Source: Escherichia coli
GTDB taxonomy: Bacteria > Pseudomonadota > Gammaproteobacteria > Enterobacterales > Enterobacteriaceae
NCBI RefSeq assembly: GCF_044324785.1
Contig: NZ_CP172127.1
DNA: 64,000 bases
Reading direction: 5' to 3' (one strand)
Part shown: one piece after another, positions 1-64,000 of the stretch
How the letters are laid out: every line of letters starts with the position of its first letter
How positions within the stretch are numbered: the stretch's first letter is position 1
Translations under genes and position numbers: made by a program
The notes under the pieces: generated by a model
Seen by the model: the letters and a program-made list of their open reading frames with translations, nothing else
The model's database searches: none
What the model was told of the DNA's origin: nothing

Positions 1-2312
1 ATTTGGGGCCATTCATCTCTCACGAAATGAACCGCTGCATCGCCTGCTACCGCTGCGTGCGTTACTACAAAGATTACGCTGACGGCACGGACCTGGGCGT
101 TTACGGTGCGCACGACAACGTCTACTTCGGTCGCCCGGAAGACGGCACGCTGGAAAGCGAATTTTCCGGTAACCTGGTCGAAATTTGCCCGACCGGCGTA
201 TTCACCGACAAAACGCACTCCGAGCGTTACAACCGTAAATGGGATATGCAGTTTGCGCCGAGCATCTGCCAGCAATGTTCCATCGGCTGTAACATCAGCC
301 CCGGCGAGCGTTACGGCGAACTGCGTCGTATCGAAAACCGTTACAACGGTACGGTAAACCACTACTTCCTCTGCGACCGTGGTCGTTTCGGTTACGGTTA
401 CGTCAACCTGAAAGATCGTCCGCGTCAGCCAGTACAGCGTCGTGGCGATGATTTCATTACCCTCAATGCCGAACAGGCAATGCAGGGCGCAGCAGATATT
501 CTGCGTCAGTCGAAGAAAGTGATCGGTATTGGTTCTCCGCGTGCCAGCGTGGAAAGCAACTTTGCGCTGCGTGAGCTGGTGGGCGAAGAAAACTTCTACA
601 CCGGTATCGCTCACGGTGAGCAGGAACGTCTGCAACTGGCGCTGAAAGTACTGCGTGAAGGCGGCATTTATACGCCGGCACTGCGCGAAATCGAATCTTA
701 CGATGCGGTACTGGTGCTGGGCGAAGACGTTACCCAGACCGGCGCGCGCGTCGCGCTGGCAGTTCGTCAGGCGGTGAAAGGTAAAGCGCGCGAAATGGCG
801 GCAGCACAGAAAGTGGCTGACTGGCAGATTGCGGCAATCCTCAACATCGGTCAACGTGCGAAGCATCCGCTGTTTGTTACCAACGTTGATGACACCCGTC
901 TGGATGATATCGCGGCGTGGACTTACCGCGCACCGGTTGAAGATCAGGCGCGTTTAGGTTTTGCCATCGCTCATGCGCTGGATAACTCTGCACCAGCGGT
1001 TGACGGTATTGAGCCTGAGCTGCAAAGCAAAATCGACGTCATCGTGCAGGCACTGGCTGGTGCGAAGAAACCGTTGATTATCTCCGGGACGAACGCTGGT
1101 AGCGCTGAAGTGATTCAGGCTGCGGCTAACGTGGCGAAAGCCCTGAAAGGTCGCGGCGCTGACGTCGGTATCACCATGATTGCCCGTTCCGTCAACAGCA
1201 TGGGGCTGGGCATTATGGGCGGTGGATCGCTTGAAGAAGCGTTAACCGAACTGGAAACCGGACGCGCCGACGCGGTGGTGGTGCTGGAAAACGATCTGCA
1301 TCGTCACGCTTCCGCTACCCGCGTGAATGCTGCGCTGGCTAAAGCGCCGCTGGTGATGGTGGTTGACCATCAACGCACAGCGATTATGGAAAACGCCCAT
1401 CTGGTACTTTCCGCCGCCAGCTTTGCTGAAAGCGACGGTACGGTGATCAACAACGAAGGCCGCGCCCAACGTTTCTTCCAGGTTTACGATCCGGCTTATT
1501 ACGACAGCAAAACTGTCATGCTGGAAAGCTGGCGCTGGCTGCACTCGCTGCATAGCACCCTGCTGAGCCGTGAAGTGGACTGGACGCAGCTCGACCACGT
1601 GATTGACGCTGTTGTGGCGAAAATCCCGGAACTGGCAGGTATCAAAGATGCTGCGCCGGATGCGACATTCCGTATTCGTGGGCAGAAACTGGCCCGTGAG
1701 CCGCACCGTTACAGCGGTCGTACCGCCATGCGCGCCAACATCAGCGTTCATGAGCCGCGTCAGCCGCAGGATATTGACACCATGTTCACCTTCTCGATGG
1801 AAGGTAACAACCAGCCGACCGCGCACCGTTCGCAAGTGCCGTTTGCCTGGGCACCGGGCTGGAACTCCCCGCAGGCGTGGAACAAATTCCAGGACGAAGT
1901 GGGCGGCAAACTGCGCTTTGGCGATCCAGGTGTGCGTCTGTTTGAAACCAGCGAAAACGGTCTGGATTACTTCACCAGCGTACCGGCACGCTTCCAGCCG
2001 CAGGCAGGGAAATGGCGTATCGCGCCGTACTACCACCTGTTTGGCAGCGATGAATTGTCACAGCGTGCTCCGGTTTTCCAGAGCCGTATGCCACAGCCGT
2101 ACATCAAACTTAACCCGGCGGATGCCGCGAAGTTGGGTGTGAACGCGGGCACTCGCGTCTCCTTTAGCTACGATGGCAACACGGTCACGCTGCCGGTTGA
2201 AATCGCCGAAGGGCTGACGGCAGGGCAGGTTGGCTTGCCGATGGGTATGTCCGGCATTGCTCCGGTGCTGGCGGGCGCGCATCTTGAGGATCTCAAGGAG
2301 GCACAACAATGA
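1..2312 (+). CDS. nuoG: NADH:quinone oxidoreductase subunit G, 5'-truncated by window edge (C-terminal 769 aa present, frame starts at nt 3)
   Basis: Translation recognised as NuoG (molybdopterin-oxidoreductase-like domain); stop overlaps nuoH start (ATGA); followed by nuoHIJKLMN in canonical order. Confidence 0.95.
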
Positions 2313-3286
2313 GTTGGATATCACCGGAACTGATTGAGATCCTGCTGACCATCCTCAAAGCGGTGGTGATCCTACTGGTGGTTGTCACCTGTGGGGCATT
2401 CATGAGCTTTGGCGAACGTCGCCTGCTGGGTCTGTTCCAGAACCGTTACGGACCTAACCGTGTTGGCTGGGGCGGTTCGCTCCAGCTGGTTGCGGACATG
2501 ATCAAAATGTTCTTTAAAGAAGACTGGATCCCGAAATTCTCGGATCGCGTCATCTTTACCCTGGCACCGATGATTGCCTTTACCTCGCTGCTGCTGGCCT
2601 TTGCGATTGTGCCAGTCAGCCCAGGTTGGGTGGTTGCCGACCTGAACATCGGGATTTTGTTCTTCCTGATGATGGCAGGTCTGGCGGTTTACGCGGTGCT
2701 GTTTGCGGGCTGGTCAAGTAACAACAAATACTCGCTGCTGGGTGCGATGCGTGCTTCTGCGCAGACCCTGAGCTACGAAGTGTTCCTCGGGCTTTCCCTG
2801 ATGGGCGTGGTGGCGCAGGCCGGTTCATTCAACATGACCGACATCGTCAATAGCCAGGCGCATGTGTGGAACGTCATCCCGCAATTCTTTGGTTTTATTA
2901 CCTTTGCCATCGCGGGCGTGGCGGTGTGTCACCGTCACCCGTTTGACCAGCCGGAAGCCGAGCAGGAACTGGCGGATGGTTACCACATTGAATATTCCGG
3001 TATGAAGTTCGGTCTGTTCTTCGTGGGTGAGTACATCGGGATTGTGACCATCTCTGCACTGATGGTGACGCTGTTCTTCGGTGGCTGGCAAGGCCCGTTG
3101 TTACCGCCATTCATCTGGTTCGCGCTGAAAACCGCGTTCTTTATGATGATGTTTATTTTGATTCGTGCGTCGTTACCGCGTCCGCGTTATGACCAGGTAA
3201 TGTCCTTCGGCTGGAAAATCTGCCTGCCGCTGACGCTGATCAACTTGCTGGTAACGGCGGCTGTCATTCTCTGGCAGGCGCAATAA
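2309..3286 (+). CDS. nuoH: NADH:quinone oxidoreductase subunit H (membrane, ND1 homolog), 325 aa
   Basis: ORF track 2309..3286; hydrophobic polytopic protein; operon position. Confidence 0.95.
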
Positions 3287-3300
3287 GGGGCAATAAGACC

Positions 3301-3843
3301 ATGACCTTAAAAGAATTGTTAGTAGGTTTCGGCACCCAGGTTCGTAGTATCTGGATGATCGGCCTGCACGCGTTCGCCAAACGCGAAACGCGAATGTACC
3401 CGGAAGAGCCGGTCTATCTGCCGCCCCGTTATCGTGGTCGTATCGTTCTGACCCGCGATCCGGACGGCGAAGAGCGTTGCGTAGCCTGTAACCTCTGCGC
3501 GGTAGCCTGCCCGGTCGGCTGTATCTCGCTGCAAAAAGCAGAAACCAAAGACGGTCGCTGGTATCCGGAATTTTTCCGCATCAACTTCTCACGCTGCATT
3601 TTCTGTGGTCTGTGCGAAGAAGCCTGTCCGACCACGGCGATTCAGTTAACCCCGGATTTCGAAATGGGGGAATACAAACGCCAGGATCTGGTTTACGAGA
3701 AAGAGGATCTGCTGATCTCCGGTCCGGGCAAATACCCGGAATATAACTTCTACCGGATGGCAGGTATGGCAATCGACGGCAAAGATAAGGGCGAAGCAGA
3801 GAACGAAGCCAAGCCTATCGACGTCAAGAGCCTGTTACCGTAA
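3301..3843 (+). CDS. nuoI: NADH:quinone oxidoreductase subunit I (2x[4Fe-4S] ferredoxin-type), 180 aa
   Basis: Two CxxCxxCxxxCP motifs ([24 protein letters not shown]) in translation. Confidence 0.95.
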
Positions 3844-3854
3844 GGAGAGGGGCA

Positions 3855-4409
3855 ATGGAGTTCGCTTTTTATATCTGTGGCCTGATAGCCATACTTGCGA
3901 CCTTGCGAGTGATCACCCATACCAATCCGGTACACGCACTGCTGTACCTGATTATTTCGCTGCTGGCGATTTCTGGGGTGTTCTTCTCACTGGGCGCTTA
4001 CTTCGCCGGTGCGCTGGAAATTATCGTCTACGCGGGTGCCATTATGGTGCTGTTCGTGTTCGTGGTGATGATGCTCAACCTGGGCGGTTCAGAAATTGAA
4101 CAGGAACGCCAGTGGCTGAAACCGCAGGTGTGGATTGGTCCGGCAATTTTGTCGGCCATCATGCTGGTGGTGATTGTTTACGCCATTCTCGGTGTTAACG
4201 ATCAGGGTATCGACGGTACGCCAATCAGTGCTAAAGCAGTGGGTATTACGCTGTTCGGGCCTTACGTACTGGCGGTGGAACTGGCTTCTATGCTGCTGCT
4301 CGCGGGTCTGGTTGTTGCTTTCCACGTTGGTCGTGAAGAGCGAGCGGGTGAAGTGCTGAGCAATCGTAAAGACGACAGCGCGAAAAGAAAAACGGAGGAG
4401 CACGCATGA
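3855..4409 (+). CDS. nuoJ: NADH:quinone oxidoreductase subunit J, 184 aa
   Basis: ORF track; hydrophobic; operon position; RBS ggagagggg upstream. Confidence 0.93.
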
Positions 4410-4708
4410 TCCCCTTACAACATGGACTGATCCTCGCGGCAATCTTATTCGTTCTTGGCTTAACCGGTCTGGTTATCCGTCGCAATCTGCTGTTTATGCT
4501 GATTGGTCTGGAAATCATGATTAACGCCTCCGCGCTGGCCTTTGTGGTCGCCGGAAGCTACTGGGGCCAGACCGACGGTCAGGTGATGTACATTCTCGCC
4601 ATCAGCCTCGCGGCGGCAGAAGCAAGTATCGGCCTTGCGCTGCTACTGCAACTTCACCGTCGTCGCCAGAACCTGAACATCGATTCAGTAAGTGAGATGC
4701 GCGGATGA
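4406..4708 (+). CDS. nuoK: NADH:quinone oxidoreductase subunit K, 100 aa
   Basis: ORF track; overlapping start/stop with nuoJ and nuoL. Confidence 0.93.
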
Positions 4709-6546
4709 ACATGCTTGCCTTAACCATTATTTTGCCATTGATTGGCTTCGTCCTGCTGGCGTTCTCCCGTGGGCGCTGGTCTGAAAACGTCTCGGCGATC
4801 GTCGGCGTTGGCTCTGTGGGCCTGGCGGCGCTGGTAACCGCCTTTATCGGCGTTGATTTCTTCGCTAACGGCGAGCAGGCATACAGCCAGCCGCTGTGGA
4901 CGTGGATGTCGGTAGGCGACTTTAACATCGGTTTTAACCTGGTGCTGGACGGCCTGTCGCTGACCATGCTCTCGGTGGTCACTGGTGTGGGTTTCCTTAT
5001 TCATATGTACGCCTCCTGGTATATGCGCGGTGAAGAGGGCTACTCTCGCTTCTTCGCTTACACCAACCTGTTCATCGCCAGCATGGTAGTTCTGGTGCTT
5101 GCCGACAACCTGCTGCTGATGTACCTCGGCTGGGAAGGCGTGGGCCTGTGCTCCTATCTGCTGATCGGTTTCTATTACACCGATCCGAAGAATGGCGCAG
5201 CGGCAATGAAAGCGTTCGTCGTGACCCGTGTGGGTGACGTCTTCCTCGCTTTCGCGCTGTTCATTCTTTACAACGAACTGGGCACCCTGAACTTCCGCGA
5301 AATGGTGGAACTGGCACCAGCGCACTTTGCTGACGGCAATAACATGCTGATGTGGGCGACGCTGATGCTGCTGGGCGGTGCGGTCGGTAAATCTGCGCAG
5401 TTGCCGTTGCAGACATGGCTTGCCGACGCGATGGCGGGCCCGACGCCTGTCTCCGCGCTGATCCACGCCGCAACCATGGTAACCGCGGGTGTCTACCTGA
5501 TCGCCCGTAGCCACGGCCTGTTCCTGATGACCCCGGAAGTTCTGCATCTGGTGGGCATTGTCGGGGCGGTTACGCTGCTGCTGGCCGGTTTTGCCGCGCT
5601 GGTACAGACCGATATCAAACGTGTTCTCGCTTACTCTACCATGAGCCAGATTGGCTACATGTTCCTCGCGCTTGGCGTGCAGGCATGGGATGCGGCGATT
5701 TTCCACTTGATGACTCACGCGTTCTTTAAAGCGCTGCTGTTCCTGGCATCCGGTTCCGTCATTCTGGCCTGCCATCACGAACAGAACATCTTCAAGATGG
5801 GCGGTCTGCGTAAATCTATTCCGCTGGTTTATCTCTGTTTCCTGGTGGGCGGCGCAGCACTGTCGGCACTGCCGCTGGTCACTGCGGGCTTCTTCAGTAA
5901 GGATGAGATCCTCGCGGGTGCGATGGCGAATGGTCATATCAATCTGATGGTGGCTGGTCTGGTCGGTGCGTTTATGACCTCGCTCTACACCTTCCGTATG
6001 ATTTTCATCGTCTTCCACGGAAAAGAACAAATTCACGCTCACGCCGTGAAAGGGATAACTCACAGCCTGCCGCTGATTGTGCTGCTGATCCTTTCCACCT
6101 TCGTTGGCGCACTGATTGTACCGCCGCTGCAGGGCGTGCTCCCGCAAACGACGGAGCTGGCGCACGGCAGCATGTTGACCCTGGAAATTACCTCTGGTGT
6201 GGTCGCGGTGGTCGGCATTCTGCTGGCAGCCTGGCTGTGGCTGGGTAAACGTACTCTGGTGACCTCCATCGCCAACAGTGCGCCGGGCCGTCTGCTGGGC
6301 ACCTGGTGGTACAACGCCTGGGGCTTTGACTGGCTGTACGACAAAGTGTTCGTCAAGCCGTTCCTGGGTATTGCCTGGTTGCTGAAACGCGATCCGCTGA
6401 ACTCAATGATGAACATCCCGGCTGTCCTTTCCCGCTTTGCAGGTAAAGGTCTGCTGTTAAGCGAGAACGGTTATCTGCGCTGGTATGTGGCATCCATGAG
6501 CATCGGTGCGGTCGTGGTGCTGGCACTGTTGATGGTACTGCGTTGA
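4705..6546 (+). CDS. nuoL: NADH:quinone oxidoreductase subunit L (antiporter-like), 613 aa
   Basis: ORF track; Mrp-antiporter-like membrane protein. Confidence 0.95.
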
Positions 6547-6551
6547 GTTAA

Positions 6552-6635
6552 GGATTGTGGGCTTGCCCCTGGGCATATAAGAACGTAGGTCGGATAAGCC
6601 GCCTTCGCGGCGCATCCGACACTACAACCACAATC
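6552..6635. repeat. REP-like palindromic element in nuoL-nuoM intergenic region
   Basis: gtaggtcggataagccgccttcgcggcgcatccgacac core flanked by inverted repeat ggattgtgg / ccacaatcc. Confidence 0.6.
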
Positions 6636-6711
6636 CGAAGAGAATTTTCTGTCGTGAGAATTCGTTGAAAATCCGGTCCTGACGGGACTTTTACAAGGAA
6701 TAAAGATCGCC

Positions 6712-8241
6712 ATGTTACTACCCTGGCTAATATTAATTCCCTTTATCGGCGGCTTCCTGTGCTGGCAGACCGAACGCTTTGGCGTCAAGGTGCCGCGCTG
6801 GATCGCGCTGATCACCATGGGATTGACGCTGGCGCTGTCGCTGCAACTGTGGTTGCAGGGCGGTTATTCACTGACGCAATCCGCCGGAATTCCGCAGTGG
6901 CAGTCTGAATTCGACATGCCGTGGATCCCGCGTTTTGGTATCTCTATCCATCTCGCCATTGACGGGCTATCGCTGCTGATGGTCGTGCTGACCGGTCTGC
7001 TCGGTGTGCTGGCGGTACTCTGTTCGTGGAAAGAGATCGAAAAATACCAGGGCTTCTTCCACCTCAACCTGATGTGGATCCTGGGCGGCGTTATCGGCGT
7101 GTTCCTTGCCATCGACATGTTCCTGTTCTTCTTCTTCTGGGAAATGATGCTGGTGCCGATGTACTTCCTGATCGCACTGTGGGGGCATAAAGCCTCTGAC
7201 GGTAAAACGCGTATCACGGCGGCAACCAAGTTCTTCATTTACACCCAGGCGAGTGGTCTGGTGATGCTGATCGCCATCCTGGCGCTGGTTTTTGTTCACT
7301 ACAATGCGACTGGCGTCTGGACCTTCAACTATGAAGAGCTGCTGAATACGCCAATGTCTAACGGCGTGGAATATTTGCTGATGCTGGGCTTCTTCATCGC
7401 ATTTGCGGTGAAAATGCCGGTGGTTCCGCTGCATGGCTGGCTGCCGGATGCGCACTCCCAGGCTCCGACCGCCGGTTCCGTTGACCTCGCGGGGATCTTG
7501 CTGAAAACTGCCGCTTACGGTTTGCTGCGTTTCTCCCTGCCGCTGTTCCCGAACGCGTCGGCAGAGTTCGCGCCAATCGCTATGTGGCTGGGTGTTATAG
7601 GCATCTTCTACGGTGCGTGGATGGCCTTCGCCCAGACCGATATCAAACGTCTGATCGCCTACACCTCGGTTTCCCACATGGGCTTCGTACTGATTGCTAT
7701 CTATACCGGCAGCCAGTTGGCCTACCAGGGCGCGGTAATCCAGATGATTGCGCACGGCTTGTCGGCGGCGGGTCTGTTTATTCTCTGCGGTCAGCTTTAT
7801 GAACGTATCCATACCCGCGACATGCGCATGATGGGCGGTCTGTGGAGCAAGATGAAATGGCTGCCAGCACTGTCGCTGTTCTTTGCGGTGGCAACGCTTG
7901 GGATGCCAGGCACCGGTAACTTCGTCGGCGAATTTATGATTCTGTTCGGCAGCTTCCAGGTTGTCCCGGTGATTACCGTTATCTCTACCTTTGGGCTGGT
8001 CTTTGCATCTGTTTATTCGCTGGCGATGTTGCATCGCGCTTACTTCGGTAAAGCGAAAAGCCAGATTGCCAGCCAGGAACTGCCAGGGATGTCGCTGCGT
8101 GAGCTGTTTATGATCCTGTTGCTGGTGGTGCTGCTGGTACTGCTGGGCTTCTATCCGCAGCCGATTCTGGATACCTCGCACTCCGCGATTGGCAATATCC
8201 AGCAGTGGTTTGTTAATTCCGTTACTACTACAAGGCCGTAA
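6712..8241 (+). CDS. nuoM: NADH:quinone oxidoreductase subunit M, 509 aa
   Basis: ORF track; antiporter-like membrane subunit. Confidence 0.95.
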   Translation: MLLPWLILIPFIGGFLCWQTERFGVKVPRWIALITMGLTLALSLQLWLQGGYSLTQSAGIPQWQSEFDMPWIPRFGISIHLAIDGLSLLMVVLTGLLGVLAVLCSWKEIEKYQGFFHLNLMWILGGVIGVFLAIDMFLFFFFWEMMLVPMYFLIALWGHKASDGKTRITAATKFFIYTQASGLVMLIAILALVFVHYNATGVWTFNYEELLNTPMSNGVEYLLMLGFFIAFAVKMPVVPLHGWLPDAHSQAPTAGSVDLAGILLKTAAYGLLRFSLPLFPNASAEFAPIAMWLGVIGIFYGAWMAFAQTDIKRLIAYTSVSHMGFVLIAIYTGSQLAYQGAVIQMIAHGLSAAGLFILCGQLYERIHTRDMRMMGGLWSKMKWLPALSLFFAVATLGMPGTGNFVGEFMILFGSFQVVPVITVISTFGLVFASVYSLAMLHRAYFGKAKSQIASQELPGMSLRELFMILLLVVLLVLLGFYPQPILDTSHSAIGNIQQWFVNSVTTTRP

Positions 8242-8247
8242 ATCGCC

Positions 8248-9705
8248 ATGACAATAACTCCACAAAACCTGATCGCACTGCTACCGTTGCTGATCGTCGG
8301 CTTGACGGTGGTGGTTGTGATGCTCTCCATTGCGTGGCGACGCAATCATTTCCTCAACGCTACGCTCTCGGTTATTGGGCTTAACGCGGCGCTGGTTTCG
8401 CTCTGGTTTGTCGGCCAGGCGGGCGCTATGGACGTTACGCCGCTGATGCGCGTTGATGGTTTCGCCATGCTTTACACCGGGCTGGTATTGTTGGCGAGCC
8501 TCGCCACCTGTACTTTCGCCTACCCGTGGCTTGAAGGCTATAACGACAACAAGGACGAGTTCTACCTGTTGGTGTTAATTGCCGCCCTGGGCGGGATCCT
8601 GCTGGCGAATGCCAACCATCTGGCGTCTCTGTTCCTCGGTATCGAACTGATCTCTTTACCGCTGTTTGGCCTGGTCGGTTACGCTTTCCGCCAGAAACGT
8701 TCGCTGGAAGCCAGTATCAAATACACCATCCTTTCTGCCGCAGCGTCTTCTTTCCTGCTGTTCGGTATGGCGCTGGTGTATGCGCAGTCTGGCGACCTGT
8801 CGTTTGTCGCGCTGGGCAAAAACCTCGGCGACGGTATGCTCAACGAGCCGCTGTTGCTGGCAGGTTTCGGCCTGATGATTGTTGGCCTCGGCTTCAAACT
8901 CTCTCTGGTGCCGTTCCACCTGTGGACGCCAGACGTATACCAGGGCGCGCCTGCGCCGGTTTCCACTTTCCTGGCGACGGCGAGCAAAATCGCTATCTTC
9001 GGTGTGGTGATGCGTCTGTTCCTCTACGCACCGGTGGGTGACAGCGAAGCGATTCGCGTAGTACTGGCGATTATCGCCTTTGCCTCCATCATCTTCGGTA
9101 ACCTGATGGCGTTGAGCCAGACCAACATCAAACGTCTGCTCGGTTACTCATCTATCTCTCACCTCGGCTATCTGCTGGTGGCGCTGATTGCGCTGCAAAC
9201 TGGCGAGATGTCGATGGAAGCGGTAGGGGTTTACCTGGCCGGTTATCTGTTCAGCAGCCTCGGCGCGTTCGGCGTGGTCAGCCTGATGTCCAGCCCGTAT
9301 CGTGGCCCGGATGCTGATTCCCTGTTCTCTTACCGCGGACTGTTCTGGCATCGTCCGATCCTCGCGGCGGTGATGACGGTGATGATGCTGTCTCTGGCCG
9401 GTATCCCGATGACGCTGGGCTTTATTGGTAAGTTCTACGTGCTGGCGGTCGGTGTCCAGGCGCACTTGTGGTGGCTAGTGGGTGCCGTGGTTGTCGGTTC
9501 GGCAATCGGCCTCTACTACTACCTGCGCGTGGCGGTGAGCTTATACCTGCACGCCCCGGAACAACCGGGTCGCGATGCACCATCAAACTGGCAGTACAGC
9601 GCGGGCGGTATCGTGGTGCTGATCTCTGCACTGTTGGTACTGGTGCTGGGTGTATGGCCACAACCGCTGATTAGCATTGTGCGGTTAGCAATGCCGCTGA
9701 TGTAA
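8248..9705 (+). CDS. nuoN: NADH:quinone oxidoreductase subunit N, 485 aa
   Basis: ORF track; last gene of nuo operon, followed by terminator. Confidence 0.95.
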
Positions 9706-9726
9706 GCTGTCAGTTCGTAAGTCAGA

Positions 9727-9758
9727 AAGCCGCCGACATGTTCGGCGGTTTTTTTTGG
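9727..9758. terminator. Rho-independent terminator between convergent nuoN (+) and yfbM (-)
   Basis: GC-rich hairpin ccgccga-catgt-tcggcgg followed by T8 on plus strand. Confidence 0.8.
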
Positions 9759-9771
9759 TGCCCTGACACCA

Positions 9772-10275
9772 TCACCCAACAATAACCGTCAGCGCATGAT
9801 TCCCTTGTCGCAGCATACGTCGATACGCACTAATCAGCTTTTCCATATCAAGCATGATCGAAGCAAAGAGTTGTCCCTCTAACTCTTCTGAAAAAGTCAC
9901 TCCCGGATAAATCTCCATTTCATTGAGTCGCTTAATGGAAAATTTTTTACGCAGCTCACTTCGATCAAGAGCTTCCAGTCGCTCGATTGTCGCGGCTAAC
10001 TCCTGATTCCAGGTCAATCCCAGGAAGCCATCTATGCCATCTTCGAGGCTGTGTTCACCAAGCACGGCACGACTCAGCGGATCATTCTTCGCGGGATCAA
10101 AAGCAGAGGTGCCTGTCAGGCCAAAATGTAAAAAATCCCAGCGTTTATCAATATCCAGTCGGCGTAATCCTGAAAGCGTGTCATGAATATTGTCCATTAA
10201 GGGTTTTTCAGTAGACTCAAGCAGTTGGTTAATCTTTTCTGAGTCAATTTCTGCAAAATAGCCAATCATTCCCAT
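9772..10275 (-). CDS. yfbM: DUF1877-family protein YfbM, 167 aa
   Basis: ORF track; translation recognised as YfbM. Confidence 0.85.
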   Translation of the reverse strand: MGMIGYFAEIDSEKINQLLESTEKPLMDNIHDTLSGLRRLDIDKRWDFLHFGLTGTSAFDPAKNDPLSRAVLGEHSLEDGIDGFLGLTWNQELAATIERLEALDRSELRKKFSIKRLNEMEIYPGVTFSEELEGQLFASIMLDMEKLISAYRRMLRQGNHALTVIVG

Positions 10276-10377
10276 TTTATTTTCCTCCGTTGAATTTCAT
10301 GTTTCGCATCTTAAAACAGACGAGGGAAAATAAAATGTACATGTCGCTTTTTCTGGACCCGCCTCGAGAAATTTTTA

Positions 10378-11196
10378 TTATTTACTGTTGTATAACAAAG
10401 TTATAACCCCATCCACTACCTGAGCCATTTTCTGATAATTCAATCTGTCTGCGGTATCACCGGGCAAGTGGTATTGTTTATTACGATAAAAAGCGGTGTC
10501 GGTAATCATTACGGCGGGAATATCGTGTTGCCAATAATTAAGGTGATCAGAGAAATCAATACCGGGAATAAACCCTGGGGCATTCATAGAATAAACAGAT
10601 AAATCCCGGGATGACAACAATGCCGCTTTTACCTGACGAACGGCGTTGATATCCTGCATTCTGCCGACCACGGCAATAAAGTCTCCCCGATCGGGATAAA
10701 GCCAGGACATTGCCGGGTAAGGGTAATCCTGACTACCAGGCGTAGAGTCGTAATAGCCAATCATCTCCAGCGCTATCATTAATCTCACTGGACGCTCAAG
10801 CGAAGCTGCATGTACCGCGCTCCCCATTTCATCGCTACGAAAGAAGGGCGGTTCTTCCGACGCATAGGCGACCAGCTGCACGCCAGTTTTCGGTGCTTGC
10901 TGCTGTAACAAACGTGCCAGTTCGAGTAATCCTGCCACGCCGCTAGCGTTATCATCCGCGCCCGGCGTATAGGTCAATTGTTCATTTTCATAACTACTGA
11001 CAGAGTCATAGTGCGCACCAATAATAATCAGTGCTCCATCGGCAGGACCATAATCAGCAACAATGTTTTTGTAGGGGCCACCCGTAATGGGGACGTCCTG
11101 CGCGGTAACTCTGGCACCGCTACTGACAAAGACCTCTTTTATATACTCTGCGGACCTATTCAGATTATCAATATTGTCGGCACTACGTGGATGCAC
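10378..11196 (-). CDS. yfbL: M28-family zinc aminopeptidase-like protein YfbL; first canonical start is GTG at 11196 (272 aa), reading frame stays open a further 54 codons upstream (to about 11358) encoding a signal-peptide-like segment with no ATG/GTG/TTG
   Basis: Translation contains the M28 peptidase region (HYDS, GADDNASG, EEPPFF); upstream in-frame extension KFTYKKITPLCFISLLLSLPFIIFYQPWVNALPPTPRHASPEQLEKTVRYLTQT read manually. Confidence 0.7.
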   Translation of the reverse strand: MHPRSADNIDNLNRSAEYIKEVFVSSGARVTAQDVPITGGPYKNIVADYGPADGALIIIGAHYDSVSSYENEQLTYTPGADDNASGVAGLLELARLLQQQAPKTGVQLVAYASEEPPFFRSDEMGSAVHAASLERPVRLMIALEMIGYYDSTPGSQDYPYPAMSWLYPDRGDFIAVVGRMQDINAVRQVKAALLSSRDLSVYSMNAPGFIPGIDFSDHLNYWQHDIPAVMITDTAFYRNKQYHLPGDTADRLNYQKMAQVVDGVITLLYNSK

Positions 11197-11738
11197 AGTT
11201 TGTGTAAGATAACGAACTGTTTTTTCTAATTGCTCAGGACTTGCGTGTCGGGGCGTTGGCGGTAATGCATTGACCCAGGGTTGGTAAAAAATAATAAAAG
11301 GAAGTGATAGTAGTAATGATATAAAACAAAGAGGTGTTATTTTTTTATATGTAAATTTTTAATAAAAGGCGTTATTTCATTATTATTTATAATGAGTTAT
11401 GAATGTTTATTTTATTACGGTTGGTAGGAATATAAAAAAAGTATTTTTTTCAGTTGGTTCGCTATTTTAAAAAGGAATTCATATGAGAAATAAAAAATAA
11501 TTATGTTATTTATTGGTAGATTGAATTGACAGGGTGCAGAAATCTGAGGGTAAGAAAAGTCAGCAACAACAATCCACTACATCAACAGACCAGCAATCGC
11601 GTGCCGCGATACGCTGGAAATAACCGCAGATTGAACTGGTGGATGGTGTGACTGGCATCAGTCAGTGATGACTTTTTAGCAAACTATGTTCGACCAGTCA
11701 GCATATTTGCTGATTGGTCGAATTGATTAACAATAATG

Positions 11739-23118: not shown

Positions 23119-24767
23119 TTGGGCCGATACTGAATCAGCACCAGACGCTCCTGACGATCGATGGCATCTGCGGGCGGAATGGCGAGACTGTTGATATCTT
23201 CATCGCGGTCAACCGAAAGCACGAGTGTAATAATCCCCTCCTGACGATGTTGATTAAGCCAGTTTGCGAACTCATCACCGCTGACAAATCTCCCTTTCGC
23301 ATCCGGATAATTAAGGCCGTATTTCAACTCACCTGTCTGACGATACATGATGATGTCATCGCGTTGCAGGCTCCATGCCAGACCTGCGGCAACGCCCACG
23401 CTGTCAGTAAGAATATAGCGGCTTGGCTGCAGTGATTCTTGTGTCATCTCGACAAAAAATTGCGGATGTTTTCCTTCCAGGACTCTGTCAGGAATTGAAA
23501 ATCCTACCAGCAACGTCAGCCCCAGCGGGCAAAGCGCGGCAAAAGACCAGGTCTTTTCGACGTTTGTTAAGGTGTACCAGCCGAAAAATGCCCATAGCGA
23601 AAAAATCGACCAGGCACAGAAGACTTTATAGCTCTCGAAGGTTTGCCACACCGGCGTGTTCATTGGTCCCCAGGGGGAGACCACAAACGTAGCAATAATG
23701 CCAGTGACGCCAAAAGCGATGTTAATCCAGCCATTAATCCGCAACGCCAGAGGATTATTTTTTGCTGCCAGCAAAGCGTAATGCGCCATCAGCATTGCCA
23801 GAGGTGCAAAGCAGGAAAGAATATAGGTGGGCAATTTGCCTTTGGCGACGGAGAAAAACAGCAGCGGCATTACCGCCCAGCTCAATAAATAGACGGTTGC
23901 GGAATGCTTGCGGTTTTTCCAGCCTGTGTACAGTGCTCCGGGGAGTAATCCCAGCCACGGCAGGCTACCGGCAATGATGACCGGCAAGTAGTACCAGAAC
24001 GGAGCTCTATGCTGAGCATCATCCATTGCAAAGCGTTGAATATGCTCAACCCAGAAAAAATAGTGCCAGAAGTCAGGCTCCCGCTGCGCTATCGCCAGTC
24101 CCCAGGGGAGAACCGTCAGTACGCAACTGATAACCGCCAGCCAGCCGTAAATAAAGAGATCTTTCCAGCGTTTTTGCGTCGCCACCCATGGAAGCACGCT
24201 TAATACCGGCACGGCAAGGGCGAGAAAACCTTTGGTCATCACCCCCATGCCGCAGGTGATTCCCAGCAGTAAAAATCCGGCGCTTTTGCCTTTCCACGTC
24301 TGTGCCTGCATTGCCAGCCAGAAGCTGCACATTCCCGCCACCAGCCAGAATGCAATAAACGGATCGAGCACGGCATAAGTGCCGATGGCATAGACAATAA
24401 ACAATGAGAGATAAATTACTGTGGCGAGTAGAGCCAGACGTTTATCGCGCCATAAGCGCAGAGTAAACCAGGTCACCAGCGCGGCAGTTAACAGGGTCGC
24501 AAAGATAACGCCTGCCCGCACACCAAAGTTATTCGCGCCAAATAGCCATTGCCCAATGCTGTTAATCCAGTATCCGGCAATGGGTTTTTCGAAATAACGT
24601 AGCCCTAACAGATGGGGCACAATCCAGTCGCCGGATGCCAGCATTTCTCGACTGATTTCCGCATAACGCGTTTCATCGGGTTGCCATAGCAGACGTGTGC
24701 TGATCGGTAACAGGTAATAGCAGGCAATAAACGCGAAGAGGCCGATAAGGTAACGTACCGATTTCAT
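23115..24767 (-). CDS. arnT: Lipid A 4-amino-4-deoxy-L-arabinose transferase ArnT, 550 aa
   Basis: ORF track; polytopic glycosyltransferase. Confidence 0.95.
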
Positions 24768-25657
24768 CAGCGACTACCCGCAATTTGTTGGCAACCCAGC
24801 CAGCCTTCACGTCCGGCAATATTTCCGCGAACAACTTGCCCGAGCGGCAACGTCCCTGATAACAGTTCGCTTAAAGGGCAAAATGTCACGCCTTCCTGGG
24901 CTGCGCGTTTCAGGAGATCCACAAAATTATGCTGATAAGCGCAGCCTTCAACTTCTGCATGAATGGTATAAACCGGCGTGCCTTTATCTCGCAGGATGCG
25001 GTTGAGTAACCAACCGTTAAAATCTTCTGCTTTCACATCCCGACCAATCACTTCATCCCAGGTGGGTAAGGTCACCGGAATTTGCGCAGTGCCAGGGTTT
25101 CCTGATTCGAGCAGTGGACGAAACGGCATGGCCCCACGACAATCGCTGTTGTAGCGCAAATGGAACGCTTCTTTTGCTTCGATCACCTGCTGGTCGGCAC
25201 GCCAGCCAGCGGCTGCGGAGCAGGTTACCGGTTGGCCGATAATTTCTTCCAGGGTGCGAAGGCCGCGTGCGATATCGTCGACCATTGTTTGCCGATCCCA
25301 GTTACTGCTATGGGCTTGCCAGGCATGGTGATCCCAGGCGTGCAGGCCGACTTCGTGGTGTTTAGCCGCTTCACGAATGATATCGGCATTGGCATGACCA
25401 ATCTCTTTACCTGGCCAGGCCGTACCTGCCAATAAAATATCCCAGCCATAAAGCGATGCTGCGTTTGAGCGCAGCATCTTCCACAAAAACTGTGGCTTCA
25501 CCAGTCGCCAGAGATGGCGGCCCATATTGTCCGGGCCGACGCTGAAAAAAATGCTGGCCTGAATATTATGCTTACTCAAGATTTCCAGCAGACGCGGCAC
25601 GCCTTCACGGGTGCCACGAAAGGTATCGACATCAATGCGTAAGCCTACTTTGGTCAT
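24767..25657 (-). CDS. arnD: Undecaprenyl-phosphate 4-deoxy-4-formamido-L-arabinose deformylase ArnD, 296 aa
   Basis: ORF track; polysaccharide deacetylase fold. Confidence 0.95.
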
Positions 25658-27635
25658 GATGGTTTATCCGTAAGCTCGACGGTGCGCAAGAAGAAATCCA
25701 GCGTTTCGTCGATGGTTTCCTGCATATCAATTTTCGGCTCCCAGTCCAGGCAGCGGCGGGCATTGCGGATGCTTGGTTTACGATGCTCTACGTCCTGATA
25801 TCCTTTGCCGTAGTAGCTGCTACTTTCGACAACGCGAAAGCCCGCAAACGGTGGGAAGTGATGGCGCAGCGGATGTTTTTCGAAACTCGCCAGCAGCATC
25901 TCGCCCAGTTCCTCAATGCTCGCTTCGTTCTCAGGATTGCCAATGTTGATAATTTCGCCGTCGCAGCGATTTCCCGCATTTTCGATAATGCGGTACAACG
26001 CCTCGATACCATCGCGAATATCAGTAAAGCAGCGTTTTTGTTTTCCGCCATCAATTAGCTTAATTGGTGAACCTTCTACCAGATTGAGAATGAGTTGCGT
26101 AATAGCGCGGGAGCTGCCGATTCGTGCTGCATTAAGGTTATCCAGTCGTGGTCCCATCCAGTTAAACGGCCGGAAGAGGGTGAACTGTAAACCCTCTTTT
26201 TCGCCATAGGCCCAGATCACCCGATCAAGTAATTGTTTTGACACCGAATAAATCCAGCGTGGTTTATTCACCGGGCCGACGATTAAATTAGAATGGTCCT
26301 CATCGAAGTATTTATCGCTACACATCCCATAAACTTCTGAAGTTGACGGGAAGATGATTCGCTTACGGTACTTCACGCAGTAGCGGATAATGCGCAGATT
26401 CTCTTCAAAATCGAGTTCAAATACGCGCAACGGGTTGCGGGTATATTCAATCGGCGTGGCTATCGCCACCAGCGGCAAGACGACATCACATTTTTTGACG
26501 TGATACTCAATCCATTCGGAATGAATACTGATATCGCCTTCGACAAAGTGAAAATGCGGATGATTCAGAAAACGGCTTATCGCATCGCTGCCAATATCCA
26601 GACCGTAAACTTCATAATGATCTTCGCGCAGCAGGCGTTCTGTCAGATGGTTGCCAATAAAGCCATTCACCCCGAGGATGAGTACCCGGGTACGGCGTCG
26701 GGCGGTGCAGGCAGGCTGGCTATTCAAGCGTGAACCTTGCACCAGGCCCAGCGTCTGCGCTAACTGCGAGCCCTGCATAGTAATGCCGTCGCCCGCCTGT
26801 CCGGTGACGATTTCCAGCGCGCCATCGCCACAGGCAATCAGCAGTGGTGCAACAGAAATCACGCTCCCCGGCTGTGCTTTGCTGGCATGAGGATGAACAC
26901 GCGACGACCAGACGGTGAATTTCTGATTGCCAACATAGCTGAAGGCACCCGGCCACGGATCGGCAACGGCACGCACCATGTTGTGCAGTACGGATGCCGG
27001 CTTATGCCATTCGAGGAAACTGTCTTCCGGTGTTCTGCGACCAAAACAGGTGGCTTCGTTTTCGCGCTGGGCGATTTCCAGAATATTACCGTGTTTAATG
27101 GCGGGTAATGTCTGCTCCAATAGCTGGCGCGCGGCATGGCACAATTTATGATGCAGCGTAATGGCGATATCGTCTGGCGCAATGGCAACGCGCAGTTGTG
27201 CCACAATGGCCCCGGCATCGGCACGTTTCACCATTCGGTGCAATGTAACGCCAGTTTCCGTTTCACCGTTCACCAGCACCCAGTTCAGCGGCGCGCGACC
27301 ACGATATTTTGGTAACAGCGAACCATGCAGATTAAATGCACCTCTCGGAGCGAGCTGCAAAATCTCATCGCAAATAAGATGGCGATAATAAAAAGAGAAA
27401 ATCACCTCTGGTGATAGTTGGGCAATGCGTTCCACCCACAGCGGATGATTAACGTTATCCGGCGCATAAACTGGAATGCCTCTTTCCGCTGCCAGTCGGG
27501 CAACCGAACCATAAAAGGCTTTTTCACCGGGGTTATCAGTATGGGTAAAAATGGCGCTAATTTCGTAACCGGCAGACAGCAGGGCTTCAATACCGAGGCA
27601 TCCCATATCGTGGTAGGCAAAAACGACGGTTTTCA

Positions 27636-27636
<1 letters not shown>
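25654..27636 (-). CDS. arnA: Bifunctional UDP-glucuronate decarboxylase / UDP-Ara4N formyltransferase ArnA, 660 aa
   Basis: ORF track; N-terminal formyltransferase and C-terminal SDR domains. Confidence 0.96.
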
Positions 27637-28607
<971 letters not shown>

Positions 28608-29765
28608 TTATTGTCCTGCGAGTTGCTGAAGGGCTGTGATGACGCGGTCGGCATCGGCGGTGGTCATATCCGGGAACAGCGGCAACGAACAGATGCGTTC
28701 GCTATTCCATTCGGTATTCGGTAACGACAGCGTGGGAAAACGCTCGCGATAATATTTTTGTGTGTGAGCGGCGCGGAAATGTAACCCGGTACCAATGCCT
28801 CTTTCTTTTAACGCTTCCATCAACGCATCGCGACTGATACCACAACGTTGTTCATCGACACGAATAATAAACAGATGCCAGGCGTGAACGTGCGGCCAGG
28901 CGGGAAGGCTTAATGGCTGAAAGGGGAGAGCTGCCAGTGCTTGCTGATATTGCTGGGCAATTTCGCGCCGACGGGTGTTGAGGTGCTCTAATTTGGCTAA
29001 CTGGGTCAGGGCAATCGCGGCGTTAATATCGGTCAGATTATACTTATAGCCCGGCGTTAAGACTTCAGCTTGCGGTGCACGGCCCCAGGTTTGTCTGTCA
29101 TAGGCATCGACACCCAGACCGTGAAATTTTAGCATCCGTAGCTGGCGGGCAAGGTTTTCATTATCAGTAACAATCAGGCCACCTTCCGCACAGGTAATAT
29201 TTTTGATGGCGTGAAACGAAAAAATAGCGGTACCTTTTGCGCCAATATGTCGGCCTTTGTAATACGTACCGACGGCATGGGCAGCATCTTCGATAACTGC
29301 GATGCCGTAACGTTCGCCAATGGCGCGAATGGCGTCAATATCTGCTGGCGCACCGGCATAATGCACCGGAATGATGGCTTTAGTGCGTGGCGTAATGGCT
29401 GACTCGATCGCTTCAGGCGTGACCATCAGCGTATCGCGGTCGACATCCACCATTACCGGCGTTGCACCCAACAAGGAGATCATATTGAGGGTTGAAACCC
29501 AGGTCAGGGAAGGCGTAATCACTTCATCGCCCTTGCCAATTTCCAACGCCATTAGCGTGATATGCATTCCGGCGGTGGCTGAACTGACCGCGATGGCATG
29601 CTGATTTCCCGTCAACTGGCAAAAGGCTTGTTCAAGCGCCTGATTCTTCGGACCGGTTGTGATCCAACCGGATTCGAGAACCTCTTTAACTGCAGCGAGT
29701 TCCTCCACGCCCATTGCTGGTCGCGAAAAAGGCAAAAATTCTGACATTGCTTTTCCTTCCGCCAT
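28608..29765 (-). CDS. arnB: UDP-4-amino-4-deoxy-L-arabinose aminotransferase ArnB, about 385 aa
   Basis: Track ORF 28608..29780; start set to ATG for [16 protein letters not shown]-dependent DegT family. Confidence 0.9.
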
Positions 29766-29845
29766 TGAATACCTGTCCACTTATATTTGCTATAAAGAGT
29801 GTTGTGTATATTTTGCCATTTGGAGCAAAATTTTAAGGATAGAAT

Positions 29846-29862
29846 ATTAACTTAACCTTAAG
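29846..29862 (-). promoter_or_regulatory. Candidate PmrA (BasR) box upstream of arnB
   Basis: Minus strand reads CTTAAG-gttaa-GTTAAT (direct repeat, 5-nt spacer) about 80-95 nt upstream of arnB start. Confidence 0.55.
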
Positions 29863-30054
29863 AAACTAATATTAGACGTAAATATTGAAATTTTTATATT
29901 TTTTCTTATTTAGGCTTTGCATTTGGCAAAATTTTGAGGCATTTTGCCGGCATCGCAGGATTTTTAATATTACACCAACTGCTAATTATCGCCAGAAATG
30001 TCGCTCAATTTCACGGTAATTGTCTGGTTGCGCTTGTCTATAGGTGGAGTTTAC

Positions 30055-30657
30055 GTGTTAGCTTTTTGCCGCTCTTCGTTGAAGTCAAAAAAATATTTCA
30101 TCATTTTACTGGCGCTCGCTGCAATTGCCGGACTGGGTACTCATGCCGCCTGGAGTAGTAATGGTTTGCCACGTATCGACAATAAAACACTGGCCAGACT
30201 GGCACAGCAGCACACGGTTGTCGTTTTGTTTCGCCATGCTGAACGTTGCGATCGTTCAACCAATCAATGCTTGTCAGATAAAACAGGTATTACGGTCAAA
30301 GGTACCCAGGATGCCCGTGAACTGGGCAACGCTTTTAGCGCTGATATCTCTGATTTCGATCTTTATTCCAGTAATACCGTCCGGACCATTCAGTCGGCGA
30401 CCTGGTTTTCAGCGGGTAAAAAGCTGACGGTAGATAAACGACTTCTTCAATGCGGTAATGAGATTTATAGTGCAATTAAGGACTTACAAAGCAAAGCACC
30501 TGATAAAAATATCGTTATTTTTACCCATAATCATTGCCTGACATATATTGCTAAAGATAAGCGTGATGCGACATTTAAACCTGATTATCTGGATGGTTTA
30601 GTCATGCATGTGGAAAAAGGCAAAGTTTATCTGGATGGGGAATTCGTTAACCACTAA
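30055..30657 (+). CDS. ais: Lipopolysaccharide core heptose(II)-phosphate phosphatase-like protein Ais, 200 aa, GTG start
   Basis: In-frame GTG for (M)[13 protein letters not shown] within track ORF 29998..30657; histidine-phosphatase RHAER motif. Confidence 0.8.
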
Positions 30658-30695
30658 ATTTTCAATCTGACAGCCAGTAATGGCTGTCATCATTG

Positions 30696-31121
30696 TTACA
30701 GAAGACCTTTCAAACGTAACGTTTTTCGGGTGGCGACATTCAAATCATAATGCACCAGATCTTCAGGTTTTACCCACGCGTAGTCCTGAAACTCTTCGTT
30801 TATTTTCACTTCTCGGTTGGCAGAAACGCAGTCAAAAATCAGGTAAATCATATAAATCTCTTCCTTGCGACCATCTGCATACGTCTTGGTGCGAATATCA
30901 TCGCTGAAGGTCCACGGCGTGATTTCTGTCAAAAGCAGCTGTTCTCCCAGTTCTTCGCGAATTTCGCGGCGTAGTGCCTCTTCAATTCGTTCGCCAGGCT
31001 CCACGCCGCCACCCGAAAGCGCCCATTGACCGGGGAAAACGCCGCGATCGTCGGCCATTTTACACAGCAAATAAGCACCATCATTTTGAATCAAAGGGCA
31101 TACAATAGTCCGTTGTCGCAC
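30696..31121 (-). CDS. nudI: Nudix pyrimidine deoxynucleoside triphosphate diphosphatase NudI, 141 aa, GTG start
   Basis: Start (M)[11 protein letters not shown] inside track ORF 30696..31217; Nudix box [23 protein letters not shown]. Confidence 0.85.
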
Positions 31122-31399
31122 GGGGATATTCCTTATAAATAAAAAGAAACCATGAGAATACGGTAACTCAGAAATATGTGAAAGTGACAGTAATCTCTTT
31201 TGCGATGATAACTGCACTTATTATTATTTTTGTGTGTATCGATAAAGTGTGTTTATTTTTTCGGCGTTTAATTATTTAAGAAGTATTTAGTTACAATAAG
31301 TGACTAGATCCCTTTTTTCGCTCATTGAATCCTCTGTGCCAGGCAGTACAATCCCGCAGCTTTGGGAATTTTGATTTATTGCTTGTGGGAGAGGGGAAA

Positions 31400-31942
31400 A
31401 TGAAAAAAATTGCGCTAGCAGGTCTGGCCGGAATGCTGTTGGTTTCTGCATCGGTCAATGCAATGAGCATCAGCGGCCAGGCGGGTAAAGAATACACCAA
31501 TATTGGTGTCGGTTTTGGGACTGAATCAACGGGCCTGGCGTTAAGCGGTAACTGGACACATAACGACGACGACGGTGACGTCGCGGGCGTGGGGCTGGGG
31601 TTGAATCTACCTCTCGGGCCGTTAATGGCGACCGTTGGCGGAAAAGGCGTTTACACCAACCCGAATTACGGCGATGAAGGTTATGCCGCAGCGGTAGGAG
31701 GTGGTTTGCAGTGGAAAATTGGCAACAGCTTCCGTTTGTTTGGCGAGTATTATTACTCCCCGGATTCGCTCTCCAGCGGTATTCAAAGTTATGAGGAAGC
31801 GAATGCGGGCGCGCGTTACACCATTATGCGTCCAGTGAGTATTGAGGCGGGCTATCGCTACCTGAATCTGTCGGGTAAAGATGGTAACCGCGACAACGCC
31901 GTGGCTGACGGCCCGTATGTTGGGGTTAACGCCAGTTTCTGA
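31400..31942 (+). CDS. yfaZ: Outer-membrane beta-barrel protein YfaZ, 180 aa
   Basis: ATG for MKKIALAGLAGMLLVSASVNA (signal peptide) within track ORF 31325..31942; C-terminal Phe. Confidence 0.85.
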   Translation: MKKIALAGLAGMLLVSASVNAMSISGQAGKEYTNIGVGFGTESTGLALSGNWTHNDDDGDVAGVGLGLNLPLGPLMATVGGKGVYTNPNYGDEGYAAAVGGGLQWKIGNSFRLFGEYYYSPDSLSSGIQSYEEANAGARYTIMRPVSIEAGYRYLNLSGKDGNRDNAVADGPYVGVNASF

Positions 31943-32041
31943 TCCCTTCCGGCGCGGCATTCTGTCGCGCCATTCAGTTTCTTACTACGCCTCATCTCCC
32001 TTTGCGTTATAGTGATTCGATAACAAAAGCAGGAGATAACC

Positions 32042-33244
32042 ATGTTAAAAGTGGAAATGCTATCCACCGGGGATGAAGTGTTACACGGGCAAATCGTTGA
32101 CACTAACGCTGCCTGGCTGGCCGATTTTTTCTTTCATCAGGGGTTGCCATTATCTCGCCGCAATACGGTGGGGGATAACCTTGATGACTTAGTCACCATT
32201 CTTCGCGAACGTAGTCAGCACGCCGATGTGCTGATCGTTAACGGCGGGCTGGGACCGACCAGTGATGATTTAAGCGCACTCGCCGCTGCGACAGCAAAAG
32301 GTGAAGGCCTGGTGTTGCATGAAGCCTGGCTCAAAGAGATGGAACGCTATTTCCACGAACGTGGACGAGTAATGGCACCGAGCAACCGTAAACAAGCGGA
32401 GCTACCTGCCAGTGCTGAATTTATCAGTAACCCGGTAGGCACCGCCTGTGGTTTTGCCGTGCAGCTTAATCGTTGCCTGATGTTCTTTACCCCCGGCGTA
32501 CCGTCAGAATTTAAGGTGATGGTCGAGCACGAAATCCTGCCGCGCCTGCGCGAGCGTTTTTCTTTACCACAGCCGCCGGTTTGTCTGCGTTTAACTACCT
32601 TTGGTCGTTCGGAAAGCGATCTGGCACAAAGCCTGGACACTCTACAACTGCCGCCGGGGGTAACAATGGGCTATCGCTCCTCAATGCCTATCATCGAACT
32701 GAAACTCACCGGACCGGCAAGCGAGCAACAGGCGATGGAAAAACTGTGGCTGGACGTTAAACGTGTTGCCGGACAGAGCGTGATTTTCGAAGGCACCGAA
32801 GGACTGCCCGCGCAGATCAGTCGCGAATTGCAAAACCGCCAGTTCAGCCTGACGTTGAGCGAGCAATTCACCGGCGGTTTATTGGCTTTGCAACTTTCTC
32901 GCGCAGGTGCTCCATTGCTGGCGTGTGAAGTGGTTCCTTCACAGGAAGAAACCCTGGCGCAAACGGCGCACTGGATTACAGAACGGCGGGCCAACCATTT
33001 TGCCGGGCTGGCACTGGCTGTTTCTGGTTTCGAGAACGAACATCTCAACTTTGCGCTAGCCACGCCAGACGGCACTTTCGCTCTGCGTGTGCGTTTCAGC
33101 ACTACGCGCTACAGCCTGGCTATCCGTCAGGAAGTGTGCGCAATGATGGCACTGAATATGCTGCGCCGTTGGTTAAACGGCCAGGACATCGCCAGTGAGC
33201 ATGGCTGGATTGAGGTTGTTGAGTCCATGACCTTATCTGTCTGA
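32042..33244 (+). CDS. yfaY: CinA-like (MoCF-biosynthesis domain) protein YfaY, 400 aa
   Basis: ORF track; translation recognised as YfaY. Confidence 0.88.
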   Translation: MLKVEMLSTGDEVLHGQIVDTNAAWLADFFFHQGLPLSRRNTVGDNLDDLVTILRERSQHADVLIVNGGLGPTSDDLSALAAATAKGEGLVLHEAWLKEMERYFHERGRVMAPSNRKQAELPASAEFISNPVGTACGFAVQLNRCLMFFTPGVPSEFKVMVEHEILPRLRERFSLPQPPVCLRLTTFGRSESDLAQSLDTLQLPPGVTMGYRSSMPIIELKLTGPASEQQAMEKLWLDVKRVAGQSVIFEGTEGLPAQISRELQNRQFSLTLSEQFTGGLLALQLSRAGAPLLACEVVPSQEETLAQTAHWITERRANHFAGLALAVSGFENEHLNFALATPDGTFALRVRFSTTRYSLAIRQEVCAMMALNMLRRWLNGQDIASEHGWIEVVESMTLSV

Positions 33245-33463
33245 TTCCGCCACTCTGTGCCGGTTTACTGCACCGGCACATCCCCCCTCCGGCAAAATTT
33301 GTCCAACCTGTTGTACTCAATAAGAAAAAATCCGTGCGCTAATTCACAAATTTGTGCGTAATTTCTCCAGTCCGCTGGACGAGGAGCGGGATTTGATGCG
33401 CTTCACAATTTTACTCCCCCTGAGCAACGAGACTGATTCCAGTATCTAAGACTGGAGTCCAGT

Positions 33464-34246
33464 ATGTTGGAATCAAGCAAAGTTCCCGCCCTGACACGGG
33501 CTATTGATATTCTCAATTTGATTGCCCGCATTGGCCCCTGTAGTGCTGCGACGATCATTGACACATTAGGGATCCCTAAAAGCACGGCCTATTTGCTGCT
33601 TAATGAACTCAGGCGTCAGCGTTTTCTTAGCCTTGATCACCAGGAAAATTTTTGTTTGTGGACCAAGCTGGTGGAGCTTTCCGGTCATGCGTTAAGCAAG
33701 ATGGATCTCCGGGAACTGGCTCGACCGCGTTTGACGCAACTGATGGATACCACCGGGCTGTTATGTCACCTGGGGATTATTGATAACGGCAGCGCTTATT
33801 ACATTTTGAAAGTGGAGTCATCAGCCACTATCAGCGTGCGTTCCCATGAAGGAAAAAGCCTTTCGCTTTATCGCTCTGGAATAGGTAAATGCCTACTTGC
33901 CTGGCAACCTGCAGCTGTACAGCAAAGTATTATCGAAGGGCTGGTCTGGGAGCAGGCGACACCCACAACGATTACTCATCCACAGCAACTTCACGAAGAA
34001 CTGGCGCGTATTCGCCGCCAGGGCTGGAGCTATGACAACGGCGAAGATTACGCCGATGTCCGTTGTGTCGCTGCGCCGGTGTTTAACGCCAATAACGAGC
34101 TTACCGCTGCGATCTCGGTGGTCGGTACCCGCTTACAAATCAATGAAGAATACCGTGATTATCTGGCGGGCAAGGCCATTGCCTGCGCCAGGGATATTTC
34201 ACGTCTGTTGGGATGGAAAAGTCCCTTTGACTTACAGGCCTCATAA
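33464..34246 (+). CDS. rhmR: IclR-family transcriptional regulator of L-rhamnonate catabolism, 260 aa
   Basis: ORF track; N-terminal HTH and IclR effector domain; precedes rhmDTA. Confidence 0.88.
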
Positions 34247-34260
34247 CAATGGAGAACATC

Positions 34261-35466
34261 ATGACCCTACCAAAAATCAAACAGGTTCGCGCCTGGTTTA
34301 CTGGCGGTGCGACAGCAGAAAAAGGCGCTGGCGGCGGTGATTATCACGACCAGGGGGCGAATCACTGGATAGACGATCATATTGCCACCCCGATGAGTAA
34401 ATACCGCGATTATGAGCAGTCACGCCAGTCATTTGGCATTAACGTTCTTGGCACGTTGATTGTTGAAGTCGAAGCAGAAAACGGCCAGACCGGATTCGCC
34501 GTTTCGACAGCCGGTGAAATGGGCTGTTTTATTGTCGAAAAACACCTTAACCGTTTCATTGAGGGTAAATGTGTCAGTGATATCAAACTGATCCACGATC
34601 AAATGCTCAATGCCACCCTGTATTACTCCGGCTCTGGTGGCCTGGTGATGAACACGATTTCCTGTGTCGATCTGGCTCTGTGGGATCTGTTCGGCAAAGT
34701 GGTCGGGCTTCCGGTTTATAAACTTTTAGGCGGCGCAGTTCGTGATGAGATTCAGTTCTACGCCACAGGTGCGCGTCCGGATCTGGCAAAAGAGATGGGC
34801 TTTATCGGTGGCAAAATGCCGACGCACTGGGGGCCACATGATGGCGATGCGGGGATCCGCAAAGATGCCGCTATGGTCGCGGATATGCGTGAAAAATGCG
34901 GTGAGGATTTCTGGTTAATGCTCGACTGCTGGATGAGTCAGGACGTGAACTATGCCACCAAACTGGCCCACGCTTGCGCGCCCTATAACCTGAAATGGAT
35001 CGAAGAGTGCCTGCCGCCACAGCAGTATGAAGGTTATCGCGAACTGAAACGCAACGCGCCAGTCGGAATGATGGTCACCAGCGGTGAGCATCACGGCACA
35101 CTGCAATCTTTCCGTACGCTTTCAGAAACCGGCATCGACATTATGCAGCCGGATGTTGGCTGGTGCGGTGGGTTAACCACGCTGGTGGAAATTGCCGCAA
35201 TCGCCAAATCCAGAGGGCAACTGGTGGTGCCGCACGGTTCGTCTGTTTACTCTCACCATGCGGTGATCACCTTCACCAATACGCCATTCAGCGAATTCCT
35301 GATGACCAGCCCGGATTGTTCAACGATGCGTCCGCAATTTGATCCGATTCTGCTTAATGAGCCAGTGCCGGTGAATGGTCGTATTCATAAATCAGTGCTT
35401 GATAAACCCGGTTTCGGCGTCGAACTCAATCGTGACTGCAATTTGAAACGCCCCTACAGCCACTAA
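34261..35466 (+). CDS. rhmD: L-rhamnonate dehydratase (enolase superfamily), 401 aa
   Basis: ATG for [13 protein letters not shown] within track ORF 34249..35466. Confidence 0.9.
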
Positions 35467-35522
35467 TCATTCCGGGCGTTGCTGTGACAACGGTAACGCC
35501 CACACATTCTAAGGAGCTTTTT

Positions 35523-36812
35523 ATGAGCACCGCTTTGCTTGACGCCGTGGTGAAGAAAAACCGTGCGCGTTTAATTCCGTTTATGTTGGCGCTGTATGTG
35601 CTGGCGTTTCTCGACCGTTCGAATATCGGTTTTGCCAAACAGACCTACCAGATTGATACCGGGCTGAGTAATGAAGCTTATGCGCTGGGAGCAGGCATTT
35701 TCTTTGTTGTATATGCGTTTCTGGGTGTTCCGGCGAATCTTTTGATGCGCAAACTGGGGGCAAGAACCTGGATTGGTACGACAACACTGCTGTGGGGATT
35801 TCTTTCGGCAGCCATGGCATGGGCCGATACTGAAGCGAAATTTCTGATCGTTCGTACTCTGCTTGGTGCTGCGGAGGCCGGGTTCTTCCCTGGTATGATT
35901 TATCTCACCTCGCAATGGTTTCCGCAGCGTAATCGCGCCAGCATTATGGGGTTGTTCTATATGGGCGCACCGCTGGCGTTAACACTGGGATCACCGCTTT
36001 CCGGCGCGCTGCTGGAGATGCATGGATTTATGGGGCATCCCGGCTGGTTCTGGATGTTTGTGATTGAAGGATTGCTGGCAGTCGGCGCTGGGGTATTCAC
36101 ATTCTTTTGGCTTGATGACACACCGGAGCAGGCACGTTTTCTGAGTAAACAAGAAAAAACGTTGCTTATCAATCAACTGGCAAGTGAAGAACAACAGAAA
36201 GTGACTTCTCGATTGAGCGATGCGCTGCGTAATGGCCGAGTCTGGCAACTGGCGATTATCTACCTGACCATTCAGGTGGCGGTTTACGGATTAATTTTCT
36301 TCCTGCCGACCCAGGTTGCTGCATTGCTGGGGACAAAAGTGGGCTTTACGGCGTCGGTGGTCACCGCCATTCCGTGGGTTGCGGCCTTGTTTGGGACCTG
36401 GCTTATTCCGCGCTATTCCGATAAAACCGGCGAACGGCGTAATGTCGCAGCGCTGACATTACTGGCGGCGGGCATTGGTATTGGTCTCTCCGGGCTGCTT
36501 TCTCCAGTACTGGCGATCGTAGCGCTGTGTGTTGCAGCCATCGGGTTCATTGCCGTGCAGCCGGTGTTCTGGACGATGCCGACACAACTTCTTTCCGGTA
36601 CGGCGCTGGCTGCGGGGATTGGTTTTATAAACCTGTTTGGTGCAGTGGGCGGGTTTATTGCCCCGATCCTGCGCGTGAAAGCAGAAACGTTATTTTCCAG
36701 CGATGCGGCGGGATTACTGACGCTGGCAGCGGTGGCGGTCATCGGTTCGCTGATTATTTTCACTCTGCGTGTAAATCGCACTGTTGCGCAGACCGACGTG
36801 GCACATCATTAA
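35523..36812 (+). CDS. rhmT: MFS L-rhamnonate transporter, 429 aa
   Basis: ATG for MSTALLDAVVKK preceded by taaggag RBS; track ORF starts 13 codons upstream. Confidence 0.88.
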   Translation: MSTALLDAVVKKNRARLIPFMLALYVLAFLDRSNIGFAKQTYQIDTGLSNEAYALGAGIFFVVYAFLGVPANLLMRKLGARTWIGTTTLLWGFLSAAMAWADTEAKFLIVRTLLGAAEAGFFPGMIYLTSQWFPQRNRASIMGLFYMGAPLALTLGSPLSGALLEMHGFMGHPGWFWMFVIEGLLAVGAGVFTFFWLDDTPEQARFLSKQEKTLLINQLASEEQQKVTSRLSDALRNGRVWQLAIIYLTIQVAVYGLIFFLPTQVAALLGTKVGFTASVVTAIPWVAALFGTWLIPRYSDKTGERRNVAALTLLAAGIGIGLSGLLSPVLAIVALCVAAIGFIAVQPVFWTMPTQLLSGTALAAGIGFINLFGAVGGFIAPILRVKAETLFSSDAAGLLTLAAVAVIGSLIIFTLRVNRTVAQTDVAHH

Positions 36813-36828
36813 ATAGTTAAGGAACACG

Positions 36829-37632
36829 ATGAACGCATTATTAACCAATCCCTTTAAAGAACGTTTACGCAAGGGCGAAGTGCAAATTGGTCTGTGGTTA
36901 AGCTCGACTACTTCTTATATGGCAGAAATTGCCGCCACTTCCGGTTATGACTGGTTGCTGATTGACGGGGAGCACGCGCCTAACACCATTCAGGATCTTT
37001 ATCACCAGCTACAGGCGGTAGCACCCTATGCCAGCCAACCCGTGATCCGTCCGGTGGAAGGCAGTAAATCGCTGATTAAACAAGTCCTGGATATTGGCGT
37101 GCAAACTCTACTGATCCCGATGGTCGATACTGCCGATCAGGCACGTCAGGTGGTGTCTGCCACGCGCTATCCTCCCTACGGTGAGCGTGGTGTCGGGGCC
37201 AGTGTGGCACGGGCTGCTCGCTGGGGACGCATTGAGAATTACATGGCGCAAGTCAACGATTCGCTTTGTCTGTTGGTGCAGGTGGAAAGTAAAACAGCAC
37301 TGGATAACCTGGACGAAATCCTCGACGTCGAAGGGATTGACGGCGTGTTTATTGGACCTGCGGATCTTTCTGCGTCGTTGGGCTACCCGGATAACGCCGG
37401 GCACCCGGAAGTGCAGCGAATTATTGAAACCAGTATTCGGCGGATCCGTGCTGCGGGTAAAGCGGCTGGTTTTCTGGCTGTGGCTCCTGATATGGCGCAG
37501 CAATGCCTGGCGTGGGGAGCGAACTTTGTCGCTGTTGGCGTTGACACGATGCTCTACAGCGATGCCCTGGATCAACGACTGGCGATGTTTAAATCAGGCA
37601 AAAATGGGCCACGCATAAAAGGTAGTTATTGA
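36829..37632 (+). CDS. rhmA: 2-keto-3-deoxy-L-rhamnonate aldolase (HpcH/HpaI family), 267 aa
   Basis: ORF track; translation recognised as RhmA. Confidence 0.92.
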
Positions 37633-37672
37633 TATCAAAGGCCCATGGGGATCGGCTGTGGGCCTGTGTTAA

Positions 37673-37846
37673 TTAGTGGTTATTCGCTGCCAGATCGGCT
37701 TCGCTTAGCTGGGTGGCCGCGAGCACCAGGTCACGATCAATGCCCTGTTCCAGCATGCGCAAAGCAATTTTAATGGCTTGTTCATGCATGCCTTCCTGCC
37801 AGCCAATTTGGTGTCCTTCCTGCCGTAGCCGTTCAGCAATAGTCAT
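37673..37846 (-). CDS. ypaA: Small protein YpaA, 57 aa, homologous to the C-terminal tail of RpnB (RpnS-like, DUF4351)
   Basis: Manual translation [60 protein letters not shown] near-duplicate of the rpnB 3' end; below the 60-aa track cutoff. Confidence 0.7.
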   Translation of the reverse strand: MTIAERLRQEGHQIGWQEGMHEQAIKIALRMLEQGIDRDLVLAATQLSEADLAANNH

Positions 37847-37858
37847 TAATCTCTCCTT

Positions 37859-38818
37859 TTAATAACAGTTCGGAATATCAGCATCAGTGAGTTGGGTTGT
37901 CGCCAGCACAATCTCACGTTCAAAGCCCTGTTCCAGCATGCGCAAGGCAATTTTAATGGCTTGTTCATGCATACCTTCTACTTTGCCTTTCTGCAAACCC
38001 TCCAACTTCCCCTCCTGCCAACCTTCAATCTTACCCTCCTGCCAGCCAATTTGATGCCCTTCCTGCCGCAGCCGTTCAGCAATAGTCATTAATCTCTCCT
38101 TTTGTAGTGGTGAACGTTCGGCAATCTCCTCAATAAAACGGGTGAAACGGGAGGTATCGCCGCATTGCAGCAGATAATTAAACAGCGTTTGTAGCTGGCT
38201 GTCATTAGTGAAGCCTCTAACCAAAAGCGTGGTGATCCTGTCGACCATACCGATTAAATCGCGGTCGCGAATATGCTTTTGAATCAGTTCAAGCAGAGCT
38301 ATACGCCGATGTTGCATGATCTCATCGTCAGGTACGATGGTGATATCCACCAACGGAAAAGCTTCGGTGTACAACTGCCGGGCAAGTTGCGGATCGTCAA
38401 ACTCATCCAGCCAGTTGAGTGAGTACGGGTAAGGCGAGGTTTCGCCATGATAAAACAGCAACGGCACCACCAGCGGGACTCTGTCATAGCCTTTGTCCAG
38501 GTGACGCTGCATGGCGGCAGTGGCATAGCGCATTAGCCGAAAAGCCATATTCTTTTCTGCAGAGCTTTGATGTTCAATCACGCAGTAGATATAACCGTCA
38601 CCGTCGCTGGTTTCCACGGACCACAAAACATCCGAGTAGTAAGCGCGTAAACTTTTTTCAATAAAACTGGTGGGTTCCAGGCGTAAGGTTTGCAGGTTAC
38701 AAAGCTTGCGCAGTGGTTCTGGTAAATGTATTTCGAGAAAATCCCGTGCGGTTTCGGGTGTGAACATAAAAGTTTTAAATACCGCATCATGCGGGGAGGA
38801 GGTTGTTGATTCGGTCAT
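37859..38818 (-). CDS. rpnB: Rpn-family (YhgA-like, PD-(D/E)XK) recombination-promoting nuclease RpnB, 319 aa in longest frame; true start may be the internal MFTPET methionine
   Basis: ORF track; transposase_31-like N-terminal domain; C-terminal GWQEG-K-x-EG repeats followed by an RpnS-like tail. Confidence 0.85.
37985..38060 (-). repeat. In-frame tandem peptide repeat ([23 protein letters not shown]) in the rpnB C-terminal region
   Basis: Plus strand shows reiterated ctcctgccagcc / cttccc units; translation shows repeated (W)QEGK(I/L)EG. Confidence 0.6.
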
Positions 38819-38964
38819 GGTTGTCCGTCACCTGATATTTATGATGACGCGACATTACGGTTATCCCAGGCCTTTGACATCTGCCAGTTTCAGCCTTTGC
38901 GAGACGTTTTCAGAGGAATTTTCACTGCGTTGCAACGCATACATTGGGCACGGAATCGTGTACG

Positions 38965-38999
38965 CAAAAATGCCCGGTAACCACATGCTTACCGGGCAT
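38965..38999 (-). terminator. Rho-independent terminator downstream of glpC (end of glpABC)
   Basis: Minus strand: perfect hairpin atgcccggtaa-gcatgtgg-ttaccgggcat followed by TTTTT. Confidence 0.75.
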
Positions 39000-39010
39000 C
39001 AGAAGGGAGT

Positions 39011-43075
<4,065 letters not shown>

Positions 43076-43221
43076 TGTTATCCCTCTGAAGTTCGTTTTT
43101 TACCATTTAGCCATAGTAAAAACATGAATTGTTTGATTTCGCGCATATTCGCTCATAATTCGAAAGTGAAACGTGATTTCATGCGTCATTCTGAACATTT
43201 CAACCATCGTATTTAATAATG

Positions 43222-43237
43222 TGTGCGGTAATTCACA
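43222..43237. promoter_or_regulatory. Candidate CRP site in the divergent glpT / glpABC control region
   Basis: TGTGC-ggtaat-TCACA matches TGTGA-N6-TCACA with one mismatch. Confidence 0.55.
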
Positions 43238-43347
43238 TTTAATTTATGAATGTTTTCTTAACATCGCGGCAACTCAAGAAACGGCAGGTTCTCCCACTGA
43301 ATCAGGCTGTTAATCATAAATAAGACCACGGGCCACGGAGGCTATCA

Positions 43348-44706
43348 ATGTTGAGTATTTTTAAACCAGCGCCACACAAAGCGCGCTTACCTGCCGCGGA
43401 GATCGATCCGACATATCGTCGATTGCGCTGGCAAATTTTCCTGGGGATATTCTTTGGTTATGCTGCTTACTATTTGGTTCGTAAGAACTTTGCCCTCGCT
43501 ATGCCTTATCTGGTCGAGCAGGGCTTCTCACGCGGTGATTTAGGTTTTGCCCTTTCGGGGATCTCGATTGCTTATGGATTTTCGAAATTCATCATGGGCT
43601 CGGTGTCAGATCGCTCGAATCCGCGCGTTTTCCTGCCCGCAGGTTTGATTCTGGCGGCGGCAGTGATGTTGTTTATGGGCTTTGTGCCGTGGGCGACGTC
43701 GAGCATCGCGGTGATGTTTGTACTGTTGTTCCTCTGCGGTTGGTTCCAGGGGATGGGGTGGCCGCCGTGTGGTCGTACTATGGTGCACTGGTGGTCGCAG
43801 AAAGAACGTGGCGGCATTGTGTCAGTGTGGAACTGTGCGCACAACGTCGGTGGTGGTATTCCGCCGCTGCTGTTCCTGCTGGGGATGGCCTGGTTCAATG
43901 ACTGGCACGCGGCGCTCTATATGCCCGCTTTCTGCGCCATTCTGGTGGCATTATTCGCCTTTGCGATGATGCGCGATACCCCGCAATCCTGTGGCTTGCC
44001 GCCGATCGAAGAGTACAAAAATGATTATCCGGACGACTATAACGAAAAAGCGGAACAGGAGCTGACGGCGAAGCAGATCTTCATGCAGTACGTGTTGCCG
44101 AACAAATTGCTGTGGTACATCGCTATCGCCAACGTGTTCGTTTATCTGCTGCGTTACGGCATCCTCGACTGGTCACCGACTTATCTGAAAGAGGTGAAAC
44201 ACTTCGCGCTGGATAAATCCTCCTGGGCCTACTTCTTCTATGAGTATGCGGGCATTCCGGGCACCCTGCTGTGCGGCTGGATGTCGGATAAAGTCTTCCG
44301 TGGCAACCGTGGGGCCACCGGCGTCTTCTTTATGACACTGGTGACCATCGCGACTATCGTTTACTGGATGAACCCGGCAGGTAACCCAACCGTAGATATG
44401 ATTTGTATGATTGTTATCGGCTTCCTGATCTACGGCCCTGTGATGCTGATCGGTCTGCATGCGCTGGAACTGGCACCGAAAAAAGCGGCAGGTACGGCAG
44501 CGGGCTTTACCGGGCTGTTTGGTTACCTGGGCGGTTCGGTGGCGGCAAGCGCGATTGTTGGCTACACCGTGGACTTCTTCGGCTGGGATGGCGGCTTTAT
44601 GGTAATGATTGGCGGCAGCATTCTCGCGGTTATCTTGTTGATTGTTGTGATGATTGGCGAAAAACGTCGCCATCAGGAATTACTGCAAAAACGCAACGGA
44701 GGCTAA
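43348..44706 (+). CDS. glpT: Glycerol-3-phosphate:phosphate antiporter (MFS), 452 aa
   Basis: ORF track; translation recognised as GlpT. Confidence 0.96.
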
Positions 44707-44710
44707 TGGC

Positions 44711-45787
44711 ATGAAATTGACGCTAAAAAACCTTAGCATGGCGATCATGATGAGTGGAATGATCATGGGAAGCAGTGCAATGGCGGCGGATAGCAACGAA
44801 AAAATAGTCATCGCCCATCGCGGTGCCAGTGGTTATTTGCCGGAGCATACGCTGCCAGCAAAAGCGATGGCGTATGCGCAGGGAGCGGATTATCTGGAAC
44901 AGGATTTGGTGATGACCAAAGACGACCATCTGGTTGTTCTGCATGACCATTACCTCGATCGTGTTACTGATGTTGCCGATCGTTTCCCGGATCGGGCGCG
45001 CAAAGACGGTCGTTACTACGCGATAGATTTCACGCTGGATGAAATTAAGTCGCTGAAATTTACCGAAGGTTTCGATATTGAAAACGGTAAAAAAGTGCAG
45101 ACTTATCCGGGGCGTTTCCCAATGGGTAAGTCCGACTTCCGGGTGCACACCTTTGAAGAAGAGATTGAATTTGTTCAGGGGTTAAATCACTCTACCGGGA
45201 AAAATATCGGTATCTATCCAGAAATTAAAGCGCCGTGGTTCCATCATCAGGAAGGGAAGGATATTGCGGCAAAAACGCTGGAAGTGCTGAAGAAATATGG
45301 TTACACCGGTAAGGACGACAAAGTTTATTTGCAATGTTTTGATGCCGATGAACTGAAGCGTATTAAGAATGAGCTGGAACCTAAAATGGGCATGGACCTC
45401 AATCTGTTACAGCTGATTGCCTATACCGACTGGAACGAAACTCAGCAGAAACAACCGGACGGAAGCTGGGTTAATTACAACTACGACTGGATGTTTAAGC
45501 CGGGGGCCATGAAACAGGTGGCGGAATATGCTGATGGTATTGGCCCGGATTACCATATGTTGATTGAGGAGACATCGCAGCCGGGTAATATCAAACTCAC
45601 TGGCATGGTGCAAGATGCTCAGCAGAATAAACTGGTAGTGCATCCTTATACCGTGCGGTCAGATAAACTGCCTGAATACACTACTGATGTGAATCAGTTA
45701 TATGATGTTCTGTATAACAAAGCGGGTGTAAATGGGCTGTTTACTGATTTCCCTGATAAGGCAGTAAAATTCCTTAATAAAGAGTAA
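44711..45787 (+). CDS. glpQ: Periplasmic glycerophosphodiester phosphodiesterase, 358 aa
   Basis: ATG for MKLTLKNLSMAIMMSG (signal peptide) within track ORF 44654..45787. Confidence 0.94.
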   Translation: MKLTLKNLSMAIMMSGMIMGSSAMAADSNEKIVIAHRGASGYLPEHTLPAKAMAYAQGADYLEQDLVMTKDDHLVVLHDHYLDRVTDVADRFPDRARKDGRYYAIDFTLDEIKSLKFTEGFDIENGKKVQTYPGRFPMGKSDFRVHTFEEEIEFVQGLNHSTGKNIGIYPEIKAPWFHHQEGKDIAAKTLEVLKKYGYTGKDDKVYLQCFDADELKRIKNELEPKMGMDLNLLQLIAYTDWNETQQKQPDGSWVNYNYDWMFKPGAMKQVAEYADGIGPDYHMLIEETSQPGNIKLTGMVQDAQQNKLVVHPYTVRSDKLPEYTTDVNQLYDVLYNKAGVNGLFTDFPDKAVKFLNKE

Positions 45788-45806
45788 TGCTACTGCAGGA
45801 TGGCGT

Positions 45807-46706
45807 TCATGCGCCATCCTGTCTCATATCAAATTTTCCACTCTCCACTAATTGTTCTGTGCACATTTGTAGTAAAAACAGTGGACTGCCTTCTACCGGC
45901 TTTTCTTTAGCCAGCAACGAAATCTGTCGATAGAAGGTTGGTTCGAGAGGAACGGAACACAATTCACCTGCAATGGTTTTCAGCGTTAACTCTGGTAATA
46001 AGGCGATGCCTAATCCCTGTCGAATAAAACTGATCGCTGTATCCGGGTGATTAAATTCATATTTTATCTGTGGGGTAATATTCTTTTCTTTAAATAGTGC
46101 CATAATGCTTAATTCATAGCGTCCTTTACTAATAATTAATGGTTCACCCATTAACTCTTCCACTGTAATAGTGCTGTTTTTTGCCAGAGCATGGTCGGGC
46201 GGTAACACTACGGTGAATTTATCCTGATAAATGGGCACGGAGTACATTCCGCTCACCGGAAAATGAACAAAACCGGCATCAATGGATTCATTCTGAAGGG
46301 AATCAATAATCGCTGTGCTATTTTCCTCAAAAGGAATAATTTTTATATTCGGATGATGAATTTCAAAGTAGCGAATCACAACCGGTAAGATACAGGCGCA
46401 GACGCTGGGGAAACAACCAAGTCTCAGCGTTCTTTGAGGGTTCTGCTTTTCCTGCTCGGCTATCTCTTTTACTGCGTTCACTTCCCGATTAATGGCGCGC
46501 AGATGATGCACAATACGATGACCTGCTGCGGTCAGTTGTATAGCTTTACGGCGATCGCGTAACAGTATATTCACGCCAAGTTCTTGTTCGAGGGCAGCAA
46601 TTGCCTGACTTACCGCCGACTGCGTCATGAACAATCGCTTGCTGGCTTCAGTAAAGCCACCGTAATCCAGCACGGCGAGTAAAGAATTTATTTGGGTAAG
46701 AGTCAT
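45807..46706 (-). CDS. LysR-family transcriptional regulator, 299 aa (intact)
   Basis: N-terminal HTH (FMTQSAVSQAIAALEQELGV) and LysR substrate-binding domain; divergent from the MFS gene. Confidence 0.85.
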   Translation of the reverse strand: MTLTQINSLLAVLDYGGFTEASKRLFMTQSAVSQAIAALEQELGVNILLRDRRKAIQLTAAGHRIVHHLRAINREVNAVKEIAEQEKQNPQRTLRLGCFPSVCACILPVVIRYFEIHHPNIKIIPFEENSTAIIDSLQNESIDAGFVHFPVSGMYSVPIYQDKFTVVLPPDHALAKNSTITVEELMGEPLIISKGRYELSIMALFKEKNITPQIKYEFNHPDTAISFIRQGLGIALLPELTLKTIAGELCSVPLEPTFYRQISLLAKEKPVEGSPLFLLQMCTEQLVESGKFDMRQDGA

Positions 46707-46707
46707 T

Positions 46708-46723
46708 AGAGTTTGCTAATCAA
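46708..46723. promoter_or_regulatory. Candidate LysR-type binding palindrome immediately upstream of the LysR gene
   Basis: ATTAG-agtttg-CTAAT inverted repeat in the divergent intergenic region. Confidence 0.4.
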
Positions 46724-46857
46724 TAATATTAAAACGATTAATTTCTCTAATAGCATGCCGCCATTTATACTTCTGTTCTGTAAAGTACATCACAATTTGA
46801 CGCAACCGCAGTAACGGGAGTGTTGTCTGCGTGCGTCATCCTGACAGGCGGTAGGGT

Positions 46858-48048
46858 ATGAAAGAGAAGTTATGGACGAAGGGTTTTTGGGCAATAACCA
46901 TCATCAGCTTTATTATTTTCTTCGTCTTTTATGTTTTACTAACATTGTTGCCAATTTATATCTCTGACCGCTTGCATGCCTCTCCTGATAAAGCCGGTTT
47001 ATTGGTGACTTTATTTTTAATTGCCGCCATTGTTATTCGCCCATTTGCCGGGCAATGGGTGGGTAAATACTCGAATAAAACTATTCTGGTGCTCTCTTCT
47101 CTGGCCTTTTTATTGGTCACAGCGTTGTATCCTTTTTGCCACTCAATTGAATCACTGCTTTTTATTCGGGTGCTTCATGGTATTACCTTCGGGGTTATCA
47201 CTACGGTAAAAGGAACGATTTCCGCGCGGCTGATCCCGGCCTCCCGACGTGGGGAGGGCATCAGTTTTTTCTCTCTGGCAATGGGGCTGGCGATGGTGGT
47301 CGGGCCGTGGATTGGCCTGAATATGGCGCGCTGGGAGGCCTTTAATATGGCTTTCTGGTTATGCACCGGCGTGGCAGCGGTGGGGATTATTCTGTCGCTG
47401 ATTATGACAGTGCCGCCGGTTATCAGCCATGCTGATGGTTCAACGCCGAAAATGGGCTTCGCCGCCATGTTCGATCGCGCGGCGTTGCCATTTGCGATGG
47501 TCACCTTTTTTATGACCTTTTCGTATGCCGGGGTTTCTGCTTTTCTGGCGCTTTATGCACGCGAACTTAACCTGATGTCGGCAGCCAGTAATTTCCTGCT
47601 TTGCTACGCTATCTTCCTGATGATCTGCCGTACCTTTACCGGCAATGTCTGCGACAAAAAAGGACCGAAATATGTGGTTTACCCTTGCCTTGTGTTCTTT
47701 ACGGTAGGACTGGTGGTTCTCGGCTACACCCAGGGAAGCATAATGATGGTTGTTTCTGGCGCGTTGATTGGTATCGGGTATGGTTCCGTGACGCCAGTTT
47801 TTCAGACGCAGATTATCAGTTCAGTGGAACCGCATAAAATCGGTGTCGCAAACTCCCTCTTCTTCAATGCGATGGATGCAGGCCTGGCGCTGGGAGCCTG
47901 TGTGATGGGGATGATGGTTGCACATACTGGCTACCGAATGATTTATCTGCTGGGTGCACTATTAGTGGTAGTGGCTGGTGGAGTCTATGCGCTGCAAATG
48001 AAGGGTAAAAGCGGTGTCGCGCTAGTAGTGGCAAAAGAAATTCATTAA
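46858..48048 (+). CDS. MFS transporter of unknown substrate, 396 aa
   Basis: 12-TM-like hydrophobic profile; divergently paired with the LysR regulator. Confidence 0.85.
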   Translation: MKEKLWTKGFWAITIISFIIFFVFYVLLTLLPIYISDRLHASPDKAGLLVTLFLIAAIVIRPFAGQWVGKYSNKTILVLSSLAFLLVTALYPFCHSIESLLFIRVLHGITFGVITTVKGTISARLIPASRRGEGISFFSLAMGLAMVVGPWIGLNMARWEAFNMAFWLCTGVAAVGIILSLIMTVPPVISHADGSTPKMGFAAMFDRAALPFAMVTFFMTFSYAGVSAFLALYARELNLMSAASNFLLCYAIFLMICRTFTGNVCDKKGPKYVVYPCLVFFTVGLVVLGYTQGSIMMVVSGALIGIGYGSVTPVFQTQIISSVEPHKIGVANSLFFNAMDAGLALGACVMGMMVAHTGYRMIYLLGALLVVVAGGVYALQMKGKSGVALVVAKEIH

Positions 48049-48128
48049 TACGACACGTTTCATTAAGATTTTTCGCAGGTAACCACCTATAGTCATTGTC
48101 GTTAATAAAAAATGACAGGCGATAGGGT

Positions 48129-48779
48129 ATGGCAGTTTCAGCAAAGCACGACGAATTTAATCACTGGTGGGCAACAGAGGGCGACTGGGTTGAAGAGCCT
48201 AACTATCGCCGTAATGGTATGAGCGGGGTGCAATGCGTCGAGCGCAACGGCAAAAAGCTATATGTAAAGCGCATGACGCATCATCTGTTTCATTCCGTAC
48301 GTTATCCGTTCGGCCGACCAACGATTGTCCGTGAGGTTGCGGTAATTAAAGAACTGGAACGGGCCGGTGTCATCGTGCCGAAGATCGTTTTTGGTGAAGC
48401 GGTGAAAATTGAGGGGGAATGGCGCGCGTTGCTGGTGACTGAAGATATGGCGGGGTTCATCAGCATTGCTGACTGGTATGCCCAGCATGCAGTAACGCCC
48501 TATTCTGACGAAGTACGGCAAGCCATGTTGAAAGCAGTGGCGCTGGCGTTTAAGAAAATGCATAGCGTTAATCGTCAGCATGGCTGTTGCTATGTTCGCC
48601 ATATCTATGTGAAAACAGAAGGTAAGGTAGAAGCTGGATTTCTTGATCTGGAGAAAAGTCGTCGCCGCTTGCGTCGCGATAAAGCGATTAATCATGACTT
48701 CCGCCAGCTGGAAAAATATCTGGAGCCGATCCCCAAAGCGGACTGGGAGCAGGTGAAAGCGTATTACTACGCCATGTAA
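48129..48779 (+). CDS. inaA: Kdo/WaaP-family lipopolysaccharide kinase InaA, 216 aa
   Basis: ORF track; translation recognised as InaA. Confidence 0.9.
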   Translation: MAVSAKHDEFNHWWATEGDWVEEPNYRRNGMSGVQCVERNGKKLYVKRMTHHLFHSVRYPFGRPTIVREVAVIKELERAGVIVPKIVFGEAVKIEGEWRALLVTEDMAGFISIADWYAQHAVTPYSDEVRQAMLKAVALAFKKMHSVNRQHGCCYVRHIYVKTEGKVEAGFLDLEKSRRRLRRDKAINHDFRQLEKYLEPIPKADWEQVKAYYYAM

Positions 48780-48832
48780 TCGTTGTAGGCCAGATAATAC
48801 GCGTAAGCGTCGTATCTGGCGCTAGTACCCGA

Positions 48833-49087
48833 TCACAACTCGATTTCAATATCGCCTTTTGCCCGGCAACAACAGGGCAAAATTTCCCCCGGCTGAATAA
48901 AAGCTAACGGTTCGGCAATCCAGTCCACCTGGCCTGCAACAAGGCGCGTGCGACAGGAACCGCAGTAACCTTCGCGGCACTGGTACTCAACCGCCACATT
49001 GTGGGATTCCAGCGCCGCCAGAAGGGAAGGGTGTTCATCCTGGCACAGCAGTTGTGTGCCAGTGATGCGCAGGGTAACGCGAGCCAT
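48833..49087 (-). CDS. yfaE: [2Fe-2S] ferredoxin YfaE (NrdB diferric-tyrosyl cofactor maintenance), 84 aa
   Basis: ORF track; Cys motif CREGYCGSC; immediately downstream of nrdB. Confidence 0.92.
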   Translation of the reverse strand: MARVTLRITGTQLLCQDEHPSLLAALESHNVAVEYQCREGYCGSCRTRLVAGQVDWIAEPLAFIQPGEILPCCCRAKGDIEIEL

Positions 49088-50217
49088 CAGAGCTGGAAGT
49101 TACTCAAATCGTCGGTGTCCACTTCCGAGTCAATCTGCCCGACCAGATAAGAACTAACTTCCACTTCCTGCGGAGCAACCTGCACGTTATCAGACACCAG
49201 CCAGGTGTTGATCCACGGGATCGGGTTGGAGCGCGTCTGGAACGGCAGATCCAAACCGACTGCCTGCATGCGGATATTGGTGATGTATTCAACGTACTGG
49301 CAGAGAATGTCTTTATTCAGACCAATCATCGAACCGTCACGGAACAGATAATCCGCCCAGTCTTTCTCTTGCTGTGCCGCCTGGACAAACAGGTCATAGC
49401 ATTCCTGCTTACACTCTTCGGCAATTTCCGCCATCTCCGGATCATCCGCGCCGCTGCGCAGCAGATTCAGCATATGCTGAGTACCGGTCAGGTGCAGGGC
49501 TTCATCGCGGGCAATCAGGCGAATAATTTTGGCGTTACCTTCCATCAGCTCACGTTCTGCAAAGGCAAAGGAACAAGCAAAGCTGACGTAGAAGCGGATC
49601 GCTTCCAGCGCGTTAACGCTCATCAGGCAGAGATACAGTTTTTTCTTCAGCTCGCGCAGGCTAACGGTTACGGTTTTACCGTTAACGGTGTGGGTACCTT
49701 CGCCCAGCAGATGCCAGTAGCTGGTCATTTCGATCAGCTCATCGTAATAGCTGGAGATCCCTTCCGCACGTTTCTGGATCTGCTCGTTGGTGACGATATC
49801 ATCAAACACAACGGACGGATCGTTAACGATATTACGAATGATATGAGTATAGGAGCGGGAATGAATCGTTTCTGAGAACGCCCAGGTTTCTACCCAGGTT
49901 TCCAGTTCCGGGATCGAGATCAGCGGCAGCAGTGCCACGTTCGGGCTACGACCCTGAATGGAGTCCAGCAGCGTCTGATATTTCAGGTTGCTGATAAAGA
50001 TGTGTTTTTCGTGTTCAGGCAGTGCCTGGTAATCGATACGGTCACGAGAAACGTCAACTTCTTCCGGACGCCAGAAGAAAGAGAGCTGCTTTTCGATCAG
50101 CTTTTCGAAGATGTCATATTTTTGCTGATCGTAGCGAGCCACGTTGACCGGCTGACCAAAGAACATCGGTTCTTTCAGCTGATCATTTTTCGTCTGTGAA
50201 AAGGTGGTATATGCCAT
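49087..50217 (-). CDS. nrdB: Class Ia ribonucleotide reductase beta subunit, 376 aa
   Basis: Start set to ATG for [17 protein letters not shown]; track ORF 49087..50268 extends upstream. Confidence 0.95.
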
Positions 50218-50239
50218 GAATGTGTCCTGTTGGGAGTTT

Positions 50240-50355
50240 AATGCCGGATAAGGCATTTTACGCCGCATCCTGTGCCTGATGCGACGCTGGCGCGTCTTAT
50301 CAGGCCTACAAACCGAGCCGTAGGCCGGATAAGGCGTTCACGCCGCATCCGGCAT
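50240..50355. repeat. REP/BIME cluster between nrdA and nrdB
   Basis: Three REP-like units (gccggataaggc...gccgcatcc, gcctgatgcgacgc...caggcctac, gtaggccggataaggcgttcacgccgcatccggca). Confidence 0.8.
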
Positions 50356-50362
50356 CTCAATA

Positions 50363-64000: not shown

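Follow-up and report, generated by a model that had tools for sequence, protein, structure and literature searches.

A single-base deletion in the yfbL start codon of an Escherichia coli lineage

The yfbM-elaD interval and the remnants of yfbK

The stretch of DNA analysed here, hereafter the window, comprises 64,000 nucleotides of an Escherichia coli genome (RefSeq assembly GCF_044324785.1, contig NZ_CP172127.1) and carries, in this order, nuoL-N, yfbM, yfbL, elaD, rbn, elaA/B, and then the men and arn genes. At 10378..11346 on the minus strand, ancestral codons 2-323 of yfbL and the stop codon form an intact, in-frame gene body, which specifies an M28-family metallopeptidase. The region is bounded by elaD (11739..12962, minus strand), which encodes a 407-aa ElaD/SseL-family deubiquitinase; this gene is intact in the window and annotated as a frameshifted pseudogene in strains Z1002, N3, O104:H4 2011C-3493, and CFSAN018748. 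The nearest complete genomes are locally 98.5-99.1% identical to the window. Over 14000..38900, strain N3 is the best match among complete RefSeq E. coli genomes (99.1% over 24.9 kb), with all others below 98.5%. Since even the best complete match reaches only 99.1%, the window lineage is poorly represented among finished genomes.

An earlier note on this DNA described some 380 bp between yfbL and elaD as strongly AT-rich and free of any credible open reading frame (ORF). The segment 11362..11738 is indeed 377 bp long and has a GC content of 34%, against 51.9% for the whole window, but strong AT richness is confined to 11349..11482 (20.9% GC); 11483..11668 (41.4% GC) consists of yfbK remnants. 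The AT-rich part is the 134-bp intergenic (promoter) region of the divergent yfbL and yfbK genes and is colinear with the 137-bp spacer of MG1655. A promoter scan returned three sites versus 3.0 in shuffled sequence, i.e., no excess, and we claim no promoter. Likewise, an Rfam scan of 9600..13300 yielded nothing near any gathering score and hence no known RNA in the intergenic region.

The yfbK remnants lie on the plus strand. The degenerate 5' remnant (11483..11608) retains the ATG at 11483..11485, runs into a stop after five codons, and aligns with nucleotides 1-132 of MG1655 yfbK with several indels. The 3' remnant (11629..11668) holds the last 13 codons of the gene, including the stop at 11666..11668 (…IELVDGVTGISQ*). 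Between them, at 11609..11628, lies the joint of an internal yfbK deletion of about 1.55 kb, where the BLAST alignment to the MG1655 locus (L002) breaks off at 5848 and picks up again at 7405; between the positions matching 11608 and 11629, MG1655 is 1556 bp longer than the window. Of yfbK, then, some 126 bp survive at the 5' end and 40 bp at the 3' end. A 41-codon ORF with a TTG start (11526..11651, plus strand) lies wholly within these remnants and crosses the deletion joint. Its counterpart in AST215 and other genomes carries an annotation as a 44-aa hypothetical protein (WP_276383610.1); the ORF is most likely a spurious gene call. An LldR binding peak reported inside K-12 yfbK is irrelevant to the window. 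A near-perfect inverted repeat at 11689..11723 (TTCGACCAGTCAGCA…TGCTGATTGGTCGAA) sits between the convergent yfbK and elaD stops and is conserved in MG1655, with 11689..11722 giving a reverse-strand BLAST match to the same MG1655 site. It is probably a shared bidirectional terminator that outlived the yfbK deletion.

The deletion junction suspected next to elaD is therefore real, in that about 1.55 kb of yfbK is missing relative to MG1655. Its proposed tie to the loss of the yfbL start does not hold. The junction lies about 260 bp from the yfbL start codon, and 2578 of 5426 complete E. coli genomes (47.5%) match contiguously across it. AST215, Z1002, and N3 combine it with an intact yfbL ATG, and because genomes with an intact ATG share the junction, it did not cause the start loss. 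Its distribution identifies the junction as an old polymorphism unrelated to that event.

Absence of yfbN, yfbO, and yfbP, which the earlier note had taken as a possible deletion in this genome, is not borne out as such. The yfbNOP block occurs in only 1013 of the 5426 complete genomes (19%), 985 of them at ≥99% identity, so that its absence is the majority state (81%) and K-12 is the unusual strain. In MG1655, yfbP-yfbO-yfbN occupy 1440..4000 of L002, and 9706..9771 of the window is the empty site. Such a pattern would be easier to reconcile with the block having been inserted recently in the K-12 group than with its loss from the window.

Loss of the G from the yfbL initiation codon

Translation of 10378..11400 and a codon-by-codon scan agree that the minus-strand yfbL frame is open from an in-frame TAA (11361..11359) to a GTG (11196..11194), with no ATG, GTG, or TTG among the 54 sense codons between them. 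As the earlier note had stated, and as the translation, the codon scan, and the ORF list all confirm, this GTG is the first canonical in-frame start; it corresponds to native Val52 and opens the longest canonical yfbL ORF (10378..11196, minus strand, 272 aa). The peptide encoded upstream of it, KFTYKKITPLCFISLLLSLPFIIFYQPWVNALPP, matches the one quoted earlier as a plausible signal peptide. The 54-codon open stretch is colinear with the N-terminus of the annotated 323-aa YfbL in four E. coli genomes; it is the native YfbL N-terminus, not a chance effect.

The alignment to K-12 and other E. coli strains called for by the earlier note locates the lesion. RefSeq yfbL is 972 nt long, encodes 323 aa, and starts with ATG in all four of AST215, MG1655, Z1002, and N3. 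These read CATATGAAAAAAATA at the start, and the window reads CATAT-AAAAAAATA. The difference is a 1-bp deletion of the G of the ancestral ATG, expected between 11347 and 11346, which leaves the AT at 11347..11348. A normal yfbL opens with the codons ATG AAA AAA ATA; the resulting A7 run (11340..11346), which takes in codons 2 and 3 plus the base that opens codon 4, directly follows the lost start and is unchanged in the window. Since the deleted base is part of the start codon, the reading frame beyond it is unaffected. With the G restored, the window gene is 972 nt long, colinear with the four intact alleles, and free of further lesions. Of the two possibilities raised previously, a rare start codon or a damaged 5' end, the second is thus the one that stood; the first finds no support in conservation.

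The deletion is real and is found in independent samples of the lineage. Single-base errors are frequent near homopolymers on some sequencing platforms, and an error of this kind beside the A7 run could in principle mimic the lesion. The same base is missing, however, from an ENA metagenome scaffold (L004) and a Logan contig (L005), which across 6.8 kb show one substitution (99.985% identity) and five substitutions (99.93% identity), respectively, relative to the window. The exact 272-aa GTG-start product that results from the lesion appears as a gene call on 170 contigs (180 blocks) of a public collection, these two among them, and an intact 323-aa version of the window's allele was not found in a collection of 15 billion proteins. 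A sequencing or assembly error is therefore an explanation of practically negligible probability. The window's exact allele is carried by no complete RefSeq E. coli genome, as judged by a 60-nt megablast query across the deletion whose sole match was AST215, with the G; the A-rich right flank of this query was apparently masked for seeding, so that the test works via the left flank only.

The stretch left without a canonical start encodes signal-peptide residues 2-27 (KKITPLCFISLLLSLPFIIFYQPWVNA; 11269..11346, minus strand). By inspection, it consists of an n-region with two lysines (KK), an 18-residue hydrophobic core (I4-F21) with an 11-residue Kyte-Doolittle mean of up to 2.57, and V-N-A before L28, i.e., it looks like a typical signal peptide with predicted cleavage after VNA. 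A lipoprotein signal was considered and rejected, as T-P-L-C is no lipobox and the K-12 allele lacks the Cys at this position. Further downstream, residues 95-317 match Pfam Peptidase_M28 (PF04389; E 2.4e-26, 93.1 bits versus a cutoff of 21.3). The sequence also matches the solved M28 aminopeptidases 2ek8 and 1amp, with residues 36-52 aligning to the N-terminal helix region of 2ek8. An intact yfbL thus starts with ATG and encodes an M28-family metallopeptidase of 323 aa, probably made with a Sec-type signal peptide that is cleaved off.

Prospects for expression of the altered allele

The G deletion keeps the yfbL frame open downstream and deprives it of a canonical initiation codon, leaving as potential starts only weak ones, namely, in-frame near-cognate codons or the GTG at codon 52. 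The codon scan placed the near-cognates at ATA 11340..11338, ATA 11322..11320, ATT 11295, and ATT 11292. The nearest of them to the lost start, a possible weak start, is the ATA at 11338..11340 on the minus strand, which is native Ile4. No Shine-Dalgarno-like motif (GGAG, GAGG, AGGA, or AAGG) occurs on the minus strand from 11480 to 11190. Near-cognate codons initiate in E. coli at about 1 to 2% of the AUG level, with a range of 0.02 to 3% across constructs (bioRxiv 10.1101/063800).

One way for yfbL to remain in use would be initiation at a rare codon, either the ATA at 11340..11338 or one of the inner ATA/ATT codons, to yield a low-level exported peptidase. The position of these codons, in frame within the signal-peptide region of an otherwise intact ORF, and their measurable activity in E. 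coli (bioRxiv 10.1101/063800) speak for this possibility. So does the choice of PGAP to start an allele with a lengthened A run at the homologous ATA, although this is an annotation decision and carries no translation evidence. Conservation points the other way, since all orthologs examined start with ATG and the ATA is merely native Ile4, which leaves no conserved rare start. The Shine-Dalgarno-like motif is missing, the expected output is 1 to 2% of AUG or below according to the same study, translation from the ATA would leave out both n-region lysines of the signal peptide, and the ATT codons lie deep within the hydrophobic core. Continued function from a rare codon is accordingly a distinctly unlikely outcome. 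A precedent for native non-canonical starts exists in infC and pcnB, for which AUU is the established native start codon (bioRxiv 10.1101/063800). The yfbL allele resembles these genes in having in-frame AUA/AUU codons near its 5' end. It differs in that its orthologs start with ATG and its near-cognates are internal Ile codons with no Shine-Dalgarno-like motif. We therefore reject an infC/pcnB-type rare start, as neither conservation nor the search for a ribosome-binding signal (11480-11190) spoke for one.

Restart at GTG 11196, giving a 272-aa cytoplasmic, unexported peptidase, is even harder to credit and seems highly improbable. This codon is the first canonical in-frame start and the one chosen by gene callers, and the Pfam M28 domain (residues 95-317) lies entirely downstream of it. 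Yet every allele has this GTG as an ordinary codon for an internal Val, it too lacks an upstream Shine-Dalgarno-like motif, and its product loses, besides the signal peptide, mature residues 28-51, among them the segment that aligns with the 2ek8 N-terminal helix region. Rescue by frameshifting or transcriptional slippage was likewise rejected, as the sole upstream start in another frame, ATG 11380, runs into a stop after two codons.

The canonical ATG at the homologous position in AST215, MG1655, Z1002, and N3, together with the lack, between the TAA at 11361..11359 and GTG 11196, of any canonical start that would preserve a functional N-terminus, marks the window gene as a probable start-loss pseudogene. 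Because the near-cognates are weak and devoid of a Shine-Dalgarno sequence, and a product from the GTG would be made with neither the signal peptide nor the first helix, the allele is very probably null or nearly null, in other words a young pseudogene. Loss of expression is what we infer from the sequence; the deletion behind it is observed directly. The perfectly intact remaining ORF is a point against a null allele, since some residual function may persist. Native yfbL likewise has no Shine-Dalgarno sequence, so its initiation rules were unusual from the outset, and near-cognate initiation at the ATA could yield a little YfbL. At best, then, the window would carry a very weakly expressed allele.

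Start-loss pseudogenes are an already known kind, to which the window yfbL would belong. It resembles the genes that PGAP annotates as frameshifted pseudogenes among the dispensable genes of E. coli and Shigella, in that one small lesion abolishes initiation and leaves the remaining ORF intact. It differs from them in that the lesion lies inside the start codon and no frameshift is visible downstream.

Recurrent lesions and decay of yfbL across E. coli

The yfbL start has been hit more than once. The G of the ATG is deleted on the window haplotype (the window, L004, and L005; 170 contigs and no complete genome) and again on a K-12-like haplotype that retains yfbK (L015-L021; 23 complete genomes). 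On this second haplotype, L015 is 99.06% identical to MG1655 and 91.97% identical to the window (about 8% divergent), with flanking bases that differ within 5 nt of the deletion. Judged by this divergence of the haplotypes, the two G losses are independent events. The proteins of the K-12-like alleles, P0036 and P0037 (L015-L021), come from identical start DNA and differ in 7 of the last 272 residues. Drift since an old deletion, recombination, or additional independent events could account for this pattern.

The A7 run itself gains or loses one A in other strains. It is lengthened to A8 on a Z1002-like background (L010, L013, and L024; 11 complete genomes), on two haplotypes with yfbK present (L014 and L027), and in an O104:H4 allele already deleted internally (L006); coverage of L027 is only about 2x, which makes its A8 weak evidence. 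It is shortened to A6 in L012, whose downstream protein is the same as that of L010; this allele is represented in no complete genome, a 78-nt query having returned no full-length exact match. Partial alignments are among those in the ≥99% identity bands obtained with the A8 and A6 queries against complete genomes, and no allele counts were taken from these bands. L011, whose start is covered by Ns, and P0038 and P0040, which are cut by contig ends, are uninformative on the start.

Established models of polymerase error include the realignment of a primer end on a homopolymer after misinsertion. The G that directly precedes the A7 run would for this reason be prone to deletion: an A may be misinserted for the G, the primer end may realign on the A7 run, and the G would be lost. 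The yfbL start emerges as a recurrent mutation site, and the window case as ordinary gene decay. Our search found no paper describing recurrent lesions at this start; few of the papers covered mention yfbL.

Homopolymer tracts also drive phase variation at contingency loci, e.g., the poly-G/C tracts of Neisseria, Haemophilus, and Campylobacter. Similar features of yfbL are a homopolymer at its extreme 5' end and the occurrence of A6, A7, and A8 in natural strains, with the A8 (L010 and L013) and A6 (L012) alleles sharing an identical 272-aa downstream product. The yfbL run is short, however, and slippage cannot restore the flanking G that the window has lost. With the run still at A7 and the lesion next to it, a reversible repeat-driven switch is rejected for the window.

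Decay of yfbL extends well beyond its start. The flanks of the gene are found in 5362 of the complete E. coli genomes, and its central 316 bp are found in 3310 of 5426, which means that about 38% lack the centre of the gene; neighbouring yfbM is full-length in 5355 of 5426 (98.7%). In O104:H4, O157:H7, and strain B, yfbL is annotated as a frameshifted pseudogene; 326 bp are deleted from its interior, and it has other indels besides. yfbL is thus dispensable in nature. Ratios of dN/dS between intact alleles range from 0.12 to 0.39. The codon changes private to the window lineage are three nonsynonymous and one synonymous, tiny counts that are compatible with relaxed constraint as weak evidence. 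More generally, genes seem to have decayed repeatedly throughout the elaD-yfbK-yfbL block.

Equivalent start-lesion alleles have been annotated in four ways, i.e., as a 272-aa protein from the GTG, a 306-aa protein from Met18, a 320-aa protein from an ATA, and a pseudogene. Pipelines disagree because a lesion inside the start codon leaves no visible frameshift downstream. For instance, the K-12-like G-deletion allele of O157:H16 Santai is annotated as a frameshifted yfbL pseudogene. The A8 allele of CFSAN018748 (NZ_CP028192.1; L024 1244..2206) is annotated as a 320-aa YfbL (WP_096217353.1) starting at an ATA formed by the final A of the run and the TA behind it; this is a pipeline-made non-canonical start that rescues a frameshifted gene. 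A start-codon lesion can evidently leave a frame fully open, and the correct call in the window is a start-loss pseudogene.

A benefit of losing YfbL can be imagined from phage resistance. Loss of function of nfrA, nfrB, or wecB confers resistance to phage N4, and a Droplet RB-TnSeq preprint adds yfbL and yfbO to this set (10.1101/2025.09.29.679331). In that work, Keio yfbL and yfbO knockouts of K-12 resisted N4, and plasmid complementation restored sensitivity (10.1101/2025.09.29.679331). Like these knockouts, the window has an inactivated yfbL, and it also has no yfbO; the knockout result comes from a preprint on a laboratory K-12 strain. By analogy, loss of YfbL may have been favoured by selection for resistance to N4-like phages, with the ATG-A7 start acting as a mutation-prone off-switch hit repeatedly across lineages. 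The routes of loss that such selection would account for comprise the G deletion on at least two haplotypes, the A8 and A6 changes, and the widespread 326-bp internal deletion. We regard this scenario as rather unlikely and favour ordinary gene decay for the window allele.

Altogether, the yfbL product is a periplasmic-type M28 peptidase, as yet uncharacterised, and E. coli has lost the gene again and again while keeping yfbM. If the natural losses also confer resistance to N4, these alleles would be ready-made isogenic contrasts for learning the role of YfbL.

Follow-up and report, generated by a model that had tools for sequence, protein, structure and literature searches.

PmrA boxes were defined in the pbgP-pmrG system of Salmonella enterica. 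The experimentally verified boxes of this organism consist of CTTAAG as the first half and NTTAAT as the second, with 5 bp between them (PMC3973317). [quoted passage not shown] The latter work describes head-to-tail binding of PmrA and its overlap with the -35 element, and it presents a docking model for RNA polymerase that is derived from the PhoB-sigma4 complex.

In E. coli, pbgP (arnB), pmrC and pmrG (ais) are in use as PmrA-activated, Fe3+-induced reporters (PMC3140997). In 2023 an E. coli strain was reported to carry the PmrA consensus, “with a slight modification”, in the control region of its arn genes (PMC10729948). Because of these two reports, the interpretation of the site as a PmrA box is established knowledge, and the feature discussed here is the known, already described PmrA/BasR box of the arnB promoter. 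PmrA binding, head-to-tail recognition and PmrA-dependent induction are taken from the literature. What the present analysis shows is the sequence and how far it stands out statistically, its orthology to boxes that have been footprinted, the conserved distance between box and -10 hexamer, and the integrity of the genes; the precise starts of the arnB and ais transcripts and a use of the box by ais are inferred.

The window, i.e., the entire stretch of 64,000 nt of E. coli DNA that was analysed, contains arnB and ais in divergent orientation with an AT-rich control region in between (Table 1). The seven arn genes are co-directional, their reading frames have the same lengths as in K-12, and pseudogene flags are absent from the RefSeq annotation of the identical strain 7/2. 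The products match their NCBIfam models over the full length and above the respective curated cut-offs, as exemplified for ArnB in the table; the values are 670 bits against 529 for ArnC, 1260 against 777 for ArnA, 521 against 382 for ArnD, 814 against 567 for ArnT, 211 against 92 for ArnE and 139 against 99 for ArnF. The genes accordingly form the arnBCADTEF operon, also known as pmrHFIJKLM or pbgPE. Ais is a histidine-phosphatase protein (PF00300 is found in its homologues) and qualifies as the Ais/PmrG heptose(II)-phosphate phosphatase; PmrD qualifies as the connector protein of that name. The first-pass annotation had described the whole arnBCADTEF-pmrD locus as intact. By reading-frame lengths, RefSeq annotation and NCBIfam this is correct for arnBCADTEF, pmrD and ais alike, but pmrD is not part of the operon: it is convergent with arnF. 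A simple scan of the 240 nt upstream of pmrD for a PhoP box with 10 of 12 matching positions yielded none.

Table 1. Features of the arn-ais locus, in coordinates of the window
Feature	Coordinates	Strand	Remarks
arnC, arnA, arnD, arnT, arnE, arnF	22397..28604	-	Remainder of the operon, full length; NCBIfam equivalogs above cut-off
pmrD	22137..22403	+	88 aa; convergent with arnF, overlap of 7 nt; separate transcription unit; NF011994 173 bits (cut-off 96)
arnB CDS	28608..29747	-	379 aa; RefSeq annotation of the identical strain 7/2; NF008658 742 bits (cut-off 631)
arnB, alternative in-frame ATG	29765	-	385 aa in the K-12 annotation
Divergent control region arnB/ais	29748..30054		AT-rich: G+C 33% versus 52% in the window
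arnB -10 hexamer TAAAAT, putative	29830..29835	-	10 nt downstream of the box; start probably near 29823
PmrA/BasR box CTTAAG-GTTAA-GTTAAT	29846..29862	-	Half-site 1 29862..29857, half-site 2 29851..29846; plus strand ATTAACTTAACCTTAAG
ais core promoter TTGCAT-N17-CATTTT, putative	29917..29945	+	-35 29917..29922, -10 29940..29945; start guessed near 29952
ais (pmrG) CDS	30055..30657	+	GTG start, 200 aa; NF011945 390 bits (cut-off 142)

The two in-frame ATGs of arnB are both kept in Escherichia, Citrobacter and Salmonella. The downstream one is preceded by AGGA, and alignments with other genera start at that methionine. As the K-12 arnB start is equivalent to the ATG at 29765, positions 29766-30054 are exactly what the K-12 gene models leave between arnB and ais. 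The region is common property of the species: a query of 421 nt around it found matches in 5404 of 5426 complete E. coli genomes, many of them 100% identical. A search of the control region against Rfam returned zero family matches.

The first-pass annotation had pointed to a direct hexamer repeat with a 5-nt spacer on the minus strand upstream of arnB. Its sequence proved to be as claimed. The repeat lies 81-97 nt upstream of the ATG at 29765, or 99-115 nt upstream of that at 29747. How much such a string means depends on the pattern that is used to find it. The loose consensus YTTAAK-N5-YTTAAK with one mismatch allowed is matched 4 times in the window, with 2.98 matches expected; being close to chance expectation, the loose consensus alone is no evidence. 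The strict pattern CTTAAG-N5-NTTAAT, which is that of the verified Salmonella boxes, is matched once in 64 kb versus 0.01 matches expected. The matrix scan proposed earlier was also run, with a position weight matrix drawn from 39 distinct orthologous boxes, none of them from Escherichia or Citrobacter. The arnB box came out on top with 22.15 bits; the runner-up in the 64 kb, both strands considered, reached 12.08 bits, and the best site among 20 shuffled windows 20.04 bits.

A second PmrA-like string, the 17-mer TTTAAGAAGTATTTAGT with one mismatch, is seen upstream of yfaZ at 31275-31291 (+), where it directly adjoins the -10 hexamer TACAAT (31292-31297) of that gene. The yfaZ start mapped in K-12, with a leader of 97 nt (PMC3415461, Table S1), corresponds to position 31303 of the window. 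As a PmrA-activated promoter this candidate was dismissed: the gap to the -10 hexamer is zero instead of 10 nt, and the matrix score stays below 6 bits. For these reasons it is probably a chance match.

The arnB promoter itself has a putative -10 hexamer at the proper distance from the box; the position of the -35 element reads AGGTTA, which is no -35 match. Judged from its letters, the promoter is laid out like those of PhoB, with the box taking the place of the -35 element, and the transcript probably starts near 29823. This arrangement is conserved. We scanned one genome per species with ArnB, which resulted in 80 Enterobacterales loci, and inspected the 400 nt upstream of arnB in each. A sense-strand box followed after 9-11 nt by TAnnnT is present in 69 of the 80 loci; on the antisense strand the count is 0, and shuffled sequences gave a mean of 0.115 loci. 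Over the arnB loci, the anchored consensus reads CTTAAt-N5-(c)cTAAg, then about 10 nt, then TA..tT. At the equivalent position, four Klebsiella/Raoultella loci carry CTTAATATTATCCTAAG, the very sequence of the K. pneumoniae box1, and the Salmonella locus carries CTTAATGTTAATTTAAT, again 98 nt away from the arnB ATG as in E. coli.

The site thus shows the hexamer repeat, the 5-bp spacing, the sense-strand placement at -35 and the orthology to PmrA-bound, footprinted boxes that characterise a PmrA (BasR) box. Together with its match to the verified form, the -10 geometry in 69 of 80 loci and the E. coli work already cited (PMC10729948, PMC3140997), this upholds the earlier reading for arnB. We are highly confident that PmrA (BasR) has its operator for the arnBCADTEF promoter here, in a scheme in which the box likely also activates ais.

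The mechanism would then run as follows. The sensor PmrB/BasS responds to Fe3+, Zn2+ or mild acid; depending on the background, low Mg2+ also feeds in via PhoP and PmrD. Phospho-PmrA would dimerise, and its two winged-helix DNA-binding domains are predicted to bind CTTAAG-N5-GTTAAT head-to-tail at this site. Sitting at the -35 place, 10 nt before TAAAAT, PmrA would, by analogy with PhoB, recruit sigma-70 RNA polymerase to an arnB promoter lacking a -35 element. The transcript encodes the enzymes by which lipid A receives 4-amino-4-deoxy-L-arabinose. From about 90-100 bp upstream of the ais start, the same box would most likely also activate the divergent ais promoter.

Some other signals in this region deserve mention. 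A PmrA-dependent start of arnB or ais does not appear in the E. coli start table of PLoS Genet 2012 (PMC3415461), the cultures of which we assume to have been uninduced for PmrA. The same table contains a start antisense to ais that is assigned to arnB with a leader of 691 nt; its promoter maps to 30487..30457 on the minus strand. This start (about 30456-30487, -) could reflect an antisense ais transcript or distal read-through into arnB. A generic sigma-70 scan proposed TAGACG-16-TATATT (+, 29873-29900) and GTGAAA-18-GATAAT (-, 30014-29985). Both were discarded as unconserved, and the former is removed by a deletion of 21 nt in Escherichia sp. E1V33.

The region also contains an imperfect direct repeat of 22 nt, CATTTGG(A)GCAAAATTTT[A/G]AGG, at 29810-29838 and 29919-29948. 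One copy lies over the arnB -10 hexamer, the other over the spacer of the putative ais promoter. Inverted repeats flank both copies: GGCAAAAT/ATTTTGCC (8 nt) is found around the second and ATTTTGC/GCAAAAT (7 nt) around the first. As an operator these internal repeats were rejected, their arms being unconserved in Escherichia sp. E1V33, the closest other Escherichia species compared.

The ais side is less well charted. We aligned the intergenic DNA of E. coli with that of Escherichia sp. E1V33, E. albertii, C. amalonaticus and Citrobacter R56, and compared Salmonella and C. rodentium by eye. Only two conserved islands emerge: the box with the arnB -10 hexamer, and, on the ais strand, TTGCNT-N17-CATTTT. 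Both hexamers of the latter and their 17-nt spacer are invariant in 12 of 12 genomes. The island is best understood as a weak sigma-70 promoter of ais, which would start near 29952 and produce a leader of roughly 100 nt. This putative leader does not fold better than its shuffles (z +1.07), and Rfam has zero matches to it. On its minus strand, the island 29913-29948 carries TAAANT in relatives, and a second promoter in arnB direction was therefore considered. It was discarded: E. coli has CAAAAT, a conserved -35 or box upstream is absent, and genomes that lack arn retain the island. A promoter in arnB direction is less likely here than one for ais.

The first-pass annotation saw no convincing second box for ais, and the matrix agrees: in 29748-30054, both strands, nothing else exceeds 4 bits. 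TTAA being self-complementary and CTTAAG palindromic, the arnB box read on the ais strand as ATTAAC-TTAAC-CTTAAG still reaches 12.0 bits, which ranks third in the window. Its distance from the ais -35 hexamer among the 12 genomes is 54 nt in five, 44 nt in five, 33 nt in one and 41 nt in one, namely C. tructae. The DNA in between is poorly conserved. The lengths of 54, 44 and 33 nt imply that all but one genome differ by whole helical turns (about 10.5 bp); the gap of C. tructae is out of helical phase. In C. rodentium, a Citrobacter MAG and Intestinirhabdus alba, ais has no arn operon beside it, and the box is nevertheless kept at 44 nt.

These genomes have their own peculiarities. Where arnB is missing next to ais, the upstream neighbour is menE (C. 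rodentium, the Citrobacter MAG) or pmrD (I. alba). In C. tructae, where ais likewise has no arnB beside it, an ArnT-like gene follows directly behind the arnB-type promoter, with the box kept. C. rodentium retains ATGGCTGAAGGA, a 12-nt remnant of the 5' end of arnB, so its box may have survived because the deletion was recent, not because of selection.

The lack of a second box, the phase-conserved gaps and the retention of the box in genomes without arn together suggest that the single box also activates ais. We consider it an even bet that one box works both ways, as the site replacing the -35 for arnB and as a distal, helix-face-dependent activator site, some 80-100 bp upstream, for the weak ais promoter. 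Dual-direction use of a box may already have been described for Salmonella pmrG. The use by ais is an inference, since the ais start is a putative one, independent spacing changes are few, C. tructae is out of phase and the C. rodentium deletion is perhaps recent. An ais promoter of class-II type, starting directly off the box on the plus strand, was rejected: a conserved TAnnnT 9-11 nt after CTTAAG is absent in the seven species compared.

The opposite possibility is that ais has a PmrA site of its own. The candidate is a degenerate half-box within the promoter island, TTTGAG at 29932-29937 in E. coli, which reads TTTAAG at the same place in Escherichia sp. E1V33, E. albertii, Citrobacter R56 and Salmonella; in K. 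pneumoniae, PmrA does protect half-boxes, if more weakly (PMC2565834). Yet the TTAA core is lost in E. coli, C. amalonaticus and C. rodentium (TTTGAG, TTTAGG), the partner hexamer 11 nt away is absent in every species compared, and the matrix score is below 4 bits. The half-box, moreover, sits in the spacer of the putative promoter, which is a position for repression rather than activation, and what is kept in genomes without arn is the full box. We consider a separate ais site unlikely and prefer the shared box. The most trivial explanation, that TTAA-rich strings turn up by chance in AT-rich intergenic DNA and that the arnB repeat is one of them, without regulatory function, could appeal to the low G+C content of the region and to the near-random yield of the loose consensus. 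It is contradicted by the yield of the strict pattern, by the distance in bits from both the shuffled windows and the next real site, and by the preservation of position, strand and -10 distance in 69 of 80 species against a background of diverging flanks. Statistics and conservation combined leave this explanation practically no room.

A further rival model, put forward for an enteropathogenic strain of E. coli, is that QseB activates and PmrA blocks (PMC10729948). Accordingly, the box region would mainly be a QseB operator: phospho-QseB, cross-phosphorylated by PmrB, would activate arn, and PmrA would act as a brake by occluding RNA polymerase. The experimental basis is that phosphorylated QseB, a paralogue of PmrA, shifts a 60-bp probe which is identical to 29881..29822 of the window, and that a pmrA qseC double mutant shows constitutively raised expression of arnB and eptA along with a 16-fold increase in colistin MIC (PMC10729948). 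The double mutant, however, represents a situation of cross-talk and not the wild type. The probe holds the whole box, so the shift may simply reflect binding of a paralogue to a PmrA box; inspection of the probe by eye gave no convincing hit for the QseB consensus quoted. Binding of QseB to the same PmrA box is plausible as such. Its role as the main activator is harder to reconcile with the activator geometry, i.e., a box 10 nt before the -10 hexamer and no -35, which is kept in 69 of 80 species, and with PMC3140997 and PMC2565834, which build on the activation of pbgP by Fe3+ through PmrA in E. coli and Salmonella. Because of this order-wide geometry and the PmrA-dependent induction reported elsewhere, the QseB model is improbable as the wild-type mechanism, somewhat more so than an ais half-box. 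PmrA as activator of arnB remains our reading of the site.

Within E. coli, there is little variation to work with. The 60 bp around the box are found at an identity of at least 95% in 5412 of 5426 complete genomes. K-12, where arnB also goes by the names yfbE, pmrH and pbgP, has the identical box, -10 hexamer, ais promoter island and start codons; 5 single-base differences are scattered over 321 nt, none of them in these elements. The nearest one, at 29827, follows the -10 hexamer by three bases; on the minus strand the window has T there and K-12 has C. Over the 60 bp, the allele of the window is identically present in 1734 of 5414 complete genomes, or about a third; most complete genomes match K-12.

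What does the site mean? It is the textbook control element of the inducible modification of lipid A with aminoarabinose, nearly invariant in essentially all E. coli genomes, and its practical value is one of annotation. Inducible polymyxin resistance of the strain also depends on basRS, eptA, ugd and phoPQ, which are located outside the window. The arn locus being intact and normally wired, chromosomal resistance to colistin or polymyxin can still arise via mutations in basRS/pmrAB or of the mgrB type. Mildly new is the argument, drawn from comparing genomes, that ais seems to depend on this same single box at a phase-conserved distance. If this shared use is true, one response-regulator site controls two divergent promoters.

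Among the known systems, one parallel is the pho box of PhoB-dependent promoters, which is likewise a tandem direct repeat that stands in place of the -35 element and ends about 10 bp before the -10 hexamer. There, the activator contacts region 4 of sigma; this complex served as the docking template in PMC4660055, and the contact would apply to PmrA by analogy. Regulator and recognition sequence, of course, are different ones.

[quoted passage not shown] It differs in the second half-site, which is CCTAAG instead of GTTAAT in E. coli. Klebsiella further has an extra PhoP box and a second, PhoP-dependent promoter, which together constitute a feedforward connector loop, and it has no ais as a neighbour. 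In C. amalonaticus the arnB leader has gained some 210 extra nt between box and ATG, which puts the two 310 nt apart rather than about 100; part of this insert looks like an ERIC/IRU intergenic repeat.

The system of Salmonella enterica is built alike. Its pbgP(pmrH) and pmrG are divergent like arnB and ais, and a single box on the arnB strand precedes the arnB ATG by 98 nt. The Salmonella box, CTTAAT-GTTAA-TTTAAT, differs from that of E. coli in 2 of 17 positions, each located at the edge of a half-site. The ais promoter island with its 17-nt spacer is there as well, and about 110 nt separate the ais -10 hexamer from the start codon. The gap between the box and the ais -35 hexamer is 44 nt in Salmonella versus 54 nt in E. 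coli.

Follow-up and report, generated by a model that had tools for sequence, protein, structure and literature searches.

The L-rhamnonate operon of Escherichia coli, known as rhm or yfaXWVU, is one of the regulons of this species that are still without experimental data. In the 64-kb stretch of genomic DNA analysed here (referred to below as the window), the genes lie in the order yfaY, then rhmR(yfaX)-rhmD-rhmT-rhmA, and rhmD, rhmT and rhmA (34249-37632) are the presumed targets of the regulator encoded by rhmR (Table 1). A 456-nt query taken around the start of rhmR finds a match of at least 95% identity in 5,215 of 5,426 complete E. coli genomes, annotated in RefSeq as yfaX, an IclR family transcriptional regulator; in strain MG1655 the yfaX ATG is at position 2,362,211 on the minus strand. 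The same rhm gene order is found in Tolumonas, in Vibrio and in an uncultured homologue of 59% identity (L043), and Brenneria has it without the transporter gene.

For this regulator (b2248) and its orthologues, three 18-bp sites have already been predicted computationally by Suvorova and Gelfand (2021, Front Microbiol 12:675815, Supplementary Table 2; PMC8222616). They are located at -163 (TGTCCAaCCtGTTGTACT), -99 (TcTCCAGtCtGcTGgACg) and -7 (aGTCCAGtatGTTGgAaT), and belong to the motif class termed 'group 1', GKTYCRY-W3-4-RYGRAMC. The -7 site, listed as -7 or -9, is identical in E. coli, Shigella, Citrobacter, Enterobacter, Klebsiella and Tolumonas (PMC8222616). Both locus and regulator are the same as ours, and the three sites correspond to those designated S163, S99 and S7 in Table 1. 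A search of the literature for E. coli RhmR returned no DNA-binding (EMSA, footprint, ChIP or SELEX), expression or start-site experiments. The name RhmR mostly refers there to the unrelated LacI-type RhmR of Chloroflexus.

Table 1. Genes and observed or predicted features of the rhm locus, in window coordinates
Feature	Position	Strand	Basis
yfaY	32042-33244		open reading frame
S163, distal predicted RhmR site, TGTCCAACCTGTTGTACT	33300-33317		published -163 site; nearly invariant in 29 species; PWM 21.5, rank 2 of 63,983
CRP-like site 1, CGTGCGCTAATTCACA	33333-33348		2 mismatches to TGTGA-N6-TCACA; putative assignment
S99, middle predicted RhmR site, TCTCCAGTCCGCTGGACG	33364-33381		published -99 site; PWM 17.7
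CRP-like site 2, TTTGATGCGCTTCACA, centre 33399.5	33392-33407		1 mismatch; TGA-N6-TCACA invariant in 29 species
Putative promoter element, -10-like hexamer GAGACT	33429-33434	+	nAnAnT pattern in orthologues
H1, extra predicted half-site, TGATTCCAGTAT	33434-33445	+	half-site PWM 10.3, p=2.3e-4; not in training set
S27, weak 18-bp site in canonical register, 20 bp upstream of S7	33436-33453		PWM 4.1, rank 24 of 63,983
Inverted repeat CCAGT-N7-ACTGG	33439-33455		chance frequency; right arm unconserved, without compensatory change
Predicted transcription start	33441	+	geometry only; would place CRP-like site 2 at -41.5
Shine-Dalgarno GGAG, 6 nt 5' of rhmR ATG	33454-33457	+	sequence; invariant in 29 aligned species
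H2, left half-site of S7	33454-33464		
S7, main predicted RhmR operator palindrome, AGTCCAGTATGTTGGAAT, 18 bp, centred on ATG	33456-33473		published -7 site; PWM 22.2, window maximum
rhmR (yfaX), IclR-family regulator, 260 aa	33464-34246	+	open reading frame, RefSeq annotation; Pfam HTH_IclR and IclR_C on homologues
H3, right half-site of S7	33465-33475		
rhmD, L-rhamnonate dehydratase	34249-35466	+	NCBIfam equivalog match
rhmT, MFS transporter	35484-36812	+	MFS transporter match
rhmA, 2-keto-3-deoxy-L-rhamnonate aldolase	36829-37632	+	NCBIfam equivalog match

Repeats and conserved DNA at the rhmR start codon

A preliminary description of this DNA proposed that an inverted repeat, CCAGT-N7-ACTGG, with a flanking direct repeat, TCCAGTAT, forms an IclR-type autoregulatory operator at the start of rhmR. 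The stretch concerned (33438-33466) reads TCCAGTATCTAAGACTGGAGTCCAGTATG, and both repeats are present where they were reported: CCAGT at 33439-33443 and ACTGG at 33451-33455 enclose a 7-nt spacer, the direct repeat occurs at 33438-33445 and again at 33458-33465, and the interval includes the start codon itself (ATG, 33464-33466). With a repeat finder, the inverted repeat extends to GATTCCAGT/ACTGGAGTC, complementary at 8 of 9 positions, and the direct repeat to GA(T/G)TCCAGTAT, an 11-nt sequence repeated at a spacing of 20 bp. An outer inverted pair is also found, TGATTCCA at 33434-33441 with TGGAATCA at 33468-33475.

As bare patterns, such repeats are common. The window contains 684 perfect inverted repeats with 5-bp arms and loops of 3-10 nt (10.7/kb), compared with 552 +/- 22 in Markov-simulated sequence (~8.6/kb). 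Inverted repeats of 9 nt with one mismatch number 116 against 67 +/- 11 simulated, and exact 8-mers repeated within 30 nt number 63 against ~26. The extended inverted repeat and the 8-mer direct repeat thus belong to classes that are enriched only about two-fold, and the inverted repeat taken as a pattern is not beyond chance; any significance has to come from conservation across species. By comparison of orthologous sequences, the left arm and the direct repeat are conserved, and the right arm, ACTGG, is not.

We fetched 38 orthologous loci, one genome per species, of which 29, all enterobacterial, were aligned, and also considered four distant orthologues that share the rhmR-rhmD context (Tolumonas, Vibrio mangrovi, Brenneria and L043). 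In the 29 species, five conserved blocks stand amid freely varying sequence: the -163 site, TGTGC-N6-TCACA, the -99 site, an invariant TGA-N6-TCACA, and positions 33430-33475. The core of S99, TCCA-N6-TGGA, is kept in 26 of the 29, being absent from Prodigiosinella, Cedecea and Pantoea. The last block, 46 nt running from A-ACTGATTCCAGTAT through GGAGTCCAGTATGTTGGAATCA, is nearly invariant, and the ~20 nt that precede it vary freely. Variation within it is confined to 33446-33453, where two of the five right-arm positions lie. C33452 is changed to T in 10 of the 29 species and T33453 to C or A in 4, so that 14 species vary in all, and none of the 29 aligned sequences has a compensating change in the left arm or a double change. 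The inverted repeat is perfect in Escherichia, most Citrobacter, Intestinirhabdus and Atlantibacter. In the four distant orthologues its arms are complementary at only 0-3 of 5 positions, and a TGATTCCA-like half-site still lies exactly 20 bp upstream of GGAGTCCA.

The second copy of the direct repeat is the left half of S7, which the interval originally singled out overlaps only in part. The group-1 operator is defined by an 18-bp core (22 bp with flanks) in which the TYC and GRA cores lie 8 nt apart. Judged from its sequence and position, S7 qualifies as such an operator, as a conserved 18-bp palindrome across the start of an operon that contains an IclR gene; it matches the degenerate consensus at 13 of 18 positions and is near-invariant in 33 orthologues. 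A symmetric 18-bp position weight matrix (PWM), built from the published sites and run over 63,983 windows, ranks the three sites 1-3, with a best background score of 10.7; these ranks are partly circular, since the matrix was trained on the published sites themselves.

A further indication of constraint comes from the coding sequence. The right half of S7 encodes the beginning of the protein (ATG TTG GAA TCA), and codons 2-4 of rhmR are frozen at their synonymous positions, with TTG in 32 of 33 orthologues, GAA in 33 of 33 and TCA in 33 of 33; elsewhere among the first 40 codons, Leu and Ser positions use 2-5 different codons. In Vibrio, ATT replaces the rhmR ATG and the start moves to the next TTG, and the palindrome is kept. 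Because synonymous sites are frozen and Vibrio retains the palindrome without the ATG, the constraint lies on the DNA (or RNA) sequence, and the protein does not account for it. Some of the conservation beside the start codon could still reflect the demands of translation initiation.

Half-sites and a putative promoter upstream of S7

A scan of the intergenic region with an 11-nt half-site PWM, at a threshold of p=1e-3, returned eight matches: the six published half-sites, H1 (TGATTCCAGTA, 10.3) and a further half-site, H4, which is the reverse complement of the right arm of the inverted repeat (GGACTCCAGTC) and just passes the threshold at 7.7. H1 contains the left arm of the inverted repeat together with the first copy of the direct repeat. 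It agrees with H2, as a direct repeat, at 10 of 12 positions, and with the reverse complement of H3 at 10-11 of 12 positions in most orthologues; its spacing from H2 is exactly 20 bp in 27 of 27 sequences examined. H1 scores equal those of true half-sites and are strong across Enterobacterales, reaching at least 8 in 16 of 20 orthologues scored, with weaker values in Tolumonas (5.0), Vibrio (6.8) and Brenneria (0.5). Neither H1 nor the inverted repeat is represented in the published list of sites (PMC8222616).

In the canonical 18-bp register, H1 forms the left half of the weak site S27. A match this good within +/-18-22 bp of S7 has p ~0.004, S27 scores as high as 11.5 in Phytobacter and Kosakonia, and G33450 and A33451 are invariant in the 29 species. 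The two halves are unequal, the left being strong and the right degenerate, and the canonical right half is poor in every species (median -4.3). We therefore dropped S27 as a full second palindrome and describe H1 as an orphan half-site.

Two CRP-like sites lie further upstream, site 1 being 59 bp upstream of site 2. CRP-like matches in the whole window occur at chance frequency (24 found, 26 expected). Site 2 belongs to a set of just 4 matches in the 64 kb that have no more than one mismatch, and site 1 is kept as TGTGC-N6-TCACA in most genera. yfaX appears in a list of CRP targets obtained by genomic SELEX (PMC3105977). Between the end of the invariant TCACA (33407) and the first base of H1 (33434) lie 26 nt in 23 of 24 scorable orthologues, among them Vibrio, Tolumonas and Brenneria; the sequence of this spacer is unconstrained despite its fixed length. 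Next to H1 stands a hexamer of the pattern nAnAnT, which is in register (the six bases before GATTCCA) in 38 of 40 orthologues and one base further upstream in Cedecea and L043 (TATACT). It takes the forms AACACT, CACACT, GAGACT, AATACT and AAAACT (the last in Brenneria), is AATAAT in Tolumonas and Vibrio, and comes near to the consensus in three orthologues (L040, L041 and L043), in the last of which it is paired with TTGCAA 17 bp upstream. The E. coli version, GAGACT, matches the -10 consensus at only 3 of 6 positions.

In class II CRP-dependent promoters, CRP is centred at -41.5. If the hexamer at 33429-33434 serves as the -10 element, transcription would start at about 33441 and CRP-like site 2 would fall at exactly this distance, which suggests a class II CRP-dependent promoter; the resemblance extends to the placement of TGA-N6-TCACA 21 nt upstream of the -10-like hexamer and to the lack of a -35 element. 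A scan of 33150-33600 for consensus sigma-70 promoters found none, a result that is uninformative for an activator-dependent promoter and is to be expected if the promoter is of that kind. The sigma-54 pattern has no discriminating power here (339 matches, 346 expected); one match with a single mismatch lies at 33147-33162.

Composite operator model and competing explanations

The anatomy and conservation of the region are probably best explained by a composite RhmR operator of ~42 bp (33434-33475), made up of S7 and H1, that represses a class II CRP promoter. S7, with its half-sites H2 and H3, would form the core, and H1 would act as a third strong half-site, a direct repeat of H2 placed 20 bp, or two helical turns, upstream of it. 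H1 and H2/H3 would most likely be bound from the same side of the helix, by a tetramer of RhmR or by two dimers that cooperate. Relative to the putative start, bound RhmR would cover about -7 to +35, with H1 at -7 to +5 and S7 at +16 to +33, the standard position for a repressor, and would thereby block RNA polymerase. The rhmR-rhmD-rhmT-rhmA operon would then be repressed, autorepression included, and RhmR would be released by an effector, for which L-rhamnonate or an intermediate of the pathway is the presumed candidate. Repression is itself the presumed direction, as several members of the IclR family are activators. Cooperativity, looping or activation may be contributed by the sites at -99 and -163. 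The position of the operator, with site centres at -19.5 and +0.5 from the gene start and thus 20 bp apart, appears to match family-wide preferences: IclR sites are most often centred at -22 and at -3 to +1 relative to gene starts, and 94 orthologous groups have sites in tandem at a distance of 18-22 bp (PMC8222616).

The most direct competitor is the original proposal in its literal form, in which CCAGT-N7-ACTGG, or its extension, is itself the palindrome bound by one RhmR dimer. Both of its arms resemble half-sites in E. coli (H1 at 10.3, H4 at 7.7), the repeat is perfect in several genera, and H4 scores near 7 in most Enterobacteriaceae. Its geometry is that of a different kind of site: from H1 to H4 the footprint is 27 bp long (13 nt separate TCC from GGA), as against 22 bp in each of the three canonical sites nearby, so that its half-sites are 5 bp, or half a helical turn, further apart and cannot be bound as canonical sites are. 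Nor can H4 and H2 be occupied together, because they overlap by 7 bp (33454-33460). H4 also falls to 0-2 in five enterobacterial species and to about zero or below in the distant orthologues (Tolumonas 0.1, Vibrio -17, Brenneria -0.4, L043 -7.8). The changes recorded above at T33453, which is the T of the TGGA core and invariant in real sites, and at C33452, neither accompanied by compensation in the left arm, count further against it, as does the ~10/kb frequency of such repeats. Much of the H4 score is owed to the Shine-Dalgarno GGAG and the flank of H2, and the CCAGT/ACTGG palindrome would seem to be mostly a by-product, its left arm being H1 and its right arm an ACT under loose constraint, followed by the Shine-Dalgarno sequence and the left flank of H2. 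We consider binding of a dimer to this repeat rather unlikely. What stands of the preliminary description is a conserved predicted operator that overlaps the rhmR ATG, in which the direct repeat, set down there as flanking, carries the real signal; the palindrome that it put forward is not supported as the recognition unit.

Pairing in the mRNA leader could instead hide the ribosome-binding site and the start codon, and so limit translation of RhmR, either between H1 and the Shine-Dalgarno region (GAUUCCAGU/ACUGGAGUC, 9 bp with one G-U) or between H1 and AUGUUGGAAUCA (12 bp). The RNA of 33430-33480 folds at -15.9 kcal/mol (z=-2.5), a stability reached by 4 of 200 shuffled sequences, and the E. 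coli fold also has an inner ACUGG/CCAGU hairpin. RNAalifold retains the 12-bp helix in 18 species, and the 9-bp helix is 94% paired across species when G-U is counted, nine C-to-T changes giving G-U pairs. Against this, the 9-bp helix, the outer TGATTCCA/TGGAATCA helix and the RNAalifold consensus show no covariation across species (RNAalifold covariation term +0.07; no double changes in the 9-bp helix), so that conservation by itself accounts for the pairing. Kosakonia, Phytobacter, Tolumonas, Vibrio and L043 lack an intact 9-bp helix, and good folding is expected of any transcribed tandem palindromic operator. The motif is also present at -99 and -163, positions without any such role in pairing, and with a start near 33441 the greater part of the hairpin's 5' arm would not be transcribed. 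A regulatory role of the RNA fold is thus unlikely. It seems very unlikely, too, that RhmR alternates between two exclusive registers, H1/H4 and H2/H3, under control of the effector, or that the transcript of the operator doubles as a start-codon hairpin; a shift of register would uncover or cover the promoter and ribosome-binding region, and the hairpin would amount to autoregulation at two levels.

It might also be argued that the region has no regulatory function and is conserved for its ribosome-binding site and N-terminal codons alone, since the Shine-Dalgarno GGAG, the ATG and the first codons all lie inside the conserved block. We regard this as highly improbable: the conserved DNA reaches 30 nt beyond the ATG on its upstream side, taking in H1, and ends abruptly there, the 18-bp motif is found twice more upstream, and the synonymous freezing of codons 2-4 and the survival of the palindrome in Vibrio despite the loss of its ATG are foreign to such an account.

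Relation to known operators

The proposed arrangement of S7 and H1 resembles two types of IclR-family operator. In TtgV-type tandem operators, exemplified by the TtgV-operator structure (PDB 2XRO), tandem sites are described as bound by tetramers (PMC8222616). The likeness lies in the two centres 20 bp apart on the same face of the DNA, covering ~42 bp over the putative promoter and the gene start; the difference is that the upstream unit of RhmR has one good half-site, its canonical partner being degenerate. The three-box operators of PcaU, PobR and HmgR are described as a palindrome with an external direct repeat of a half-site, which in the case of PcaU is required for binding (PMC8222616). 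The palindrome H2/H3, with H1 as a direct repeat of the nearer half-site, is similar in layout, and the gap between H1 and the palindrome is about one helical turn of unconserved DNA. Their half-site sequences differ from those of RhmR, and H1 is a predicted half-site.

Since S7, the main site, was already predicted in print in 2021, its presence is no conceptual surprise, and the locus is the ordinary regulatory region of a small sugar-acid operon. Compared with the published regulog, our analysis, which is computational as well, would add the in-phase orphan half-site H1 at 20 bp upstream, the weaker constraint on the right arm of the inverted repeat, and a class II promoter model comprising the CRP/-10 geometry and a predicted start. 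If correct, these features would give the rhm operon its first defined operator and promoter architecture and would show cleanly how an IclR operator can join a palindrome to an orphan half-site in phase with it. They would also represent a routine gain in annotation for RegulonDB and EcoCyc curators and be useful in the design of L-rhamnonate biosensors.

One other palindrome in the intergenic region had been considered as the true operator. This perfect 12-bp sequence, CACAAATTTGTG (33345-33356), is specific to Escherichia and was dropped.

Loss of the rhm operon in E. coli and other Escherichia

In about 1,238 of the 5,215 complete E. coli genomes that match the 456-nt query around the rhmR start, the match is limited to the part of the query at 33245-33308, and another 211 complete E. 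coli genomes contain no match to the query. One of the genomes with the limited match was examined in detail, and in it homology restarts after 33308 at position 37171, within rhmA. The left end of this deletion is the centre of the -163 palindrome, a predicted RhmR site; half of the palindrome is lost, as are rhmR, rhmD, rhmT and the 5' portion of rhmA. At the junction, TTGTCCAAC(C) is joined to CTCCCTACGG, with a microhomology of 1-2 nt.

Separate, independent deletions of the operon were found in further Escherichia lineages by comparison with window positions 33531-38010. The segment 33610-37431 is absent from both Escherichia whittamii (L036) and E. sp. E1V33 (L037), and the locus of E. 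sp. MOD1-EC7003 (L038) has multiple gaps. The only Escherichia substitutions in the predicted operator across the rhmR start codon occur in two of these three decayed loci (GGAGTCCA to GGAATCCA and TGATTCCA to TGATTTCA), consistent with relaxed constraint following the loss of rhmR.

Features of the yfaY-rhmR region and the operon
Feature	Position	Strand	Remarks
Sigma-54-like site TGGCACTGAATATGCT	33147-33162	+	within yfaY 3' end; -24/-12 consensus, one mismatch
Perfect hairpin TGTGCCGGT-N7-ACCGGCACA	33256-33280		9-bp stem; directly 3' of yfaY stop codon; without T-tract
Deletion, 3,862 bp	33309-37170		one E. coli genome examined in detail
Perfect palindrome CACAAATTTGTG, 12 bp	33345-33356		overlaps right half of CRP-like site 1
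CTCCAGTC	33365-33372		left half of -99 site
GACTGGAG	33450-33457		includes Shine-Dalgarno sequence
rhmD ORF	34249-35466		counted from first ATG

Signals between yfaY and rhmR

Other genera have GC-rich hairpins of different sequence in the place of the hairpin behind yfaY; its structure is therefore kept and its sequence is not. This hairpin is probably the yfaY terminator, and as such suggests that rhmR is driven by its own promoter. The 12-bp palindrome is restricted to Escherichia, with a TCACATTTTT-type sequence there in other genera. Complementarity is perfect between the segment that bears the Shine-Dalgarno sequence and the left half of the -99 site, which lies 77 nt upstream of it; this is probably no more than a result of the similarity of each to an RhmR half-site.

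The neighbourhood of the sigma-54-like site has no evident gene for an enhancer-binding protein. Genomic SELEX with RpoN holoenzyme gave a peak of 34% intensity in the yfaX/yfaY spacer at position 2,360,468 (PMC8743547), which by our coordinate conversion corresponds to about position 33231 of the window.

Starts of rhmD and rhmR

Only 2 nt separate the rhmR stop codon from the first rhmD ATG, and there is therefore no space for a separate rhmD promoter. Counted from this ATG, rhmD encodes 405 amino acids, as against 401 in the MG1655 annotation (b2247, 1,206 nt).

In the Vibrio mangrovi locus (L041, positions 2990-3005), ATT is found where E. coli has the ATG of rhmR. The gene call there begins at the next TTG, and the predicted operator palindrome is kept (GGTCCAGTATTTTGGAAT).

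Follow-up and report, generated by a model that had tools for sequence, protein, structure and literature searches.

The Escherichia coli rpnE–ypaA locus: a predicted nuclease gene with a putative internal-start inhibitor and a stand-alone duplicate

All five rpn genes of Escherichia coli K-12 contain internal initiation sites (Meydan 2019, bioRxiv 10.1101/520783), and the small RpnS proteins are intragenic antitoxins that block the toxicity, SOS induction and nuclease activity of the long RpnL forms (Zhong 2023, PMC10400941). For RpnA_L/RpnA_S and RpnC_L/RpnC_S (Zhong 2023; PDB 7TH0), a PD-(D/E)xK nuclease is joined at its C-terminal side to a three-helix domain, and an internal start, as at rpnE, also yields this domain by itself. 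Four-residue repeats lie in helix 1 of RpnA and RpnC, beginning 8-20 residues past the initiating methionine. These repeats vary by strain in rpn genes and set the specificity of L/S pairing; RpnC_L is blocked only by an RpnC_S of equal repeat number, and one extra repeat abolishes neutralisation (Zhong 2023, PMC10400941), a rule that comes solely from RpnC and from a one-repeat difference. Similarly, in a comparison taken from the same study, the number of four-residue TAEL repeats in a helix of the EcoR124I and EcoR124II specificity subunits alters allele specificity, although there the repeat sets DNA-target spacing whereas the Rpn repeat is proposed to set protein-protein pairing, and the proteins are unrelated. 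RpnA, RpnB and RpnC, but not RpnE, have been demonstrated to be toxic, to act as nucleases and to be neutralised. Unlike K-12 rpnA and rpnB, rpnE is followed by a duplicated copy of its own 3′ region. In K-12 the pair rpnE (yfaD, b2244) and ypaA (b4543) has been described as rpnE_LS/rpnE_Ss, with ypaA as a second translated copy whose tagged protein was detected and with ribosome profiling data for the locus (Fig. 2E of Zhong 2023, PMC10400941). The biology of rpnE–ypaA is already published (Meydan 2019; Zhong 2023).

The window, by which we mean the whole 64,000-nucleotide stretch of E. coli DNA analysed here, contains what is by its sequence this same locus: a predicted nuclease gene with a putative internal-start inhibitor and a stand-alone duplicate (Table 1). 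The initial annotation had called the large gene rpnB, and this name has to be replaced. The encoded protein shares only 61% identity with K-12 RpnB, whereas it is identical to K-12 RpnE (b2244) at 296 of 299 residues outside a single 20-residue indel and scores 710.8 bits against the rpnE equivalog model NF007418 (cut-off 583). Its flanking genes are glpC and yfaU, as they are for K-12 rpnE. We assign the gene to rpnE because of this synteny, the equivalog match and the identity to b2244. K-12 RpnB (YfcI, b2305) is a paralog that shares its domain architecture and the internal start MTIA(E/D)RLR with the window protein; its gene, at 2.42 Mb, adjoins hisP and yfcH rather than glpC and has neither a repeat array nor a downstream ypaA-like open reading frame (ORF). 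Between K-12 and the window the rpnE locus agrees in its chromosomal position, in its N-terminal domain (three substitutions in total), in the Shine-Dalgarno sequence and start at M244 and in the 12-nt spacing to the downstream duplicated ORF. The two differ in extra four-residue repeats (5 in RpnE and 0 in YpaA in the window strain, 0 and 1 in K-12), in the YpaA tail (IDRDL in the window, FDRDQ in K-12) and in the substitutions L107Q and P155L, which the window allele lacks.

Table 1. Positions of the rpnE–ypaA features in the window, with the basis for each
Feature	Position	Strand	Basis
rpnE (yfaD) coding sequence, long form RpnE_L, 319 aa	37859..38818	-	ORF; NF007418; K-12 RpnE identity; named rpnE by PGAP in other genomes
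Transposase_31 / PD-(D/E)xK nuclease domain, residues 8-209	38192..38797	-	Pfam PF04754, E = 8.5e-88
Duplicated segment, copy 1: Shine-Dalgarno, start codon and tail coding region in rpnE	37862..38103	-	Self-comparison and alignment
Shine-Dalgarno AAGGAG, 6 nt upstream of the internal ATG	38096..38101	-	Read from sequence (acaaaAGGAGagattaATG)
RpnE_S, 76 aa, in-frame ORF from M244, HTH_Rpn_C domain	37859..38089	-	ORF list; precomputed PF27070 on identical 319-aa proteins
Array of six 12-nt units, five four-residue repeats above the K-12 rpnE allele	37973..38044	-	Tandem Repeats Finder, codon reading, alignment
Duplicated segment, copy 2: same Shine-Dalgarno (37853-37858) and start, no extra repeats, 3′ third diverged	37673..37860	-	Self-comparison and alignment
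ypaA (rpnE_Ss), 57 aa, free-standing HTH_Rpn_C protein	37673..37846	-	ORF; PF27070 on the exact protein
GC-rich hairpin, probable bidirectional terminator between convergent ypaA and yfaU	37639..37665	.	Minus-strand RNA fold, -12.1 kcal/mol, z = -2.5

The duplication itself is far beyond chance. About 188 nt of the rpnE 3′ end recur downstream as ypaA, which begins 12 nt past the rpnE stop codon with a Shine-Dalgarno sequence and start identical to the internal ones of rpnE. Self-comparison returned two direct repeats, 37781-37860 against 38024-38103 (90% over 80 nt) and 37694-37795 against 37877-37978 (84% over 102 nt), and global alignment of the two copies, which the initial annotation had proposed as a check on their boundaries, gave 155 of 178 positions identical (87%) and a single gap of 60 nt, the length of five 12-nt units. 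A further extension of the duplication upstream of the Shine-Dalgarno sequence (ATTGCCGAACGTT against ATT-CCGAACTGTT) is suggestive only, its score being equalled by 61 of 5000 shuffles. The claim that the tail of the large gene is duplicated directly downstream as a 57-aa ORF is thus confirmed by the ORF and the alignment. Indeed, the proposal that ypaA is a free-standing copy of its neighbour's internal-start product agrees with both earlier studies (Meydan, bioRxiv 10.1101/520783; Zhong, PMC10400941), and a protein identical to this YpaA adjoins a 319-aa RpnE in all 10 of the places listed.

The 13-residue start of YpaA had also been said to recur in frame inside the large ORF, and it does so at M244, whose ATG occupies 38087-38089. 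At the annotated rpnE start the Shine-Dalgarno-like context is weak; the strong Shine-Dalgarno sequence and ATG at M244 would allow separate translation of the C-terminal domain as the 76-aa RpnE_S. Translation from the M244 site, like that of YpaA, has been demonstrated in K-12 only (Zhong 2023, PMC10400941; Meydan, bioRxiv 10.1101/520783). The repeats of the window RpnE_S begin at residue 16. Its domain is HTH_Rpn_C (PF27070, formerly DUF4351), and a profile of the tails matches the RpnA-S structure (PDB 7TH0, E = 3.9e-8). The AlphaFold monomer of RpnE_S is a low-confidence model (mean pLDDT 66.5, below 50 at residues 22-35, which form the repeat region), and its top Foldseek match, again 7th0, with a probability of 0.99 but E = 0.26, is weakly supportive. 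Designer pentatricopeptide-repeat (PPR) proteins were the top PDB sequence matches; these are an artefact in which the score sums many weak matches, every single stretch having E > 8.

Within 37600-39020 the hairpin beyond ypaA is the only terminator-like site, and a scan of this interval for sigma-70 consensus promoters found none, including upstream of the internal start and of ypaA. Nor did the sequence of this interval reveal the internal transcription start that K-12 is reported to have. Transcription is inferred from the K-12 data (Zhong 2023, PMC10400941). A search of the whole window against Rfam gave no match.

The initial annotation described reiterated peptide units near the C-terminal end of the large protein and suspected that their number varies by strain. 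Both observations hold. Tandem Repeats Finder reported a 24-nt period at 37991-38044, which in codons resolves into six 12-nt units, and comparison across isolate genomes revealed 0, 1, 3, 4, 5, 6 or 8 extra repeats in RpnE tails; YpaA-like database proteins carry 0-8. Thirteen isolate haplotypes were distinguished by their numbers in rpnE and ypaA: (5,0), (0,1), (5,1), (3,0), (5,2), (3,1), (8,1), (6,2), (8,4), (8,6), (4,4), (0,4) and (1,4), of which (0,4) and (1,4) are present in complete genomes. Four more, (0,5), (2,5), (6,5) and (0,3), came from exact-protein look-ups and were left out of this census; they occur almost only in short-read metagenome or draft assemblies and may be assembly swaps between near-identical copies. 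The (0,5) haplotype was found in no complete genome, where the best match reached 93.8%. The two numbers are unequal in 12 of the 13 haplotypes, including those of the window and of K-12, and only (4,4) is equal. An earlier form of this result, that the numbers are never equal and that selection acts against matching, fitted the first 10 haplotypes until (4,4), which occurs in several isolates, refuted it. Under the observed marginal distributions chance would yield about 0 or 1 match in 13, and we therefore claim no avoidance.

These numbers bear on the role that the initial annotation gave to YpaA, an extra, free-standing dose of antitoxin restraining the adjacent Rpn nuclease. YpaA and RpnE_S do belong to one domain family, PF27070, and are identical over their first 19 residues and a central 16-residue segment; ypaA lies directly 3′ of rpnE with no terminator between them, which makes co-transcription probable, and the (4,4) haplotype has near-identical arrays. 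In the other 12 haplotypes, however, the repeat numbers differ, where a single extra repeat was enough to abolish RpnC neutralisation (PMC10400941), and YpaA departs from RpnE_S at 13 of its last 38 residues. Moreover, a large share of complete genomes appears to do without a separate ypaA (about 42%), and our literature search turned up no report in which YpaA was tested on RpnE. We therefore regard an extra-antitoxin role as unlikely. With 5 repeats against 0, the window's YpaA and RpnE_L do not share the repeat number that the rule borrowed from RpnC would call for in a cognate antitoxin, and YpaA is probably not the cognate inhibitor of its neighbour. Given the matched (4,4) haplotype, YpaA may nevertheless pair with RpnE_L in some strains.

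Alternatively, ypaA might be a non-functional remnant of the duplication, a pseudogene fragment, which is how RefSeq and EcoCyc annotate it. K-12 b4543 bears a pseudogene annotation, PGAP labels the gene 'incomplete; missing N-terminus' in most genomes, and its apparent absence as a separate gene from some 42% of complete genomes would fit a dispensable relic. The reading frame tells otherwise. Every sampled genome with the two-gene form keeps an intact ypaA ORF and its strong Shine-Dalgarno sequence, every change in ypaA length is a multiple of 12 nt, and the non-repeat codons of ypaA have a pN/pS of 0.17 (19 synonymous against 11 non-synonymous polymorphisms), the same as the rpnE tail (0.16). 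This pattern of polymorphism indicates that ypaA is evolving under purifying selection. In addition, the tagged protein and ribosome profiling from K-12 (Zhong 2023, PMC10400941) speak against a relic, as does Escherichia fergusonii, which keeps the two-gene arrangement. A pseudogene is accordingly an improbable reading of ypaA.

The gene was matched in 5420 of 5426 complete E. coli genomes, always on chromosomes and in no plasmid, and all loci inspected lie between glpC and yfaU. A 105-nt junction probe detected the two-gene junction in 3133 genomes, while in 2254 only its 35-nt start segment matched; about 42% of complete genomes thus appear to carry one fused gene instead of rpnE and ypaA, a split read from matches to this single probe rather than from genome-by-genome inspection. 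For example, CFT073 and two other genomes have fused single genes that end in the ypaA-type ...LAANNH tail. The fused gene is probably the derived state, because the two-gene form is also found in E. fergusonii. The same survey speaks to a further reading, suggested by database names, in which the locus is a mobile element whose repeats mark transposon ends or target duplications: Pfam names the N-terminal domain Transposase_31, and the NCBIfam product name, used in RefSeq, is 'ISNCY family transposase'. Against these names stand the chromosome-only distribution and constant position just described, the lack of inverted repeats in 37600-38900, direct repeats that are in-frame coding duplications rather than element ends, and the report that rpn genes have neither terminal inverted repeats nor target-site duplications (Zhong 2023, PMC10400941). 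We give this last reading hardly any credence.

The nuclease half of RpnE appears complete. The PF04754 match takes in positions 1-202 of the 203 in the model, over the N-terminal ~200 residues of the window protein. The residues that Kingston 2017 mutated in RpnA are D11, D63, E82, Q84, R94 and D165; positions 1-256 of the RpnA model align to window residues 1-256 without offset. All six are invariant in an alignment of window RpnE, K-12 RpnE, K-12 RpnB and CFT073 RpnE. By this alignment, the PD-(D/E)xK domain of RpnE_L retains all the residues that RpnA activity needs. However, K-12 RpnE, in contrast to RpnA to RpnD, was neither toxic nor able to induce SOS or promote recombination, and so scored as inactive in each of the three Kingston 2017 assays (PMC5350276). 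A toxic nuclease, as the initial annotation had it for the Rpn family, is therefore not established for this paralog. L107Q and P155L are confined to the K-12 lineage, and one of them falls at a position where the RpnE and RpnB sequences compared show no other variation. Natural rpnE alleles like that of the window may thus be active toxins, with the 'inactive' label of K-12 RpnE reflecting these two substitutions. PADLOC (2023) returned no defence-system match except a marginal 'putative invertase'.

Taken together, we think it very probable that the chromosomal rpnE–ypaA locus is a member of the family of Rpn nucleases with intragenic antitoxins, operating as follows. Tandem duplication of the tail, together with its Shine-Dalgarno sequence and start codon, created ypaA 12 nt downstream, and gain and loss of 12-nt units change the number of helix-1 repeats independently in the two copies. 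By extension from what has been published on RpnA, RpnB and RpnC, RpnE_S would bind the identical domain of RpnE_L and keep the nuclease off until a trigger, possibly phage infection, with the repeat number governing the choice of partner between S and L forms. Our own addition is that the cognate partner in the window strain would be RpnE_S and not YpaA, because RpnE has five extra repeats and YpaA none; YpaA would most likely pair with itself rather than with RpnE_L. We further propose that selection maintains ypaA as a translated gene, and that it could double as a second tail: deletion between the direct repeats would swap out the resident tail and leave the fused single gene found in many complete genomes. 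More tentatively, and with less confidence than in the family assignment, YpaA might, in the window strain as in 12 of the 13 haplotypes, be no spare antitoxin for its neighbour but a separately selected protein with another role, a suggestion linked to that of active natural rpnE toxins. Under the published rule YpaA could not pair with an RpnE_L of different repeat number, because the numbers differ. One possible role is that of a stored alternative tail, swapped into rpnE by direct-repeat deletion or conversion, so that the locus would be a cassette system for L/S specificity; another is inhibition of other rpnE alleles or of a phage factor.

This analysis rediscovers a published system, and it mainly shows that sequence alone is enough for a reader to pick out a nested gene together with its duplicate. 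What it adds are the 5/0 repeat numbers of the window, the comparison of 13 haplotypes, the pN/pS value of ypaA, the apparent share of fused genomes and the K-12-lineage substitutions L107Q and P155L. A gene annotated almost everywhere as a pseudogene proves, by its polymorphism, to be under purifying selection, and the usual difference in repeat number between ypaA and the resident rpnE tail calls into question the simple view of ypaA as an extra antitoxin. In fact, the sole RpnE assayed so far is that of K-12, with its two lineage-confined substitutions, so that the view of RpnE as an inactive paralog may not extend to natural alleles like that of the window.

On synteny, score against the NF007418 family model and near-identity to K-12 RpnE, the large gene is identified as rpnE (yfaD), and the name rpnB used in the initial annotation is wrong. 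Indeed, its flanks in the window are glpC and yfaU, exactly as at K-12 b2244, whereas K-12 rpnB adjoins hisP. The protein scores 710.8 bits against NCBIfam equivalog NF007418 (cut-off 583), scores under the cut-off of the RpnA model, is identical to K-12 RpnE at 296 of 299 positions with one 20-residue indel excluded, and shares 61% identity with K-12 RpnB; PGAP names the matching gene rpnE across many complete genomes. Pfam places Transposase_31 (PF04754) over residues 8-209 (E = 8.5e-88), and residues D11, D63, E82, Q84, R94 and D165, which matter in RpnA by mutation (Kingston et al. 2017), are all kept in the alignment. The RefSeq/PGAP label for rpnE, "ISNCY family transposase", conflicts with the published function of the rpn genes.

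Coordinates of features at the rpnE-ypaA locus (window positions)
Feature	Position	Strand	Remark
yfaU (rhamnonate aldolase gene)	36829-37632		convergent with ypaA
Hairpin	37639-37665		between ypaA and convergent yfaU; sole terminator-like site in 37600-39020
ypaA ORF	37673-37846	minus	57 aa, exactly the peptide quoted in the initial annotation
ypaA start codon	37844-37846	minus	ATG
rpnE (yfaD) ORF	37859-38818	minus	319 aa
Internal start M244 of rpnE	38087-38089	minus	ATG, in frame; same start peptide as YpaA
rpnE codon 155	38354-38356		
rpnE codon 107	38498-38500		
glpC	39011-40276		rpnE neighbour

The C-terminus of RpnE consists of a repeat array followed by a non-repeat tail. Tandem Repeats Finder gave a 24-nt period at 37991-38044, and at the codon level the array comprises six 12-nt units, in keeping with the reiterated peptide units first described there. 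Two companion claims, that the 3′ region is duplicated downstream as ypaA and that the same start peptide lies in frame inside the large gene, also held, the latter at M244. In a global alignment, the rpnE tail and ypaA agree at 155 of 178 positions, and the one gap, of 60 nt, has the length of five 12-nt units; the segments 37781-37860 and 38024-38103 (90% over 80 nt) and 37694-37795 and 37877-37978 (84% over 102 nt) match one another. The identical 14 nt AAAAGGAGAGATTA precede both the internal ATG and the ypaA ATG, with AAGGAG 6 nt from each start codon; the context of the annotated rpnE start is much weaker. Only 12 nt separate the rpnE stop codon from the ypaA start, and the last two bases of that stop codon fall within the duplicated segment. 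Across 37600-39020, a consensus scan found no sigma-70 promoter and a terminator scan no candidate site between the two genes; over the full 64 kb of the window, no Rfam family reached its gathering score. As read from its sequence, the locus shows directly a predicted nuclease domain whose catalytic residues are intact, a C-terminal domain that can be translated separately, and a tandem duplicate of that domain. Homology between the copies seems to reach about 20 nt upstream of the common Shine-Dalgarno (ATTGCCGAACGTT versus ATT-CCGAACTGTT), and therefore the last residues of RpnE, IPNCY, would be left over from an out-of-frame copy of the EIAERSPLQ segment encoded just upstream of M244, marking the tandem-duplication junction. 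Support for this is modest, the upstream homology (37859-37885 versus 38104-38130) being equalled in score by 61 of 5000 shuffles.

Retapamulin ribosome profiling gave peaks at in-frame internal starts in five of five rpn genes, and the internal product of rpnE resembles that of ypaA (Meydan et al., bioRxiv 10.1101/520783). The RpnS proteins arise as separate products and bind the long forms, whose toxicity, SOS induction and nuclease activity they block; RpnA-S is dimeric and folds as a three-helix bundle, the four-residue repeats lie in the first helix and vary widely in number among strains, and RpnC_S with one extra repeat does not neutralise RpnC_L unless RpnC_L has the same extra repeat (Zhong et al. 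2023, PMC10400941). The same authors described ypaA as a second RpnE_S copy (rpnE_Ss) whose tagged protein is detectable. Therefore the proposals that ypaA is a free-standing copy of an internally started small protein and that repeat number is strain-variable, the second confirmed by our genome comparison, were already in print (Meydan et al.; Zhong et al. 2023). The window carries one more allele of an already known system, and the reading given in the initial annotation largely restates published work.

Both tails carry PF27070 (HTH_Rpn_C) in precomputed Pfam annotation of identical proteins, and a tail-derived profile matches the RpnA-S crystal structure 7TH0 (E = 3.9e-8). The AlphaFold model of RpnE_S, the 76-aa product from M244, is of low confidence (mean pLDDT 66.5, below 50 in the repeats), and its best Foldseek match is again 7th0 (probability 0.99 but E = 0.26). 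Matches of the helix 2-3 segment (RpnE_S residues ~38-67, window ~37889-37978) to designer pentatricopeptide-repeat proteins in the PDB were rejected as a scoring artefact, since the very low whole-protein E-values arise from many weak, individually insignificant stretches summed; this is worth recalling when reading PDB sequence-match tables.

In RefSeq/PGAP annotation, ypaA is a pseudogene fragment that abuts rpnE: it is marked as a pseudogene in K-12, and most genomes label it "incomplete; missing N-terminus". Over 57 non-repeat codons in 31 distinct ypaA alleles, we counted 19 synonymous and 11 non-synonymous polymorphisms, a pN/pS of 0.17 from counts that ignore phylogeny; the rpnE tail gave the same value (0.16), and conversion between copies could carry polymorphisms across. 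No sampled two-gene genome has a disrupted ypaA ORF or Shine-Dalgarno. These intact signals, the low pN/pS and the published protein detection argue for a functional ypaA, and the pseudogene label conflicts with the published function and with purifying selection here.

Matches to the 1.3-kb region occur in 5420 of 5426 complete E. coli genomes, every time on the chromosome, with matched lengths that vary in multiples of 12 nt. We scored the extra four-residue repeats as (RpnE, YpaA) pairs at the locus in 17 complete genomes and in contigs from an exact look-up of YpaA variants. The pair is (5,0) in the window, strain N3 and others, (0,1) in K-12 and (8,4) in an ST131 strain; isolate genomes also gave (5,1), (3,0), (5,2), (3,1), (8,1), (6,2), (8,6), (4,4), (0,4) and (1,4). 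From these 13 differing pairs, the two arrays change independently. The idea that the numbers never match is refuted by (4,4), the one equal pair among the 13 isolate haplotypes, a count not below chance expectation. The pairs (0,5), (2,5), (6,5) and (0,3) come almost exclusively from short-read metagenome or draft assemblies, (0,5) being absent from all 5,426 complete genomes; we left them aside as possible mis-assemblies that swap the two near-identical copies, a caution for any repeat census using draft data. YpaA-like proteins in a large protein collection span 57 to 89 residues in four-residue steps.

By analogy with the RpnA, RpnB and RpnC experiments, RpnE_S would pair with the identical domain of the 319-aa long form, RpnE_L, and hold the nuclease inactive, with repeat number setting the specificity of pairing. 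In the window, YpaA has no extra repeats versus five in RpnE_L and differs from RpnE_S at 13 of the 38 last residues, which suggests that it would not be the cognate partner; it more likely pairs with itself. We found no published test of YpaA against RpnE. YpaA may also double as an alternative tail, which a deletion could install in rpnE. A separate ypaA is missing from three of the sampled strains, CFT073 among them, and their rpnE ends in the ypaA-type ...LAANNH, which is the fusion by deletion between direct repeats described by Zhong et al. (2023). A 105-nt probe that runs from the end of rpnE through the spacer into the start of ypaA was covered at least 80% in 3133 complete genomes, and only its 35-nt start segment matched in 2254 others, giving a probe-based estimate of roughly 58% two-gene and 42% fused genomes. 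E. fergusonii has glpC, a 319-aa rpnE and a 65-aa ypaA, and its 76-aa RpnE_S, which ends in NCY, has the same protein sequence as that of the window; by this comparison the two-gene form is old and the fused form probably derived. On the other flank in E. fergusonii, a short IclR-like ORF and a MoCF_biosynth gene replace the rhm genes. In strain UTME-10 (NZ_CP157104.1), rpnE is cut by an IS2 element and annotated as missing its C-terminus, with a short piece of the tail coding region beyond the insertion.

Over-expressed RpnA to RpnD, so named with RpnE by Kingston et al. (2017, PMC5350276), raised RecA-independent recombination, killed recA cells and induced SOS, whereas RpnE showed no activity in any of the three assays. 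The K-12 MG1655 protein (locus L002, 4905-5804) carries L107Q and P155L, both absent from the window and every other sampled allele, and P155 is invariant in the RpnB and non-K-12 RpnE sequences compared. The exact K-12 61-mer round codon 155 is found in 356 complete genomes; the 25 that were listed are without exception K-12 laboratory derivatives or strains labelled as laboratory or evolution-experiment ones, and the window version occurs in 4534 genomes. Because the two substitutions are confined to K-12 among the sampled alleles, at a position otherwise invariant in the case of P155, the lack of activity reported for RpnE may be peculiar to the K-12 allele.

Follow-up and report, generated by a model that had tools for sequence, protein, structure and literature searches.

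The 272-bp spacer between the divergent genes glpA and glpT in the analyzed 64-kb stretch of Escherichia coli DNA (the window) is very probably the canonical glp control region. Of its two conspicuous motifs, TGTGC-ggtaat-TCACA (motif 1) is CRP site 1, and the palindrome TGAAA-cgtga-TTTCA (motif 2) is probably a chance symmetry lying over the weak CRP site 2. The region as a whole is the already known and experimentally characterized glpTQ-glpACB control region of E. coli, and nothing new was found in it. Sequence identity to curated sites, matrix scores, chance expectation, and the conservation pattern were obtained by computation; the footprints, the transcription starts, and the dependence on CRP and GlpR were taken from the literature. 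The coordinates of all features are collected in Table 1.

RESULTS

The glpA-glpT spacer and its landmarks

The interval 43076..43347 corresponded exactly to the spacer delimited by the ORFs of glpA on the minus strand and glpT on the plus strand, and the products GlpA, GlpB, GlpC, GlpT, and GlpQ were all identified by NCBIfam equivalog models. A 472-bp query around the spacer found a match in 5419 of 5426 complete E. coli genomes, with the flanking genes always annotated as glpA and glpT and the best match at 99.8%. The reading of this interval in the earlier note as the glpT/glpABC divergent control region is therefore upheld by the agreement of the ORFs, the NCBIfam models, and the E. coli annotation.

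The positions of the GlpR operators and CRP sites were taken from secondary sources (PMC3050690; PMC3105977 Table S4; PMC5352689). From the CRP positions given by RegulonDB, the transcription starts were placed at 43271 for glpT and 43139 for glpA. Upstream of the glpT start, the sequence TA(A/C)(C/T)AT was conserved at 43259..43264, at a fixed distance to CRP site 1, in nearly all aligned spacers, and fits a glpT -10 element. A sigma-70 pattern scan detected neither of the known promoters, as expected for activator-dependent promoters. The sole sigma-70-like pair in that scan, TGAACA-17-AATAAT on the plus strand at 43192..43220, was at chance level (1 observed versus 0.9 expected).

Table 1. 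Features of the glpA-glpT spacer and its flanking genes (window coordinates)
Feature	Coordinates	Strand	Position relative to transcription start	Basis and remarks
glpA CDS, first gene of glpABC	41447..43075	-		ORF; NCBIfam equivalog NF008313, 1108 bits; annotated glpA in E. coli genomes
GlpR operator	43088..43107	-	glpA +33..+52	PMC3050690; 14/20 to GlpR consensus
GlpR operator	43128..43147	-	glpA -8..+12	PMC3050690; 15/20 to GlpR consensus; TATGCGCGAA-ATCAAACAAT on the glpA strand
CRP site 3	43129..43150; core TTTGATTTCGCGCATA, 43132..43147		glpA -0.5; glpT -131.5	PMC3105977 Table S4
Candidate glpA -10 hexamer, GAATAT	43145..43150	-		Start at 43139; putative hexamer, from the sequence
GlpR operator	43148..43167	-	glpA -28..-9	PMC3050690; 10/20 to GlpR consensus
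Motif 2 palindrome	43167..43181; dyad 43174		glpA -28..-42	Covers the glpA -35 region and the left part of CRP site 2
CRP site 2	43169..43190; core 43172..43187; centre 43179.5		glpA -40.5; glpT -91.5	RegulonDB identity; conservation
GlpR operator	43180..43199	-	glpA -60..-41	PMC3050690; 12/20 to GlpR consensus, local maximum
CRP site 1	43219..43240; core 43222..43237; centre 43229.5		glpT -41.5; glpA -90.5 (literature-derived starts)	Consensus match, PWM, conservation, footprint, RegulonDB
Candidate glpT -10 hexamer, TAACAT	43259..43264	+		Start at 43271 from CRP site 1 at -41.5; putative hexamer, from the sequence
Reported IHF site	43285..43321	+	glpT +15..+51	PMC3050690; contains match AATCAGGCTGTTA, 43300..43312
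glpT CDS, first gene of glpTQ	43348..44706	+		ORF; NCBIfam equivalog NF008433, 976 bits; annotated glpT

GlpR operators were scored against the consensus WATGTTCGWT-AWCGAACATW, which was reportedly given by Zhao et al. in 1994. On this scale the background of the window was 5.9 ± 2.0 of 20, and five 20-mers in the 64 kb reached 15/20. The four operators reported for glpACB at -60..-41, -28..-9, -8..+12, and +33..+52 (PMC3050690, citing Larson 1992) all fell on local maxima of the score, which supports both the glpA start at 43139 and the mapping. Together they leave 43168..43179 (glpA -40..-29) uncovered. The operator at -8..+12 was conserved across species and coincides with CRP site 3, which scored 7.42 bits with the CRP matrix described below (rank 55) and is listed in the RegulonDB copy as TTGTTTGATTTCGCGCATATTC, at glpTQ -131.5 and glpABC -0.5 (PMC3105977 Table S4). 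Among the best conserved blocks of the spacer in the aligned genomes was CATTTAGCCAC at 43103..43113, within the glpA 5' UTR (approximately +27..+37), which extends past the GlpR operator at +33..+52. On the glpT side, the match AATCAGGCTGTTA was read from the sequence by comparison with WATCARNNNNTTR, the IHF consensus. IHF sites have been reported at glpT +15..+51 and +193..+227 (PMC3050690, citing Yang 1997).

Motif 1 is CRP site 1

Motif 1, TGTGCggtaatTCACA, differs from TGTGA-N6-TCACA by one mismatch. The 64-kb window contained 4 sequences within one mismatch of this consensus, where shuffles gave an expectation of 1.63, and approximately 0.007 would be expected per 272 bp. A symmetrized CRP matrix was built from 61 RegulonDB core sites of unrelated operons, taken from PMC3105977 Table S4. 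With this matrix motif 1 scored 11.65 bits, ranking 3rd of 63,985 positions and exceeding the 75th percentile of the training sites. Given the consensus count and the matrix rank, motif 1 stands well above chance.

The published data agree. In enterohemorrhagic E. coli (EHEC), the DNase I footprint of CRP-cAMP spans 25 bp with AATGTGTGCGGCAATTCACATT, at glpT -30..-52 (Kurabayashi et al. 2017, PMC5352689), and in crp and cyaA mutants glpT expression was below detection (PMC5352689). The RegulonDB copy in Table S4 of Shimada et al. 2011 lists CRP site 1 as ATGTGTGCGGCAATTCACATTT, at glpTQ -41.5 and glpABC -90.5 (PMC3105977), and the window matched all three RegulonDB CRP sites at every base but one, which lies between the half-sites of site 1. 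The CRP site proposed on TGTGC-ggtaat-TCACA is thus confirmed by matrix rank, published footprint, and RegulonDB entry alike.

For comparison across species, a species-representative genome collection was scanned with GlpT, yielding 80 loci, 54 of them with a divergent glpA. The alignment comprised the window and 31 genomes, nearly all Enterobacteriaceae, with spacers of 249 to 276 bp. Across these 32 spacers, the TGTGC and TTCACA of CRP site 1 were largely conserved, the six spacer bases were variable, and the median matrix score was 11.9 bits. Directly upstream of the CRP site 1 orthologue, a block TTGTCAT-N6-TGTAACA was observed in most Enterobacterales outside Escherichia (loci L005-L034 and L031-L068); it was absent in E. 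coli, E. albertii, and E. whittamii, and the corresponding segment of the window is approximately 43199..43219.

Elsewhere in the window, the top CRP matrix hit was TGTAAAGTACATCACA at 46779..46794, with 13.3 bits, located between a full-length LysR-type regulator (45807..46706, minus strand) and an MFS transporter (46858..48048, plus strand). Residues 226 to 291 of this regulator match the 68-aa model PRK09729, which presumably corresponds to the K-12 yfaH remnant. Another hit, TTTGATGCGCTTCACA at 33392..33407 (13.26 bits), corresponds on the opposite strand to TGTGAAGCGCATCAAA, a CRP sequence from genomic SELEX listed at yfaXWVU/yfaY (Shimada 2011 Table S3, PMC3105977).

Motif 2 is not above chance as a palindrome

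The symmetry of motif 2, TGAAAcgtgaTTTCA, was compared with chance expectation. Perfect inverted repeats with 5-bp arms and spacers of 0 to 12 bp numbered 8 in the 272-bp spacer versus 4.95 ± 2.8 in dinucleotide shuffles, 17% of which reached at least 8. In the 64-kb window as a whole, 95 perfect 5-N5-5 repeats were found. From the shuffle counts and the window-wide abundance, motif 2 is not above chance as a palindrome. Its hairpin folding energy, calculated for single-stranded DNA, was also ordinary (z = -0.07). The RNA search gave no credible Rfam match, its single hit having E = 0.4 and 16 bits versus a 49.5-bit threshold. A role in RNA is unlikely, as the palindrome precedes both transcription starts.

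The symmetry was also poorly maintained in other genomes. The arms were fully paired (5/5) in 5 of the 32 aligned spacers, and 3 or fewer pairs were present in 16 of the 32. What was conserved under motif 2 was (C/T)GTGA at 43172..43176 and GCGYC at 43183..43187, which are the half-sites of CRP site 2 and not the arms of the palindrome. From the sequence comparison, the palindrome looks like an accident of Escherichia/Citrobacter/Enterobacter sequence, and we infer that it is a fortuitous 5-N5-5 symmetry without a function of its own.

Read in its own register, the palindrome was rejected on spacing and scores as a binding site for CRP, FNR, or GlpR. Its half-sites are spaced TGA-N9-TCA, versus TGA-N6-TCA in the CRP/FNR family, so that it does not qualify as a CRP site in this register, and the two matrix frames centred on it scored -2.0 and -0.3 bits.

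That the palindrome is part of a GlpR operator, as the earlier note had offered among its options, is most improbable. A tandem run of operators does cross the region, and those at -60..-41 and -28..-9 flank the palindrome and overlap it by 2 bp and 1 bp, respectively. However, the palindrome fills the 12-bp gap between them and so falls in the stretch that the reported intervals leave free. Furthermore, 20-mers spanning the whole palindrome matched the GlpR consensus at 4 to 7 of 20 positions, which is background, versus 10 to 15 of 20 for the reported operators.

CRP site 2 lies under the palindrome in an offset register

CRP site 2, AAACGTGATTTCATGCGTCATT, is listed at glpTQ -91.5 and glpABC -40.5 (RegulonDB, PMC3105977 Table S4), and all 22 of its 22 positions were identical in the window. 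Its core, CGTGATTTCATGCGTC, reads CGTGA-TTTCAT-GCGTC. The right 10 bp of motif 2, CGTGATTTCA, coincide with the left half-site of this core and run on into its spacer, and the dyads of the palindrome and of CRP site 2 are 5.5 bp apart. Of the alternatives that the earlier note offered for motif 2 without choosing between them (GlpR operator, FNR site, or second CRP site), the second CRP site therefore held, with 10 of the 15 bp lying in a RegulonDB CRP site core, whereas the GlpR operator and the FNR consensus did not. The note located both motifs correctly, but to frame motif 2 as a palindrome is misleading, since CRP recognition does not run through the arms TGAAA and TTTCA and the CRP dyad is at 43179.5.

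In E. coli the matrix score of CRP site 2 was not above background (0.48 bits, rank 3141 of 63,985). The assignment therefore depends on the RegulonDB entry and on cross-species conservation rather than on a sequence match. Among the orthologous 16-mers, those of Escherichia scored 0.6 bits and those of several Citrobacter and Enterobacter 3 to 4 bits, rising to 8.6 bits in Raoultella, 9.6 bits in Entomohabitans, and 10.1 bits in K. oxytoca. In these last three the palindrome was mostly or fully lost (0 to 3 of 5 arm pairs; 0 of 5 in K. oxytoca). This cross-species pattern suggests that a CRP-type element has been conserved here and that CRP site 2 is its decayed form in E. coli.

More distant Enterobacterales carried a stronger site. 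In Yersinia, Serratia, Dickeya, Edwardsiella, Providencia, Moellerella, Brenneria, and Limnobaculum, a near-consensus TGTGA-N6-TCACA of 11 to 15 bits was found upstream of glpA. In the distant loci (L031, L036, L037, L048, L050, L057, L058, L062, L066, L068, L073, and L078), the strong CRP site was located 60 bp from the conserved operator TTGATAAGGAACAA, versus 40 bp in the E. coli group; the two spacings differ by one unit of 20 bp, the length of an operator. Where both sites were detected, this CRP site was approximately 91 to 93 bp from the CRP site 1 orthologue, versus 50 bp in E. coli. Given the 60- versus 40-bp spacing, positional homology with the E. coli CRP site 2 is plausible but unproven.

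FNR and NsrR at the palindrome

It is unlikely that the palindrome, or the sequence under it, is an FNR site for anaerobic induction of glpACB and glpTQ, even though published data place FNR near it. FNR(D154A) protected approximately 70 bp in vitro, from 32 bp upstream of CRP site 1, corresponding to about 43115..43187 (PMC5352689), a span that takes in CRP sites 2 and 3, the palindrome, and three of the GlpR operators. FNR-dependent activation of glpT has been reported, a site near -41 of glpA would be in the class II FNR position, and the Yersinia CRP site at the equivalent location is overlapped in its left half by an FNR-like ATGAT-TGTG-ATCAA. In addition, a comparison of ten genomes gives glpABC with FNR candidate sites in several of them (PMC1805755).

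However, no match to TTGAT-N4-ATCAA with up to two mismatches was present within 43076..43347, and the TGA-N9-TCA spacing of the palindrome is as foreign to FNR as to CRP. The E. coli 14-mer at the position equivalent to the Yersinia element matched the FNR consensus at 4 of 10 positions, and the conserved half-site, GTGA, is of the CRP type rather than the FNR type, TTGA. The authors of the footprint themselves nominated a different FNR-like motif, TTGAT-TTCG-CGCAT at 43133..43146 (PMC5352689), a sequence that is also part of both CRP site 3 and the -8..+12 GlpR operator. By term search, glpT and glpA occurred in three tables only of Myers et al. 2013 and its supplements, and were absent from the wild-type peak table S5 and the predicted-site table S6 (PMC3688515). 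Considering the consensus scan, the spacing, and these tables, direct action of FNR is possible, but not via a consensus site, and the palindrome is not singled out.

A nitric oxide-responsive role was also considered, in which the left arm of the palindrome would be an NsrR site linking glpA expression to nitric oxide stress. An NsrR ChIP-seq peak has been described in the glpT/glpA spacer of E. coli CFT073, and the half-site predicted under it, ACGTTTCACTT, corresponds to the opposite strand of 43164..43174 and overlaps the left arm (PMC5320621). An extra protein contact at the palindrome is therefore possible. The peak was weak, however, the motif score was low (4.95), and a single 11-bp half-site was predicted, making this explanation extremely unlikely. 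It is also very unlikely that the palindrome is a genuine site for a further dimeric regulator (NsrR, or FNR bound in a noncanonical manner), confined to the Escherichia-Citrobacter-Enterobacter branch and overlying CRP site 2 in its decayed form; such a site, if real, would account for the breadth of the FNR(D154A) footprint as well as for the NsrR ChIP peak.

Two E. coli alleles between CRP sites 1 and 2

The stretch 43191..43209, between CRP site 2 and CRP site 1, was found to be dimorphic in E. coli, the window carrying TTCTGAACATTTCAACCATCG and K-12 carrying TTTTGAACATTTTGTAAATCT. With a 101-bp query (43150..43250), identity of at least 99% was found in 1314 complete genomes and identity of 90 to 95% (K-12 type) in 3541. 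The allele of the window is thus the minority form, present in approximately 24% of complete genomes, versus approximately 65% for the K-12 type. The first variable base of the patch lies inside the GlpR operator at -60..-41.

DISCUSSION

Proposed regulation of the two promoters

Since CRP site 1 is centred at -41.5 of glpT, cAMP-CRP bound there overlaps the -35 region and activates glpTQ, in all likelihood in the class II manner; the binding and the CRP dependence are published, and the contacts are suggested by the position. The same CRP dimer sits at -90.5 of the glpA start. CRP site 2 is in the class II position for glpACB, which would suggest the same mechanism there, and each of the two CRP sites lies approximately 91 bp upstream of the opposite promoter. 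The left arm of motif 2 falls in the poor -35 region of glpA. With motif 2 in the gap between operators, GlpR bound along the -60..+52 run therefore occludes the glpA promoter together with CRP sites 2 and 3. GlpR reportedly also represses glpT at a distance with the help of IHF (Larson 1992, Yang 1997), and glycerol-3-phosphate relieves repression by releasing GlpR. Several CRP sites have been noted in the glpTQ-glpABC spacer, with their individual roles unsettled (PMC3105977).

As a discovery the result matters little, because this is a textbook control region of the glp regulon, and the check is useful mainly as a calibration. A strong CRP site could be called correctly from the bases by themselves; the eye-catching palindrome proved to be the by-product of an offset, overlapping, and much weaker real site that becomes visible only through footprints and comparison between species. 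In practical terms the region is of some relevance, since fosfomycin uptake is determined by the expression of glpT; natural spacer variants, among them the two alleles at 43191..43209, might in principle alter susceptibility to the drug.

Comparison with known systems

With FNR sites (TTGAT-N4-ATCAA), the sequence around the palindrome shares the regulator superfamily, the expected promoter position, and protection by FNR(D154A) in vitro. It differs in the half-site spacing of the palindrome, in a spacer without a consensus match, and in that no wild-type ChIP peak was found by term search (PMC3688515).

The closest counterpart is the glpTQ-glpACB region of K-12, which is the same locus with an equal spacer length and a mean column identity of 99% with the window. 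Footprints of the K-12 region are said to have been reported by Larson, Cantwell and van Loo-Bhattacharya in 1992 (J Biol Chem 267:6114), and the same control region was reportedly studied by Yang, Gerhardt and Larson in 1997 (Mol Microbiol 24:511). No base differed from K-12 in CRP sites 2 and 3 or in three of the GlpR operators; the fourth operator (-60..-41) contained one base change, at 43191. In CRP site 1 the half-sites were equal, and one spacer base was T in the window versus C in K-12. Otherwise the glpA-glpT spacer of the window departed from that of K-12 MG1655 only in the patch of substitutions at 43191..43209 and in a single base at 43294.

At class II CRP-dependent promoters such as galP1 and melAB, a CRP dimer is bound near -41.5 over a poor -35 element. 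The glp promoters resemble these, glpT with CRP site 1 and glpA with CRP site 2, in having CRP near -41.5 and a poor -35 element. Unlike galP1 and melAB, however, they form a divergent pair in which the CRP site near -41 of one promoter is the site near -91 of the other, and in which CRP site 2 is very weak and lies inside an array of repressor operators.

Follow-up and report, generated by a model that had tools for sequence, protein, structure and literature searches.

O-island 97 of Escherichia coli looks like an ancestral enterobacterial LysR regulator–transporter module lost from K-12 and most sequenced genomes

Introduction

In a 64-kb stretch of Escherichia coli DNA (the whole of which is referred to here as the window), an intact LysR-type regulator gene and an intact MFS transporter gene lie divergently at a position where K-12 has no intact pair. 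Does this arrangement represent an accessory module gained by some strains, or an ancestral locus that others have lost, and what might the pair do? A pair of this kind has been described in E. coli O157:H7 EDL933 as O-island 97 (OI-97), comprising z3494 (MFS_YfcJ) and z3495 (LysR) (Wang et al. 2024, PMC10819331). In that study, which reported on EDL933 only, Z3495 was found to activate LEE virulence genes via rcsF, at which its binding was detected by EMSA and ChIP-qPCR; deletion of z3495 reduced LEE transcription, HeLa adherence and mouse colonisation, whereas deletion of z3494 gave no phenotype in the published assays (PMC10819331).

Results

The pair is the strain's copy of O-island 97

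The original prediction of an intact divergent pair between glpQ and inaA, encoding a 299-aa LysR-type regulator and a 396-aa MFS transporter, was confirmed in its coordinates by the open reading frame (ORF) list and by Pfam searches. The regulator gene occupies positions 45807-46706 on the minus strand and the transporter gene positions 46858-48048 on the plus strand, diverging from a 151-bp spacer. The left flank is formed by glpQ (glycerophosphodiester phosphodiesterase; 44711-45787, plus strand), for which the RefSeq annotation gives an identical arrangement, and the right flank by inaA (48129-48779, plus strand), likewise supported by both the ORF list and RefSeq. The regulator possesses the architecture of a LysR-type regulator (LTTR) of ~300 aa, with an N-terminal winged HTH (HTH_1; residues 3-63, 66 bits against a cutoff of 26.6) and a C-terminal LysR_substrate domain (residues 88-267, 126 bits against a cutoff of 28), and the transporter matches MFS_1 over residues 14-336 (199.6 bits against a cutoff of 33.4; E = 9e-59).

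Amino-acid identity to the O157:H7 copies is 97.9% for the LysR protein and 98.7% for the MFS protein. The z3495 primers of Table S3 in PMC10819331 match the window at 46704-46744 and at the start of the ORF, and the z3494 primers from the mutagenesis and complementation set of the same paper likewise match the window sequence. The pair is the strain's copy of OI-97, comprising orthologues of Z3495 (LysR) and Z3494 (MFS) of EHEC O157:H7; it is an ordinary regulator/pump pair and a system already named and described. The module had originally been taken to be uncharacterised, a view that has to be given up in part because the pair is O-island 97 and its regulator is the subject of a 2024 paper that assigned it a function; K-12, in which an intact pair would equally have spoken against the prediction, does not carry one. 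ECs3124 and ECs3125 were considered as names for the pair and rejected, as they correspond to glpQ and glpT. Literature searches found no papers on STM2280/STM2281 or ECs3121/ECs3122, and only incidental mentions of yfaH.

The O157:H7 locus resembles that of the window in its position between inaA and glpQ, in its divergent layout, and in the operator boxes described below, which show no differences; over aligned positions 46692-46800 the two are identical but for one base downstream of the boxes. It differs in a 1.7-kb AT-rich insert between glpQ and the regulator, absent from the window and containing an orphan 356-aa ORF that matched no Pfam or PADLOC family, and in a regulator allele of 292 aa rather than 299 aa.

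Two conserved boxes occupy the divergent spacer

The palindrome originally predicted at the regulator start, ATTAG-N6-CTAAT, proved exact. Designated Box 1 (46705-46720; ATTAG-AGTTTG-CTAAT) and proposed to be a high-affinity LysR site, it overlaps the regulator start codon (CAT at 46704-46706 on the plus strand) and has its centre at about -65 relative to the predicted start of MFS transcription. Its dyad spans 16 bp, compared with 15 bp for the canonical T-N11-A. The window contains a single exact copy of the palindrome; when one mismatch was tolerated, two matches were found against 1.16 expected by chance, a count that is not significant by itself, and the case for Box 1 as a genuine site therefore rests on conservation. 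The arms are invariant, around a variable 6-nt spacer, in E. coli, E. albertii, Salmonella, Citrobacter, Klebsiella and Kluyvera; Pluralibacter has one changed base in the left arm and Leminorella two.

Box 2 (ATTAAAACGATTAATTTCTCTAAT, 46728-46751) includes a canonical T-N11-A dyad, ATTA-N7-TAAT (46737-46751), preceded by an ATTAA half-site (46728-46732). No other part of the spacer is as well conserved, Box 2 being nearly invariant across nine sequences from eight genera, including Leminorella. The T-N11-A box was overlooked by the original prediction, and is better conserved than the palindrome at 46705-46720. A divergent partner gene and a T-N11-A dyad between the two genes, as is typical of LTTRs, are thus both present at the locus. 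Both boxes have been kept in eight genera amid a diverging spacer, even in Leminorella, where the pair is found in another neighbourhood. From this observed conservation of the operator we infer its function, and the conserved layout is consistent with the autoregulated LysR module originally proposed.

In a weighted hexamer scan, the top promoter candidates of both strands overlap the boxes; their positions are consensus predictions. The candidate -10 of the LysR promoter (TATTAT, 46723-46728, minus strand) lies between the boxes. The predicted MFS promoter (46743-46771, plus strand) comprises a weak -35, TTCTCT (46743-46748), within Box 2, a 17-bp spacer, and a -10, TATACT (46766-46771); it scores 10.0 against 6.4 for the runner-up, and most other genera have a -10-like hexamer in the corresponding alignment columns. 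A strict consensus promoter and terminator scan of the spacer found no match and no consensus sigma-70 promoter, as would be expected given that an activator-dependent promoter is proposed. Downstream of the predicted -10, an ATCACA element (46789-46794) is identical in 9/9 aligned sequences, and an Rfam scan that included it matched no family. A riboswitch or other known RNA in the spacer and 5' UTR was considered and rejected, the only match being a sub-threshold chance one to a Drosophila lncRNA model.

The regulator scores below the cutoffs of the best-matching named LTTR families

Among the best 25 NCBIfam matches listed for each protein, the only model to reach its cutoff was the 68-residue YfaH fragment model NF007272 (PRK09729), which matched residues 226-291 of the regulator with 144.2 bits against a cutoff of 139. 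K-12 YfaH is therefore a fragment of this regulator, in agreement with the statement in the original prediction that K-12 has only a degraded remnant, yfaH (b2238), at this locus. The named LTTR equivalogs (GltC, CidR, AlsR, CynR, HcaR, CysB, OxyR and others) all fell below their NCBIfam cutoffs among the best 25 of 54 matches, of which the highest, GltC, scored 127 bits against a cutoff of 350. Source names for more than 200 homologues were all generic.

The 299-aa form results from an A-run shorter by 1 nt (T-run at 45834-45837 on the plus strand), which shifts the last two codons and adds seven residues; the O157 copy and the orthologues of every other genus have 292 aa. RefSeq treats the longer allele as an intact gene. 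The 86 nt across the A-run recur without change in ~600 genomes, many of which may be K-12-type remnants because K-12 retains this segment. Between the convergent glpQ and LysR genes lies a GC-rich hairpin (45796-45821) with a 10-bp perfect stem (CAGGATGGCG / CGCCATCCTG) and a fold energy of -22.5 kcal/mol (z = -6.0); it is probably a bidirectional terminator, and the stop codon of the 299-aa allele sits in its loop.

K-12 and most sequenced E. coli have lost the pair

BLAST breakpoints and junction sequences revealed that K-12 is missing 1,879 bp between two copies of a microhomology, TTTATCTG, located in the window at 46063-46070 (left copy) and 47942-47949 (right copy). What remains is the final 35 codons of MFS and the yfaH pseudogene, which is a C-terminal fragment of the same regulator and is also found beside glpQ; the deletion removed the operator together with the N-terminal ~210 codons of the regulator and ~360 codons from the start of the transporter gene. 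Since K-12 keeps fragments of both genes around the microhomology junction, it is K-12 that has changed.

The prediction that the module is strain-variable was borne out across 5,426 complete E. coli genomes, 1,232 of which have kept the pair. The K-12-type deletion junction was found in 3,119 (57%) and no remnant in 1,057 (19%), such that three states cover 5,408 of the genomes and ~77% are without the pair. The "no-remnant" allele and the O157 1.7-kb insert both part from the window at 45819/45820, and the 71 nt present in the former resemble neither the O157 insert nor the pair. The three allelic states would reflect two independent losses, in 57% and 19% of genomes. The variability represents loss of an ancestral locus, through one shared 1,879-bp deletion and a separate replacement, and not the gain of an accessory module. 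The genome of strain N3 is 100% identical to the window over 45700-48200 and carries ISEc31 within the MFS gene.

The pair is conserved at one locus across enterobacterial genera

Comparison of genomic contexts placed the pair at one locus in seven genera, beside the nrdAB-yfaE operon, with the order glp genes-LysR-MFS-yfaE-nrdB-nrdA repeated in Salmonella, Citrobacter, Pluralibacter, Klebsiella, Kluyvera and E. albertii. Among the taxa examined, inaA occupies the right-flank position only in E. coli, there being no inaA between MFS and yfaE in the other genera. Regulator identity declines from 90% in E. albertii to 81% in Salmonella, ~77% in Citrobacter, 69% in Klebsiella and 61% in Leminorella, a gradient that follows standard enterobacterial taxonomy. 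Relative to Salmonella, synonymous sites are saturated, with divergence no lower than in the flanking genes, and GC content is only mildly low (43% for LysR and 49% for MFS, against 52% for the window). Within E. coli, dN/dS is 0.03-0.07 for MFS and 0.04-0.17 for LysR, and the MFS value relative to Salmonella is 0.06; to judge from these ratios, both genes are under purifying selection. Recent lateral transfer was rejected on the grounds of synteny, graded identity and saturated dS. Given the same locus in several genera together with purifying selection, the pair is taken to be ancestral rather than laterally acquired: it looks like an old enterobacterial two-gene module that has disappeared from ~77% of sequenced E. 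coli, K-12 among them.

Alternatively, Z3495 might be a laterally acquired virulence regulator, gained separately by EHEC/EPEC and ExPEC, whose targets lie elsewhere (rcsF, and through it LEE) and to which the MFS protein is a passenger. The reduced LEE transcription, adherence and colonisation upon deletion of z3495 and not of z3494, as well as the binding at rcsF in two assays, would fit such a regulator (PMC10819331). Against it stand the single locus in seven genera with identity decaying along the phylogeny, the fragments of both genes in K-12, and the retention of regulator, transporter and operator together even in Leminorella, in its different neighbourhood. With respect to rcsF itself, its K-12 promoter fragment has no copy of the operator with fewer than two mismatches, and the published ChIP enrichments are all log2 1.2-1.8, with rcsF named in no row (PMC10819331). 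On balance we judge a laterally acquired virulence regulator to be unlikely. Salmonella, Klebsiella and Kluyvera are not known to carry LEE, which weighs further against it; since the module extends to such genera, the reported control of LEE via rcsF in EHEC cannot be the original role of the regulator.

The transporter is a probable exporter related to YfcJ and YhhS

In the classification of the MFS subfamily by HMM, which the original prediction had proposed as a check, YfcJ/YhhS models score best, and curated cutoffs are not reached, the top NCBIfam matches being PRK05122 (109.1 bits against 374) and PRK12382 (84.5 bits against 364). Among solved structures, NorA and the sugar efflux transporter 6KKI are the closest, and a simple hydropathy scan resolves ~11-12 separable peaks. 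Of antiporter motif C, only the core G149-P150-W-I-G153 is present, in predicted TM5, with the full G-x-x-x-G-P-x-x-G-G pattern unmatched. We consider the protein a probable DHA1-like exporter of the YfcJ/YhhS-like kind, the direction of transport being a guess because scores lie far under the named-subfamily cutoffs and motif C is partial. The "MFS_YfcJ" label used in PMC10819331 is a superfamily-level assignment.

Outside the Enterobacterales orthologues, one protein has 54% identity, after which values fall to 36% or less; the transporter forms a separate, narrow orthologous group. The homologues at 36-37% adjoin TetR or MarR regulators, whereas the sole distant homologue above 50% lies on a low-GC contig beside an unrelated LysR (24% identity). 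Prediction of a substrate from these distant contexts was attempted and rejected, as TetR/MarR neighbours fit efflux generally and not any particular substrate.

Could the transporter instead be an importer, and the pair a substrate-induced uptake module? By analogy with PunR-PunC, a divergent LysR/MFS pair for purine nucleosides in K-12, this might be envisaged; MFS_1 spans importers and exporters, motif C is incomplete, and symporter families (aromatic acid, sialate and galactonate transporters) give weak matches of 30-55 bits. Conversely, every one of the best-scoring relatives is an exporter (the YfcJ/YhhS models, NorA, CntE and the sugar efflux transporter), and no catabolic gene was linked to the pair in nine genomic contexts examined. 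We regard uptake as an improbable function.

Discussion

Taken together, we think it reasonably likely that the window carries a copy of OI-97 which is an ancestral module, and in which a self-repressing regulator induces an exporter. Under this explanation a tetramer of the regulator would bind the conserved ~47-bp operator (46705-46751), made up of the 16-bp palindrome that overlaps the regulator start codon and the T-N11-A box overlapping the weak -35 of the transporter promoter. Occupancy of the operator would repress the regulator's own, overlapping promoter; binding of a small-molecule co-inducer at the C-terminal domain would then allow the regulator to activate the transporter promoter (-10 TATACT, 46766-46771). 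The transporter, a putative DHA1-like proton antiporter of the YfcJ/YhhS type, would in turn export the inducer or a related compound. Negative autoregulation and co-inducer-dependent activation are what we infer from promoter candidates that overlap the boxes. Several observations weigh against this explanation: the ChIP-seq table of PMC10819331 has no peak in the interval from inaA to glpQ, deletion of z3494 gave no phenotype in the published assays, the transporter scores far under the named-subfamily cutoffs, and Box 1 departs from the 15-bp T-N11-A. The ChIP-seq coordinates resemble K-12 numbering, however, and reads may have been mapped to a reference without OI-97.

That the module is instead decaying and non-functional in the window strain seems very improbable: the shortened A-run with its two changed codons and seven added residues, the ISEc31 insertion in strain N3, which is identical across this locus, and the absence of the pair from 77% of genomes could be read as decay, whereas both ORFs are full length, the C-terminal change falls beyond the end of the LysR_substrate match (residue 267), the 299-aa allele is intact in RefSeq with ~600 genomes identical over 86 nt at the A-run, dN/dS within E. 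coli is 0.03-0.17, and the operator equals the O157 copy over 46692-46800 save one base downstream of the boxes.

If the pair is a ligand-inducible efflux module ancestral to E. coli, Salmonella, Citrobacter, Klebsiella and relatives, Z3495 might be its sensor, with the ligand acting as an unrecognised LEE cue where the module has been kept. We offer this as a tentative and rather doubtful proposal, under which the ligand would plausibly be a gut- or host-derived small molecule exported by the pump. Were it true, the two independent losses would point to a genuine ecological divide among lineages, and finding the ligand could reveal an environmental signal into EHEC virulence regulation. The evidence indicates that OI-97 reflects a deletion scar in K-12 and not an acquired island, and the published "horizontally acquired LEE regulator" is to be read differently in consequence. 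The conserved operator at 46705-46751 and the promoter model provide a concrete, testable proposal, and the three-state polymorphism (5,408/5,426 genomes) is convenient for association studies.

Among known systems, PunR-PunC (YdhB-YdhC) and AaeR-AaeXAB of K-12 are divergent LysR-regulator/transporter modules. The pair appears to share their organization, namely a LysR gene divergent from the transporter it should activate and a T-N11-A in the shared spacer. The transporter resembles YfcJ/YhhS proteins, NorA and CntE in its length (~390-400 aa) and in an MFS_1 fold over the whole protein, and differs from the YfcJ/YhhS families in scoring far under their cutoffs.

The gene pair and its regulator allele

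A LysR-type regulator (45807..46706, minus strand, 299 aa) and an MFS transporter (46858..48048, plus strand, 396 aa) lie divergently between glpQ, which ends at 45787, and inaA (48129 to 48779). The ORF list, Pfam matches (HTH_1 at residues 3-63 and LysR_substrate at 88-267 of the regulator; MFS_1, E = 9e-59, for the transporter) and the annotation of RefSeq genomes of like arrangement (glpT-glpQ-LysR-MFS-inaA-yfaE-nrdB) agree on this organization, an ordinary LysR/MFS module that the original prediction described correctly.

The regulator of the window is a 299-aa allele: one A-run has four residues instead of five, and the resulting frameshift falls at the penultimate codon, replacing ‘I-stop’ with ‘FDMRQDGA-stop’. 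The added codons run into the loop of a GC-rich hairpin with a perfect 10-bp stem (45796-45821; -22.5 kcal/mol, z = -6), located where glpQ and LysR converge. A terminator scan missed this hairpin because it has no T-run. The allelic change lies beyond the LysR_substrate match (last residue, 267); the 299-aa form is annotated as intact in RefSeq, and approximately 600 genomes are identical across the 86 nt spanning the A-run. Judging from sequence, we regard this copy of the regulator and transporter as probably functional.

Allele states across E. coli

The original prediction that K-12 retains only a degraded LysR remnant, yfaH, rather than an intact pair was borne out. In MG1655 the yfaH pseudogene (b2238) lies between inaA and glpQ, the NCBIfam YfaH model scores above cutoff on residues 226-291 of the window LysR, and 105 bp of the MFS gene 3’ end are also retained in K-12-type genomes. 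From BLAST breakpoints and the sequence across the junction, the deletion lies between two copies of TTTATCTG (46063-46070 and 47942-47949) and removed 1,879 bp.

Among 5,426 complete E. coli genomes, the pair core was present in 1,232 (1,216 nearly full length), confirming the module as strain-variable, while 3,119 possessed the K-12-type deletion junction and 1,057 no remnant; together these three states account for 5,408 genomes. The no-remnant allele comprises 71 unrelated nt (L004:1620-1692, corresponding to window 45820-48029) from the glpQ hairpin, here in a variant form, to the MFS gene's terminal bases. These nucleotides resemble neither the pair nor the insert described below. The allele is a loss or replacement event separate from the K-12-type deletion. 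Of the same 5,426 genomes, counted irrespective of these states, 1,053, including O157:H7 (L002:1625-3334), carry a 1,710-bp insert of 33.6% GC at window 45819/45820, with the glpQ hairpin on one side and the stop codon of LysR on the other, encoding an orphan, K/N/S/E-rich 356-aa protein with no Pfam or PADLOC family. The hairpin forms the left boundary of both this insert and the no-remnant allele, and strain ACN001 combines the insert with the K-12-type deletion. Strain N3 (CP031609; L019:1959-4411) matches the window at 100% across 45700-48200, with its MFS gene interrupted by the IS3-family element ISEc31, a third, independent route of inactivation.

O169:H41 strain F6326-C1 and around 100 other genomes share a second allele that is deeply diverged (L005:1550-2900). 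Over ~45750-47100, which takes in the glpQ end, all of LysR, the operator and the initial ~80 codons of the MFS gene, it is ~77% identical to the window, about as distant as Salmonella (76%), with flanks 97-100% identical. This pattern suggests an old import or a balanced dimorphism.

Descent across Enterobacterales

The order glp genes-LysR-MFS-yfaE-nrdB-nrdA-ubiG-gyrA is kept in Salmonella enterica, Citrobacter werkmanii, Klebsiella and Kluyvera, and in Pluralibacter and E. albertii up to nrdA, where their loci end. The MFS-yfaE gap is 1-3 bp in Salmonella, Citrobacter, Pluralibacter, Klebsiella and Kluyvera, and 217 bp in E. albertii; since inaA is absent there in all six taxa, its presence between the MFS gene and yfaE represents an E. 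coli-specific addition. Regulator identity to E. coli declines from 90% in E. albertii through 81% in Salmonella, ~77% in Citrobacter and 69% in Klebsiella to 61% in Leminorella, an order that tracks taxonomic distance, and then falls abruptly to below 50%. MFS protein identity declines in a similar pattern. Synonymous divergence from Salmonella is saturated (MFS dS 1.6; LysR dS not computable), no smaller than in the flanking glpQ (1.18) and nrdB (1.24), and the MFS gene shows a dN/dS of 0.03-0.07. Taken together, the synteny, graded identity, saturated dS and two-sided K-12 remnants indicate that the pair probably descended vertically and was lost at least twice in E. coli.

Just one full-length MFS homolog (54%) in a 50%-identity representative library exceeded 50%, all others being at 36% or less. 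The former, the sole homolog between 50% and 80%, resides on a low-GC, Firmicutes-like metagenomic contig (L013:583-2822); there, too, a LysR gene is transcribed divergently from it, encoding an unrelated regulator (24% identity), and the operator is absent from the spacer beside it.

Operator and promoters

As originally predicted, a palindrome, ATTAG-AGTTTG-CTAAT (46705-46720), adjoins the regulator start, its left arm overlapping the start codon. Its count is not significant (2 matches at ≤1 mismatch vs 1.16 expected), and its credibility derives instead from conservation across genera. In an alignment of nine spacers from eight genera, conserved elements stand out from otherwise divergent sequence: the arms of CATTAG-N6-CTAAT are invariant in six taxa, with N6 varying freely and one or two left-arm changes in Pluralibacter and Leminorella, and ATTAA-A-A-N-GATTAATTT-NN-CTAAT (46728-46751) is nearly invariant. 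The latter contains ATTA-N7-TAAT (46737-46751), a canonical symmetric T-N11-A LysR box missing from the original prediction. ATCACA (46789-46794), downstream of the best -10 candidate, is likewise invariant in all nine spacers, and its region has no Rfam match; only in E. coli and E. albertii does it form the right side of a CRP-like TGTAA-N6-TCACA (46779-46794). The Leminorella pair retains the operator in another neighborhood (dsbB, fadR), and thus regulator, operator and transporter travel together.

A strict consensus scan of the spacer found no sigma-70 promoter. A weighted scan gave one clear plus-strand candidate for the MFS gene (-35 TTCTCT, 46743-46748; 17-bp spacer; -10 TATACT, 46766-46771) and a minus-strand candidate -10 for LysR (TATTAT, 46728-46723). 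The predicted start at ~46778 would center the palindrome near -65 and the second box near -34, the usual spacing of regulatory and activation sites for LysR-type activators. The regulator's own promoter would fall under the same sites, and we infer an activator layout with autorepression.

Transporter type

In a subfamily check by HMM, the best NCBIfam models were of YfcJ/YhhS type (PRK05122, PRK12382), with the staphylopine exporter CntE next; each scored far below its cutoff. Of solved structures, NorA and a sugar efflux transporter are closest, and predicted TM5 holds the G149-P150-x-x-G153 core of antiporter motif C, though not the full motif. Given also that the ~36-37% homologs adjoin TetR or MarR regulators, and that no catabolic gene was linked to the pair in any genomic context examined, we favor, with moderate confidence, a putative exporter.

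Comparison with O-island 97

The pair is already in the literature as O-island 97 (OI-97) of EHEC O157:H7 EDL933, a 2,006-bp region of two ORFs, z3494 with an MFS_YfcJ motif and the LysR-type z3495 (Wang et al. 2024, PMC10819331), and can no longer be considered an unnamed system. The reverse complement of window 46704-46744 is the published z3495 knockout primer, the LysR ORF start is the z3495 complementation primer, and the z3494 primer fits the O157 version of the sequence directly upstream of the MFS start; protein identities to an O157:H7 genome are 97.9% (LysR) and 98.7% (MFS).

In that study, deletion of z3495, and not of z3494, lowered LEE transcription, HeLa adherence and mouse colonization, and Z3495 bound the rcsF promoter and not LEE promoters (PMC10819331). 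At zero or one mismatch, the K-12 rcsF promoter fragment contains no copy of the operator. The 97 Z3495 ChIP-seq loci (Supplementary Table S4; log2 enrichment 1.2-1.8) lie mostly inside highly expressed genes. None of the rows mentions rcsF, and no peak falls between inaA and glpQ, i.e. within OI-97. Their coordinates are ~1 kb or less off K-12 numbering and resemble K-12 rather than EHEC (glpQ peak, 2,351,168, vs K-12 glpQ, 2,349,935-2,351,011). Reads may have been aligned against a reference without OI-97, in which case the table cannot speak to Z3495 self-binding.

The same study called z3495 laterally acquired, a reading contradicted by synteny, graded identity, saturated dS and the two-sided K-12 remnants. 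Modestly new here are the apparent ancestry of the module and its loss through a defined deletion, the three-state census, and a testable model of a conserved two-box operator and promoters. The O157:H7 OI-97 locus differs from the window in carrying the 1,710-bp insert, which the window lacks.
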